Source of the DNA: Macrostomum lignano
Lineage: Eukaryota
Assembly: GCA_002269645.1 (NCBI GenBank)
Contig: NIVC01000707.1
Location: 124,001-188,000 of the forward strand
Direction: 5' to 3'
DNA: 64,000 nt
Within the stretch, counting starts at the first letter, position 1. Every line of letters starts with the position of its first letter. The notes beneath the pieces are model-generated. The model made no database searches, was not told the origin of the DNA, and was given only the letters and a program-made list of their open reading frames with translations. Position numbers and translations under genes: made by a program. Below are positions 1 to 64,000 of the stretch, in pieces.

Positions 1-2
1 TA

Positions 3-620
3 TCAGAAGTAGTCTTCAAAGTCCAGAAAGAAGAAGAAGAATTAGTAGGAAAAGAAATGCTTGTGCATCGAGACAATTTAGCTCCAATTCCAAATTCAAC
101 TACAGAACAAATCATTAAGGAAGGCCAGCGAGATGCCCCTGATTCCGCCCCTAATTCTGCCCCTGTTCTAATTCCCACTCCTGCTCCAATTCCCGCCTCT
201 ACTAAACCTAAGAGACAACCTGTAATTAAGGAAGGCCAACCCCGCCGAAATTCCCAAAAACTAATCTTGCCCGAACCAGTTGAATCTGAAGAAGAATCCG
301 ATGAGGAAGACATGAATTGGAGATGCCAAATTAGAGACGCAGAGAATGAAGAGGTAGAAGAAGACAATGAAGCTCAGCTAGAAGAATGGAATGAAGCCCA
401 GACAGAGGAAGAAAATGAAATGACCGATGAGTCAGAGAGTGAGGCCCCGAACGAAGAAATCCCTGAGCCCCAACCTCCCTCTCCTGCCCTGCGAGATCCC
501 AAACCCCCGCGCCGTCACCCTTACAATTTAAGGCCCCCACCCCAAAATAAACAGTGTTGCAACTGCCATCTAGACAGACTACTATTAGCACTAAACCTCT
601 TGCGCAACTTAGAATTTTAG
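3..620 (+). CDS. Gypsy pol/integrase C-terminal tail (5'-partial)
   Basis: Open frame from nt 3 to TAG at 618-620; VHRDNL motif, acidic/Pro-rich linker, HPYNLRP motif. Confidence 0.65.
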   Translation, partial: SEVVFKVQKEEEELVGKEMLVHRDNLAPIPNSTTEQIIKEGQRDAPDSAPNSAPVLIPTPAPIPASTKPKRQPVIKEGQPRRNSQKLILPEPVESEEESDEEDMNWRCQIRDAENEEVEEDNEAQLEEWNEAQTEEENEMTDESESEAPNEEIPEPQPPSPALRDPKPPRRHPYNLRPPPQNKQCCNCHLDRLLLALNLLRNLEF

Positions 621-1024
621 CCCGTCTACACCTTCCTACCCCTCCCTCGCCGTCCCCATTTGCCCAACAGATTCCAAATTTTAGACAAAGAAAGCCCTCG
701 ACTAGACCCCTGCTATGCACAAATAACCCTTTAAAATATCGATCGACAGAGAAATTAGAGCCCAAAGAACATAGAAAATGAGGTGGGTTACAAAAACAAA
801 GGGATCCTCTCTATCTGTGAACAAGAGTCGATAAATAAATGCAAATTTGAGCCGTTGCACAACCAGATCCCAAAACCTCCCGCTTCCTGAAATTCTCGCC
901 TCTTGCTCTATTCAATACTGTCAAGCCCGACTTTTAGTTCCTCAATACTGTCAAGCCAACTTTTTAATTCTTTAATATCCAAGTGATATTTAAACCCTAA
1001 GCTGCTTTAATAGACAGCCTGCCA

Positions 1025-1993
1025 ATGTACTCAGAAGAAAGCCTCAAGCAATTAGAGGATGACCTCCACCTCAGCGATTCTGACACTGATGAGTTCAATG
1101 ATGAGTCAGACGATGACTTGCCTGTCCCAGATCGCCAGCCAACAAAACCAAGTAAGCCCGGTCCAAAGCCCTGAATCGCCTCGGTTGTCACCCATCCACT
1201 GCCGCCATCCACCTCAGACACCCATCCTTCGCCACCGCCTACATCAGCCATTCACCTATCATCTGCCCGAGAAGAGAGAATTAAATTGCTCAAACGTCAC
1301 GCCAACGCTCCTGTCACTGTCTCCCCGGCCATCATTTAGCGCCAACCCCCTGACGCCTGGTCAGCGATTGTATTGACGACGAACGAAGCCCCTCAGCCAC
1401 CAATATGCCAGAGATTAGGCCCCCATCCTTCATCAACGCAGACAGAGCCTCATCCTCGCTCCTGATCTCCACCAAGGCAGCCTGAGAAGCCACTAGTAAC
1501 CCCGCCACCGACGTACGGAGTTTGTTCTATGAATCAGCCACACCCTCGCAATATGCCACCAATCAAGATAGAGCCACTAGACTCTGGCGTGCCACCTCTG
1601 ATGGCAGGATTTGTCCGGCAAGGTCAGCCGCTGCAAGAAATTGGCAGAAACTTTACTCAAGCCATTGAGAGCCTGCCCAAAGCTCAACGTGCTGATTTTC
1701 GCCGCCTGATTATGGCTATGAAGCTTTACCTGATTCATGCCGGAAAATTTCGTGATGGCCAAGAGTTTCCTCAGCGTGAGACTCTGCGACCAGTACTAAA
1801 TAATTTGCGCCAGCTACCACCAGTACACGCGGTTGCCGCCTGGAGGCCCGCAGTGCATTATGCGCTGTCTGACCTTTGCTGCGGACCGCGCCGATTCAAC
1901 AAAGCAAGTCTGCAGATCAAAATCTGCTGGCTTGGCCAGGAATGTGGCTGGCTGCATCGCCACCGACTGCCCGGCAAATTCAATATGTTTTAG
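1025..1993 (+). pseudogene. Decayed extra ORF downstream of pol (323 codons, 3 in-frame stops), C-terminal Cys/His motif
   Basis: ATG 1025 (MYSEESLKQLEDDLHLSDSDTDEF...) is in the same frame as ORF 1529-1993. Only TGA 1172, TAG 1337 and TGA 1463 interrupt it, with no frameshift. It ends ...KICWLGQECGWLHRH (C-x5-C-x3-H). Confidence 0.6.
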
Positions 1994-2423
1994 TAACTGA
2001 TAACATTTGCGTTTTAATATTTCCATTATTTTTCTGTTGTATTTTTTTGCTCGTCTATACGTATTTTTGAAAATTTTCACTATGCATTCAAATTTTTCAA
2101 GTCAGGAAGAGTCACTTTTCATTTTGCCTATTATTTTACATATATTGCCTTAATAAAATACAACTATTTTTCTAAATTCCCAAAAACATCATTGTGCCTG
2201 CATAAATAAATCTTTTATATAGTTAATAATAACTCTTAGTATTGTTTAGTAGCTCAAAGTATAACCTAGTGCTTTTATTAGTTTTAATGCATATGCCATT
2301 TTTGCTATATTTTGTATATAAGCGAAAGAATAAACTGAAAGAGGAGCATCTTCTTCTGCTACCTGGCTTGACTTGTCTGGTCTTGCCTTCGACCTCCTCC
2401 AGCCTATCTATAATTGAGGCTTT

Positions 2424-3034
2424 GTAACTGAACATTGTTCTATAAATAGATCGGAATTGGTCTTAGTCATTTAAAAGTGTTCTGTCTTCCTTCTCCTAAG
2501 GAGCCTTGAGTATCCAGCAATTCTCTTCCCTGTTCTCCCTAGGACATACAGTCCTGCCCGAGCAATTGCTCAACCCCTTCTCTTCCCCCAATAGAACAGG
2601 CGTTTCCTTTCTATTCCCTTCCCCTTTTGTAGACACTTTGTCTACACAGGTGTACAGCCTTATTCCCTCAGACTTACAGTCTGATCCTTGCCTATCTCCC
2701 ATATCTATTAGGCGTACTGCCTTCTTACCGAAAGCGATATTAGACGCTCTGCCTACTCATGCTAGCATATCCTATTAGTTATTAGAAATTCCCCATTAGT
2801 GCGCCAGTTTCCTAGGCAACTCTGATCTATTGCGAAGCCCTTACTCCCCCCCCCCTTACTAAATACTCAGACTAAATAGAGATATAGTGTCTTGCCGCTC
2901 GGACACACCACGCCACCAGGAGCAACCTACGGCTTACTCCTGTCAGTAGTAGAATTTGCATCTTTCTTTATTCCCCAATTAAATCCCTTGTGATAATTTG
3001 ATAGAATAGGAGTCAGTAATCTCACCCTACAACA
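2424..3034 (+). repeat. Putative 3' LTR of the Gypsy element
   Basis: Starts at TGTAAC (~2424) and ends at CTACAACA (3034). No partner LTR in the window and no clear polypurine tract, so the start is uncertain. Confidence 0.3.
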
Positions 3035-3153
3035 GATTTTAGTGATATCAGTGAGATCCTAATAGATTACCCAGGAGCCCTGTGACAGTATATTTAAACA
3101 AATGGCTATTATTCGAGAATATTTAGAAAAGTAAAACAAAACTCAATATTATT

Positions 3154-3191
3154 TGCGACGCGTTTCGGCTAAAACTAGCCATCTTCAGGCA
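3154..3191 (-). ncRNA. Type I minimal hammerhead ribozyme (PLE-associated), intact
   Basis: Minus strand TGC-CTGAAGA-T-GGCTA(GTTT)TAGCC-GAAAC-GC-GTC/GCA: full catalytic core, stem I TGC/GCA, stem II 5 bp, palindromic stem III ACGCGT, GUC cleavage triplet. Confidence 0.85.
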
Positions 3192-3329
3192 CTATCGAAC
3201 AGAATTTATTTCAACCTATTAAATACTGTTTAGACGACAAAATCAGGTATTGAAAAGATATAAAAGGACTAAAGGATCAATGTACAGTATAGCAATGTTC
3301 ATAATATTTTGTGGAATGACAGGACAGAG

Positions 3330-3366
<37 letters not shown>

Positions 3367-3746
3367 GCGTATGCGCCCCAAATGTACTCTAGCTTAGAAC
3401 ACCAACAGCTGTTCACTCGCACCTCCTCCAGATAGTTGGACATTGAGAGTGGGTTTGTGTAACTTAATGTGCAGAGCTTCAAGAATGTTAAGTTTATGCT
3501 CATTTTTGCTGTTGTCTATGACCTTGAAATGAGAGGTTATGTCTGGCTCATCACAACAACCATGGCATTGCAGCAAATGTTCATGAATCGGAGAGTTTCG
3601 TTGCCTATGTTCCTTGGCTCTCGTGAGAAGGTGTCGCTTGGTTTTACCAATGTAGGTAATGCTCTGGTCAACAGAGCAACAAAAACGATATATGACACCT
3701 GCCTTGAGAGCACATGGAACACGAGACTTTAAACTCCCAACAAATT

Positions 3747-4301
3747 TATTTTATTGGTAATTTCTTAGATGAAAAAATTGAAAAAAAGCTTAAACCTAAG
3801 CGGCCAGATAGAGAACCAGGAGAACCAATCTTGACTCTTCCTTTTTTGGGCAACTCTTTGATTGTGTTTAAGAGGCAAATTTGCAAAACTTGCCAAAAAT
3901 TCTTTAAGACTAAGATTCATGTAGTGTTCCGTACTCATAAAGTCAGTCAATTTGTTGGGAGTTTAAAGTCTCGTGTTCCATGTGCTCTCAAGGCAGGTGT
4001 CATATATCGTTTTTGTTGCTCTGTTGACCAGAGCATTACCTACATTGGTAAAACCAAGCGACACCTTCTCACGAGAGCCAAGGAACATAGGCAACGAAAC
4101 TCTCCGATTCATGAACATTTGCTGCAATGCCATGGTTGTTGTGATGAGCCAGACATAACCTCTCATTTCAAGGTCATAGACAACAGCAAAAATGAGCATA
4201 AACTTAACATTCTTGAAGCTCTGCACATTAAGTTACACAAACCCACTCTCAATGTCCAACTATCTGGAGGAGGTGCAAGTGAACAGCTGTTGGTGTTCTA
4301 A
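3747..4301 (+). CDS. Penelope-like GIY-YIG endonuclease (5'-partial)
   Basis: LPFLG linker, GVIYRFCC...YIGKTKRHLLTRAKEH, HEHLLQCHG, NILEALHI...PTLNVQ: the canonical PLE GIY-YIG motifs. Confidence 0.92.
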   Translation, partial: YFIGNFLDEKIEKKLKPKRPDREPGEPILTLPFLGNSLIVFKRQICKTCQKFFKTKIHVVFRTHKVSQFVGSLKSRVPCALKAGVIYRFCCSVDQSITYIGKTKRHLLTRAKEHRQRNSPIHEHLLQCHGCCDEPDITSHFKVIDNSKNEHKLNILEALHIKLHKPTLNVQLSGGGASEQLLVF

Positions 4302-4493
4302 GCTAGAGTACATTTGGGGCGCATACGCCTCATTCTCTCTCTCTCTCTCTTTTTTCTCTGTCCTGTCATTCCACAAAATATTATGAACATTGCTATACTG
4401 TACATTGATCCTTTAGTCCTTTTATATCTTTTCAATACCTGATTTTGTCGTCTACATAGTATTTAATAGGTTGAAATAAATTCTGTTCGATAG

Positions 4494-4531
4494 TGCCTGA
4501 AGATGGCTAGTTTTAGCCGAAACGCATCGCA
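4494..4531 (+). ncRNA. Type I hammerhead ribozyme copy with stem III mutation
   Basis: TGC-CTGAAGA-T-GGCTAGTTTTAGCC-GAAAC-GC-ATC-GCA. A at 4526 replaces G, giving AUC and a C-A mismatch in stem III. Confidence 0.75.
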
Positions 4532-5565
4532 AATAATATTGAGTTTTGTCTTGCTATTATCTGTTAAGAGTGCTTCTCTACCGCAAAAGTAAAACAACAT
4601 ATAAAATTTTATGCGTACATTTGAATTAAAAGCTTTTCTAGGAAACCCTACCACATTATAATAGCTTGAAATTTCATATTATCAAATATAGAATCCAAGA
4701 GAACATACCTAAAATTTTAATACCTTGAAACAAATATGCTTAAAGGTTAAAGCTTAGCATTAATTAGAAAACATATTTATAATGGTCATTTTCAAGTTTA
4801 TAGGCCCTAGACTCTAAGCCTAAGCTCAAAATTTTATAAGCTCAAAGCTTCATCTTTTGGCATGGGTTTCATAAAATCAGGATTTCAGAGGCTTCAAATT
4901 TTAGTCTTTTTAATGCTTTTCTTTTTTTACTTTAAAATTTATCAAACTGTATGCACTAAAAGTAAAACTAAATGCACTTAGTCTTAGGGGCCTACTACAA
5001 TCTTACTTTGGCCTTTATACTAAAATTCTAGCTAGTATGGTAGAACTTCTATAGTAAAAATAAAAATAAAGACTGACAGTGACGTGAAAGTATAATAGGC
5101 CTAAAATAAAGCCACTAAGTAAGATTAGGAATATTCTCAAGATATGATGGTCGATTTATTAGGCATACCACCTAGTCGCTAGTCCTAGTACAGATCATTA
5201 TCACTGCGAAGACCAATTAATGGAATCTAATGCACTCCTCAATATTGTATTGCCTAGATCCAATATACAAAAATGTTTTTTTTATATATTATCTTATAAG
5301 AAGAGAAGTTGGATAGATTAGAAATGTTTTTTAAGAGTTAGGCCCTAAAGAAGTTAAATATTCGAGTACACAATCCTAAATCTTTCTTCAATTAAAACAA
5401 ACGGAGATAACAATAATATATAATGCACACTATATATTGGCTTGAAAAGCAGGACCATTTAAAAGATTTTAAGTTTATTCGCTATAAAAACGCTATCGAG
5501 CTACATCGCCAAATTTGTTTTTTGAAAGCACAATGCTAGGACTTTTGCCAATTTAGTAGCCTTTA

Positions 5566-6455
5566 TAGGGATTGCAATCCCGGGATCCCGAGACACTTTT
5601 TGGCCTGAAGGGATCCTGGGATTAGGGCTCGGGATTCCAGGATTGGAAACTTTTTTGATAAAGTGGGTGATATCCCGGAAATATCAAAATGTTCGTAATT
5701 TAAATGCGTTACACAAGTAACATTCGCGCGTCGTGATCGTGAGTCGTGACGTGACTCTCGATTCTCGAATCGTGACGTGATACAATACATACAATACATG
5801 CGAGTCTCAAACTTGTGTTGTGTTTGTGTATTTGACTACTTGTGTTACTTGTGTAGCTTGTGAAGTTGCTGTGTAACTTGTGTCATGTACATAAAAGCAT
5901 TGAAAAATGACTCATTGACGTCTGCTGGGAGTTCAACGCATTTACTGAAATCAGCCTGCATGTACATGTACTTCTACAGGCTTTGGAAGGAAACAAAAGC
6001 ATGCCTAACTGCCTTGGGCATCGGACCTTGAGTCAAAGGCAATTTGTAAAACAAACTAGAGGTCGGACGAGCAGAAAATTTTGGTCGAGCGTGAAATTTC
6101 GTGAAATTTTCAAAGTCAGGCGTGATCGTGAATTTATACATGTATACATGTATTACGAGAGTTACAAGTGTAGAAAATAACAAAACAAGAAAAGAAACCA
6201 TTATATATTAGATAATAGATACTCGGTAATGCTGTCAAGTCGAGAAATATAAAATGTATTACTGCTTTACACATTTGTGTTCGTAAAATTTAGTAAAATC
6301 AAATAGAAAAGTTATTACTTTTAAAAAACGTTTTAAAAAGCGGGTTTTCTGGCATTCTATCGGCAGAAATGTTTAAAATGTCAATCCCGGGATTGGGTCC
6401 GGGATCCCGGGATTGAGTCATTGCTTCGTCCGGGATCCCGGGATTGCAATCCCTA
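5566..6455. mobile_element. Non-autonomous DNA transposon (MITE), 890 bp, 10-bp TSD
   Basis: TIRs TAGGGATTGCAATCCCGGGATCCCG (5566-) and CGGGATCCCGGGATTGCAATCCCTA (-6455). Flanked by direct repeat GTAGCCTTTA (5556-5565 and 6456-6465). Subterminal GGGAT and TCGTGA repeats. No transposase ORF. Confidence 0.88.
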
Positions 6456-8301
6456 GTAGCCTTTAGCTTAGCTTTGCTACGGGCTGCTGGGCAAAATACA
6501 AATTTGGCAGAATGAAAAGTGAATACTATGCCATTTGGCATTGCGCAACCAGAAATTTCTTAAGGGAAATTAAGGGGGTTGCATGGGGCTGTCTGTTGTT
6601 TAGAATAAAAAGCAAGATCTGGGAAGGGGAGGAGTTTTCGTCCCCTTCCCTCCCGAATGAAATATTTTATTCTTCCCGAATTCCCGAATGGGGCGCGACA
6701 CATGCCACGACCCGTTCCACATTCATGGTATAATAATTTGTGTCGTTTTTAAGATTTCAATGGTCATTTTGGGGGCTCTCAGAATCTGGATTATTTATAT
6801 GAGTTTATGCCCCTTGACATGATCAGGGACAAAATGTTTTGCAAACTGGATGTATAGCGTTTTGAGTGAACGCAAAATATTAGTCATGTCCTGGAATCAT
6901 ATAGTATGGCCAAAAATACCTTGAACTCGTTTTTTTGGCTGCACCAGCGGAGAAAAACGTTTTCAGTCAGACTGAACGTGCGGTCACAGCTAAATTAATC
7001 AACCGGAGGATATTTATACTTCTTATAAACCGTTGCTTTCGTGAGCAAATTTCTCGCTATCAAACTTTGTAGACCCTTTTCATCTAGGCATCCTGAACTG
7101 CACATGCATTCCAATTCAAAGTCTCAAAGTCAAGTTCATGAACTCCAGAAAAGTCCAATTTTATATATTATACCCTGTTGCGAACTCTATACATGCTATT
7201 AAAATGTGAAGCTCTCCTTTGCCCCCTGTGTTTGCTTTCTGCAAGATTGGATTACCAGATGTTGAGAGAAGGTTCAGCAAAAGAATCGTTTCAAGTCGCC
7301 ATGCGCTCTTAGATTGAAACCGTGGACAGTTCTCTGACCTCCGCACGTCAAGGGGGGCTGCTCCGCACTTGGATTGCTTGGATACTAAAAGAAAGCCTCG
7401 ATTCGGTCAAATTTCTGTCTTCCAACCTCCGCCATTGCGCTCAAAACTGCAAGTCTAAAGTATCCGAAAACAATTTGAAAATTGATCAGCTACGCTGCCA
7501 GTGCTTGGGCTGAGCGATTGATTTTCTTCGCCGTTTCGTAGTGGAGCAAAGTTGGAAACGCGGATCGAGTCCTCTCCGCCAGCAACTGTTGCTCTTCGTT
7601 GGACTCGTGTTGGGGTTCTCCGACCCCCCCCCCCCCCAACTCAGTCGTCTCCCAAATGCGGACGCCGCCCGAGTCCAGTCAGCTCAAAGCCCCACCCCTT
7701 TTGCATGAGTCGACCGCGGGGTGAGGAATCGGAACTGGGAGGAGAGACCTGGGGAAGCGGGGAGTCGCTGGCGTGCAGAATAAAACCCCCCAGACTGACT
7801 CTTGCTTCCGCTAATTTCCTGTTCTGGCGCGGCCTGAACTGCCTTGGCTCTGACGGACTCGCAAGGTAAGCAAGCGGAAGCGCCGCCACTATCGCAAAAT
7901 ACATTGAAAATCACTGCAGACAGCCTGGTTGAGCTGCCGTGCCGCTGGCTCTCTCTGCCAACACTTTCGAGCAATTTTGCGTTGATTGCCTCGCAACGCA
8001 GAATGCAAATCATTCCCAGGCCTGAAAGGCGCGCTCCACTTGCTGAGTCTCCATATTAGCTGCACCATGCAGTCTGATTTCAGCAGCGGGCGTATCAAGG
8101 CCGTTCACGCGGAACAGTCCCTCAGACCACACTGCAGCTATAAACAGAGGCCCTTGCTCGATTGCACCTGCACTAACACCTCAGTGTATAAAACGCCTTC
8201 TGCTCGGCTACAACACCCTACGCCTAGAAAAGCTACACTTCATTCGCTTCTCTTGCTCTTAACTTTAATTTGTAGAAGCCGAGAAGTTCGCACCAACTGA
8301 C

Positions 8302-11044
8302 ATGCCAATCTCTTCTGGCGCTGGCGGTAGAGGACGATTGGGCGGCCGCGACACTTCGCGACCATCGGCCTCGATTTCGTCGGCCCGGTCGACTCCCAAC
8401 TTGGCGCAGCCAGTCGGCCAGTCGGGCCAGAGCCGCACGGGCAGGCGGATGATCGACGCTCCGCCCAGAGTGGAGACGCGAAGACAACTCGGCAGTCAGA
8501 CTCTCTACGGCAGCCGGCCGCCTTGGGCAACGGACGAGGACGCACCGAGTCTGAAAAAGGAGCAGCAAACGCCTACGACTCCTCAACAGCCGCAACCGCC
8601 CTTCTATCCAGCGGGCGGGGAGCTGCTGCACGGCGAGGCTACCCGAATGCGCCGGCTAAAGGCGGCCCGGGAACTGTACAAGTCGCCGCACAGCCGGCGC
8701 AAGCACAACACAGGCAGCGTGGACGACTTGCTTCGAGACTGCGCCGTCTCCGACCACTCGCACTCGCCCAGTCCTTTGCGCAGAGCTCCTTCGGCTGCGT
8801 CCTCGACAAACGACCTGCAGGCTCAGCGAGAGCGCTCGACATCGAGGCCGGGACACAGCACCTGCAGCACTGGCGTCGGTACCTCGGACGGACCAATTGG
8901 CGGCTCACCGACTCGCCGCCGACGAAGAAACGACAATTCCATCGAGTCTGACGACAGTCTGGAGGATGGTGACGATAGGAAGATGCGGGCTGGCGCGGCC
9001 AGCAGCGGCACCCGTCACTCACGTCCGCGTCAGAGCCGCATCAGCCGCGGGACGTCTCCGCCGCCACCACAAAAGCCGCTGTACGTGGACACCGGCTGCG
9101 ACGCATCGGACTGGGGTGCCAGGAAGTCGCCTACGCGTCAAAACTTCGCTCGTACAAAAATGCCGCCCAGTCTGAAACCGGCTGCAGATCGCAAATACGT
9201 GCCTCCTGCGCCTGTCCGTCATCCGAGCCCGTCGATAAAACGGCACGACTGCCTGCCGTCGGAAAACCCACCCTTCCGGGCTCGGCCAATGCCGGACTTC
9301 CGGCGGGTCAGCCCGAGCCCCGGGCGCAACCGATCGCGCTCGCAGTCGCCAGTACGGCCAGCCGCGGTGGCACAGACTTCAAGCGCTACCACCTCCGGCT
9401 ACCGCAGCGGCGGCGGGAGCAGCCCACCCAGGCGTCGCGATCAGCAGCCGGGACGGCGACGCAGCATGGACGAGGACTCGCTGACGGAAGCGAGCAGCAC
9501 GGGCCCCGGGGACCGGTCGGTAACCACGGAAATTGTACAGCCCCGGCGGGCGCCCGATGACAGACGGTCGGCTGCAGCGGATGCCGTGGACAGCGGGTTC
9601 CGCAGTTTAGAACAGGTGAGTTCGCGACTTGCCGTAATTGCCGCCATTAAGTTTGCAGTGCCGCAACTCCTCGTAAGCAGTGGGACTTGTCAAATGTGTG
9701 ACCCGTAGTTTAGAGAATTCGCAACTCTTATTGGTATACTGATCGTATCGTCATTAACTTCCGCCCCTGTTGCTTCTGGTGGTGCCGCCTCTTTGCATGC
9801 AGCAATTAGATACATGTAGTGCCACGCTGTTGCATTCGCTTCTGAGCTCCCCTACCAGTTTTGCCAGGGACCCCAAATCGAGGGGCTCCTACCCGGCCTT
9901 GCAGGAACCCGCCATACAGCAGCGCGGCGGAGGCAGCGGGCGCAGCAGCCTCCTCCTGGTGCCAGAAAAAGTGTTCAAGGACCGCTCTGTAACGGACATT
10001 GACTTGGACGAGATTTTCGGCACAAGCGGACAGCCGCCGCAGCAGCAGCAGTGGCGGCAGCAGGCGGCGCCATCGCAATCCTACTCGCAGCCTACTGAAG
10101 TCGGCGAAAATAACGGCGAGGTGAATGAGCGAATCCAGTACTGGCTGAAGCGGAACATTTACTTCCACGCCTGCGAGCCTGCCCCAGACTCGCAGCCGCA
10201 GCCGCAGCAGCCACAGCAGCCACGGTCCAAGTACGCGTCGAGCCCTCCAAGCTCGGAGACGCTTCGCTCCATGTCCGAGCACCGGCCGCAGCAGCCGCAG
10301 ATGGAGATAATCGTCCAGCGCACCGACGTTCACCAGTTGCCGCCAGCCAAATCCGGCGACGCGCCGAGGCACGTGTCGACCGTGGAGTATCCGGTGCGCA
10401 AGTTCCAACAGCTGCCCTACGGATACCTGAGCCCATCTTCTTCCGAGGATGACGGCAGCTCAGGTGAGGAGGATGCGGGAGGCAGGCCAAGCGCCCCTGG
10501 GGCTGAGATCCTGCGCCAGGCGGTGGTGTACACGAGGTCCAGCGGCGCGGATTCCGGCTTCTGGTTCTCCGACGAGAACGGTGGCGCCCCGCGCAGCCTC
10601 GGCACGGCGTACAACGGGGTTCCGGCGCAGCCAGGCCAACAGCAACGGCCGGGCTCGGCGGCCTCCTCGTCCGGGGGTTCCTCGCGTGGCGGCGGCCGAG
10701 TCCGGGCTTTGGCCAGTCGCTTCAACCAGCAGCAGCCGGCGCTGTCCAATGGGGAGTACCTGTCTTCCTACCAGCAGCTGGTGACCCCGGGGCGCCCCCA
10801 GCCGCAGAGGAACGGCCCCGCAGCCGGTGGCAGCCGACAGTCGGGCGCTCCGATGGTTTCCTCGCAGCTGCGCCGGGCGACGCCGGGCCAGTCTCCGGCG
10901 CCTGCGTCGGCCGCCGCGGACTCCAAAACCTTCTACTTCGGCGACAGCGCTCTGGTGAGCAAGCGGGAGCAGCGGGAGCACTGGGCCAGCGACTATTTCA
11001 ACCGGCCCAAGATCGAGATCATCGACCGGTCCGGCGGTCAGTAG
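8302..11044 (+). CDS. Two-exon gene, join(8302..9615,9905..11044), ~817-aa Arg/Ser/Pro/Gln-rich disordered protein of unknown function
   Basis: Donor CAG/GTGAGT at 9616 and acceptor TTGCAG at 9904, both phase 0, join two long GC3-rich ORFs. Possible 5'UTR intron 7866-8275 (AAG/GTAAGC ... polypyrimidine TTTGTAG). No recognisable domain. Confidence 0.72.
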
Positions 11045-12624
11045 CGGCAAAGCTGGTGCGTGCTTGCTAGAGTTTTTACCTGTTGTCACAGACAGTCGAG
11101 TTTTTATAAGGTGGCAAGCTTGAAAATTTAAAGTGCAAGGCTGCCCGGACTGATCGATATTTGCTGCAGCACTTGCAAGGACTAGCAGGGTATCTCCGAG
11201 GGCTACGCCCAGAAACCCTGAGCTCTTGAGCTCCCCTGGCTTCCCACTGCCCAGGCAGTTGCGAGTGCCACCAACTCTGCAGCAGCGCCACCATTGCCGC
11301 AACGCGCCCGCGGGAGACGGGCAGAGACAATAAACTTGAGTTTTTTGTGTAATGTGGCCTGGTTGTCGGCCTGTCTGCCTGGTCCGGGCCACAGCTGTGC
11401 ATTCCTTCTAGGGGCCGCTGACTCAGCAGGGCCGCAAGCAAGCGGGAAACAGAGGGGGGAGGGCAAGTCCTATGGGATCAGCTGAGGGCAACGCTGAATA
11501 TCCGGGCCACTGCCTATGGAGTTGACGATTAATATCGCGACACACATCGTCTTTTGAGAACTTGTACTTGTATTTGTATTGTGTGTTCCTCTAAACCTTG
11601 CCAGCTTCCGTTGTAAATTTTTCAGACGTTCAGCCCGATGAAGATTGCGCAGCTTCAATTTCTGCTTCTGGGCTTGGGAGCGACTCCCATCCCCTCCAGA
11701 GCTGACACAGGTGTTTGGTTTCCCCAGTTACGCGTAATCAGAGTGGCCAATTCTGATGATTATCATTAATTAGCAAAACCTCACGGCTCCCTGCTTAACC
11801 AAGCTCGATGATGCGCTGCGCGCCCGCTATTAGTAGCATGCTATGATTTTTACTTGATAATTATGTACAATTATAAAAAATATTCAAGTCGCTTATTGAC
11901 TAGCTAATTTTGAGTAATTTTCTATACTTTTTTAGCTCAATTATCAAATGTTTTCTTTACAGCATAATTGCATGAAAACTGACGCGAAACAGCTGATTCA
12001 GCTCGCGTCATACTACTGTCAGTAGCAGGAGTTTGCTCAGGGAACGCGGGGACATGAAAGCGACAATCCCCCCAAAAAGGCCCAGACAGAGCAGCCCCAG
12101 GCCAGTTTGTTTCCAAGAAACGGCTCGGCAAGGACAGGTGGAGTATTTCTTGGAAAGGGGCTGGTCCGGTTCATTGTGGAGGGGGTGTCGCTTTCACTGT
12201 CTCCCGTACTCCCTAAGCTTGCTTTTCATGGCAATTTTGAGTGAAACTCCCTCATCTTCTCCTTTCTCTTTCCCATCGCTTTGTTTTCCTGAAGCAGATT
12301 TTTTTACTCGCATTGGGTTTTTGAGCTTTACTCACGTTTCCTTACCTGCTCCGATGATCTCCTTTGAGAACGGGCCTAATTGATTTGCCCTACAAACTGT
12401 TCCCGAGTAGTTGCGGCACTGCGAACTGTTATTTAAGATGTAATATACAGATTAATGAAGCACACGTAACGTTACAGCCAAAATTTTTCCTAACATTGTT
12501 AATATTTTTAAAATAGTCATTATTTTAAATATTAAAATAGCGAGAATGAAAGCGGTGCTGAAATACGCTCGTGAAGTCGCGCACCAGCACTTAGTTTTTG
12601 AATTTTTTGGGATGATTTTGAAGA

Positions 12625-12790
12625 TGAGGGATGATTGGAGGATGACGGAGGGATGATTGGGGGATGACTCAGAGATGATTGGAGGATGACTCAGGGATGA
12701 TTGGGGGTGACTCGGGAATGATTGGGGGATGACTCAGCTAGGGATGATTGGGGGTGACTGCGGGATGATTTAGAGAATAACAGAGAGGCA
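12625..12790. repeat. Degenerate ~22-bp minisatellite (GGGATGATTGGGGGATGACTC)
   Basis: About 7 imperfect tandem units visible. Confidence 0.75.
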
Positions 12791-13154
12791 TGACAGGGGA
12801 ATTACAACACCCTAAGTCTTCAAGGTCTACAGCAGACATGCGGGTGACCAAACACTTGACCGAGACGCTCAGCCTGAATATGAAATTCGTATTCTTAAGT
12901 ACCGGCTCTGCCAGATCGCTGTGGAGAATAAAAAATTATTGGCATCCGTAAAAGCCAAGACTTTACTGACCGCTAACACTAGACATGACAGGTTTGCACT
13001 GTTAATGAATTCTTCACACCTTGGCTTTGCTTACTCGGCACAGTCTCAGTCTCCCAACAATTATCAGTCACTCCAAGAGTAAGAGTGGGCTCGAACCCAT
13101 GAATTCAGGATACCAAAAACATCACAGGGAAAAAACTGAGTTCACATCGATCAG

Positions 13155-15889
<2,735 letters not shown>

Positions 15890-15989
15890 GTAAGGCAGGC
15901 GGAGACGGAAGCTCCAGCTGTCTCACCCTCCTTATACCTCTTACTATCTAGTGTAGCATTAGTACTAGTCTTCCACCACTCTTCTCCCT

Positions 15990-16610
15990 CTGCACTCTTC
16001 TCCCTCCCCATTCCTCTCCCTCCCCCACTCCTCTCCCTCCCCATTCCTCTCCCTCCCCCACTCCTCTCCCTCCTCACTCCTCTCCCTCCCCCACTCCTCT
16101 CCCTCCTCACTCCTCTCCCTCCTCACTCCTCTCCCTCCTCACTCCTCTCCCTCCTCACTCCTCTCCCTCCTCACTCCTCTCCCTCCTCACTCCTCTCACT
16201 CCTCTCCCTCCTCACTCCTCTCCCTCCTCACTCCTCTCCCTCCTCTCCCTCCTCACTCCTCTCCCTCCTCACTCCTCTCACTCCTCTCCCTCCTCACTCC
16301 TCTCCCTCCTCACTCCTCTCCCTCCTCACTCCTCTCCCTCCTCACTCCTCTCCCTCCTCACTCCTCTCCCTCCTCACTCCTCTCCCTCCTCACTCCTCTC
16401 CCTCCTCACTCCTCTCCCTCCTCTCCCTCCTCACTCCTCTCCCTCCTCGCTCCTCTCACTCCTCTCCCTCCTCACTCCTCTCCCTCCGCTCTCCTCTCCC
16501 TCCTCACTCCTCTCCCTCCCCCACTCCTCTCCCTCCCCCACTCCTCTCCCTCCTCACTCCTCTCCCTCCTCACTCCTCTCCCTCCGCTCTCTTCTCCCTC
16601 ATTCCCTCCC
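15990..16610 (+). repeat. CT-rich low-complexity minisatellite (CCTCTCCCTCCTCACT-type), intronic
   Basis: Follows donor CAG/GTAAGG at 15890; the SLLTPLPP ORF is a repeat artefact. Confidence 0.9.
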
Positions 16611-17671
16611 TCCGCATCCGTGAAGTTTACTGCATCTTCCACTAGCAAACCGGTCTCTCATTGATTTCTCTCGAATTTTCCCGCCGCCCCGCCTGACAGC
16701 TGCGGTCGCGAGCGGGCTCCGGCCGGCCGGCCACGGGCTCTCAACGGGGGACGCCAGGTGCGGCCATGGCGCCGGCCAGCCACAGCCGAGCGGCTTGAGT
16801 CGCTGGAGACCGGACTCAGTCGCGCCGGAAGCTCTTAAGAGTTCCAAATTTAAAACAAAAAGCATTAGCCTACTCAAGCAGTTCTCAATGACCACAGTTT
16901 TAGTGGCGATGTCCAGCCATAAAATTTTGCATAAAAGTTTTCTCTCACCAATACACGGAAGCAGCCTACCCACACAAATAACGAACCTAGTTTGAAGACT
17001 GCTCACGAATTCAGTTCAAAGTTCGCACGAGATCAATGGGCGGTGCGGGGTATTTTGCATTTTTTGCGATTGGCAATTGATCAAAGAGCTGCCGCCTTTG
17101 CAGCTTCGCAGTGGATTGGAAAAATCGAGCATTAGAGAAATTGTAACGTCAACGAATTAACGGAATCTCATTTTCAGAATCTGCCTACGACGTCAATAAA
17201 TAATTTGGCGCAATCGAAGAGCGTATAACAAGATTTTGTTCGCCATTAGTAAACACTCGAGTTCGCGGCGGAGGGCGGCAGCGAGCGCGCACACAGTAAA
17301 ACAAACGCCGACCTTCGGTCGATCTCGGCAGGTTCGGACGAGGGGGCAATGGGGGAGTGGGCGAAAATCGAGCATTGAGATAAACAGGCGAGGCTAAACA
17401 GTTCGAAGAAAAACGGCTGTGAAAATTAATTGGTTAGAGTAAAATAATTGTGAAATTGAGGCGCAACAAAAAAGCCAGTAGCATTGGGAGAGTGGGCGAA
17501 GCGGAGTGTCCGAAGAGCATCTCGTTCAGCGGAGTAACTCGGCCAGTTATTTAGCATATTAGGAGAACGGAAGCGGCGAGCATGCAGAGCAAAACCGAGT
17601 GTTAAATAAATATATATATGAAGCGCAGAGTTCAGCCGCTGGAGCTGCTACTAACAGTAGCGCGGCTCGCT

Positions 17672-18981
17672 TCAACAGTTGAGGCCGTAGCCCAGGCCGC
17701 CCGGAATGGCGAACGGGAACGGATTGGCCGACAGCAGCTGCGTCAGCGCGTCTGTCCCGCTGGCCGCGGCGGCGACGCCACCGGTCGAGACCGTAGCGGG
17801 GCCGGTCAGGCCGGCGCCGGCGCCAGTCAGAGAGGCCGCGCTGCTGACGGCGCCAGGCGACTGCAGCTGCTGCTGCTGAGCGCGCAAGCGCAGAAAGTCG
17901 AAGATCGGCGGCACCTCGGCGCTGGCGGGCAGGTTCAGCGCCGCCTTGATGGCCTGATCGTCCAGCGGCGGGCAGGCAGCCAGCACGGCCGGGTCCGGCG
18001 ACAAGGAGCGGCCCGTCATGGCGGCGATGAGGTGCAGCTGCTGAGTGAGCAGCCAATAGCGACGCCGCTGCTCACCAAGCAGTCCCTGCCCAGCTGGCGC
18101 GGCAGCAGCGGAGGCCGCAGAAGTCGACTGCGAGGAGCTGGGCACAGACAGGCGGCGGCCGGAGCTGCGGACCGGCCGAGGCGACAGCGCGGCGATGGCA
18201 GCGGCGGCGCTGTGCTGATGGTAGTGCTGGTGACCGGCGGCCGCAGTGTGGGCGGCGGCGGCAGCGGCAGCGGCGGCAGCGGCGGCGGCGGCGGAGGGGC
18301 TAGTGTCGAACTCGCCTGCCAGCTGCGGGGGTGGCGGCGGGAAGGAATGACGCATTCGGCTCGGCGTAGTGTGCCGGCGCTGCTGGATGGCGCTCGGGCT
18401 GCCGCGGCTGACGAGCTCCGATGGCGGGGAGGCGGCGGCAGCAGCGGCAGCGGCTTTCGAGACGATGGGAGACGTGACGGTGCGCGCTGGCACGGCCTCC
18501 TCATCGCTCGGCGTCTGCGTGGCGACTGTGGCAGTGCGTACGGCGCGCGCCTCCTCGGAGCACTTGAGCTCTTCTAGAAGCCGGATGAGGTCCTCCTCCT
18601 CCTTGGCGATGACTTCCTCGTCCTTAGGTGGCAGCGGCGCGGCATCTTTGGCCTCGGGGCCGAGGATCTTCTTGCGCAGGTAGTTGCGGATGTGCAGCGG
18701 CGGGTGGAAGAACATGTCCAGGTTGATCTCGCGCCGCGCTGTCGGGTCCATGTGCTGGCAGGCGCAATCGCCGTACAGCACGAAGTTCTTGCAGCAGATC
18801 ACGAGGCCGGCCGGGAACGACTCGTAGAGAAATCGGGGTGAAAGATGCGAACGCGCTTGGCCGGGTGGGCCAGCATGCAGTCGCCTTTGCAGCCGCTGTT
18901 CTCCAAGAACTCCTGGCACACCGGGTGCATGTAGGGGCCGTGGATGTAGTGGTTAAACACTTCTCTTGGCAGGTAGGCCAT
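17672..18981 (-). CDS. Muscleblind-like tandem CCCH zinc-finger protein, intronless, 1-bp frameshift at ~18830
   Basis: ATG 18981 gives MAYLPREV...VCQEFLENSGCKGDCMLAHP (C-x8-C-x3-C-x3-H). A one-base shift leads to FLYESFPAGLVICCKNF...FFHPPLHIRNYL, echoing MBNL ZnF1/ZnF2 (VCREF...FAHP...IAC...LHPPPHL). Ala/Gln-rich tail ends at TGA 17672. Confidence 0.65.
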
Positions 18982-20310
18982 CTTGGACTGCGGACTCTGC
19001 TGTCTTGTCGGATCTCTTCTGCCTGATAAAACTACACCTCTCTCTGACAATTGAGGGTTGGGACCAGGTCTTTAAACTTGTGTTAGCCCACCTCAGCACC
19101 AACCCCTCCCAGGCCTTCTCAGGCGGCGAAGGATTAGGCCGCAGCCAATCAGAACGAAGCTCATTAATAATAAAGTGCCAACGCCGGGGGGCAAAACAAG
19201 CTCTCACACTGACTAAACCAACCGAATCTAAAAATAGAAACGTTTGGACAGAGGGGGGTAGAAGGGCGATGACTCAGCTTAGTCAGCAGGGGTTGACTAT
19301 AATTTGCCTTATCTGGCCAATCGATTGATTCAGCGACTGTACGCACCGATTTTTCTTACCCCCCTTGCGACCCCACTCCACTCCCCCAGGCCCGCTTCTT
19401 CTCCTTTCACTTCAGTGGCAGCGATGATAAGGGTTGAATACACATGGCCAATAATTCACTTTAGTGCACACACCCAGACCCAGCCTACACATTTAATCAA
19501 TGTGGTGCAATTAATTCAGCTCAATATTTCACAATAAAACCGCGACTCGGTAAATAATTCTGAAATCAATTTATTTCTGGAAGCTGGATAGATCGCAACT
19601 TAACGTTTTATAAGCAAAAATTAACTTGCATAGAACCTAAAAAAATCGGAAGCATTGCAATATAATCAATAATAAACGCACCACCGCACATTACAGAAAT
19701 ATGATTCCAAGCAGAAGAAGCATTAAAGCGAACAGAAATAAATAGCAGCCATATAACAAGCAGCCTACAAAGACATTTCTAAAAATGACTTTTAATTTCT
19801 CATCATTTACCATACATAAAAAAGACTTCATAGGTACTGAATCCTATATACTAAAAATGAAATGTGTGTCTCTGTGAGATAGATTTCAGAAAAAACGGCT
19901 TAACCGATTTTCTTCAAACTTGCACCATTTGATCAGAAATTTTTCTGGGACGGTACATGCATCTTGGCTAAGAAATTGCTCAATTTTAAAGGGATTAAAT
20001 ATTCGAAAAACATGCTTTTTTGCAAAGGTCAAGCCAAATTTTTGACTTGAAATGCATTGTAAGAATGCTAGAGAAAAAACTGACTGACTGAATTCCGATT
20101 GTGATAAAGATTGCATCACAAAAAGTTGAAAACAGTGTCAAAGAAATGCACACACGACTTGATAGAAATTGCGTAACCAATATTGCTAACTTAAATTGGG
20201 ACTGATACTGGCTGACTGAGAAATTGATTATGTCATAACTTTTTACTCCAATTGACTTGCTGTAAGAATTGAATTATAAGGGCCACAATTCATGTTCTCA
20301 AATTAAAAAG

Positions 20311-20378
20311 AGATAGCCTAGATGCGAGTAGACTGGACTGCTAATGTAGTGACCTGGGTTCGAATCTTAGTAGAGCAA
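20311..20378 (+). mobile_element. Degenerate tRNA-Ser(GCT)-like SINE head
   Basis: A-box-like TAGCCTAGATG, anticodon-arm-like CTGGACTGCTAATGTAG, B-box GGGTTCGAATC. No intact cloverleaf. Confidence 0.4.
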
Positions 20379-20444
20379 AATAATTTTTTTGTTAAAACAC
20401 CCTAAAAACACAAAATGCTAAACATAAAAGGGCCATCATGCCAA

Positions 20445-21980
20445 GCATATACGTGCCTCCATGTCGAACATTAAAGAGCCACCATGTCAAACATCAAAGA
20501 GCCACCATGTCAAACATAAAAGAGCCACAATGTCCAACATTAGAGCCACCATGTCGAACATTAAAGAGCTACCATGTCAAACATTAAAGAGCCACCATTT
20601 CGAACATTAAAGGGCCACAATGTCAAAAATTAAAGAGTTACCATGTAAACATAATAGAGCCACCATGTCAAACATTAAAGAGCCACTATATCAAACATTA
20701 AAGAGCTACCATTTCAAACATAAAAGAACCATCATGTCAACCAGAAAAGAGCCACCATGTCAAACATTAAAGGGCCACCATGTCTAATATAAAAGAGCCA
20801 TTCATGTTGAACATAAAGGAGCCACTATGTTGACATTAAAGAGCCACCATGTCAAACATTAAAGAGCCACCATTTCAAACATAAAAGAGCCACTATATCA
20901 AACATTAAAGAGCTACCATTTCAAACATAAAAGAACCATCATGTCAAGCAGAAAAGAGCCACCATGTCAAACATTAAAGAGCCACCATTTTGAACATTAA
21001 AGAGTCATTATGTCAAACATAAAAGAGCCACTATGTAAAACATATATGTGACTCTATATCAAACATATACGTGACTTCATGTTGAACATTAAAGAGCCAT
21101 CATGCTGAACATTAAAGAGCCACCATGTCAAACATATAAGAGACTTTATTTCAAACAAAAAGAGCCAACTTTTTGAACATTAAAGAGTCATTATGTCAAA
21201 CATAAAAGAGCCACTATGTAAAACATATATGTGACTCTATATCAAACATATACGTGACTTCATGTTGAACATTAAAGAGCCACCATGTTGAACATTAAAG
21301 AGCCACTATAAAACAAAAAAAACATTTCGACCATTAAAGAGCCACCATGTCGAACATTAAAGAGCTACCATATCAAACATTAAAGAACCACCATGTCAAA
21401 CTTTAAAGTGCCATCGTGTCGAGCATTAAAGAGCCACAATGTAAAACATAAAAACAACCATTTCGAACATTAAAGAGCCACAATGTCGAACATTAAAGAG
21501 CTACCATGTCAAACATTAAAGAGCCACCATGTCGAACATTAAAGAGCCACCATGTCGAACGTTAAAGAGCCACCATGTCGAACATTAACGAGCCACCATG
21601 TCAAACATTAAAGAGCCACCATTTTGAACATTAAAGAGTCATTATGTCAAACATTAAAGAGCCACTTTGTTGAATATTAAAGAGCCACTATGTCAAACAT
21701 TAAAAAGCCACCATGTCAAACATTAAAGAGCCACCATGTCGAACATAAAGGAGCCACCATGTTGAACATAAAGGAGCCACCATGTCGAACATAAAAGAAC
21801 CACCATGTAGAACATAAAAGAGCCACCATGTCTGATATAAAAGAGCCACCATGTAGAACATAAAAGAGCCACCATGTTGAAAATTAAAGAGCCAACCTGT
21901 AAAACATTTAAAAGATTCACCATGTCAAACATATAAGTGACTTCATTTCAAACATAAAAGAGCCACTATGTCAAACATAA
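20445..21980. repeat. ~20-21-bp diverged minisatellite (AAAGAGCCACCATGTCAAACATT), >70 units
   Basis: Continuous imperfect tandem array. Confidence 0.93.
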
Positions 21981-22075
21981 AAGATACACAATTCAAAATG
22001 TAAAAGTGAGTGAATTTTAAAGGAGCCACTATAATGCTAAGGAAATTGTCGCACTAGCTACTTATTGTCTGGTGG

Positions 22076-22270
22076 ATGCTTGCTATTTGGGGATGCTATC
22101 TATCTGGGGGATGCTTGCTATCTAGGGGTGCTTGCTATCTGGGGGATGCTTGCTATCTGGGGGATGCTTGCTATCTGGGGATGCTTGCTATCTGGGGGAT
22201 GCTTGCTATTTGGTTGATGCTTGCAATCTGGGGGATGCTTGCTATCTGGGGGATGCTTGCTGTCTTGGGA
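22076..22270. repeat. 18-bp minisatellite (TGCTTGCTATCTGGGGGA)
   Basis: About 11 units; related arrays at ~27947-28035 (inverted) and ~33540-33635. Confidence 0.85.
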
Positions 22271-22566
22271 TGATTTTTTTTGCATTGCACTTCATTTGAG
22301 TAGTTTGTTTGTTTTCTTTGTGAAAGCTTTATTTGGCTATCTTCTTATTACTTGTAGAGAACAGAGATTCTATACAGATGTCCCCCAACGGGGGGCGAAG
22401 ATTGCTAGTAGATTTACTTAAAAGCAGGCATCATAAGTGAAAACAAATACGAATTTGAGATTCTTATAGATGAAAGGGAAAATATATTTATTCAATACAA
22501 AAGCTGCTAAGCTGGGTACCAAAACAGTGCGAAATGCGACTGTCAGATTCAAGGAATCAGGAATAC

Positions 22567-23804
22567 TCAGGTAATGTAGGCCCTGACAGCTCCCAGGATG
22601 CGGGATCCGCACTGCGGACAGGCCGAACTCGAGCTCAGGCAGCCGCGGCACAGCAAGAAGTGCGCGCACGGCAGGGTCACGTGATCCCGGGTGCGCTCTC
22701 GGCACAGCAGGCACTTGTCACTCTGAGCTGCGACCTCTGCGTCCTCCTCCACGGAGATCTGCGAATGAAAGCCCGGGTGACCGGACTTCTCTGCAGCCTG
22801 CGCTGACTGGGGCTTGGAACTTCTGGCTGCTTGGGCTCGGGATTGAAGGGCTTCTGATTTCTGCTGCTCCAGTGCGGGTCTCTGCTGCTCCAGTGCGGGT
22901 CTCCGCTGCTCCAGTGCGGGTCTCTGCTGCTCCAGTGCGGGTCTCTGCTGCTCCAGTGCGGGTCTCTGCTGCTCCAGTGCGGGTCTCTGCTGCTCCAGTG
23001 CGGGTCTCTGCTGCCGCTCCCCTGACGCTCCCGACTCGTTCAGCGTTGCGCAGTCGCTCAGCACGGCCTCCACGTCGATCACGTGACCCCAGTCGGGCTG
23101 CAGCTCCTCGAACTCGCGGATCATCTCGATGAGGTCGCCCGGCCTGCAGGCCAGCTGGCCGCCCCGAGTCATGAAGTGCCGGCAGGCGCAGTACAGCACG
23201 CTGCTTCTGGCGAAGCCGAACGACTCGACCAGACCGAGCATCGATCTGCGCTCGAGCAGGTCGCTGCTCAGCTTGGCGAGCGCGCGTCTCAGCTTGGCGG
23301 AGGTGGCGACGACCCGGTCGTGTCGCTCGCTGAGCATTCCGTGAGCAACCTTGAGCAGCGTGAGCAGCTCGCACTGCTCGCCTCCCAGCTGCTCGTGAAG
23401 CCGCAGCGGCTCGTCGGTCGGGCCGCCCGGCCGCACCGGAAGCCGGCAGCCGCAGTGGAAGCAGCGAACTGCTCCGGTGGCCGCCTCATCAGCCGGCAGG
23501 AAGAGGCCAGCATCCGCCCAGCGACACCGGGCCGCCTCATCAGCCAGGAAGGGCGCCGCCGACCGACTGAGCGACCGCAGCCGCGTCGCGTACTCGGCGA
23601 AAGCGGGGAACCTGGCGGCGGTGACGCAGAACAGCAGGCTGCCTGGAAGGAAAATTGTGTGCTGTTAGTTCCATCGCAGACTTTTGATATTGCAGCAATA
23701 TTTTTAATGAACACACCACTGAGCAAGTTACCTCTTGTGTAGAAGCTTGCGCTGTCTGCAAGTGTCAAGCAGAGCTGCTTGCTGAATGCGGAGCTGCCTT
23801 CCAT
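22567..23804 (-). CDS. IAP-like protein copy 1 (BIR-UBA-repeat-RING), join complement(22567..23642,23732..23804)
   Basis: Exon 1 MEGSSAFSKQLCLTLADSASFYTR-G with phase-1 donor G/GTAACT and acceptor CTTCCAG. Divergent BIR RLRSL...WADAGLFL...VRCFHC-x18-H-x7-C; UBA-like FGFARSSV; 7x QQRPALE; C3HC4 RING CLLC...PCAHFLLCRGC...CPQC. TATATAA at ~23863-23869. Confidence 0.85.
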
Positions 23805-24256
23805 TCCGCAGTTTGTGCAAAATCTGCAGTGTTTGCAGAGGGGCTGTTTGGATACAAGCAACTTATATATGCGGGCTAACATCTATATTTACTTAGTGCT
23901 TGGCTAAAAATAGCCCCACCCAAGTGCTTGGACTCTCCGATCGCAAGCACGGGGGCTTCCCGTGTAATTTGCTTGCAGGCCGAAAATAGTCCGAATTGCA
24001 ACTTCCTCATTCTGCAGTACGAGTTGCTGGTCATGTAGAACCCAACTGACTGAGTACAACATGTGCACAAATAGCCAGCTAGAGCCTCAACAAAAGGAAC
24101 TTGAAGTTCGCAATCATTGACGTAATCTTTTCATTTTTTAGGTACACTAAATTAGCGATTTTCGATTTTCGATTTCCATTATTTTGAAGTACGAGCTGAA
24201 ACCTATTTTAAGCCATTGAATTGTAGGAACAATGAGCTGTGTCATGCATCAGGGAA

Positions 24257-25172
24257 TGGATTGCTAATCTAGCCTATCACGGGTGCAGGAATAGAATGGA
24301 TTGCTAATCTAGCCTATCACGGGTGCAGGAATAGAATGGATTGCTAATCTAGCCTATCACGGGTGCAGGAATAGAATGGATTGCTAATCTAGCCTATCAT
24401 TGATGCAGGAATAGAATGGATTGCTAATCTAGCCTATCATGGGTGCAGGTATAGAATGGATTGCTAATCTAGCCTATCATGGGTGCAGGAATAGAATGGA
24501 TTGCTAATCTAGCCTATCATGGGTGCAGGAATAGAATGGATTGCTAATCTAGCCTATCATGGATGCAGGAATAGAATGGATTGCTAATCTAGCCTATCAT
24601 GGGTGCAGGAATAGAATGGATTGCTAATCTAGCCTATCATGGGTGCAGGAATAGAATGGATTGCTAATGTAGCCTATCACGGGTGCAGGAATAGAATGTA
24701 TTGCTAATCTAGCCTATCATGGATGCAGGAATAGAATGGGTTGCTAATCTAGCCTATCACGGGTGCAGGAATAGAATGGATTGCTAATCTAGCCTATCAT
24801 GGATGCAGGAATAGAATGGATTGCTAATCTAGCCTATCATGGGTGCAGGAATAGAATGGATTGCTAATCTAGCCTATCACGGGTGCAGGAATAGAATGGA
24901 TTGCTAATCTAGCCTATCACGGGTGCAGGAATAGAATGGATTGCTAATCTAGCCTATCATGGATGCAGCAATAGAATGGATTGCTAATCTAGCCTATCAC
25001 GGGTGCAAGAATAGAATGGATTGCTAATCTAGCCTATCACGGGTGCAGGAATAGAATGGATTGCTAATCTAGCCTATCACGGGTGCAGGAATAGAATGGA
25101 TTGCTAATCTAGCCTATCATGGGTGCAGGAATAGAATGGATTGCTAATCTAGCCTATCACGGGTGCAGGAAT
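24257..25172. repeat. 40-bp minisatellite, ~23 units
   Basis: Unit TAGAATGGATTGCTAATCTAGCCTATCACGGGTGCAGGAA. Confidence 0.97.
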
Positions 25173-25976
25173 GAAATGGTTTGACTTGTTAAAAGATTCA
25201 CTCAAGTCTGGTTTGCACCTTCACCAGACAAGACAAAATCTGTGCCATCACAATGTCTGTACACTAATTTTCTTAGCTATATGCGAGCATGTATCATTCG
25301 TGCGAATTAAAACCATCTTTGATGGCGATGTCAACAAGCTTTGACAGGCATCAGAGACAGAACCCTGTCAATGTTACAAGTTCTGCGGCACAATGCCCGT
25401 ATCGGGGCTGGTCGCGAGCCCAGGTCCCTCCTGCTTTGCAACCATTCAATGGAGTAGAATGAGAGGTCTCTAGCTGACTGGCTCAGGACATTCGCCGCCA
25501 GTCCTGGAACCCAAGTTAAGCAGAGTTGGCTACGGTTAGTACACTGCTACATAGACTTTTTGCGTCACCCCCTGAAGGCAGACATGCGTGAGTTGAGCTC
25601 CAGCTCACCAGCTGAGCTGTGGTGGCGCGAGAGTTCGAACCCCACACGACATAAATCGGAGCTAAGACAGTCCAAAGCATTGTGTCTTTGAAATAAATCT
25701 TTGCACGCGATTCCAACAACAGAGACGGCAAAATTCAATCAGTTTTTAAAAACCCATTAGGCAGTAATGCAATGCTGGGAAGTTGTAAAATACGAGTATA
25801 TTACGAGGTATTATGGCTATTGAGCTGAGTAAACTCTCTAGTTAAAGCTAAGAGACATTCGTACTTTAGCCCTGGATTAAGTGGAAATGCCGATCAAACA
25901 AGTCATTGGACAGTAAAATACACCCCACAGCCGCAGTACTGAGCGCAACGGAATAAAAACAGGGCAGCAACGCCAT

Positions 25977-27211
25977 TCAGGCGATAAACGCCCTCAGAGA
26001 TGCCAGGATGCGGCCACCGCACTGTGGACAGTCTGTTCTAGAGCTGACGCAGCCGTGGCACAGCAGGAAGTGTGCGCATGGCAGGGTCACGTGATCCCGG
26101 GTGCGCTCTCGGCACAGCAGACACTTCTCTGAGCAGCCGCCGAGCTCGTTGGGCTTCAGCTGATCAGCGTCGGGAGAAACTGACGGCTGCCGAGCAACAC
26201 CAACTAGTGAGCTTCCACCGACTGTGGCTGCCCGGCACATCGCCACCGCCCCCTGCTGCTCCAGTGCGGGTCTCTGCCGCTCCAGTGCGGGTCTTTGCTG
26301 CTCCAGTGCGGGTCTCTGCTGCTCCAGTGCGGGTCTCTGCTGCTCCAGTGCGGGTCTCTGCTGCTCCAGTGCGGGTCTCTGCTGCTCCAGTGCGGGTCTC
26401 TGCTGACGCTCCCCTGACGCTCCCGACTCGTTCAGCGTCGCGCAATCGCTCAGCACGGCCTCCACGTCGATCACGTGACCCCAGTCGGGCTGCAGCTCCT
26501 CGAACTCGCGGATCATCTCGATGAGGTCGCCCGGCCTGCAGGCCAGCTGGCCGCCCCGAGTCATGAAGTGCCGGCAGGCGCAGTACAGCACGCTGCTCCT
26601 GGCGAAGCCGAACGACTCGACCAGACCGAGCATCGATCTGCGCTCGAGCAGGTCGCTGCTCAGCTTGGCGAGCGCGCGTCTCAGCTTGGCGGAGGTGGCG
26701 ACGACCCGGTCGTGTCGCTCGCTGAGCATTCCGTGAGCAACCTTGAGCAGCGTGAGCAGCTCGCACTGCTCGCCTCCCAGCTGCTCGTGAAGCCGCAGCG
26801 GCTCGTCGGTCGGGCCGCCCGGCCGCACCGGAAGCCGGCAGCCGCAGTGGAAGCAGCGAACTGCTCCGGTGGCCGCCTCATCAGCCGGCAGGAAGAGGCC
26901 AACATCCGCCCAGCGACACCGGGCCGCCTCATCAGCCAGGAAGGGCGCCGCCGACCGACTGAGCGACCGCAGCCGCGTCGCGTACTCGGCGAAAGCGGGG
27001 AACCTGGCGGCGGTGACGCAGAACAGCAGGCTGCCTGGAAGGTCGGTGAGGGAGCAGTGGTTGAGCATTTTCAGCCTGTTGACAGGAAAATCACAGGGCA
27101 AGTCAGCCAGCAGTGCAGAGAGGTCTCACCCAGCGCATATTCCGAGTTCCGAGTTCCGAGCTGGCGCAAATTTTGCGCAGTCCGCTGGCCGAAGACGCCA
27201 TTGCGCTGCAT
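25977..27211 (-). CDS. IAP-like protein copy 2, join complement(25977..27034,27130..27211)
   Basis: Exon 1 MQRNGVFGQRTAQNLRQLGTRNSEYAL-G with phase-1 donor G/GTGAGA. Same BIR/UBA core; 7 repeats; distinct linker and second half of RING (CHGCVSSRTDCPQCGGRILASLRAFIA). Confidence 0.85.
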
Positions 27212-28037
27212 CCACAGCCTGGCACTGACACAAGCTTCTGCTGCTGCTGGCCACTCTGTGCTCTGTGCAAGGCTTGGTAGCTTATAACCACTGCTTGCAA
27301 ACCGGTTTTGGTTCCAAGTTAAGCATTTGTAGATAACTTTGCCAAGAGACGAAAGTATATTCGGGGATCTCTCACGTACCCCGTAGCCAGTTCTTGCAGT
27401 GGAGTGGAAATTTCTATTTTTAACTTTGAGTCTCAGTCTCAGAATGAGTCTCAGAATGCCAGTGTACATTGGATGTACATTTAGAGTGCGCGGCTGGACT
27501 AGTTTGAAAGCGGTTTCTGTGAAGCAGCGCACACGCCCTCTAAAAGTAATTTTCTTTGAATGCAATTGCTTCATTGCCCTTCAAATATATATTTATAATT
27601 TATGGATATGAAAATGTCGTAAATATGCTTTGTAAAACAATCTAAGAGATATAAGAGAATACCATTGATTATTCAAAATTAACATTTAGTATTTCACTAG
27701 CTATTTAGCCCCCCCCCCTTTTTGGGGCCTTAAAAATGACACCAAATTGCCATGAATCAAAACTTTCATCAAGAAAGTTTCTTTCATCAACCCAAAACCC
27801 TTTCTCAATCAGCAAATAGTGCTTATCCTTTCAAGCACAAACTCTTAGTGCATATTGTCACTGGCCGGGGGCATATTCTGGTCTAAAGCAGGAGCTCACG
27901 GCCTTATACCTCTCTTTATTAGCCTAACTCAAAGAATCCCCCAGAAAGCAAGCATCCCCCAGACAGCATGCATCCCCCAGACAGCAAGCATCAGCAAGCA
28001 TCCCCCAGACAGCAAGCGTCCCCCAAACCAAGCATAT

Positions 28038-29227
28038 GCTGGGCACTGATATTGAGGAAAAAATTGCCACAAGACGGCACCTATGTACCATTAAACTACT
28101 GCCTTTCTGTAGTTTGGAAAGCCCACTCATTAAAATTCATGTGCCTATCTTTGCTGTGTATGGCACTATATGTTTCGGTAAACTTTAAAACAAAATATTT
28201 TATTCTGGTAGAGTAGCTCGCTTAATAAATAGGAATAAAATGAATGAGAGAACAAACATTAACTCGTTTTTATTTACTTTAATTCAATTGCCAATGCATT
28301 TCGACCCTTCTAGGTCATCGTCAGGGCAGTAGTGAAATTGAAAATTCTAATAAACAGTTGAATAAATATACCTGTGATAACTTGAATACACAATATAAAT
28401 TATTGTACGTAGTTTTCAATCGACACAAGTTAACACACGGTGCAGTAGCGTACACTCCAAGCTAAAACACGCTGAGTTGGCGGCTGGCACTGGCACCCCC
28501 CATAGCTAGCTGGCAGTTTAGGCTCGGGTTCTGATCTTTGATGTACATAGAGCACACTTTGAATATCTTAGAGGGCTATGTCTGCCTGCCAGCGCACCAT
28601 GCTGAGTTTGGCCAAAATCTTTTGCGCGCCGTGGTTGCTTACAACAGCCACCACATTTAATCCCGGTAACTCGGTTTTCTGCTTTAAAAGAAATGGCAGT
28701 GGTTGTTAGTCTCACAGTAAAGTAGTATTCAAAGGACCCATAAATTTAAAATACTAAACTTTTTGCAAGCTCCCGTACTGTAGAAAGCTTTCATACTTTT
28801 GCTACTTTATATGCTAATACGAGCAATACCTTGCAATATTATTGCAGAAATGCATGTAGTTCTGGTTAATATTTGAGGAACTTGCTACACAAAAAGAATA
28901 TAGTTATTTTGAAATTTTTCTATAAAACCCATGCTGTTTCCGAGTATTTAAATGTAAACAATTTGTAATGTTATTTAACTTACTAAATCACAAGCTTGTA
29001 ATCTTGTACTCTTTTTGTACAAGTATACATTGAGTCTGCCACTTGCTAAGAATTTCTGCTTGTCTTATTAACGAGAGCAATTAACGAGAGCAATTGTACA
29101 CAGATTGTACACAAAGATAGGCACATGAATTTTAATGAGTGGGCTTTCTGAACTACAGAAAGGCAGTAGTTTAATGGTACATAGGTGCCGTCTTGTGGCA
29201 ATTTTTTCCCCAATATCAGTGCCCAGC
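28038..29227. mobile_element. Foldback/MITE-like segment bounded by 116-bp inverted repeats
   Basis: 28038-28153 is the reverse complement of 29112-29227 with ~4 mismatches. No TSD identified. Confidence 0.6.
28289..28328 (-). ncRNA. Type I minimal hammerhead ribozyme (solo)
   Basis: Minus strand TGCC-CTGACGA-T-GACC(TAGAAG)GGTC-GAAA-TGCA-TT/GGCA: stem I TGCC/GGCA, stem II GACC/GGTC, palindromic stem III ATGCAT, AUU cleavage triplet. Confidence 0.78.
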
Positions 29228-29689
29228 CTAACCTTTGGTAAGTCAGTCCCTTACTGTCTAAAATACTTAGATTAGCTTTTTTGACTTCAAAAATGCATTT
29301 ATTTTTAACTGACTGTTTATTCAAAATATTCTAGTTATCGATAATTTTCAGCTTCAAGAACAGTTGGAAGCCAAGAGAAGGCATGAAGGTCACGCGAACA
29401 TGGCACTAACATATAATAGCAAAACTTATCTCGGATTCACCCACAGCGGCTAAATATGAAACCAGAAACCCCAAAGGCCACTTGAGTGCAGCACTGACGT
29501 AGGCGTACGTTAATTTATTACGTTGTGCATCAGACGCAACCAGTGAGCCATTACTCACATGCTAAATATAGACTGCAAAGTACATGGCCTGTCCACGCCA
29601 ATAGAACACTATAAAAGCACTGCTAGATGTAGGGCTAGCATGGACCAACCATACAGGCCGCATTCGCAGCACCCACTGCCAGTCCTGAC

Positions 29690-31086
29690 ATGCCGGCATT
29701 CAGCAAAGTCACCGAGGACAAAATACACTCGGCCAGATCGCCCTACAGACTGGGTAAGCAGAGCTGTCCGCTCTCTGCAGCTTTTACTACTGAAATTTAC
29801 TCTGCCGTGATGTTAAAAAATTGCTCAACCACTGCTCCCTCACCGACCTTCCAGGCAGCCTGCTGTTCTGCGTCACCGCCGCCAGGTTCCCCGCCTTCGC
29901 CGAGTACGCGACGCGGCTGCGGTCGCTCAGTCGGTCGGCGGCGCCCTTCCTGGCTGATGAGGCGGCCCGGTGTCGCTGGGCGGATGCTGGCCTCTTCCTG
30001 CCGGCTGATGAGGCGGCCACCGGAGCAGTTCGCTGCTTCCACTGCGGCTGCCGGCTTCCGGTGCGGCCGGGCGGCCCGACCGACGAGCCGCTGCGGCTTC
30101 ACGAGCAGCTGGGAGGCGAGCAGTGCGAGCTGCTCACGCTGCTCAAGGTTGCTCACGGAATGCTGAGCGAGCGACACGACCGGGTCGTCGCCACCTCCAC
30201 CAAGCTGAGACGCGCGCTCGCCAAGCTGAGCAGCGACCTGCTCGAGCGCAGATCGATGCTCGGTCTGGTCGAGTCGTTCGGCTTCGCCAGGAGCAGCGTG
30301 CTGTACTGCGCCTGCCGGCACTTCATGACTCGGGGCGGCCAGCTGGCCTGCAGGCCGGGCGACCTCATCGAGATGATCCGCGAGTTCGAGGAGCTGCAGC
30401 CCGACTGGGGTCACGTGATCGACGTGGAGGCCGTGCTGAGCGACTGCGCGACGCTGAACGAGTCGGGAGCGTCAGGGGAGCGTCAGCAGAGACCCGCATT
30501 GGAGCAGCAGAGACCCGCACTGGAGCAGCAGAGACCCGCACTGGAGCAGCAGCAGAGACCCGCACTGGAGCAGCAGAGACCCGCACTGGAGCAGCAGCAG
30601 AGACCCGCACTGGAGCAGCAGAGACCCGCACTGGAGCAGCAGAGATCCGCACTGGAGCAGCAGAGACCCGCACTGGAGCAGCAGCAGAGACCCGCACTGG
30701 AGCAGCAGAGACCCGCACTGGAGCAGCAGAGACCCGCACTGGAGCAGCAGAGACCCGCACTGGAGCAGCAGAGACCCGCACTGGAGCAGCAGAAATCAGA
30801 AGCCCTTCAATCCCGAGCCCAAGCAGCCAGAAGTTCCAAGCCCCAGTCAGCGCAGGCTGCAGAGAAGTCCGGTCACCTGGGCTTTCATTCGCAGATCTCC
30901 GTGGAGGAGGACGCAGAGGTCGCAGCTCAGAGTGATAAGTGCCTGCTGTGCCGAGAGCGCACCCGGGATCACGTGACCCTGCCGTGCGCGCACTTCTTGC
31001 TGTGCCGCGGCTGCCTGAGCTCGAGTTCGGCCTGTCCGCAGTGCGGATCCCGCATCCTGGGAGCTGTCAGGGCCTACATTACCTGA
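29690..31086 (+). CDS. IAP-like protein copy 3, join(29690..29753,29855..31086)
   Basis: Exon 1 MPAFSKVTEDKIHSARSPYRL-G with phase-1 donor G/GTAAGC; TATAAAA at 29610-29616. BIR, UBA-like, 14 repeats (three with an extra Q). RING tail nearly identical to copy 1. Confidence 0.87.
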
Positions 31087-31782
31087 GCCATTTTGCTGCG
31101 ACTTTGAAACGCCTTTGTTGGTTCCGGCAGCGCATTTTATAGGATTTCGCGAAGAATTTTCGACTCAACTTTCATGGACGACTCAGGTTGGACTCAAAAT
31201 GGCAGTTCTTGCTTGATTTTTTTACTTAAATTTTGATCTACCGGCTGGCTTGAAGTTTGACTGTCGGTCTTTTGCCACAATTGAGTTCTTGGTTGTTTAT
31301 CTAGCCTTTCTCTCCGCCTTCAAAGTCTTCAATGCTGAATTGTTTTACTATAATGCGTATAAAGAATAACTGCGTTTTACTTAGATAAAACTTATATTTA
31401 AGCTTTTTATTATGTTTTATAGATTAGTTCGCTTCGTCAAGACTCAAGACGTTAATTGGTTTGTTAAAATGCGCTCTATGAAATATTTTGTACTGTTATT
31501 TATTATCAACAATAAATAAACCGGTCGTATTAACGAAATTCCAAGTGACTTCTCGAGGGCTTTTCTCAGAGTTTTTGGTGCCCAAAATTTGGTGGGATTT
31601 CATTGTCGGCTATGCCGTTTAGGAGTATTTAGGACAATGACCTGTGGGCCTATTTCGAGCTCTCAATGAGCTTTTATGCTCCTTATGATACCGAAGTATT
31701 GTCCTAAAAATATGAGCAGTCTGGGATCAGCCGCTATCAGGCATGAGGGAGAAACAAATGTTGTGCCTTCGCCTGCAGCTGT

Positions 31783-32880
31783 GCAGTCTCTGACCCTCAT
31801 CTCCGCTCCCCTTCTCTCCCTCCCTGCAGCCTCTGAACCTCATCTCCGCTCCCCTTCCCTCCCTCCCTGCAGCCTCTGAACCTCATCTCCGCTCCCCTTC
31901 TCTCCCTCCCTGCAGCCTCTGACCCTCATCTCCGCTCCCCTTCCCTCCCTCCCTGCAGCCTCTGACCCTCATCTCCGCTCCCCTTCTCTCCCTCCCTGCA
32001 GCCTCTGAACCTCATCTCCGCTCCCCTTCTCTCCCTCCCTGCAGCCTCTGACCCTCATCTCCGCTCCCCTTCCCTCCCTCCCTGCAGCCTCTGAACCTCA
32101 TCTCCGCTCCCCTTCCCTCCCTCCCTGCAGCCTCTGAACCTCATCTCCGCTCCCCTTCTCTCCCTCCCTGCAGCCTCTGACCCTCATCTCCGCTCCCCTT
32201 CTCTCCCTCCCTGCAGCCTCTGAACCTCATCTCCGCTCCCCTTCTCTCCCTCCCTGCAGCCTCTGAACCTCATCTCCGCTCCTCTTCCCTCCCTCCCTGC
32301 AGCCTCTGAATCTCATCTCCGCTCCCCTTCCCTCCCTCCCTGCAGCCTCTGAACCTCATCTCCGCTCCCCTTCCCTCCCTCCCTGCAGCCTCTGAATCTC
32401 ATCTCCGCTCCCCTTCTCTCCCTCCCTGCAGCCTCTGAACCTCATCTCCGCTCCCCTTCTCTCCCTCCCTGCAGCCTCTGAACCTCATCTCCGCTCCCCT
32501 TCCCTCCCTCCCTGCAGCCTCTGAACCTCATCTCCGCTCCCCTTCTCTCCCTCCCTGCAGCCTCTGAATCTCATCTCCGCTCCCCTTCTCTCCCTCCCTG
32601 CAGCCTCTGAACCTCATCTCCGCTCCCCTTCTCTCCCTCCCTGCAGCCTCTGAACCTCATCTCCGCTCCCCTTCCCTCCCTCCCTGCAGCCTCTGAATCT
32701 CATCTCCGCTCCCCTTCCCTCCCTCCCTGCAGCCTCTGAACCTCATCTCCGCTCCCCTTCCCTCCCTCCCTGCAGCCTCTGAATCTCATCTCCGCTCCCC
32801 TTCTCTCCCTCCCTGCAGCCTCTGAACCTCATCTCCGCTCCCCTTCCCTCCCTCCCTGCAGCCTCTGAACCTCATCTCCC
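31783..32880. repeat. 43-bp minisatellite, ~25 units
   Basis: Unit CTGCAGCCTCTGAACCTCATCTCCGCTCCCCTTCTCTCCCTCC. Confidence 0.97.
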
Positions 32881-33842
32881 TTTCACTTAGTTTTGAATAA
32901 ATTCTGCACACAATCATCATCACAAAACAATATTTTAAATCTCTTAGATCTGTCTGACCGGTATTTCAGTATTCAGCCTGAATGCCTGAACCGAATTTTT
33001 TTCAAACTTGCTGTATTGAATTGGAAATTCTTGTGAGATTGTGTGGGTGTAATTGCATTAAAAAATTAGAATGGGAAGATGGTTAAATATTCGAAAAACT
33101 GTATTTTCCCCATCTATTTAGTGTATTTTTTCGCAGTGAGGGCTCAATATGTCTTTGGCCATAGACTAAACTTCAGCTTCTTGAGCTGATGCTCCGAGCT
33201 ATAAATAATTAAATACGAGTATTCGAAAACATGCTTTTTTGCATAAGGGAGAGATATCAGCCAGTGCACTTTAAAAGTATTGAATTATTGCGCAACTTTT
33301 TTTTAATTTGTTTTTTTTTTTTATTGCGCAACTGTGTATAGGCCTCACTGCTATATATCACTCACTGTGTATATCACTGCTATGTATTTGACTGCAGTGC
33401 CGAAGCATATATGGCTGATGCTAAAAATGGTCTGTCGGTGTGTGCCCCGGTGGGTGCTTGCTACGTCTGTTGGATGCTTGCTGTTTGGCGCCACTATATA
33501 GTATATGCAAATGATAGAAAAATGCTCAGCGGCTGCGTGCTGTTTGGGAAATGCTTGCTGTCTTGGGGATGCTTGCTGTCTGAGGAATGCTTGCTGTCTT
33601 GGGGATGCTTGCTGTCTGAAAAATGCTTGCTGTCTGCGGGCCTGTCTGCAATGTGCAATTTCATGTTCATGAATTTTTGAAACAAATGCAACCCATTGAG
33701 TTCGCGGGTACGTAGCGGAGTGCAGCGAACATTGAACCCTTAAATCTAGACTTAGTGTAGACTGAAGTCCAAAGTACTGAGAGATAAACATTGCGCCCAG
33801 AGTTCGCATAAGTCTATTGATACGAAGTACTGACGCCAGACA

Positions 33843-36597
33843 CCAGGTAGATCAGAGCCGTAAGCTAATGACACTGCAGGTAGATCAGAGCCGTAAGCTA
33901 ATGACACTGCAGGTAGATCAACTGTAGGCTAATGACACTGCAGGTAGATCAGAGCCGTAAGCTAATGACACTGCAGGTAGATCAACTGTAGGCTAATGAC
34001 ACTGCAGGTAGATCAGAGCCGTAAGCTAATGACACTGCAGGTAGATCAACTGTAGGCTAATGACACTGCAGGTAGATCAACTGTAGGCTAATGGCACTGC
34101 AGGTAGATCAGAGCCGTAAGCTAATGACACTGCAGGTAGATCAGCTGTAGGCTAATGACACTGCAGGTAGATCAGCTGTAGGCTAATGGCACTGCAGGTA
34201 GATCAGAGCCGTAAGCTAATGGCACTGCAGGTAGATCAACTGTAGGCTAATGACACTGCAGGTAGATCAGAGCCGTAAGCTAATGACACTGCAGGTAGAT
34301 CAACTGTAGGCTAATGACACTGCAGGTAGATCAACTGTAGGCTAATGACACTGCAGGTAGATCAGAGCCGTAAGCTAATGACACTGCAGGTAGATCAACT
34401 GTAGGCTAATGACACTGCAGGTAGATCAACTGTAGGCTAATGGCACTGCAGGTAGATCAGAGCCGTAAGCTAATGACACTGCAGGTAGATCAGAGCCGTA
34501 AGCTAATGACACTGCAGGTAGATCAACTGTAGGCTAATGGCACTGCAGGTAGATCAGAGCCGTAAGCTAATGACACTGCAGGTAGATCAGCTGTAGGCTA
34601 ATGACACTGCAGGTAGATCAGCTGTAGGCTAATGGCACTGCAGGTAGATCAGAGCCGTAAGCTAATGGCACTGCAGGTAGATCAACTGTAGGCTAATGAC
34701 ACTGCAGGTAGATCAGAGCCGTAAGCTAATGACACTGCAGGTAGATCAACTGTAGGCTAATGACACTGCAGGTAGATCAACTGTAGGCTAATGACACTGC
34801 AGGTAGATCAGAGCCGTAAGCTAATGACACTGCAGGTAGATCAACTGTAGGCTAATGACACTGCAGGTAGATCAACTGTAGGCTAATGGCACTGCAGGTA
34901 GATCAGAGCCGTAAGCTAATGACACTGCAGGTAGATCAGAGCCGTTAGCTAATGACACTGCAGGTAGATCAACTGTAGGCTAATGGCACTGCAGGTAGAT
35001 CAGAGCCGTAAGCTAATGACACTGCAGGTAGATCAGCTGTAGGCTAATGACACTGCAGGTAGATCAGCTGTAGGCTAATGGCACTGCAGGTAGATCAGAG
35101 CCGTAAGCTAATGGCACTGCAGGTAGATCAACTGTAGGCTAATGACACTGCAGGTAGATCAGAGCCGTAAGCTAATGACACTGCAGGTAGATCAACTGTA
35201 GGCTAATGACACTGCAGGTAGATCAACTGTAGGCTAATGGCACTGCAGGTAGATCAGAGCCGTAAGCTAATGACACTGCAGGTAGATCAACTGTAGGCTA
35301 ATGACACTGCAGGTAGATCAACTGTAGGCTAATGGCACTGCAGGTAGATCAGAGCCGTAAGCTAATGACACTGCAGGTAGATCAGCTGTAGGCTAATGAC
35401 ACTGCAGGTAGATCAACTGTAGGCTAATGACACTGCAGGTAGATCAGCTGTAGGCTAATGACACTGCAGGTAGATCAGCTGTAGGCTAATGGCACTGCAG
35501 GTAGATCAGCTGTAGGCTAATGGCACTGCAGGTAGATCAGAGCCGTAAGCTAATGGCACTGCAGGTAGATCAGCTGTAGGCTAATGACACTGCAGGTAGA
35601 TCAGCTGTAGGCTAATGGCACTGCAGGTAGATCAGAGCCGTAAGCTAATGGCACTGCAGGTAGATCAGCTGTAGGCTAATGGCACTGCAGGTAGATCAAC
35701 TGTAGGCTAATGACACTGCAGGTAGATCAGCTGTAGGCTAATGGCACTGCAGGTAGATCAGAGCCGTAAGCTAATGGCACTGCAGGTAGATCAGCTGTAG
35801 GCTAATGACACTGCAGGTAGATCAGCTGTAGGCTAATGGCACTGCAGGTAGATCAACTGTAGGCTAATGGCACTGCAGGTAGATCAACTGTAGGCTAATG
35901 GCACTGCAGGTAGATCAACTGTAGGCTAATGACACTGCAGGTAGATCAGCTGTAGGCTAATGACACTGCAGGTAGATCAGCTGTAGGCTAATGACACTGC
36001 AGGTAGATCAGCTGTAAGCTAATGGCACTGCAGGTAGATCAACTGTAGGCTAATGACACTGCAGGTAGATCAACTGTAGGCTAATGACACTGCAGGTAGA
36101 TCAACTGTAGGCTAATGACACTGCAGGTAGATCAACTGTAGGCTAATGACACTGCAGGTAGATCAACTGTAGGCTAATGACACTGCAGGTAGATCAACTG
36201 TAGGCTAATGGCACTGCAGGTAGATCAACTGTAGGCTAATGACACTGCAGGTAGATCAACTGTAGGCTAATGGCACTGCAGGTAGATCAACTGTAGGCTA
36301 ATGACACTGCAGGTAGATCAGCTGTAGGCTAATGACACTGCAGGTAGATCAGCTGTAAGCTAATGGCACTGCAGGTAGATCAGCTGTAAGCTAATGGCAC
36401 TGCAGGTAGATCAGCTGTAGGCTAATGACACTGCAGGTAGATCAGCTGTAAGCTAATGACACTGCAGGTAGATCAGCTGTAGGCTAATGACACTGCAGGT
36501 AGATCAACTGTAAGCTAATGACACTGCAGGTAGATCAGCTGTAGGCTAATGGCACTGCAGGTAGATCAGCTGTAGGCTAATGGCACTGCAGGTAGAT
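33843..36597. repeat. Composite 31/33-bp minisatellite with 446-bp higher-order repeat
   Basis: Constant GCTAATG(A/G)CACTGCAGGTAGATCA plus GAGCCGTAA (33-bp unit) or (A/G)CTGTAG (31-bp unit). A 14-monomer block recurs at 34141, 34587 and 35033. Confidence 0.97.
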
Positions 36598-36872
36598 GCT
36601 CGGTCTTGTCGAGACGTTCAGCTTCGTCAGAGCTATTGAAAAACTGAAAAAATAATCTATAAAGCGATAGCCAAACTTGACGCACTTGATAGCAACCGAA
36701 AGTGACCCAGCAGACCAAAGGTCATAGTGCAGTGCATTCTTGCCCAAAAATAACTGTGAACCAGAGGACTGCAGCAAAATACTTTATTAGCCTAGCCCAA
36801 GCTTTATTCTAAAACCTGTTTAGCTCTCGAGCGAAGCGCTGCATCTGCTGGAACTGAGCCTACCGATCCCCG

Positions 36873-38061
36873 ATGCACAGCTGCCGGCTACTTGGAGCCA
36901 AGGTTGCCGCGAGACTGCAGCCCGGAACAGCCTACGTGAGCAGTAAGTGAGCAAACAAAGACCCCCCCATCTTGGCGGAGTTGGCCTAAACCTGCAGAAC
37001 TGATTGACCTCCTTCCAGGTAGCCTGCTGTTCTGCGTCACCGCCGCCAGGTTCCCCGCTTTCGCCGAGTACGCGACGCGGCTGCGGTCGCTCAGTCGGTC
37101 GGCGGCGCCCTTCCTGGCTGATGAGGCGGCCCGGTGTCGCTGGGCGGATGCTGGCCTCTTCCTGCCGGCTGATGAGGCGGCCACCGGAGCAGTTCGCTGC
37201 TTCCACTGCGGCTGCCGGCTTCCGGTGCGGCCGGACGGCCCGACCGACGAGCCGCTGCGGCTTCACGAGCAACTGAGAGGCGAGCAGTGCGAGCTGCTCA
37301 CGCTGCTCAAGGTTGCTCACGGAATGCTGAGCGAGCGACACGACCGGGTCGTCGCCACCTCCGCCAAGCTGAGACGCGCGCTCGCCAAGCTGAGCAGCGA
37401 CCTGCTCGAGCGCAGATCGATGCTCGGTCTGGTCGAGTCGTTCGGCTTCGCCAGGAGCAGCGTGCTGTACTGCGCCTGCCGGCACTTCATGACTCGGGAC
37501 GGCCAGCTGGCCTGCAGGCCGGGCGACCTCATCGAGATGATCCGCGAGTTCGAGGAGCTGCAGCCCGACTGGGGTCACGTGATCGACGTGGAGGCCGTGC
37601 TGAGCGACTGCGCAACGCTGAACGAGTCGGGAGCGTCAGGGGAGCGGCAGAGACCCGCACTGGAGCAGCAGAGACCCACACTGGAGCAGCAGAGACCCGC
37701 ACTGGAGCAGCAGAGACCCGCACTGGAGCAGCAGAGACCCACAATGGAACAGCAGAGACCCGCACTGGAACAGCAGAGACCCGCACTGGAACAGCAGAGA
37801 CCCGCACTGGAGCAGCAGAGACCCACACTGGAGCAGCAGAGACCCGCACTGGAGCAGCAGAGACAGTCCGCATCAGCCTGTTCCATCAGCAAGAATTCAG
37901 TTGCATCAGACAGGTGCACGGGTTGCTGGCAAAGTGCCAAGAGCCAGGTAACCCTGCCCTGCGCGCACCTGCTGCTGTGTGCTGACTGCCTTCAAGCTCG
38001 GTCCCGCTGCCCCAGCTGTGGGGTACGAATCTTGGCCTCCGTTCGGGCCTATCTCGTTTGA
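36873..38061 (+). CDS. IAP-like protein copy 4, join(36873..36942,37019..38061)
   Basis: Exon 1 MHSCRLLGAKVAARLQPGTAYVS-S with phase-1 donor A/GTAAGT. Same core (~9 substitutions in ~630 bp versus copy 3); 10 repeats; divergent RING CTGC...PCAHLLLCADC...CPSC. Confidence 0.83.
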
Positions 38062-38396
38062 GGCGAGCTCAGTGATTGCCAGCAGCACCTGTGGCCCTTA
38101 CCCTTCCCATGTCTTTCATGTTTGAACCTAAAAAAATAAGTTTGAAAAGTCACATCAACAGTCATTGCGATCCTTCTTTTTTCAAGTTGTATTTGTTTGA
38201 ACATTCACTTGATAATCAAGCGACGAAAACCCCGCCGCAGGCTGACGACGTTGAGTCTGAAAAATGCGAATTGAGTGGCTGAGCTGACTCGCACTGCTGA
38301 TCTGATCTGTTGGATTAATATTGCAAGCTTCTCACTAGTTCGAAATAAAACTTATTCAGCGATATGCTCGCTTTTTCACGCTTCTGCTTAGCTCTC

Positions 38397-38641
38397 CCTA
38401 GCAACCCATCTCCCTAGCAACCCATCTCCCTAGCAACCATCTCCCTAGCAACCCATCTCCCTAGCAACCCATCTCCCTAGCAACCCATCTCCCTAGCAAC
38501 CCATCTCCCTAGCAACCCATCTCCCTAGCAACCCATCTCCCTAGCAACCCATCTCCCTAGCAACCCATCTCCCTAGCAACCCATCTCCCTAGCAACCCAT
38601 CTCCCTAGCAACCCATCTCCCTAGCAACCCATCTCCCTAGT
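38397..38641. repeat. 16-bp minisatellite (CTCCCTAGCAACCCAT), ~15 units
   Basis: Near-perfect tandem array, probably intronic to the secreted-protein gene. Confidence 0.96.
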
Positions 38642-38650
38642 AATGTGATC

Positions 38651-39178
38651 TCACTCACTCAGCTGGTGTCCCGGCCTGGCCTTCCTGGATCCAACATGCA
38701 GCTCACAGAAATGGGGGCTGTTGTTAAAATCGCAAACGCAGGTGCCCTCCATCAGCTGCCTTTTCAGATAGGCCTTGCTGTGCTCTGGCGTGTTCTGAGC
38801 AGCCGAGAGCCGCTGGCAGCGGCCTCCGGTTGTGTCTGGCGACTGCCCGAGTGGGCAGGGGTTGGGCGGGTCGCACTGCCTCAGGCACGATCGGTTCCTG
38901 GCTCCAGCGGGCAACGGCGGCAGCGTCACGGCCGAGTTCATCGGCCGCGGCTCCGCGGGCTTCCCAAGGCTCGCCAGCTGCTGCCACAGCCGGTCGGTGG
39001 CCGCGGCCTGAGCCTCCTTGGACAGCGCAGCTTCAGTCCAGTTGGCCACCTGCACCAGCCGGCGGAACTGAGCCTGCAGACGGTCCAGGAGGTCCTCTTG
39101 ATAGGCGGGCCGGCCGCGCAGCGACTGCGGCAGCAGCAGCAGCAAAATTAGCAGCGAGGTTCTCTTCAACAGCGGCAT
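38651..39178 (-). CDS. Secreted Cys-rich protein of unknown family (175 aa; possible extra 3' exon 38216-38256)
   Basis: N-terminal signal peptide MPLLKRTSLLILLLLLPQSLRG; helical pro-region; 7 Cys in the C-terminal third. Donor A/GTGAGT near the ORF end could splice in phase to TTTTCAG/AC...NSTSSACGGVFVA*, supplying an 8th Cys. Confidence 0.7.
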   Translation of the reverse strand: MPLLKRTSLLILLLLLPQSLRGRPAYQEDLLDRLQAQFRRLVQVANWTEAALSKEAQAAATDRLWQQLASLGKPAEPRPMNSAVTLPPLPAGARNRSCLRQCDPPNPCPLGQSPDTTGGRCQRLSAAQNTPEHSKAYLKRQLMEGTCVCDFNNSPHFCELHVGSRKARPGHQLSE

Positions 39179-39831
39179 GGCTGGCTGGTTGGCTTCCGCT
39201 TCTTCTGCTCTCTCGGCGGATTAACACTCGGGCAAATTAAAGGGAAATTTTGCTACAATTTTGCTTTTGGTCCCCCGTGCCAGCAGGGCGCAGAGAAATT
39301 CGATCAATGAACTCGAGCGGGACAGAAGCGTTTTCGAAAAATATTCTAGAAGCAATCGCTGACTGAATTGGAATTCTGTGTTGCTGCAGTTTGAAGTTCA
39401 AATAATTGCGACTTTCTGGCTTCAGTAAGCTCTTGCTCTGGATTTGCTTTTTGTCAGGAGCGGCAGCAGCTCAGCCTGAATCTCGCGCCAGAGTGCCCGG
39501 GTTCGATTCCGTGCGCGGGCCTGCCCATGAGGGCCAACCCGCAAGGCACTGAGACTGTACATGCCTGACGGTTAAAAATTTCTGGGTCGCTGTACACCCT
39601 GTGTGAGCGGGTGTGCTCAGAGGCAGCGGGATGGGCCTGACTGATGGATGCCGGTGGACTGTCGACGTGACCTGCGGCAGCGCCCACAGCCCCCTGCAAT
39701 CGTACTAAAACTAAGCTGTTTGGTTTCAGACGATGTGAAGAAATAAACTAAATTACGAAATTGGAGGTGGTGGCCAGGGAAACGGATTCTAGAAGTCCTT
39801 GCTTGGCCAGCGCACGCTCGGGAAACTCTAC

Positions 39832-39960
39832 AGTGTACTCCTTCTGTGTACTTTTAAACAGTGTACTTTTTAACAGTGTACTTTTGAACAGTGTACTTTT
39901 GAACAGTGCACTTTTGAACTGTGCACTTTTGAACTGTGCACTTTTGAACTGTGTACTTTT
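39832..39960. repeat. 15-bp minisatellite (CAGTGTACTTTTGAA)
   Basis: About 8 units. Confidence 0.9.
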
Positions 39961-39999
39961 GTTTTTGTATTGCGTCATAACCAATCAGTCCTGAAGACT

Positions 40000-40027
40000 T
40001 CATCGTTGCAGCAGCCGGCTTGCTGAT

Positions 40028-40076
<49 letters not shown>

Positions 40077-41431
40077 CTCCAGCCGCAGGTCGACGGACAC
40101 CCGAGCCCGCAGCTCCTCGAGCAGTCGGCGTCGCCGATCCTCCCGTAGCCTCGTCGCCATCGCCGTCAGCCTCTCGCCGGGCGTCGCCGCCGTCGCCGTC
40201 GTCGTCAGCAGCAGTCGGGAGCAGCTTGCGGAGCAGGCGGTGCGCGGTGAACACCAGCGGGCTGGCGAGGTTGTAGGGCACGGGCAGCGGCAGCAGCTGG
40301 TGGCGGTGCAACAGGGCGAAGCGGATCATCCGCCTGCTGCGGGCCCTCAGCCAGCTGTTTTCCTTGTCGGCCTGGACGCGCTGGAAGCTCGCCGACACCA
40401 TGGTGATCAACAGTTTGACGCCGACCACGAAGCCGAGGATCATCCAGCTGGCGTAGAGGATCGAACCTTTGGCGGCGCGGTGGGAGAGGGGCGGCGGTTC
40501 ACTCGAATTTGCTGGACTTTGATCCCGAATGCGGCGCTACAATGCGGCGCTGGAGGCATTTAAGCCAGCACCCTGAAGCCAGCACCCTGAAGCCAGCACC
40601 CTGAAGCCATCACCCTGAAGCCAGCATCCTGAAGCCATCACCCTGAAGCCATCACCCTGAAGCCATCACCCTGAAGCCATCACCCTGAAGCCATCACCCT
40701 GAAGACATCAACCTGAAGCCATCACCCTGAAGACATCAACCTGAAGCCATCACCCTGAAGACATCAACCTGAAGCCATCACCCTGAAGATATCACCCTGA
40801 CGCCATCACCCTGAAGCCATCACCCTGAAGCCATCACCCTGAAGCCATCAACCTGAAGCCATCAACCTGAAGCCATCACCCTGAAGACATCACCCTGAAG
40901 ATATCACCCTGAAGCCATCACCCTGAAGATATCACCCTGACGCCAGCACCCTGAAGCCATCACCCTGAAGCCATCACCCTGAAGCCATCAACCTGAAGCC
41001 ATCAACCTGAAGACATCAACCTGAAGCCATCACCCTGAAGCCATCACCCTAAGGCCAGAACCTCAGAAACCGGGCCGAACCTCACCCATGAAGGTTGTGA
41101 ACCGCGCAGTGTGTGGGCAGCGGGCTGAAATACTGATCCCAGGTGGCGGAGGTGCCAGTCAGGCTGTAGTCCTGAGGGGTTGTCATGTCGAACATCGCCC
41201 AGAAGAAGGTCACAGCAATAGACGTGAAGGTGTTGCCGAAGACGCTGCTGCCGTACTGGAAGTTCCGGTACAGGTTGGTCATGGCGGTGGTGTAGGCGAT
41301 GTTCACCGTGATCAGCACGGACAGGAACTTGGCCGCGTTCTTCATCATGCTCTGCACCGTGATGGCCAGCACCCCCATGGTCTTCTGCCACACGAACACG
41401 TTGCCCAGGGAGACGAACAGGAACAGATTGC
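40000..41431 (-). CDS. TRP cation channel (TRPC-like) 3' part: S4/S5, pore, S6, TRP domain; exons ~41086-41431 and ~40000-40520
   Basis: MGVLAITVQSMMKNAAKFL (S4-S5 linker), FTSIAVTFFWAMF (pore helix), LLITMVSASFQRV (S6), SWLRARSR (cf. EWKFAR), LPLPVPYNL (cf. LPPPFN). No N-terminal exons found, and the exact acceptor and C-terminal frame are uncertain. Confidence 0.75.
40563..41050. repeat. 14-bp minisatellite (AAGCCATCACCCTG) in TRP intron
   Basis: About 35 units between the two TRP exons. Confidence 0.95.
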
Positions 41432-41459
41432 CTGCGGTCGGGGCCGCGCGAGTGCTGTA

Positions 41460-41860
41460 GTCTGGTCCTCATTCTCTCAACTGGTCCTCATTCTCTCAAC
41501 TGGTCCTCATTCTCTCAACTGGTCCTCATTCTCTCAACTGGTCCTCATTCTCTCAACTGGTCCTCATTCTCTCAACTGGTCCTCATTCTCTCAACTGGTC
41601 CTCATTCTCTCAACTGGTCCTCATTCTCTCAACTGGTCCTCATTCTCTCAACTGGTCCTCATTCTCTCAACTGGTCCTCATTCTCCCAACTGGTCCTCAT
41701 TCTCTCAACTGGTCCTTCGTTTTCTCAACTGGTCCTCATTCTCTCAACTGGTCCTCATTCTCTCAACTGGTCCTCATTCTCTCAACTGGTCCTCATTCTC
41801 TCAACTGGTCCTCATTCTCTCAACTGGTCCTCATTCTACACCCAACTGGTTCTCATTCTA
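41460..41860. repeat. 19-bp minisatellite (CTGGTCCTCATTCTCTCAA)
   Basis: About 21 units just upstream of the TRP exon acceptor. Confidence 0.95.
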
Positions 41861-41872
41861 TGCTCAAATGGT

Positions 41873-43490
41873 CTTGACTTAGCTGTAAGGTGGTCCGTAG
41901 ACACAGCGGGGAGGCGAGGGTCGCCCATTCTGCTAGCCCCTGAAGGCCCACAGACAGACAGAGGCGTGGGGCCGGTCATGGTGGTCCGCCGGTCAGGGTG
42001 GTCCGCCGGTCAGGGTGGTCCGCCGGTCAGGGTGGTCCGCCGGTCAGGGTGGTCCGCCGGTCAGGGTGGTCCGCCGGTCAGGGTGGTCCGCCGGTCAGGG
42101 TGGTCCGCCGGTCAGGGTGGTCCGCCGGTCAGGGTGGTCCGCCGGTCAGGGTGGTCCGCCGGTCCGTTCTGCAGCGTGATCTTCCGTTGGGAAGAAACTG
42201 GCTCGTCTAGTCGCCCGAAGGAACTGGATGAGCCGTGGGATGCTGTCAGGCTGGCAGACCTCGTCAATGGACGGGTTCGGCCCGAGGTAGCGTAGCCGGT
42301 CTCTGGTAAAGAAAGAGCAGTGACAGACAAAGTGCTGAGCATCTTCATTGTCGTACTCACAAAAAGGGCAAAGTTCACTCTCGAGGTCGCCTCGGAGGAG
42401 GCAGTGCTTAACGAGGTAGCCATGGCCGGTAAAGGTCATGACATGGGCTCGAATATCCTTCCGATTTTGGTTCAGAAGGACGTTTCTGAGCCTGCGAGAG
42501 GGTCAAGGAACCGCGGCACGAGATTGCCGGTAGTTTTGGGTGCCCGCCCCTCTGTCCCTGTGGAGAGAGTCAGTCCAGTCATCGATCTGACGATTGATGA
42601 CTGTCAAGGGCATAGGGACCAAGTGGGCAGGGCCAAAGAAAGAGCCAGAGCGCCGCCCCTCTTGGAGAAGGTGTCGGCCAGCTCGTTCCCCGGAAACCCT
42701 GCGTGCCCTGGGATCCACTTCAGCCTGACAGTATTGCTACTGGCCATGAGGTTGAGCTGCCGGACGCAGTCGGCGACTGTCCGGGAGTTCGTTGTGGTGT
42801 GGCAAAGGGCCTGTAAGGCCGCTTGGCTATCGGAGTGGATGACGATAGTCTCTCCTCTCGTACCCTTGGCGTTCAGCTCTGCAGCGCAGGAGCTGATGGC
42901 AAGGACTTTGTTCAGAAAGACCGAGGAGAGTCTGCCAGTGTTCTGGGCAAGCGTGGCAATGACGCGGCCGTTGATGATGATGCAGACCCCAAAGCCGGCG
43001 CGGCCGTCTTTGATGGATCCGTCCGTGTAGCAATGGACCTCCTGGAAATTCCAGTGGTCAGTGGCAGCATCCCTAGAGGGGATGGAGACCTTGTAGCGCT
43101 GAAAGAGGTTGAGAGTGCGGGGTTCACCGTCAGATAAGACGTGGAGTGGAGCCCGCCGCTGTCTCTCAAGTCTTTGAGGCAGAGGTCGGCGTGAGGCAGG
43201 AGCTTGTGCTTAGTCATGGCCCTGTGGGGCCATGGCTAAGCACAAGCTCGAATACGAATGCCAGCGTCAATTAGACGGCGGGCAGTCTTTGCCGCTTCCC
43301 TGGGGACAAAGATGTCCAGCGGGGGAATGTTGAGGAAGGCGTTGAGACCATCGTGAGGAGCAGACGGGGGGCGCTCATGATCATGCGACATGTACGCCTG
43401 ATGCGCTCTCCTGAGAGCCTCTAGGCAGGTCTTCATCTGCTGGGCGCGTGTCGTCGTATGTCGTCGTGGATCCACTTGACTTTTTCGAGT
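41873..43490 (-). mobile_element. 5'-truncated, degenerate RNase H-containing LINE (R1/LOA/Tad1-like), copy A
   Basis: Minus strand reads HCYTDGS...AGFGV...IHSDSQAAL...KWIPGHAGFPGNELAD (non-LTR RNase H; the conserved Glu position reads K). It continues TGHG...H...CPFC...EDAQHFVCHC (C-terminal Cys/His), then a 3'UTR ending in TAAGTCAAG. Confidence 0.9.
41971..42163. repeat. 17-bp minisatellite derived from the LINE ORF2 stop-codon region, ~11 units
   Basis: Unit GGTGGTCCGCCGGTCAG; on the minus strand this is ACCGGCGGACCACCCTG(A), encoding TGGPP-stop. Confidence 0.93.
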
Positions 43491-43507
43491 CCAGCTAGAA
43501 CTCCCAG

Positions 43508-44078
43508 CTAGATGCCTTCACCCTCGAGCTGACGACAGGTTTCTAACATATATCGCAGGAAGACGATGGTGTTCTTCTTGTCTAGGTGGTCCTGAATGTT
43601 CTTTGCCAGATCCTTGGCTGTGTCTCCCCGCGCAATGTTGTTGTCCTCAACTAATGTGGGGATGTACTCGCCTGCAGAGTAGAGTAGAATCTCCTGGGCC
43701 TGGCTCTCGTCCTTGATTCCGGCTGCTACGACATAGCTCTCGAACCGCCGGGTCCAGGTCTTCCATCGTTGAGCGACTGCATGAGGCTCGCCTTCTGCCT
43801 CGAACGCACTGGGAGGCAGTAGTGCTATGGCTTGCGACGCCATATAAGAGTTCAAGTATGATTTGGCAGAAAAGGCTCAGAGCCCCTACACAGGCGATGT
43901 GATTATATTTATTTAGAATATGGAATATTTGACTGTCGCCGATATTGAGCATTGAGCAATGTACATTAAATATGAGCTAGAGTAGCGATCAGGCTATGTA
44001 CGCTGAGTCATGCGCGGGGGTGGAGAATGGGGGGGCGGTCGCCAACTAATTAAATAAAGTATATGAAAGTGCATCACA
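43508..44078 (-). mobile_element. Gypsy (Mag-like) 5' LTR (~43843-44078) plus truncated gag
   Basis: Minus strand TGTGATG...AATAAA...TTATA followed by TGGCG (PBS-like). Gag motifs AFEAEGE...WKTWTRRFESYVVAAG...LLYSAG...NTIVFLRY...RQLEGE. Confidence 0.78.
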
Positions 44079-44850
44079 CTGTCCACCTCTCACCCTGACA
44101 CTCTCATATTGATTCTCTGACTCTCTGTCCACCTCTCACCCTGACACTCTCATATTGATTCTCTGACTCTCCTGTCCACCTCTCACCCTGACACTCTCAT
44201 ATTGATTCTCTGACTCTCCTGTCCACCTCTCACCCTGACACTCTCATATTGATTCTCTGACTCTCCTGTCCACCTCTCACCCTGACACTCTCATATTGAT
44301 TCTCTGACTCTCCTGTCCACCTCTCACCCTGACACTCTCATATTGATTCTCTGACTCTCCTGTCCACCTCTCACCCTGACACTCTCATATTGATTCTCTG
44401 ACTCTCCTGTCCACCTCTCACCCTGACACTCTCATATTGATTCTCTGACTCTCCTGTCCACCTCTCACCCTGAAACTCTCATATTGATTCTCTGACTCTC
44501 CTGTCCACCTCTCACCCTGACACTCTCATATTGATTCTCTGACTCTCCTGTCTACCTCTCACCCTGACACTCTCATATTGATTCTCTGACTCTCCTGTCT
44601 ACCTCTCACCCTGACACTCTCATATTGATTCTCTGACTCTCCTGTCTACCTCTCACCCTGAAACTCTCATATTGATTCTCTGACTCTCCTGTCCACCTCT
44701 CACCCTGACACTCTCATATTGATTCTCTGACTCTCCTGTCCACCTCTCACCCTGACACTCTCATATTGATTCTCTGACTCTCCTGTCCACCTCTCACACT
44801 GACACTCTCATAATTCTCTGACTCTCCTGTCCACCTCTCATCCTGACACC
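44079..44850. repeat. 47-bp minisatellite, ~16 units
   Basis: Unit CTGTCCACCTCTCACCCTGACACTCTCATATTGATTCTCTGACTCTC, directly abutting the LTR. Confidence 0.96.
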
Positions 44851-45061
44851 CTTAAGGTCACTCTGCACTGCTTCAACCGTCAATCCTACTACGAAGTCCC
44901 AAGGACTACTACATCTACTTAAGTTGTCCTTGCGAAGTCCTTGGAAATTTCTTTAAATAAAAGTAGCAAGCTGAGCTGACACTGCGCAGTAGTATGTTTA
45001 GCGCATGATTCAAACTGTCAAAGGCCATCCAATCCCAGCCGAGCTGATCTGCTGCAGTCCC

Positions 45062-45068
45062 TATAAAA
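45062..45068 (+). promoter_or_regulatory. TATA box of the neuropeptide gene
   Basis: TATAAAA about 120 bp upstream of ATG 45187; AATAAA at 45635-45640 downstream of the stop. Confidence 0.6.
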
Positions 45069-45186
45069 CCGGAACTGCAGCTGCAGTCGCTCGCGCATCG
45101 CCCGACAGCTCTGGAGGTCGCCAATCCGCGAACAGCCAGCAGCAGGGGATTTCAACAAGCTGATCTTCGAGACCCTTCTGAACCGG

Positions 45187-45483
45187 ATGATGCTTCAGTC
45201 AGCGGACAGGATTCGGCTGGCGTCGCTGCTCCTGGCCGCGACGCTGGCGATGACGGCGGCGGCCACGGAGACTCCCAAAGAGGGCGGGCCGCCGCGTCGG
45301 CTGGTGTCGAAGCGGCCGCTCCGCCTGATCTCCTCGCAGCTGTCCTACCAGCCGCTGAGGCAGCAGCTGCTCCAACAGCTGAACAGGCAGCGCCTCTTCA
45401 ACGGCTGGCTGATGAACGTCGTCGGCAATCGCAGGGGCGATCGCGGCGGCGGCAGCGTCCGGAGCGTCATGCGGTTCGGCTGA
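45187..45483 (+). CDS. RFamide neuropeptide precursor (98 aa, intronless)
   Basis: Signal peptide (LASLLLAATLAMTAAA); KR and RR cleavage sites; C-terminal ...SVRSVMRF-G-stop amidation signal; GC3-rich codons; TATA and poly(A) signals. Confidence 0.85.
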   Translation: MMLQSADRIRLASLLLAATLAMTAAATETPKEGGPPRRLVSKRPLRLISSQLSYQPLRQQLLQQLNRQRLFNGWLMNVVGNRRGDRGGGSVRSVMRFG

Positions 45484-45864
45484 CCGGTTCGGCATGGAGC
45501 AACAGCTGTGACTCTTGGCTAGCCGCTGAGCACATCGTTGAGCACACTGACTGCTGGCCCAACAACCTCCCCGAGCCCCACTCATCGACCCTGCTCCCAA
45601 ACCAATGCGATTTTGAACTCTCTTCAAAAAAATCAATAAATAAATGAGTCACCACCGATCTACCGCATCAAAAGTGCCCAAAACCTGCCGTCTGCTTAAG
45701 AGGACTGGGCTTTTCTGTTGCGACTCAAAACTGCTTCGAGTTTTAGTTCGCTTTTAGTGCAAATCATTTTTAGTATATAGGACTAGCAATCAGGCCCCCC
45801 GTTGGGGAGGCAAAAAAGAATCGAAAAAATTATTGACTAAACTATACATGTAGCTTCTGACCTC

Positions 45865-46495
45865 TTAGCCTGGACATCTCAGCAATTCCCTTAGCAAGCC
45901 TGGACATCTCAGCAATTCCCTTAGCAAGCCTGGACATCTCAGCAATTCCCTCAGCAATTCCCTCAGCAAGCCTGGACATCTCAGCAATTCCCTCAGCAAG
46001 CCTGGACATCTCAGCAATTCCCTCAGCAAGCCTGGACATCTCAGCAATTCCCTCAGCAATTCCCTCAGCAAGCCTGGACATCTCAGCAATTCCCTCAGCA
46101 AGCCTGGACATCTCAGCAATTCCCTCAGCAAGCCTGGACATCTCAGCAATTCCCTCAGCAATTCCCTCAGCAAGCCTGGACATCTCAGCAATTCCCTCAG
46201 CAAGCCTGGACATCTCAGCAATTCCCTCAGCAAGCCTGGACATCTCAGCAATTCCCTCAGCAAGCCTGGACATCTCAGCAATTCCCTCAGCAAGCCTGGA
46301 CATCTCAGCAATTCCCTCAGCAAGCCTGGACATCTCAGCAATTCCCTCAGCAAGCCTGGACATCTCAGCAATTCCCTCAGCAAGCCTAGACATCTCAGCA
46401 ATTCCCTCAGCAAGCCTGGACATCTCAGCAATTCCCTCAGCAAGCCTGGACATCTCAGCAATTCCCTCAGCAAGCCTGGACATCTCAGCAATTTC
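45865..46495. repeat. 30-bp minisatellite with occasional 12-bp internal duplication, ~21 units
   Basis: Unit CCTGGACATCTCAGCAATTCCCTCAGCAAG. Confidence 0.96.
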
Positions 46496-46828
46496 CCCCG
46501 TCAGCACTCTCAAAATTCGAATGAGAGCACAGGAGTAACCCGATATGCATAATCCAGAAGCCAGACATAATAAATGCGATTAACACCGATCAGACTGATG
46601 AAGAAAGGAAAATTGGGCCCTCCCTCACCCACCTGTGAGGGCGTGGTAAAGGGTGGGGTCTTCCTATCAGATTTCTATGCAATTTCTGTGCAGTCAGCTC
46701 ACTTCTCTTTTCAAGGGTACATGTATCAATACGAATATTTTTTATTACAAACTCCAACTAAAATTGGTTTGTTGGTTGAAAATGTTTGCAAAATATAATA
46801 ATTCCTTAACGCAATCAATCTTATAATC

Positions 46829-48500
46829 AGACTGAGATGGTAGCTCAGGTAGACTGAGATGGTAGCTCAGGTAGACTGAGATGGTAGCTCAGGTAGACTA
46901 TGGTAGCTCAGATAGACTGAGATGGTAGCTCAGATAGACTGAGATGGTAGCTCAGGTAGACTGAGATGGTAGCTCAGGTAGACTGAGATGGTAGCTCAGG
47001 TAGACTGAGATGGTAGCTCAGGTAGACTGAGATGGTAGCTCAGGTAGACTGAGATGGTAGCTCAGGTAGACTGAGATGGTAGCTCAGATAGACTGAGATG
47101 GTAGCTCAGATAGACTGAGATGGTAGCTCAGGTAGACTGAGATGGTAGCTCAGGTAGACTGAGATGGTAGCTCAGGTAGACTGAGATGGTAGCTCTTCTT
47201 GACTTATACTTGACTTAGCTGCAGGGCTGTCCCGGGGGGACACAGCGGGAAGGCGCGGACGCCCATTCCGCTAATCCCTGAACGGCCGACGCATCGCTAT
47301 GGACGAAGGGTTGGCGCCGCTCAGGGAGGTCCCCCAGTGTCACCAGCAGCTATGATGCTCTCTGGAAAGGAGAGTTCAGCCCTGCGGGGTGGCCCGGAGG
47401 TAGCGCATGAGCTGATTAAAGTTTTCGGGTTTACACGCTTCGTAATAGATGTGTGTGGCCCGAGGTAAGTGAGTTTGGCTCTCATGAAGGCGGGACCGGG
47501 ACAGATGCTTACAAAATCCTCAGCAGTTTCGTCACCCGAGTAGCAAAAACTGTATTTGGCGTTGTTGGTGTTGCCCTGCAGGTATTGGTGACTGGAGAAG
47601 CAGCCGTGGCCTGAGAGGGTCATGGTGGCAGCCCGGATGTTTCTTCGTGAGAGGCGCAGGAGGAGCTTCTGGAGTTGGTGAGAGGGCTGAGGGACAGCGC
47701 CTCTGGATTGCCTGCAGGTAGTGCAGTTCACCCAGGCTAAGCGGTGCTGGGTCCTGATCCACGCCTTGATGCGCGAGTCGATGACACAGCCGGGAATCGG
47801 GACAATGGGTTGCCAATGGGATCTTCAGGAAGATTCCAACACCAAAGCCGGTGTTGACTAATTGCTTAGAAACATCGGTGTAGCAGTGGAGCGATCATCA
47901 GGGTTCCAGTGGTCATTGATGATATCGCGCGGGTCGATAGCTACGGAGTAGCGTTGTCTCAGGTCGAGCGTTGAGGCAATGCCATCGGTGAAGACGCGAT
48001 TGGCCTGGCACTCACTGAGAATGTTGAGGCACAGGTCGCTATGTGGAACAAGGTTCCGCTTAGCAGGTGCTCATGTAGAGGAATTTGACGCCGGCGTCTA
48101 TGCCGGCGTCTAGTATAGACGCCGCGTCGTTCTGGCCGCCTCACCCCTGACGTAGACTGAGATGGTAGCTCAGGTAGACTGAGATGGTAGCTCAGGTAGA
48201 CTGAGATGATAGCTCAGGTAGACTGAGATGGTAGCTCAGGTAGACTGAGATGGTAGCTCAGGTAGACTGAGATGGTAGCTCAGGTAGACTGAGATGGTAG
48301 CTCAGGTAGACTGAGATGATAGCTCAGGTAGACTGAGATGGTAGCTCAGGTAGACTGAGATGATAGCTCAGGTAGACTGAGATGGTAGCTCAGGTAGACT
48401 GAGATGATAGCTCAGGTAGACTGAGATGATAGCTCAGGTAGACTGAGATGATAGCTCAGGTAGACTGAGATGATAGCTCAGGTAGACTGAGATGGTAGCT
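46829..48500. repeat. 22-bp minisatellite (GACTGAGATGGTAGCTCAGGTA) split in two (46829-47195, ~48152-48500) by a LINE insertion
   Basis: The same unit lies on both sides of LINE copy B. Confidence 0.93.
47196..48150 (-). mobile_element. Degenerate RNase H-type LINE, copy B (internally deleted)
   Basis: HCYTDVSK...TGFGV, then W...QHRLAW...CRQSR...LSGHG...ETAEDF...C, ending TGGPP*. The 3'UTR and TAAGTCAAG tail are homologous to copy A. Confidence 0.82.
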
Positions 48501-48972
48501 CAAAAGCTGGTTCCCCATAAGCTGAATATGAGGAGTAGGACAGACAAGAAACAAAGACAACGGTGATTGACAGGTGACATACGATTTAACTCCTGGCCTA
48601 ATGGCCAACCAAAAACGTAGAGTTGGAAAACAAACTTAAATTTATATTTCTCAAAGTAACCTGAAAACAAGAAGCGCCAGCAAAAAAGTGTGAAAATGCG
48701 AACAGAAAAAACACATTTTAGTAAACTGCAGGGGGGCAAATGCTTCACAGTGAGATCTGAGGATAGGCTTGCCAACAGGCAATAAACAGGCGGCTGGGTA
48801 TTTAAATCTTATTTATAAGTGGATAGGGAAACAAAAAGTGTTTGTTGGAAAAAAACTTGACACTGGACTGGGAGACGAGTTAATTTGGAAAGTAGCTCGT
48901 AAAACAACAAGAAAAACAGAGGAACAAAACTGTCTTCTTCTTCTCAAAAGACCAGTCAAGAAGAGTTCCGTC

Positions 48973-51671
48973 TCACTGCTGCTCCTGAGAATCGGCAGCA
49001 GCTGAGCGGCTCACAGCTCCAGACTTCTCGTCTTTCTTCTTTTTCTTCTTTTGCTGCTGCTTCTGTTGGCTCAGCATGTCGCACAGGTTGCGCAGCAGGC
49101 GGATCTCAGCCTCCGCGCCCTCCATCTCCGACAGCATCTCCGTTGCGTCGGACACCAGGTCCTGCATCTCCAAGCTGCAGATATCGGCCTCCTCCCTAAA
49201 TGCGGTCGATATGGGGTGGTTTAAATTAAGTTTCAAGAAATATGAAATGTTAAGAGCGGGAATCTTATAATCTTCCTGACAGTAAAAGCGAGTAGTTAAT
49301 TGTAGACTTGTATTAAACCTGCAGAATGTCAGATGATGTCCAGTCTATTTATGGAACCACACACACAAGTGACGTGGGTTCTATTCATGGAAGCATGCAA
49401 ATGACGGTTCTATTCAAGGAAACACACAAGTGACGTCGGTTCTATTTATAGAAACACGCAAGTGACGTCGGTTCTATTTATGGAAACATGCAAGTGACGT
49501 CGGTTCTATTAATAGAAACACGCAAGTGACGTCGGTTCTATTAATAGAAACACGCAAGTGACGTCGGTTCTATTAATAGAAACACGCAAGTGACGTCGGT
49601 TCTATTAATAGAAACACGCAAGTGACGTCGGTTCTATTAATAGAAACACGCAAGGGACTTCTGTGGCAGGCAGTCGCCTTAGTTCTACTATATCATGTTT
49701 ATGCTTGCCTATGGAACCTCTAATATAAGGCTGCACCCACCCTCACACAATAACTTTGGTTCTATTTATAGAAACTCGCCAATAACGGGAAGAAAAGCAT
49801 CAACAACGCCAATTGCAATTATAGAAATACAGCTGCAAAAAACAAGCACTAATCGGTTGTTAGGTCTTATTTTTGTCCCACCAGCTCTGGCAAGCGGAAC
49901 ACGTGACGCCGGACCGGACGGGCTCAGGTGACAAAAAAACAAGATAAAGATGGTCAATCCCAAAAGAGACTGCGGACAAAGCACCTGCGTGACCAGCTGC
50001 GCCGCAAGCATATTTTGTAGGAAAGAGCAGACTAGTCAAGAGGGAGGCAAAATGGGATAATTAAAACTGTAACAAACTGCCGGCGCGCAGGTGGCGTTAA
50101 CTGGAGTCGGACGGCACCAGCTGGCAAGGGCTCTCGGGCGGAGGCCCCTGACAGGAAACCCTAGCGCTAATTTAGCGAATACCTCGCAGCGGAAAGAATT
50201 TTTGAAGAGGCCTCGGAACCGGTTATTCGGAATCGCTTTATTTTTTTCCGATTGAAGCGTGACACAGCAAGAATGCAGCTTCAGATTGTGATTGGCACAA
50301 ATTAAAGACAGTGACACGGTAATGTAACTGGTATCCCGGATGGAATTACCGCATACAGTAGAAGACTAAGACAGTTCATTGTTAAACCGTCTGAGTGCAT
50401 CTGCACTGTTTTAACTGAATTTTATAGAGTTTATTCTTAGAATTATATCTGCGATCGCCTACGAGCAGAATAGTGTCTCAGTGTTTGCAGACTCGTCCCG
50501 CCCATTCAATTCTAAGCGTATTTATAGTGTACACATAGCCATCATTGATTCTGTACAGTGTATTTATAGTGTACACATAGCCATCATTGATTCTGTACAG
50601 AGTGCATTTATAGTGTACACATAGCCAACATTGATTCTGTACAGAGTGCATTTATAGTGTACACACATAGCCAACACTGATTCTGTACAGAGTGTATTTA
50701 TAGTGTACACATAGCCATCATTGATTCTGTACAGAGTGTATTTATAGTGTACACACATAGCCATCATTGATTCTGTACAGAGTGTATTTATAGTGTACAC
50801 ACATAGCCATCATTGATTCTGTACAGAGTGTATTTATAGTGTACACACATAGCCAACACTGATTCTGTACAGAGTGTATTTATAGTGTACACAGAGCCAT
50901 CATTGATTCTGTACAAAGTGTATTTATAGTGTACACACATAGCCATCATTGATTCTGTACAGAGTGTATTTATAGTGTACACAGAGCCATCATTGATTCT
51001 GTACAAAGTGTATTTATAGTGTACACACATAGCCATCATTGATTCTGTACATAGTGTATTTATAGTGTACACATAGCCAACATTGATTATGTACAGTGTG
51101 TTTTTATAGTGTACACATAGCCAACATTGATTCTGTACAGAGTGTATTTATAGTGTACACATAGCCATCATTGATTCTGTACAGAGTGCATTGATAGTGT
51201 ACACACAGCCAACATTGATTCTGAACAGTGTATTTCTGTACAGACTAATGTAAATCTAAAATCCGTAACACTAAAGGCCACTCACCGCTCCAGCTGCTCT
51301 AGCCCATCCATCAGTGCTTCAGTATGGACGGCCAGTTTCGAGCGCAGTCGAGCTTCGATAGTCTCGCCGTCGCCGTCAGCAGCCTCGTTGGCCTCGCCCT
51401 CGGCGTCGGCTCCCTCCGCCGCATCCTCAGCAGCCTCTCCGCCTTCAACAGCCGGGTCGCTGCAGTCCAGCCAGCCGGCCAGGTCTTCCCCATTGTCGCC
51501 GAGAGCCTCGTCGGACGGATCGTCCAGCACCTGCAGGGCGCCAACGATGTCCTCCACGGTCTTGGCGAGCTCGTCCTGCACGCGGGCTCGGTAAGCCTCG
51601 CCGAATGCCACCAGGCAGTCCTGGCTGGAATCCTCGTTGCCAACTGGCTGCTCGGGCTCCTTGTCCACCTC
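48973..51671 (-). CDS. Acidic coiled-coil protein, last two exons complement(48973..49195,51286..51671); 5' exons not identified
   Basis: Acceptor CTCTTCCAG/GAG at 51671; donor CG/GTGAGT at 51286 and acceptor TTTAG/G at 49195 are phase-2 compatible (LEQLER-EEADICSLEMQDL...). GC3-rich; no family recognised. Confidence 0.68.
49365..49635. repeat. 32-bp minisatellite, intronic
   Basis: Unit GAAACACGCAAGTGACGTCGGTTCTATTAATA, ~8 units. Confidence 0.9.
50516..51240. repeat. 44/46-bp minisatellite, intronic
   Basis: Unit GTATTTATAGTGTACAC(AC)ATAGCCATCATTGATTCTGTACAGAGT, ~16 units. Confidence 0.94.
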
Positions 51672-51721
51672 CTGGAAGAGAAGAGGTGAAAATGTGAGTT
51701 ATTGATGCGCCTGTTCTGCGA

Positions 51722-53300
51722 GTGATGTGTCACAACTGTGATTGACTCCAGTGTGTGTCACAACTGTGATTGACTCCAGTGATGTGTCACAACTGTGATT
51801 GACTCCAGTGTGTGTCACAACTGTGATTGACTCCAGTGATGTGTCACAACTGTGATTGACTCCAGTGTGTGTCACAACTGTGATTGACTCCAGTGATGTG
51901 TCACAACTGTGATTGACCCACTGTGACTCACTGTGATTGACTGTGTCAGTCATGTGATTACTGTGTCAGTACAGTGATCATGGAGCATTGTCAGTCATGT
52001 GATTACTGTGGCAGTACACTCACTGATCATGGAGCATTGTCAGTCATGTGATTACTGTGTCAGTACACTAACTGATCATGGAGCATATTGTCAGTCATGT
52101 GATTACTGTGTCAGTACAGTGATCATGGAGCATTGTCAGTCATGTGATTACTGTGTCAGTACAGTGATCATGGAGCATTGTCAGTCATGTGATTACTGTG
52201 GCAGTACACTCACTGATCATGGAGCATTGTCAGTCATGTGATTACTGTGTCAGTACACTAACTGATCATGGAGCATATTGTCAGTCATGTGATTACTGTG
52301 TCAGTACACTAACTGATCATGGAGCATATTGTCAGTCATGTGATTACTGTGTCAGTACAGTGATCATGGAGCATTGTCAGTCATGTGATTACTGTGTCAG
52401 TACAGTGATCATGGAGCATATTGTCAGTCATGTGATTACTGTGTCAGTACACTAACTGATCATGGAGCATATTGTCAGTCATGTGATTACTGTGTCAGTA
52501 CACTAACTGATCATGGAGCATATTGTCAGTCATGTGATTACTGTGTCAGTACAGTGATCATGGAGCATTGTCAGTCATGTGATTACTGTGTCAGTACAGT
52601 GATCATGGAGCATTGTCAGTCATGTGATTACTGTGTCAGTACAGTGATCATGGAGCATATTGTCAGTCATGTGATTACTGTGTCAGTACAGTGATCATGG
52701 AGCATATTGTCAGTCATGTGATTACTGTGTCAGTACAGTGATCATGGAGCATTGTCAGTCATGTGATTACTGTGTCAGTACAGTGATCATGGAGCATTGT
52801 CAGTCATGTGATTACTGTGTCAGTACAGTGATCATGGAGCATTGTCAGTCATGTGATTACTGTGGCAGTACACTCACTGATCATGGAGCATTGTCAGTCA
52901 TGTGATTACTGTGTCAGTACACTAACTGATCATGGAGCATATTGTCAGTCATGTGATTACTGTGTCAGTACAGTGATCATGGAGCATTGTCAGTCATGTG
53001 ATTACTGTGTCAGTACAGTGATCATGGAGCATTGTCAGTCATGTGATTACTGTGTCAGTACACTAACTGATCATGGAGCATTGTCAGTCATGTGATTACT
53101 GTGTCAGTACACTAACTGATCATGGAGCATATTGTCAGTCATGTGATTACTGTGTCAGTACAGTGATCATGGAGCATTGTCAGTCATGCGATTACTGTGT
53201 CAGTACACTCACTGATCATGGAGCATATTGTCAGTCATGTGATTACTGTGTCAGTACAGTGATCATGGAGCATTGTCAGTCATGTGATTACTGTGTCAGT
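51722..53300. repeat. 28/29-bp array (51722-51915) followed by 45-51-bp array (51945-53300)
   Basis: GTGTCACAACTGTGATTGACTCCAGT(GA)T, then TGTCAGTCATGTGATTACTGTGTCAGTACA(CTAACT)GTGATCATGGAGCAT(AT). Confidence 0.94.
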
Positions 53301-53859
53301 GCCGATTAAGACACCAGAAAGAGAGAGGGGCGGCGCTGCAATTAGAGCAGAAGCTGAGCCCAACACAAACTAGAAGCTAAATCAGACAATTATTAAATAG
53401 ATAAAACATGAAAATTGCGAGCTTGCGCGGTAAAAATGACTCAACATTTATTTGATCCCGCGCTCATTAGCATATTTATAGCTATGATAAACAATCGGCA
53501 GGTGCATGCAGGCGAAGCCGGTGCTTCTCAAATACTAATTGGGTTGCGCGTGTAAACAATTCGGTCCAACAAAGTGATTTGAATTGCGACATCAAAAAAT
53601 TGCAGATAAGAGCGTACATGTAGCAAGGAAACAGAAGCCATATCTATCTATTCCAGAGAAGGAACTTGTGCAGAAGCTTAGTCATTTACTCGTGTTATTT
53701 ATGAGACATCACAACAGCATAACAAAGACTACAGATAGATAGGATAGACCCAACAACAGAGCGCAGTAAAAGAGCATCTTGCACTATATATAATTGCCAA
53801 TAAAATAATAAGCCTTGACTGGCTAAAACTAATTGCGAATCGGCCAGGTCTTTGCGGAG

Positions 53860-54740
53860 GCCGGTTTCTGAGACCTGAGCCTGCACACTGTGATGGGGAG
53901 TGGCCGGTTTCTGAGACCTGAGCCTGCACACTGTGATGGGGAGTGGCCGGTTTCTGAGACCTGAGCCTGCACACTGTGATGGGGAGTGGCCGGTTTCTGA
54001 GACCTGAGCCTGCACACTGTGATGGGGAGTGGCCGGTTTCTGAGACCTGAGCCTGCACACTGTGATGGGGAGTGGCCGGTTTCTGAGACCTGAGCCTGCA
54101 CACTGTGATGGGGAGTGGCCGGTTTCTGAGACCTGAGCCTGCACACTGTGATGGGGGTGGCCGGTTTCTGAGACCTGAGCCTGCACACTGTGATGGGGAG
54201 TGGCCGGTTTCTGAGACCTGAGCCTGCACACTGTGATGGGGAGTGGCCGGTTTCTGAGACCTGAGCCTGCACACTGTGATGGGGAGTGGCCGGTTTCTGA
54301 GACCTGAGCCTGCACACTGTGATGGGGGTGGCCGGTTTCTGAGACCTGAGCCTGCACACTGTGATGGGGGTGGCCGGTTTCTGAGACCTGAGCCTGCACA
54401 CTGTGATGGGGGTGGCCGGTTTCTGAGACCTGAGCCTGCACACTGTGATGGGGGTGGCCGGTCACTGAGACCTGAGCCTGCACACTGTGATGGGGAGTGG
54501 CCGGTTTTTGAGACCTGAGCCTGCACACTGTGATGGGGAGTGGCCGGTTTTTGAGACCTGAGCCTGCACACTGTGATGGGGGTGGCCGGTTTCTGAGACC
54601 TGAGACTGCACTGTGATGGGGTGGCTGGTTTCTGAGACCTGAGCCTGCACACTGTGATGGGGGTGGCCGGTTTCTGAGACCTGAGCCTGCACACTGTGAT
54701 GGGGGTGGGTGGCCGGTCTCTGAGACCTGAGCCTGCACAC
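53860..54740. repeat. 42/43-bp minisatellite, ~20 units
   Basis: Unit GGCCGGTTTCTGAGACCTGAGCCTGCACACTGTGATGGGG(A)GT. Confidence 0.95.
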
Positions 54741-54844
54741 AGGGATGGAGTTCATGGCCATGGAATTACAGTACAGGTACTGGTGCTAATGCATAGTTCA
54801 GAGAGATTAGACCTTCAATTTAAATCATGAATAGTTTTGATCTG

Positions 54845-57800
54845 TCAGCTGCGGCCGTCCACATCCAGCGACTCTGGCCAGGCGTCCACCCGCACCCTGG
54901 GCAGCTGGCCGTCGAACAGCCGGTCCAGCCAGTTCGGCAGGCCGGCCAGCAGGTCCCGCTCGAACAGCGGCGCGTCTGGCTCGCTCAGCGGGTCCCCGAA
55001 GCCTCCGCCGTTGTCGCCACCGTCGCGTCGACGTCGTCGCCGTCGTTTCAGCGTGGCTGCCTCGCCGTCGTAGTCGTCCGAGGAGTCCTCGGAGGATTCG
55101 TCCGAGTCATGCAGGCCGAGGAAGCGGCAGTCGAACTGGCGCTGCATGGCCGACCGGATTTTCGGGTGGTAGATGCAGAAGTACCTGAGGAGTGGGGTGG
55201 GTGCGGGATGCAGAATTACCTGAGGAGTGGGGTGGGTGCGGGATGCAGAATTACCTGAGGAGTGGGGTGGGTGCTGATGCAGAATTACCTGAGGAGTGGG
55301 GTGGGTGCGGGATGCAGAAGTACCTGAGGAGTGGGGTGGGTGCGGGATGCAGAATTACCTGAGGAGTGGGGTGGGTGCGGGATGCAGAAGTACCTGAGGA
55401 GTGGGGTGGGTGCGGGATGCAGAATTACCTGAGGAGTGGGGTGGGTGCGGGATGCAGAAGTACCTGAGGAGTGGGGTGGGTGCGGGATGCAGAAGTACCT
55501 GAGGAGTGGGGTGGGTGCGGGATGCAGAAGTACCTGAGGAGTGGGGTGGGTGCGGGATGCAGAAGTACCTGAGGAGTGGGGTGGGTGCGGGATGCAGAAG
55601 TACCTGAGGAGTGGGGTGGGTGCGGGATGCAGAAGTACCTGAGGAGTGGGGTGGGTGCGGGATGCAGAAGTACCTGAGGAGTGGGGTGGGTGCGGGATGC
55701 AGAAGTACCTGAGGAGTGGGGTAGGTGCGGGATGCAGAAGTACCTGAGGAGTGGGGTGGGTGCGGGATGCAGAAGTACCTGAGGAGTGGGGTGGGTGCGG
55801 GATGCAGAAGTACCTGCGGGATATTTAGGCTGCAATAAAACTTGGGAGCTCGATATGATGTGACATTTCGAGCTTATAAAACGGTTATGGACCCACGAGT
55901 GACAAGCCCGATGAAAACGGTACCCAGGCCAAGAAGCGTCCCCAGAGTCACTTGCCTTGCCCCAGAGTCGTTGCAGGTAGCACAGGTAAGATAGGAAAGA
56001 GCTGACTCTAGACAACTCTAAAGCGACGAGATGTCCCGGTACAAGTCGCCAAAAAGTCATCAAAGAGTCACCTAAGAGCCAATTTGAAGTGTTGTATTTT
56101 CCTTGACTCTGAGGCGCTTCTATAATGAATCTGGGACCGTAGAGTCGTATTTGAGGCATGCTGGATTTCATCTCATTTCGCATTAATAACAACTCGATTT
56201 AGACTACTTGAGTTAGTAGAAAGTTAGGCGCTAACATAGCGACTTGGGAGACTTTTTTGCGACTCTTCCGATTCTGCAACTCAAGTGATGACTCAACAGA
56301 CGCCTCTCTGTCGCACTGCAGTCATTTGAGTCGTTAAAAAGTCGCCCCAGAGATTTTCCAGAGCCACTAGTGAGTTGTTTGCAATGACTCTTTAAGCGAT
56401 TCTTGTCACGGTAAAGTTTTCAACGGACAGGCCAATTTCAGTGCACGCAGAGCACAGCTACCCCCCCCCCCCCAACATGTTCACATCTCACTTTCGGAAC
56501 CCGTTAACGGCCAGCACAGTCCCGGAGCAGTTTCTCGGCTGGACCACCCGCTGTTCGCCCAGCTTCCGGCCGATGACAAACTCGAGGATGGCGCGGTACC
56601 AGCCCATCCGCTCGCCGACGTCCAGCACGGCGAAGCGTAGCCGTTCGACGCTGGCGAATGGCGCCAGGCAGCGGGCGAAGTCGGCGGCCAGCTTGGCCTT
56701 CAGGCTGGAGTCCACCACCAGCACCAGGGAGATCTGGCCCTGCGGACTGGCGCTGATGAGGCGCCTGTAGTTGCTAGGCTCCAGCTCCGCCAGCATCCGC
56801 GTGTTGTCTGGCCGCCGGCCAGCTGTCTCGAACGGGCTCGGCGCCCCAGTCTGGCGCCGCTGACCAGCGCCGCTGCCAGTCCCGTTGCTATGCTGGTTGC
56901 TTTGCGACTTGCGATTTGCCGAGCGGAGCTTCTGCTCCTCCCACTGGGCCAGACGGGTCATGATGTAGGCAGTGCCGATCACCATGGCAACGGTGAGCAC
57001 CACGAGCATTGGACCGCTGGGGTCGACGCCTCGAAGGTGCAGCATCGCCCGGCCGCACAGGGTGTGCAGGCGGCGCCAGATGCGGATGGGCAGCGCCGGC
57101 CGGGACTCGTCGGCAAAAGCCGGCGCCGAGGCCAGCACGGTCAGGCCGAGGGAGTCCTCGGCGACTGCGGCGATGGACTCGCGGAGCTGCTCGACGGTCA
57201 GGCTGACGTTCCAGCGGCCAGCCAGCCAGCGGTAGCCGACGCGGCTGGCCGTGGCCCGCCACAGCAGCAGCACCCGGCCGGCGAAGCTGGCGGCTGGCTC
57301 CTCGGCCGAGCCGAGCGAGCGGAGAAAGTCCAGCTGCGAGTCGGCGTGGATGTAGGCCAGTCGCACCCGAGAGTCGGCGGCTCCGTCTCGACGCCGCCGG
57401 TCCCAGCGGCGGGCCTCACGTCTGGGAATCGAGGGAAGCAGGGCGGAGTGCGAGTTACGGACGGAGTTGCTCAGATGGTGAATGGCTCAGGGGGAACTGC
57501 TCAGATGGTGAATGGCTCAGGGGGAAATGCTCAGATGGTGAATGGCTCAGGAGGAACTGCTCAGATGGTGAATGGCTCAGGGGGAAATGCTCAGATGGTG
57601 AATGGCTCAGGGGGAATTGCTCAGATGGTGAATGGCTCAGGGGGAATTGCTCAGATGGTGAATGGCTCAGGGGGAAATGCTCAGATGGTGAATGGCTCAG
57701 GGGGAATAGCTCAGATGGTGAATGGCTCAGGGGGAATGCTCAGATGGTGAATGGCTCAGGGGGAATTGCTCAGATGGTGAATGGCTCAGGGGGAAATGCT

Positions 57801-59560
57801 CAGATGGTGAATGGCTCAGGGGGAATTGCTCAGATGGTGAATGGCTCAGGGGGAAATGCTCAGATGGTGAATGGCTCAGGGGGAAATGCTCAGATGGTGA
57901 ATGGCTCAGGGGGAAATGCTCAGATGGTGAATGGCTCAGGGGGAATTGCTCAGATGGTGAATGGCTCAGGGGGAATTGCTCAGATGGTGAATGGCTCAGG
58001 GGGAAATGCTCAGATGGTGAATGGCTCAGGGGGAATTGCTCAGATGGTGAATGGCTCAGGGGGAATTGCTCAGATGGTGAATGGCTCAGGGGGAAATGCT
58101 CAGATGGTGAATGGCTCAGGAGGAACTGCTCAGATGGTGAATGGCTCAGGAGGAGTTGCTCAGATGGTGAATGGCTCAGGGGGAATTGCTCAGATGGTGA
58201 ATGGCTCAGGAGGAATTGCTCAGATGGTGAATGGCTCAGGAGGAATTGCTCAGATGGTGAATGGCTCAGGGGGAATTGCTCAGATGGTGAATGGCTCAGG
58301 GGGAATTGCTCAGATGGTGAATGGCTCAGGGGGAGTTCGCCCGAATGGTAAATGATTTGAAAAAGTTCGAATGCAAGTCGCTAACCTGAAGAAGGCCGCA
58401 GCCTGTCCGGTCTCCTCACCGGGCCGCAGCAGCAGCAGCACGCAGAGAAATTTGTCCCGATATGCCATCTGCGCGGGGCAGAGCTCTTCGGCCAGCTCAG
58501 GCGAGGCCAGCCGAGGCAAGGCCAGATGCTTGCGAGCTTCCAGCCAGGCGGACAGGGCCTCGGTCTCCAGGCGCGCAGACTCGAGCCGGCCGACCTCCCC
58601 GTCTTCGTCGAACAGCAGGACGGACTCCAGGCCGCCGGACAGCCGCCTGGCGGAGCGGAAGGCCTCGACGGAGCTGGATGCGGTGTCCGCATAGGCGAAG
58701 GCCAGCCGGCTGCGCCAGGCGTAGGCGGCCATGAGGAAGCGGATCGGTGGCCGGCCGAGCGGCTTGGCCAGCACCGCGCGCGGCCGGTTGTCCGACCAGC
58801 CGGACAGGAAGACGGCCGCGCCCGAGTCGGCAAGCGGCGGCAGAGTGTCCACGGGGAACAGGGAGCGGTAGAAGTCGCGCAGGCCGGCCAAGGACAGCTG
58901 TCCGGAGTAGTGGTAGGCCACGCCGTCCACCACCCCGATAATGGCGGGCACCTGGTCTATGCGCAGGATCTCGGCCAGGTTGGAGGACATCCCGGCGTGG
59001 ACGACGGCCATGGGGACGCCCAGGGGCAGCAGGTCCTCGGCCAGGCGGCGCCACAGCGGGCCGACTCGCATGCAAGGAAAGCAGAAGTCGGCTGTGGCGA
59101 ATAGAAGGGCCGGCCGGCGCCACGAATCCGGCGCCAGGCGCACCTGATACTGGCGCAGGGTGATCTGCTCCAGCGCGGGGCCGCCGGCCTCGTCAGAGTG
59201 CTGCTGGTGCTGGTGAAAGAACTCGGCGAAGGGCGAGGCGTGGAACGAGTGGAAGCTGGGGTGGCGCGGGTCGGCCTGCACAGTGCCGAACATGTCGTAC
59301 TCGCGCCGCTTGCTGGCATCGGACAGGATCTCGTAGGCCTCGTTGATGCGGACGAATCTGTCCGAGGCGCCAGGGTCCCTGGACTTGTCCGGGTGGTTGG
59401 CTCTGGCCAGCCGCTTGTAGGCCTGCTTGACCTCCTGGGGAGTCGCCGAACGGGACACGCCCAGCACCGAGTACAGGTCCTGCTGCTCCTCCGAGAGGGC
59501 TGCTGGCGGCAGCAGACAGAGCAGCAGCAGCAGCGACAGCAGGCGGCAGTGAGAGTGCAT
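54845..59560 (-). CDS. DNAJC16: DnaJ homolog subfamily C member 16, join complement(54845..55184,56492..57421,58386..59560), 814 aa
   Basis: Signal peptide; J-domain (DLYSVLGV...HPDK...INEAYEILSD...YDMFG); thioredoxin-like FCFPC; TM segment; C-terminal LLAGLPNWLDRLFDGQLPRVRVDAWP. Three exons join with consistent phase-2 introns. Confidence 0.9.
55172..55816 (-). repeat. 35-bp minisatellite spanning the DNAJC16 intron 2/exon 3 junction (19 CAG/GTA sites)
   Basis: Sense unit CCGCACCCACCCCACTCCTCAG/GTACTTCTGCATC; the last 13 nt are the first 13 nt of exon 3. Confidence 0.95.
57468..58335. repeat. 30-bp minisatellite filling DNAJC16 intron 1, ~29 units
   Basis: Unit GCTCAGATGGTGAATGGCTCAGGGGGAATT; the AQMVNGSGG ORFs are artefacts. 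Confidence 0.96.
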
Positions 59561-59654
59561 GTTTGCTGACTTGCTGCCGTCTGCCTCTAGCAGCAATCGC
59601 TGTTGGCATGAAGGAATGAGGGAATGGAGTGAAAATAGGCGGTTTACATAATCT

Positions 59655-60360
59655 AAGATCTCACCCGTGAGAACACCTAGTAACCCGAGATCTCACCCGT
59701 GAAAATACCTAGTAACCTGAGATCTCACCCATGATCAAATACCTAGTAACCTGAGATCTCACCCATGATCAAATACCTAGTAACCTGAGATCTCACCCGT
59801 GAGAATACCTAGTAACCTGAGATCTCACCCCGTGAGAATACCTAGTAACCTGAGATCTCACCCATGATCAAATACCTAGTAACCTGAGATCTCACCCCCG
59901 TGAGAATACCTAGTAACCTGAGATCTCACCCGTGAGAATACCCAGTAACCTGAGATTTCACCCATGATCAAATACCTAGTAACCTGAGATCTCACCCATG
60001 ATCAAATACCTAGTAACCTGAGATCTCACCCATGATCAAATACCTAGTAACCTGAGATCTCACCCATGATCAAATACCTAGTAACCTGAGATCTCACCCC
60101 CGTGAGAATACCTAGTAACCTGAGATCTCACCCGTGAGAATACCCAGTAACCTGAGATTTCACCCATGATCAAATACCTAGTAACCTGAGATCTCACCCA
60201 TGATCAAATACCTAGTAACCTGAGATCTCACCCATGATCAAATACCTAGTAACCTGAGATCTCACCCATGATCAAATACCTAGTAACCTGAGATCTCACC
60301 CATGATCAAATACCTAGTAACCTGAGATCTCACCCATGAGAATAGCTGGTAACCTGAGAT
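59655..60360. repeat. 32-34-bp minisatellite upstream of DNAJC16
   Basis: Unit ATACCTAGTAACCTGAGATCTCACCC(ATGATCAA/GTGAGA), ~21 units. Confidence 0.94.
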
Positions 60361-61765
60361 CTCTGGTGTCAATCGGAATAAATTCCCACTCAGGTGGTAG
60401 AGCATAGGTCAGTGGTTCGAGGCCTTCTCCACTAATAATAATTCTATTATTTTCTATTTTAGTCAGTCTCTCAGGAAATTCAGTTAAACAGAGTCAAACG
60501 CTGCAAGAAGCAGAAAAAAGCTTGGTTCCGTGTGTAATTCCAGACTCGTCTGGGCGCGTGCTGAGTGGTTGAGACATCACGGTTTGAGACCTGTTAAAGT
60601 GCGGCCTCTGACTAGAGTAGAGCACAAAGTCGAGCTCAGAGTCAGTCTGAATAAAACAAGCTGCTCAAAAAAACAAATAGCGGCCCGTTTGGCGTGTCGC
60701 TAGCTTTGAGAAACAACAACAACAACAACAAACTCTTTAATGCGAATGAATATGCATTGTTTAGTGCTGTGCAAGAGAATCTTCACAGCACTACTTGCAG
60801 TAAGCCCGGCGGACGGTGCAATAACAAATAGATAGTATAAAAATAGCCTCACACTGCTGCAAGCAAGAAGCACACTAAGCAGACTAGACCGGTAATAAAC
60901 TAAAGTAATTGGCCGCTCTATTATGCAAGCAATAATTTGATTTCAAAATCACATGAGCACTACTCTTCACGCAAGTGAATTTCGATGTGTAATAATAATA
61001 GTATTAGTATCAATATAGTATAAATAGAAGCTGCAATAAATTGCACCAGATCTGCATACCTGAGTGCATATTAACCATCCCGCTGCCTCTGAGGACGCTC
61101 ACACAAGGTGTACACACATCGTCAGAGAAGTACCAAATTAAGGTGGCAGCTCTAGGAGTCGAGCCTCCCCCCCAGCCGGGACCGAGGAACCAAGTCCTCA
61201 AGACCATCTAGATGTTCAAGCTGTCCTCATCAAGCCTCTTGAAGCTGTCTAAAATCGAGCCCGCTGTGAGCATGGAGCATTATCGGTCAGACAAGCAGGT
61301 GCCAAATTAAAATAAAACACGGGTAATGCGGTAAGACTATGCGGTAACTCAATGGAACTCTGCACTGTAAGAGTAAAGAAAGCTGAGGGCACAGAGCAAG
61401 GCACAGAGTTCAGCCACTGCACTTCTGACACTAATTAACTTTCGGAGGCTGGAAAAATTGCCTCATCACATTGATAACAATACAAGCTGCGCACCAGGGG
61501 ATCTTAGTTACCTGAATAAACTATTGGGGAGCTCTAAGGATCCATACAGGATTTGCAGCCGGGATCCTTGAGGATTTGGACAAGAACCACTGTTGTATAT
61601 CAGGACATTAAACTCATTTTTTCATCACAAAATCAATGATTGACTTTGATCTGGGGCAGTGAAGATTGCCATTTCTTTAATTTAGCATGCATGCGCGATC
61701 TTTGAGTTTACGCCCTGTTATGCTACAGTGGTCCTTGGATTCGGGAGCTCAGATCCGGGATCCGG

Positions 61766-63812
61766 TCATCTCGCTGCGGCAGACGAAGGCGAAGCGGAAC
61801 CGGATGAAGCCGACGAGGAGGCTGAGGCGGATCCAGCCGGGTGCTCGCGGTTGCCAGGCGCGTTTCCTGGCGCTGTAGAGGCGGCCGCATCAGCACCTGC
61901 AGCACCGGCGACGGCGGCGGCGAGCTGTTCTGAAAAGTGCGGCACGTACTCCGAATAGGCGCAGTCGCCAACGCCCACCCGGCTGGCGAACGGGGCGCCG
62001 GGCCTCGGCCGGATGTAGATGTGGCCGAGCGGCCTGCGGTCGATGGGGCAGGTGGGGCTGGTCTGGCACCAGCGGGCCAGGCAGGCGAAGCAGTACTGGT
62101 GGCAGCAGGCGTCGGGGACGCCAACGTCCGACTCGATGCGGTCGCAGCAGATGGCGCAGTCGCTGCCGATGTCCAGCATGTAGGTGGCCAGCCGGAGCTC
62201 GCCGCCGGTGGAGGCGTCGCGATCGGCGACTGTCGCTGCAGCTGGCAGCTGGCGGCCGGTGCCGCCGGACTGAAAGTCGAGGAAGGGGGCAAGAAGAGGA
62301 CTAGTCATGGGATTTGAGGTTCAAGGCAATGGATCTGACAGAGTTGCGGATTTGGGGTCCTGGTTAGAATAGGGGATTTTGGGGATCGGGGATTAGAGTA
62401 TAGGGATTTGGAGGATTATGAATTAGGGTAAGGGACTTTGGGAGTTCGGGATTCGGGAACACAATACACAATATGCGAATAGGGGATTTGGGGAATAGAT
62501 GATGAGGGAATAGGGGAGTTGGGAATAGAGAATTTGGAAATAGGGGATTTTGGTAATAGGTGATTTGGGAATAGGGGATTCGGGAGTAGGGGATTCGGGA
62601 ATAGGGGGTTCGGGAGTAGGGGATTCGGGAATAGGGGGTTTGGGAGTAGGGGGTTCGGGAATAGGGGATTCGGGAATAGGGGATTTGGGAATAGGGGATT
62701 CGGGAGTAGGGGATTCGGGAGTAGGGGATTCGGGAATAGGGGATTTGGGAATTGGGGATTCGGGAGTAGGGGATTCGGGAGCAGGGGATTCGGGAATAGG
62801 GGGTTCGGGAGTAGGGGATTCGGGAGTAGGGGGTTCGGGAGTAGGGGATTCGGGAATAGGGGGTTTGGGAGTAGGGGGTTCGGGAATAGGGGATTCGGGA
62901 ATAGGGGATTTGGGAATAGGGGATTCGGGAGTAGGGGATTCGGGAGTAGGGGATTCGGGAATAGGGGATTTGGGAATTGGGGATTCGGGAGTAGGGGATT
63001 CGGGAGTAGGGGATTCGGGAGTAGGGGATTCGGGAATAGGGGATTTGGGAATTGGGGATTCGGGAGTAGGGGATTCGGGAGTAGGGGATTCGGGAGTAGG
63101 GGATTCGGGAATAGGGGATTTGGGAATTGGGGATTCGGGAGTAGGGGATTCGGGAGTAGGGGATTCGGGAATAGGGGGTTCGGGAGTAGGGGATTCGGAA
63201 ATAGGCGATTTGAGAATATGGGATTCGGAAATAGGGGATTTGCCTATAACATAGCTTTGGAATAATATTCAATTCGGTAAATTCCGGGGCTCAGTGATTT
63301 GGGATACCAGTAATTTTAACTTGGATTCGGAATTAGCCTAATACTCGATCAACAGCTGCCCTCACCTCGCTAGCTCCGCCGCTAGCTCCGCCGCCGCCAT
63401 CGTCAGAGTCGTACTCGAACGGCGCCGGCAGCAGCCACCAGAGGCCGGTGGCGGCAGCAGCAGCGGCAGCGCCAGCCGGCTCGCAGTCCAACTCGTCCAG
63501 CGGGCACTGGCCGCAGGGCCGGCCCGCCCGAATCTTGTGAAAGCAGAGCTCGCGAAATATTCGACCGCAGGTTGGACAGCGCGAGCCGCTGACCGGGTCG
63601 CTGCGCCCGATGTAGGCCAGCATGCAGTTGATGTGGCAGAAGTGATCTGGGCAGGTCATGGGGTGGCACAGCTCGCTCTGGCCGAGGCCGACGGCGCCCC
63701 AGGCCCGGATGACCCGGCAGCACAGCAGGCAGACGGTGTGCGGCCTGGCGCGGGTCTGGCACCGGTGCCGAGCCCGCCAGACGCTTCTCTGCTTCTCCAG
63801 CCACTTCAGCAT
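61766..63812 (-). CDS. Tandem double RING-type zinc-finger protein (PHRF1/SCAF11-like RING), join complement(61766..62269,63366..63812), ~316 aa
   Basis: Exon 1 CLLC...CHPMTCPDHFCHINC...CPTC, donor GAG/GTGAGG. Exon 2 follows a pyrimidine tract and CTTTCAG, phase 0: CAIC...VGVPDACCHQYCFAC...WCQTSPTCPIDR. An upstream exon is not excluded. Confidence 0.72.
62480..63245. repeat. 15-bp G-rich minisatellite (GGGGATTCGGGAGTA), ~50 units, intronic
   Basis: Lies between donor 63365 and acceptor 62270; the GDSGV and IPYSR ORFs are artefacts. Confidence 0.96.
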
Positions 63813-64000
63813 GCGACGGCGGCAGCCCGGGGCTGAAATGGTGCATGCGCCTTGCAGACTACTGACTGAGGAACTGGGCAGTAGCAAAATTAGAAAATAC
63901 GGTTAATTTAAATTGTTATACCGAACGATTTAAAGATTTTGGGCACAAAAGATACGCGTGGTAACTAAGAAGCCAACAAATGCGAATTGGCATTGAAAAA

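Follow-up and report, generated by a model that had tools for sequence, protein, structure and literature searches.

Probable gene conversion in a tandem cluster of IAP-like RING ubiquitin-ligase genes of Macrostomum lignano

Four neighbouring two-exon genes encoding IAP-like ubiquitin ligases are located in contig NIVC01000707.1 of the Macrostomum lignano assembly GCA_002269645.1, on strands -,-,+,+. The stretch analysed (the window) comprises 64,000 nucleotides, positions 124,001 to 188,000 of the contig, and the four paralogues were found in it where an earlier note on this DNA had placed them. They are most probably old paralogues of a tandem cluster, homogenised by DNA-templated interlocus (ectopic) gene conversion; we put the probability of this reading at about 85%. 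Conversion among old paralogues had been proposed in the earlier note, and it is supported by a synonymous divergence (dS) of about 0.02 in the core against 0.44 or saturation in the RING, by cores that ignore orthology in three clusters, and by the retention of the intron and of a Y-x-x motif in the outside paralogue P0012.

In this family, a short private exon 1 is followed by one large exon 2. Its product comprises a BIR zinc domain of divergent type, a helical domain, the repeat encoded by a (QQRPALE)n minisatellite, a linker and a C-terminal RING of the IAP type. The features are as follows.

22567-23804, minus strand: gene 1; exon 1 23732-23804 (MEGSSAFSKQLCLTLADSASFYTR-G), intron 23643-23731, exon 2 22567-23642
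Exon 2 of gene 1, minus strand: core 23025-23642; 21-bp array 22860-23014 (7 units); linker and RING of type 1/3 22567-22859
25977-27211, minus strand: gene 2; exon 1 27130-27211 (MQRNGVFGQRTAQNLRQLGTRNSEYAL-G), intron 27035-27129, exon 2 25977-27034
Exon 2 of gene 2, minus strand: core 26417-27034; array 26253-26405 (7 units); private linker and RING of type 2 25977-26252
27035-27071, minus strand: 3' end of the gene 2 intron, matching that of the gene 3 intron (29818-29854) at 97% identity over 38 nt
28038-28157 and 29109-29227, no strand assigned: arms of an inverted repeat (120 nt, 97% identity) in the divergent intergenic DNA that separates genes 2 and 3
29690-31086, plus strand: gene 3; exon 1 29690-29753 (MPAFSKVTEDKIHSARSPYRL-G), intron 29754-29854, exon 2 29855-31086
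Exon 2 of gene 3, plus strand: core 29855-30472; array 30484-30793 (14 units); linker 30794-30936; RING 30937-31083
Core of gene 3, plus strand: BIR-like part, approximately 29890-30160; helical region at the UBA position, approximately 30175-30400
36873-38061, plus strand: gene 4; predicted exon 1 36873-36942 (MHSCRLLGAKVAARLQPGTAYVS-S), intron 36943-37018, exon 2 37019-38061
Exon 2 of gene 4, plus strand: core 37019-37636; array 37641-37864 (10 units); private linker and RING of type 4 37865-38061

All four genes have a phase-1 junction, an intron of 76-101 nt and the acceptor CCTTCCAG. The short phase-1 first exons with a Y-x-x ending, described earlier as private to each gene, were seen here as well, and they cannot be aligned with one another. 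Gene 1 is represented by a partial NCBI model (P0017), and the start of the model in cluster X, one of the three clusters compared below, is the position matching the predicted ATG. The splice junction of gene 2 is identical in model P0018, and the junction of exons 1 and 2 of gene 3 matches model P0001. Exon 1 of gene 4 is a prediction only, with no annotated model within the window. The protein P0019 from the earlier ML2 assembly, in which gene-4-specific upstream sequence is fused to the consensus core, implies an alternative donor 9 nt upstream, in a reading frame that lacks an ATG.

The RING is the best recognised part of the proteins. The Pfam family zf-C3HC4_3 was matched by all four genes with 31.7-38.6 bits (cut-off 27), the best PDB matches were the RINGs of cIAP2 (E = 5.5e-8), cIAP1 and XIAP, and a phmmer search of the PDB gave RING matches only. 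An aromatic residue is found three positions from the C terminus (RAYIT, RAFIA and RAYLV, compared with ...RTFL... in cIAP2). IAP RING dimers activate the E2 through the aromatic residue near the C terminus. The proteins of the cluster may be dimeric RING E3s that combine one shared recognition module with differing tails. Pfam matches to DUF5892 and HmpF were rejected as low-complexity matches on the QQRPALE array.

The BIR domain named in the earlier note stands at the profile level, while the canonical signature is not present in score, spacing or Trp positions. A family profile compared with the PDB retrieved, among the matches listed, BIR chains only (NAIP, survivin, BIRC6, XIAP and DIAP1; E = 1.4e-7 to 2e-3), and five of six family members matched the Pfam BIR model at E <= 1 (lowest E-value 2.2e-4). 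In Pfam searches with single proteins only the RING was significant, the BIR having E = 0.1-0.16, and the window protein scored 13.6 bits, under the Pfam gathering score of 22.9. The zinc ligands C60, C63, H82 and C90 (numbered in the translated core of gene 3) are invariant across the family; their spacing is CX2C-X18-H-X7-C, compared with CX2C-X16-H-X6-8-C in canonical BIRs, and the conserved Trp/aromatic positions are occupied by R, L and L. The AF2 model of the BIR part is of moderate confidence (block-mean pLDDT 58-75). A Foldseek search with the model of the 206-residue core gave no significant match, the best being 3t6p (cIAP1 BIR3-UBA-CARD-RING) at E = 0.7; most of the short matches listed for this model, at about 3 Å rmsd, were BIR chains. 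Thus, BIR homology holds for this divergent domain at the level of profiles only.

No UBA was found by the profile search of the PDB for the helical region, and hhalign against the cIAP1 UBA returned a probability of 0.6%. The AF2 model of the region (pLDDT 86) has helices at residues 2-15, 17-25, 30-43 and 52-65 and a short one at 75-80. All Foldseek matches to it had E >= 1.8; the UBA of USP13 came first, and the XIAP UBA (2kna) had a query-normalised TM-score of 0.59. The modelled likeness to a UBA fold is suggestive and not significant. The order of a single BIR, a helical region and a zf-C3HC4_3 RING is the same as in human BIRC8 (ILP-2), BIRC7 (livin/ML-IAP) and the C-terminal half of XIAP/cIAP1/2. 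The M. lignano genes differ from the human ones in the BIR score, ligand spacing and R/L/L residues given above, in a UBA that is not detectable by sequence, and in a coding minisatellite, 4-35 heptad units long, that separates the helical domain from the RING.

The paralogues are 98.5-99.4% identical over a core of 618 nt and the 21-bp coding minisatellite (QQRPALE). Copies of the 618-nt core differ by 4-9 substitutions; the figure of about nine given earlier for copies 3 and 4 was nearly correct, eight being counted here. The first exons, introns, linkers and UTRs of the paralogues cannot be aligned, and blastn with a word size of 7 detected no similarity between their flanks besides the 120-nt inverted repeat, which may be what is left of an inverted duplication, or else a short mobile element. 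The edges of the identity are sharp. At the 5' side, it begins 8 nt upstream of exon 2 in genes 1 and 4 and 37 nt upstream in genes 2 and 3 (27071/29818); an earlier edge in copies 2 and 3 had been noticed before, with an offset of 33 bp that proved to be 29 nt. The near identity of the intron ends of genes 2 and 3 places intron DNA within the homogenised tract. At the 3' side, the tails of genes 1 and 3 are 99.3% identical, and this identity stops one base after the stop codon (22566/31087), in full agreement with the earlier description.

Identity that opens close to the acceptor and, for the pair of genes 1 and 3, runs a single base beyond the stop codon could be expected if spliced transcripts had served as the repair template, and cDNA-mediated (retro-)conversion had been considered in the earlier note. 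However, such a template is unsupported because intron sequence lies within the tract, 8 nt of it in every copy and 37 nt in genes 2 and 3. Besides, exon 1 and both UTRs, which are expected in a cDNA, lie outside the tract, and the intron is retained by all copies. We regard this route as extremely unlikely, and the exchange as one templated by genomic DNA.

The tails form a mosaic of RING and linker sequences, as had been proposed: one tail is common to genes 1 and 3, that of gene 2 is mosaic in part, and that of gene 4 is private. Gene 2 has CLLCRERTRDHVTLPCAHFLLC in common with genes 1 and 3, and only the first half of its RING is shared, the first 69 nt being 94% identical and the last 78 nt 73%, which upholds the earlier observation. 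The contrast between these halves at synonymous sites alone (4/18 differences in the first and 9/20 in the second) was judged by eye to be too weak. The RING of gene 4, previously called wholly divergent, has indeed 56-57% nucleotide identity to the other types. The value of dS in the RING is 0.44 between gene 2 and genes 1/3, and the gene 4 RING is saturated; in counts, 3-4 of 159 synonymous sites differ in the core, compared with 13 of 39 (gene 2 versus genes 1/3) and about 30 of 38 (gene 4) in the RING (Fisher p = 4e-8 to 3e-24). The RING codons of different types align without gaps at a dS of 0.44 to >1.

The closest paralogue outside the cluster, P0012, has 41% protein identity in the core and the same phase-1 intron, at which the Y-x-x-(split codon) motif of the cluster genes is also found; the position and phase of the intron are thus older than the split of the family. 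P0006 has no intron and is therefore uninformative on its conservation. The nucleotide identity of the P0012 RING to the RING types of the cluster is 54-60%, so that the RING of gene 4 is as distant from the other types as that of P0012, and P0012 was ruled out, at 54-59% nucleotide identity, as the source of the tails of types 2 and 4. In protein searches, close relatives were found solely in M. lignano; the family also matched a canonical multi-BIR protein of unchecked origin, P0011, at E = 7e-4. By these searches, the cluster seems so far to be specific to M. lignano.

The assembly contains three collinear clusters, W, X and Y, with 13 copies in all, one cluster having a fifth copy; all three were drawn from this single assembly of one inbred line. 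They are consistent with the published S, L1 and L2 subgenomes (PMC10733133). The upstream flanks of orthologues differ by 1.85% in SNPs and are still alignable, which calibrates the age at which flanks remain so. Homeologous flanks align at 94-100% identity over 500 nt, whereas those of paralogues do not align. In the core, the distance is 0.84% between orthologues and 0.94% between paralogues, with no orthology structure (permutation p = 0.06; 13 copies), and 0.96% within and 0.92% between contigs, with no contig structure (p = 0.81); the latter values ruled out an excess of conversion within clusters. The separate comparison of flanks, tails and core was discordant, as anticipated in the earlier note: in the 13 copies of the three clusters, the flanks and the private tails are grouped by gene and orthology, unlike the cores. 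Twenty-five variable sites remain in the core, some of them orthologue-specific. Nine core sites are informative. Six of them are shared by different paralogues, and the four-gamete test fails for 17 of 36 site pairs; given so few sites, two of which (core positions 256 and 596) stand in a CpG context, recurrent mutation is a possible cause of some of these incompatibilities. The comparison shows that the cores of the paralogues coalesce at about the time of the subgenome split and that their RING tails and flanks diverged long before it.

Similar cores could also arise if whole genes had been duplicated about 1% of divergence ago and their flanks and tails had since been replaced by indel turnover or acquisition. 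Non-coding DNA does turn over very quickly in this genome: subgenome copies differ by only about 2% in SNPs, and the figure rises to about 36% once indels are included (PMC10733133). However, homeologous flanks as old as the coalescence of the cores align at 94-100% identity over 500 nt, and paralogue flanks never do. The gap-free RING codons with their high dS indicate slow substitution and not replacement, the nearest outside RING, that of P0012, is no donor, and the intron predates the family split. Such a recent origin is very unlikely.

Long open reading frames in other frames and in antisense cross the core in every copy, and extreme purifying selection on its synonymous sites, exerted by an overlapping antisense frame or RNA structure, might keep the cores alike without any conversion. 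Such frames are, however, expected at 69% G+C. Selection of this kind would not hold intron bases identical, nor would it yield shared polymorphisms cutting across orthology, and the homologous core of P0012 has diverged down to 41% protein identity. We attach almost no weight to this explanation.

The quality of the assembly must also be taken into account. Mlig_3_7 is a Canu assembly of PacBio reads polished by Pilon with Bowtie2-mapped Illumina reads and STAR-mapped RNA-seq reads (PMC5730564), and 93% of read pairs map to multiple loci in the M. lignano genome (PMC10733133), so that cross-mapping short DNA and RNA reads might have made truly diverged cores alike. Nevertheless, short reads cannot cross-map to sequences as divergent as the RING tails, and polishing could therefore remove at most the last few percent. 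Moreover, the abrupt drop from 99% identity to unalignable sequence lies inside the intron, beyond the reach of RNA reads; the 25 variable core sites, including orthologue-specific ones, survive; array lengths still vary from 4 to 35 units; and the ML2 protein joins the upstream sequence of gene 4 to the same consensus core. A polishing or collapse artefact is highly improbable as the source of the pattern. Pilon may have exaggerated the last 1-2% of core identity, and it could have erased real differences among the 13 near-identical cores and created some of the "shared" variants. Since multi-mapping reads were used in polishing, neither the exact level of identity nor the case for exchange after the subgenome split is as firm as it appears.

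The GC3 of converted segments is 0.84-0.88 (core 0.87, converted RING 0.84), compared with 0.69-0.71 in private RINGs and 0.47-0.62 in linkers. Unrelated neighbouring genes are also high in GC3 (0.80-0.87), and this signature of biased conversion is thus not specific.

The layout of the genes, the break in divergence, its recurrence in three subgenomes and the old age of the intron are established by the data. According to the preferred reading, conversion templated by genomic DNA has homogenised, in every copy, the segment that runs from the splice acceptor to the last minisatellite unit, and in genes 1 and 3 the entire exon 2. Non-coding flanks turn over fast in the M. lignano genome via indels and minisatellites, and on this view the tract appears exon-bounded because only selected coding sequence retains enough homology for heteroduplex formation. 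The internal minisatellite may be a start or end point of the exchanges. Arrays range from 4 to 35 units across copies, and the variant units PTLE and PTME, typical of gene 4, also occur in copy X5, with the related PIME in Y3. That the minisatellite initiates recombination, keeping the recognition module identical in 13 copies and three subgenomes, homeologous exchange included, while N-termini, linker lengths and RINGs diverge, is a rather doubtful extension of this scheme. The "combinatorial ubiquitin-ligase repertoire" of the earlier note is a functional guess.

Interlocus conversion of tandem paralogues that is limited to coding sequence is known from Drosophila hsp70, primate globin and opsin gene pairs and the mouse Naip array. 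The M. lignano cluster resembles such textbook concerted evolution in its near-identical tract with sharp edges, old diverged flanks, discordant trees of tract and flanks, mosaic polymorphisms and raised GC3 in the tract. Unlike in these cases, the tract is anchored at one side by an internal coding minisatellite, its length depends on the pair (whole exon 2 in genes 1 and 3, the core only in genes 2 and 4), and the pattern recurs in each of three subgenomes of a neopolyploid. Expansions of IAP genes in single lineages are known, for example, from bivalves, and the M. lignano family resembles them as a BIR-RING family multiplied in tandem arrays in a marine invertebrate. In comparison, the M. 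lignano set is small, with four or five clustered genes and a few distant paralogues, and its notable property is homogenisation and not BIR diversification. A literature search found no earlier description of this cluster or of gene conversion in Macrostomum. The homogenised cores are a clear example of gene conversion, of the textbook kind, and the family itself is without an earlier description.

The three M. lignano subgenomes serve as a clock, and the concerted evolution of this cluster is in that sense internally calibrated. Gene trees based on the core would badly underestimate the age of the family. Since the cores are indistinguishable by short reads, RNAi probes and qPCR, results of single-gene expression or knock-down experiments would reflect the whole family. 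If the minisatellite did act as the initiator of exchange, the cluster would constitute an E3 family with one common target and different outputs or partners. It seems that M. lignano, a regeneration model used for the study of cell death, possesses a divergent and apparently lineage-restricted family of IAP-like E3 ligases.

Two-exon models were built for all four IAP-like paralogues (genes 1-4), with an array of a 21-bp coding minisatellite in exon 2.

Gene 1, minus strand: exon 1 23732-23804; exon 2 22567-23642; array 22860-23014, 7 units
Gene 2, minus strand: exon 1 27130-27211; exon 2 25977-27034; array 26253-26405, 7 units
Gene 3, plus strand: exon 1 29690-29753; exon 2 29855-31086; array 30484-30793, 14 units
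Gene 4, plus strand: exon 1 36873-36942 (predicted); exon 2 37019-38061; array 37641-37864, 10 units

All four junctions are in phase 1, with a GT donor, an intron of 76-101 nt and the acceptor CCTTCCAG. The NCBI models of genes 2 and 3 carry the predicted junction, and an NCBI model from a related cluster (X, below) begins at the position equivalent to the predicted ATG of gene 1. For gene 4, protein P0019 (ML2 assembly) points to a donor 9 nt further upstream than the predicted one, in a frame without an ATG.

All four genes encode a RING above the curated Pfam threshold. Among solved structures its best matches are the cIAP2, cIAP1 and XIAP RINGs, with the C-terminal aromatic residue inside the match. 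The BIR was missed by single-sequence searches (E = 0.1-0.16). An exhaustive HMMER search found six more distant relatives (M. lignano in all five looked up) and reached a canonical multi-BIR protein (E = 7e-4). The PDB matches listed for the family profile are all BIR chains (E = 1.4e-7 to 2e-3). The CX2C...H...C ligands are invariant across the family alignment, the spacing is X18/X7, and R, L and L occupy usually conserved Trp positions. At profile level the BIR-like domain is thus a genuine BIR, though a divergent one. A helical domain at the position of the UBA is predicted confidently (pLDDT 86), and its weak Foldseek matches include UBA folds (USP13 first; XIAP UBA, TMq 0.59), but none of profile search, hhalign and Foldseek establishes it as a UBA. 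The architecture resembles BIRC8, BIRC7 and the C-terminal half of XIAP and cIAP; given a non-canonical BIR and an unproven UBA, the name IAP-like is preferred.

The best protein matches were all from Macrostomum lignano, and positions 19651-41086 are identical to NIVC01000707.1 143651-165086 (GCA_002269645.1). Tandem repeats make up ~15% of this genome; the 64-kb window holds ~35 minisatellite arrays (periods 14-98 bp), many of which produce long spurious ORFs, and a perfect (TCTA)127 microsatellite at 13481-13990. Antisense and alternative-frame ORFs over the IAP core result from its 69% G+C. Other features are as follows.

3714-4301, plus strand: GIY-YIG nuclease-domain ORF in an AT-rich stretch (Pfam E = 1.5e-5), which may belong to a mobile element, Penelope-like or other
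58310-59596, minus strand: gene of a DnaJ and thioredoxin-domain protein (DnaJ E = 1.5e-23)
61766-62308, minus strand: gene of a small RING-H2 protein (zf-RING_2 E = 7e-8)

The last two are neighbouring genes, and neither is related to the IAP-like family.

The observation of the earlier note is confirmed: repeat finding, pairwise blastn and ORF listing all bear out the four copies, as well as sharp edges to their common sequence. The 618-nt cores at the start of exon 2 differ pairwise by 4-9 substitutions, and the minisatellite 3' of them encodes QQRPALE. The homogenised block of genes 2 and 4 reaches no further than the 3' end of this array, while the following 294 nt of linker and RING are 99.3% identical between genes 1 and 3, the match indeed stopping one base past the stop codon. 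The half-RING that gene 2 had been said to share with the gene 1/3 type was found as well (first 69 nt 94% identical, last 78 nt 73%), behind a private linker, and the divergent RING of gene 4 has 56-57% identity to the other tails over the RING codons. The identity includes 8 nt of the intron in all copies and 37 nt in genes 2 and 3. GC3 is 0.84-0.88 in homogenised segments, within the range of neighbouring genes, against 0.47-0.71 in private ones. A word-7 blastn of the paralogue flanks revealed no further similarity except one repeat.

28038-28157 and 29109-29227: 120-nt inverted repeat

A short dispersed repeat occurs upstream of gene 2 (27938-28028) and at 33542-33640 (80% over 99 nt), the latter copy lying upstream of the 31-bp array in front of gene 4.

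Within a given gene pair, synonymous divergence jumps from ~0.02 in the core to 0.44 in the RING of gene 2 versus the gene 1/3 type, and to saturation for the gene 4 type (Fisher p = 4e-8 to 3e-24). The gene 4 RING is as distant from the other types as that of P0012, a paralogue outside the cluster whose core-equivalent has only 41% protein identity. In P0012 an intron, likewise of phase 1, occupies exactly the homologous position (VYCL-C|CLIF versus Y-x-x-G|SLLF). The cluster is therefore younger than the Y-x-x motif and the two-exon arrangement.

The M. lignano genome is neopolyploid, with subgenomes S, L1 and L2 at a SNP difference of 1.9-2.4% and far higher indel differences (PMC10733133). 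Two more collinear homeologous clusters were found in the same assembly, X (NIVC01001187.1, five copies) and Y (NIVC01000365.1, four copies), giving, with the window cluster (W), 13 copies for comparison. Upstream regions, private tails and UTRs group by gene. Orthologous upstream regions are alignable, with a SNP difference of 1.85%; since flanks of subgenome age can be aligned and paralogue flanks not at all, the paralogues are much older than the common ancestor of their cores. Core identity is 98.4-100% in every comparison.

SNP difference among the 13 cores
Orthologues: 0.84%
Paralogues, all pairs: 0.94%
Paralogues, same contig: 0.96%
Paralogues, different contigs: 0.92%

In permutation tests the cores were not significantly structured by orthology (p = 0.06), nor by contig (p = 0.81). 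Six of nine informative sites cross orthology, and four-gamete failures occur in 17 of 36 site pairs. Array variants of the gene 4 type, PTLE and PTME, are present in copy X5, and the related PIME in Y3.

X5 (L002 15341-16479, minus strand, NIVC01001187.1) is an inverted duplicate of gene 3 with the gene 3 intron, 3' UTR and 43-bp minisatellite, and thus forms a palindrome-like arrangement with it. Its upstream region is 2.2-2.8% different from all gene 3 orthologues, so X5 may predate the subgenome split and have been lost from W and Y. In Y4, the Y copy of gene 4, a short G run has lost 1 nt (CCGGGCGG to CCGGCGG; L004 ~9911, core position 215), which breaks the BIR frame; in keeping with this, the NCBI model of Y4, P0004, starts at an internal Met. 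Y4 is either a young pseudogene or carries a PacBio indel error. The contig relations are mosaic: over gene 1, X equals Y except for one tail substitution, around gene 2 they are ~2.5% different, and between the window and Y the difference over 37641-46316 is just 0.3%. The mosaic points to recombination or exchange among the subgenomes, or else to scaffolds that are chimeric.

Mlig_3_7, the assembly used here, represents the inbred line DV1; Canu assembled its PacBio reads, and Pilon then polished it with Illumina DNA and RNA-seq reads (PMC5730564). Where reads map to several loci, this step could have erased real core differences and made some shared variants. However, polishing cannot account for the overall pattern: reads do not map across copies as diverged as the RINGs, the edge of identity falls within an intron, 25 variable core sites survive, and the older ML2 assembly, a semi-independent check that has PacBio data in common with Mlig_3_7, joins the gene 4 upstream sequence to the same core.

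The earlier suggestion of cDNA-mediated conversion is contradicted: with intron bases inside the tract, and exon 1 and UTRs outside it, the template of interlocus conversion was genomic DNA. The sharp edges hugging the CDS would mark where homology survives, in coding sequence under selection, while non-coding DNA in this genome is quickly rewritten by indels and minisatellites. An example of such rewriting is a 2.6-kb insertion at 19843-22408, mostly 23-bp and 18-bp minisatellite arrays; the X and Y contigs are without it, 19842 joining 22409 directly in both.

The QQRPALE array has between 4 and 35 units in the 13 copies and differs strongly between homeologues of one gene (7, 19 and 20 for gene 1; 10, 35 and 15 for gene 4), and the annotated CDSs of P0018 and the X1 model fall short of the genome sequence by 14 residues (two units). 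Given this variation and the end of the block at the array, the coding minisatellite would be the most likely place for exchanges to start or stop. In view of the possible effect of polishing on core variants, conversion may have continued after the subgenome split or may have ended at about that time.

A search of the literature found no description of this cluster. The synonymous jump, the comparison with P0012, the intron position and the three-cluster pattern agree that the paralogues are old and their core homogenised, as the earlier note had proposed in terms of gene conversion. The combinatorial ubiquitin-ligase repertoire that the note also proposed is a conjecture about function. Genes 1-4 are a standard case of concerted evolution via interlocus gene conversion.
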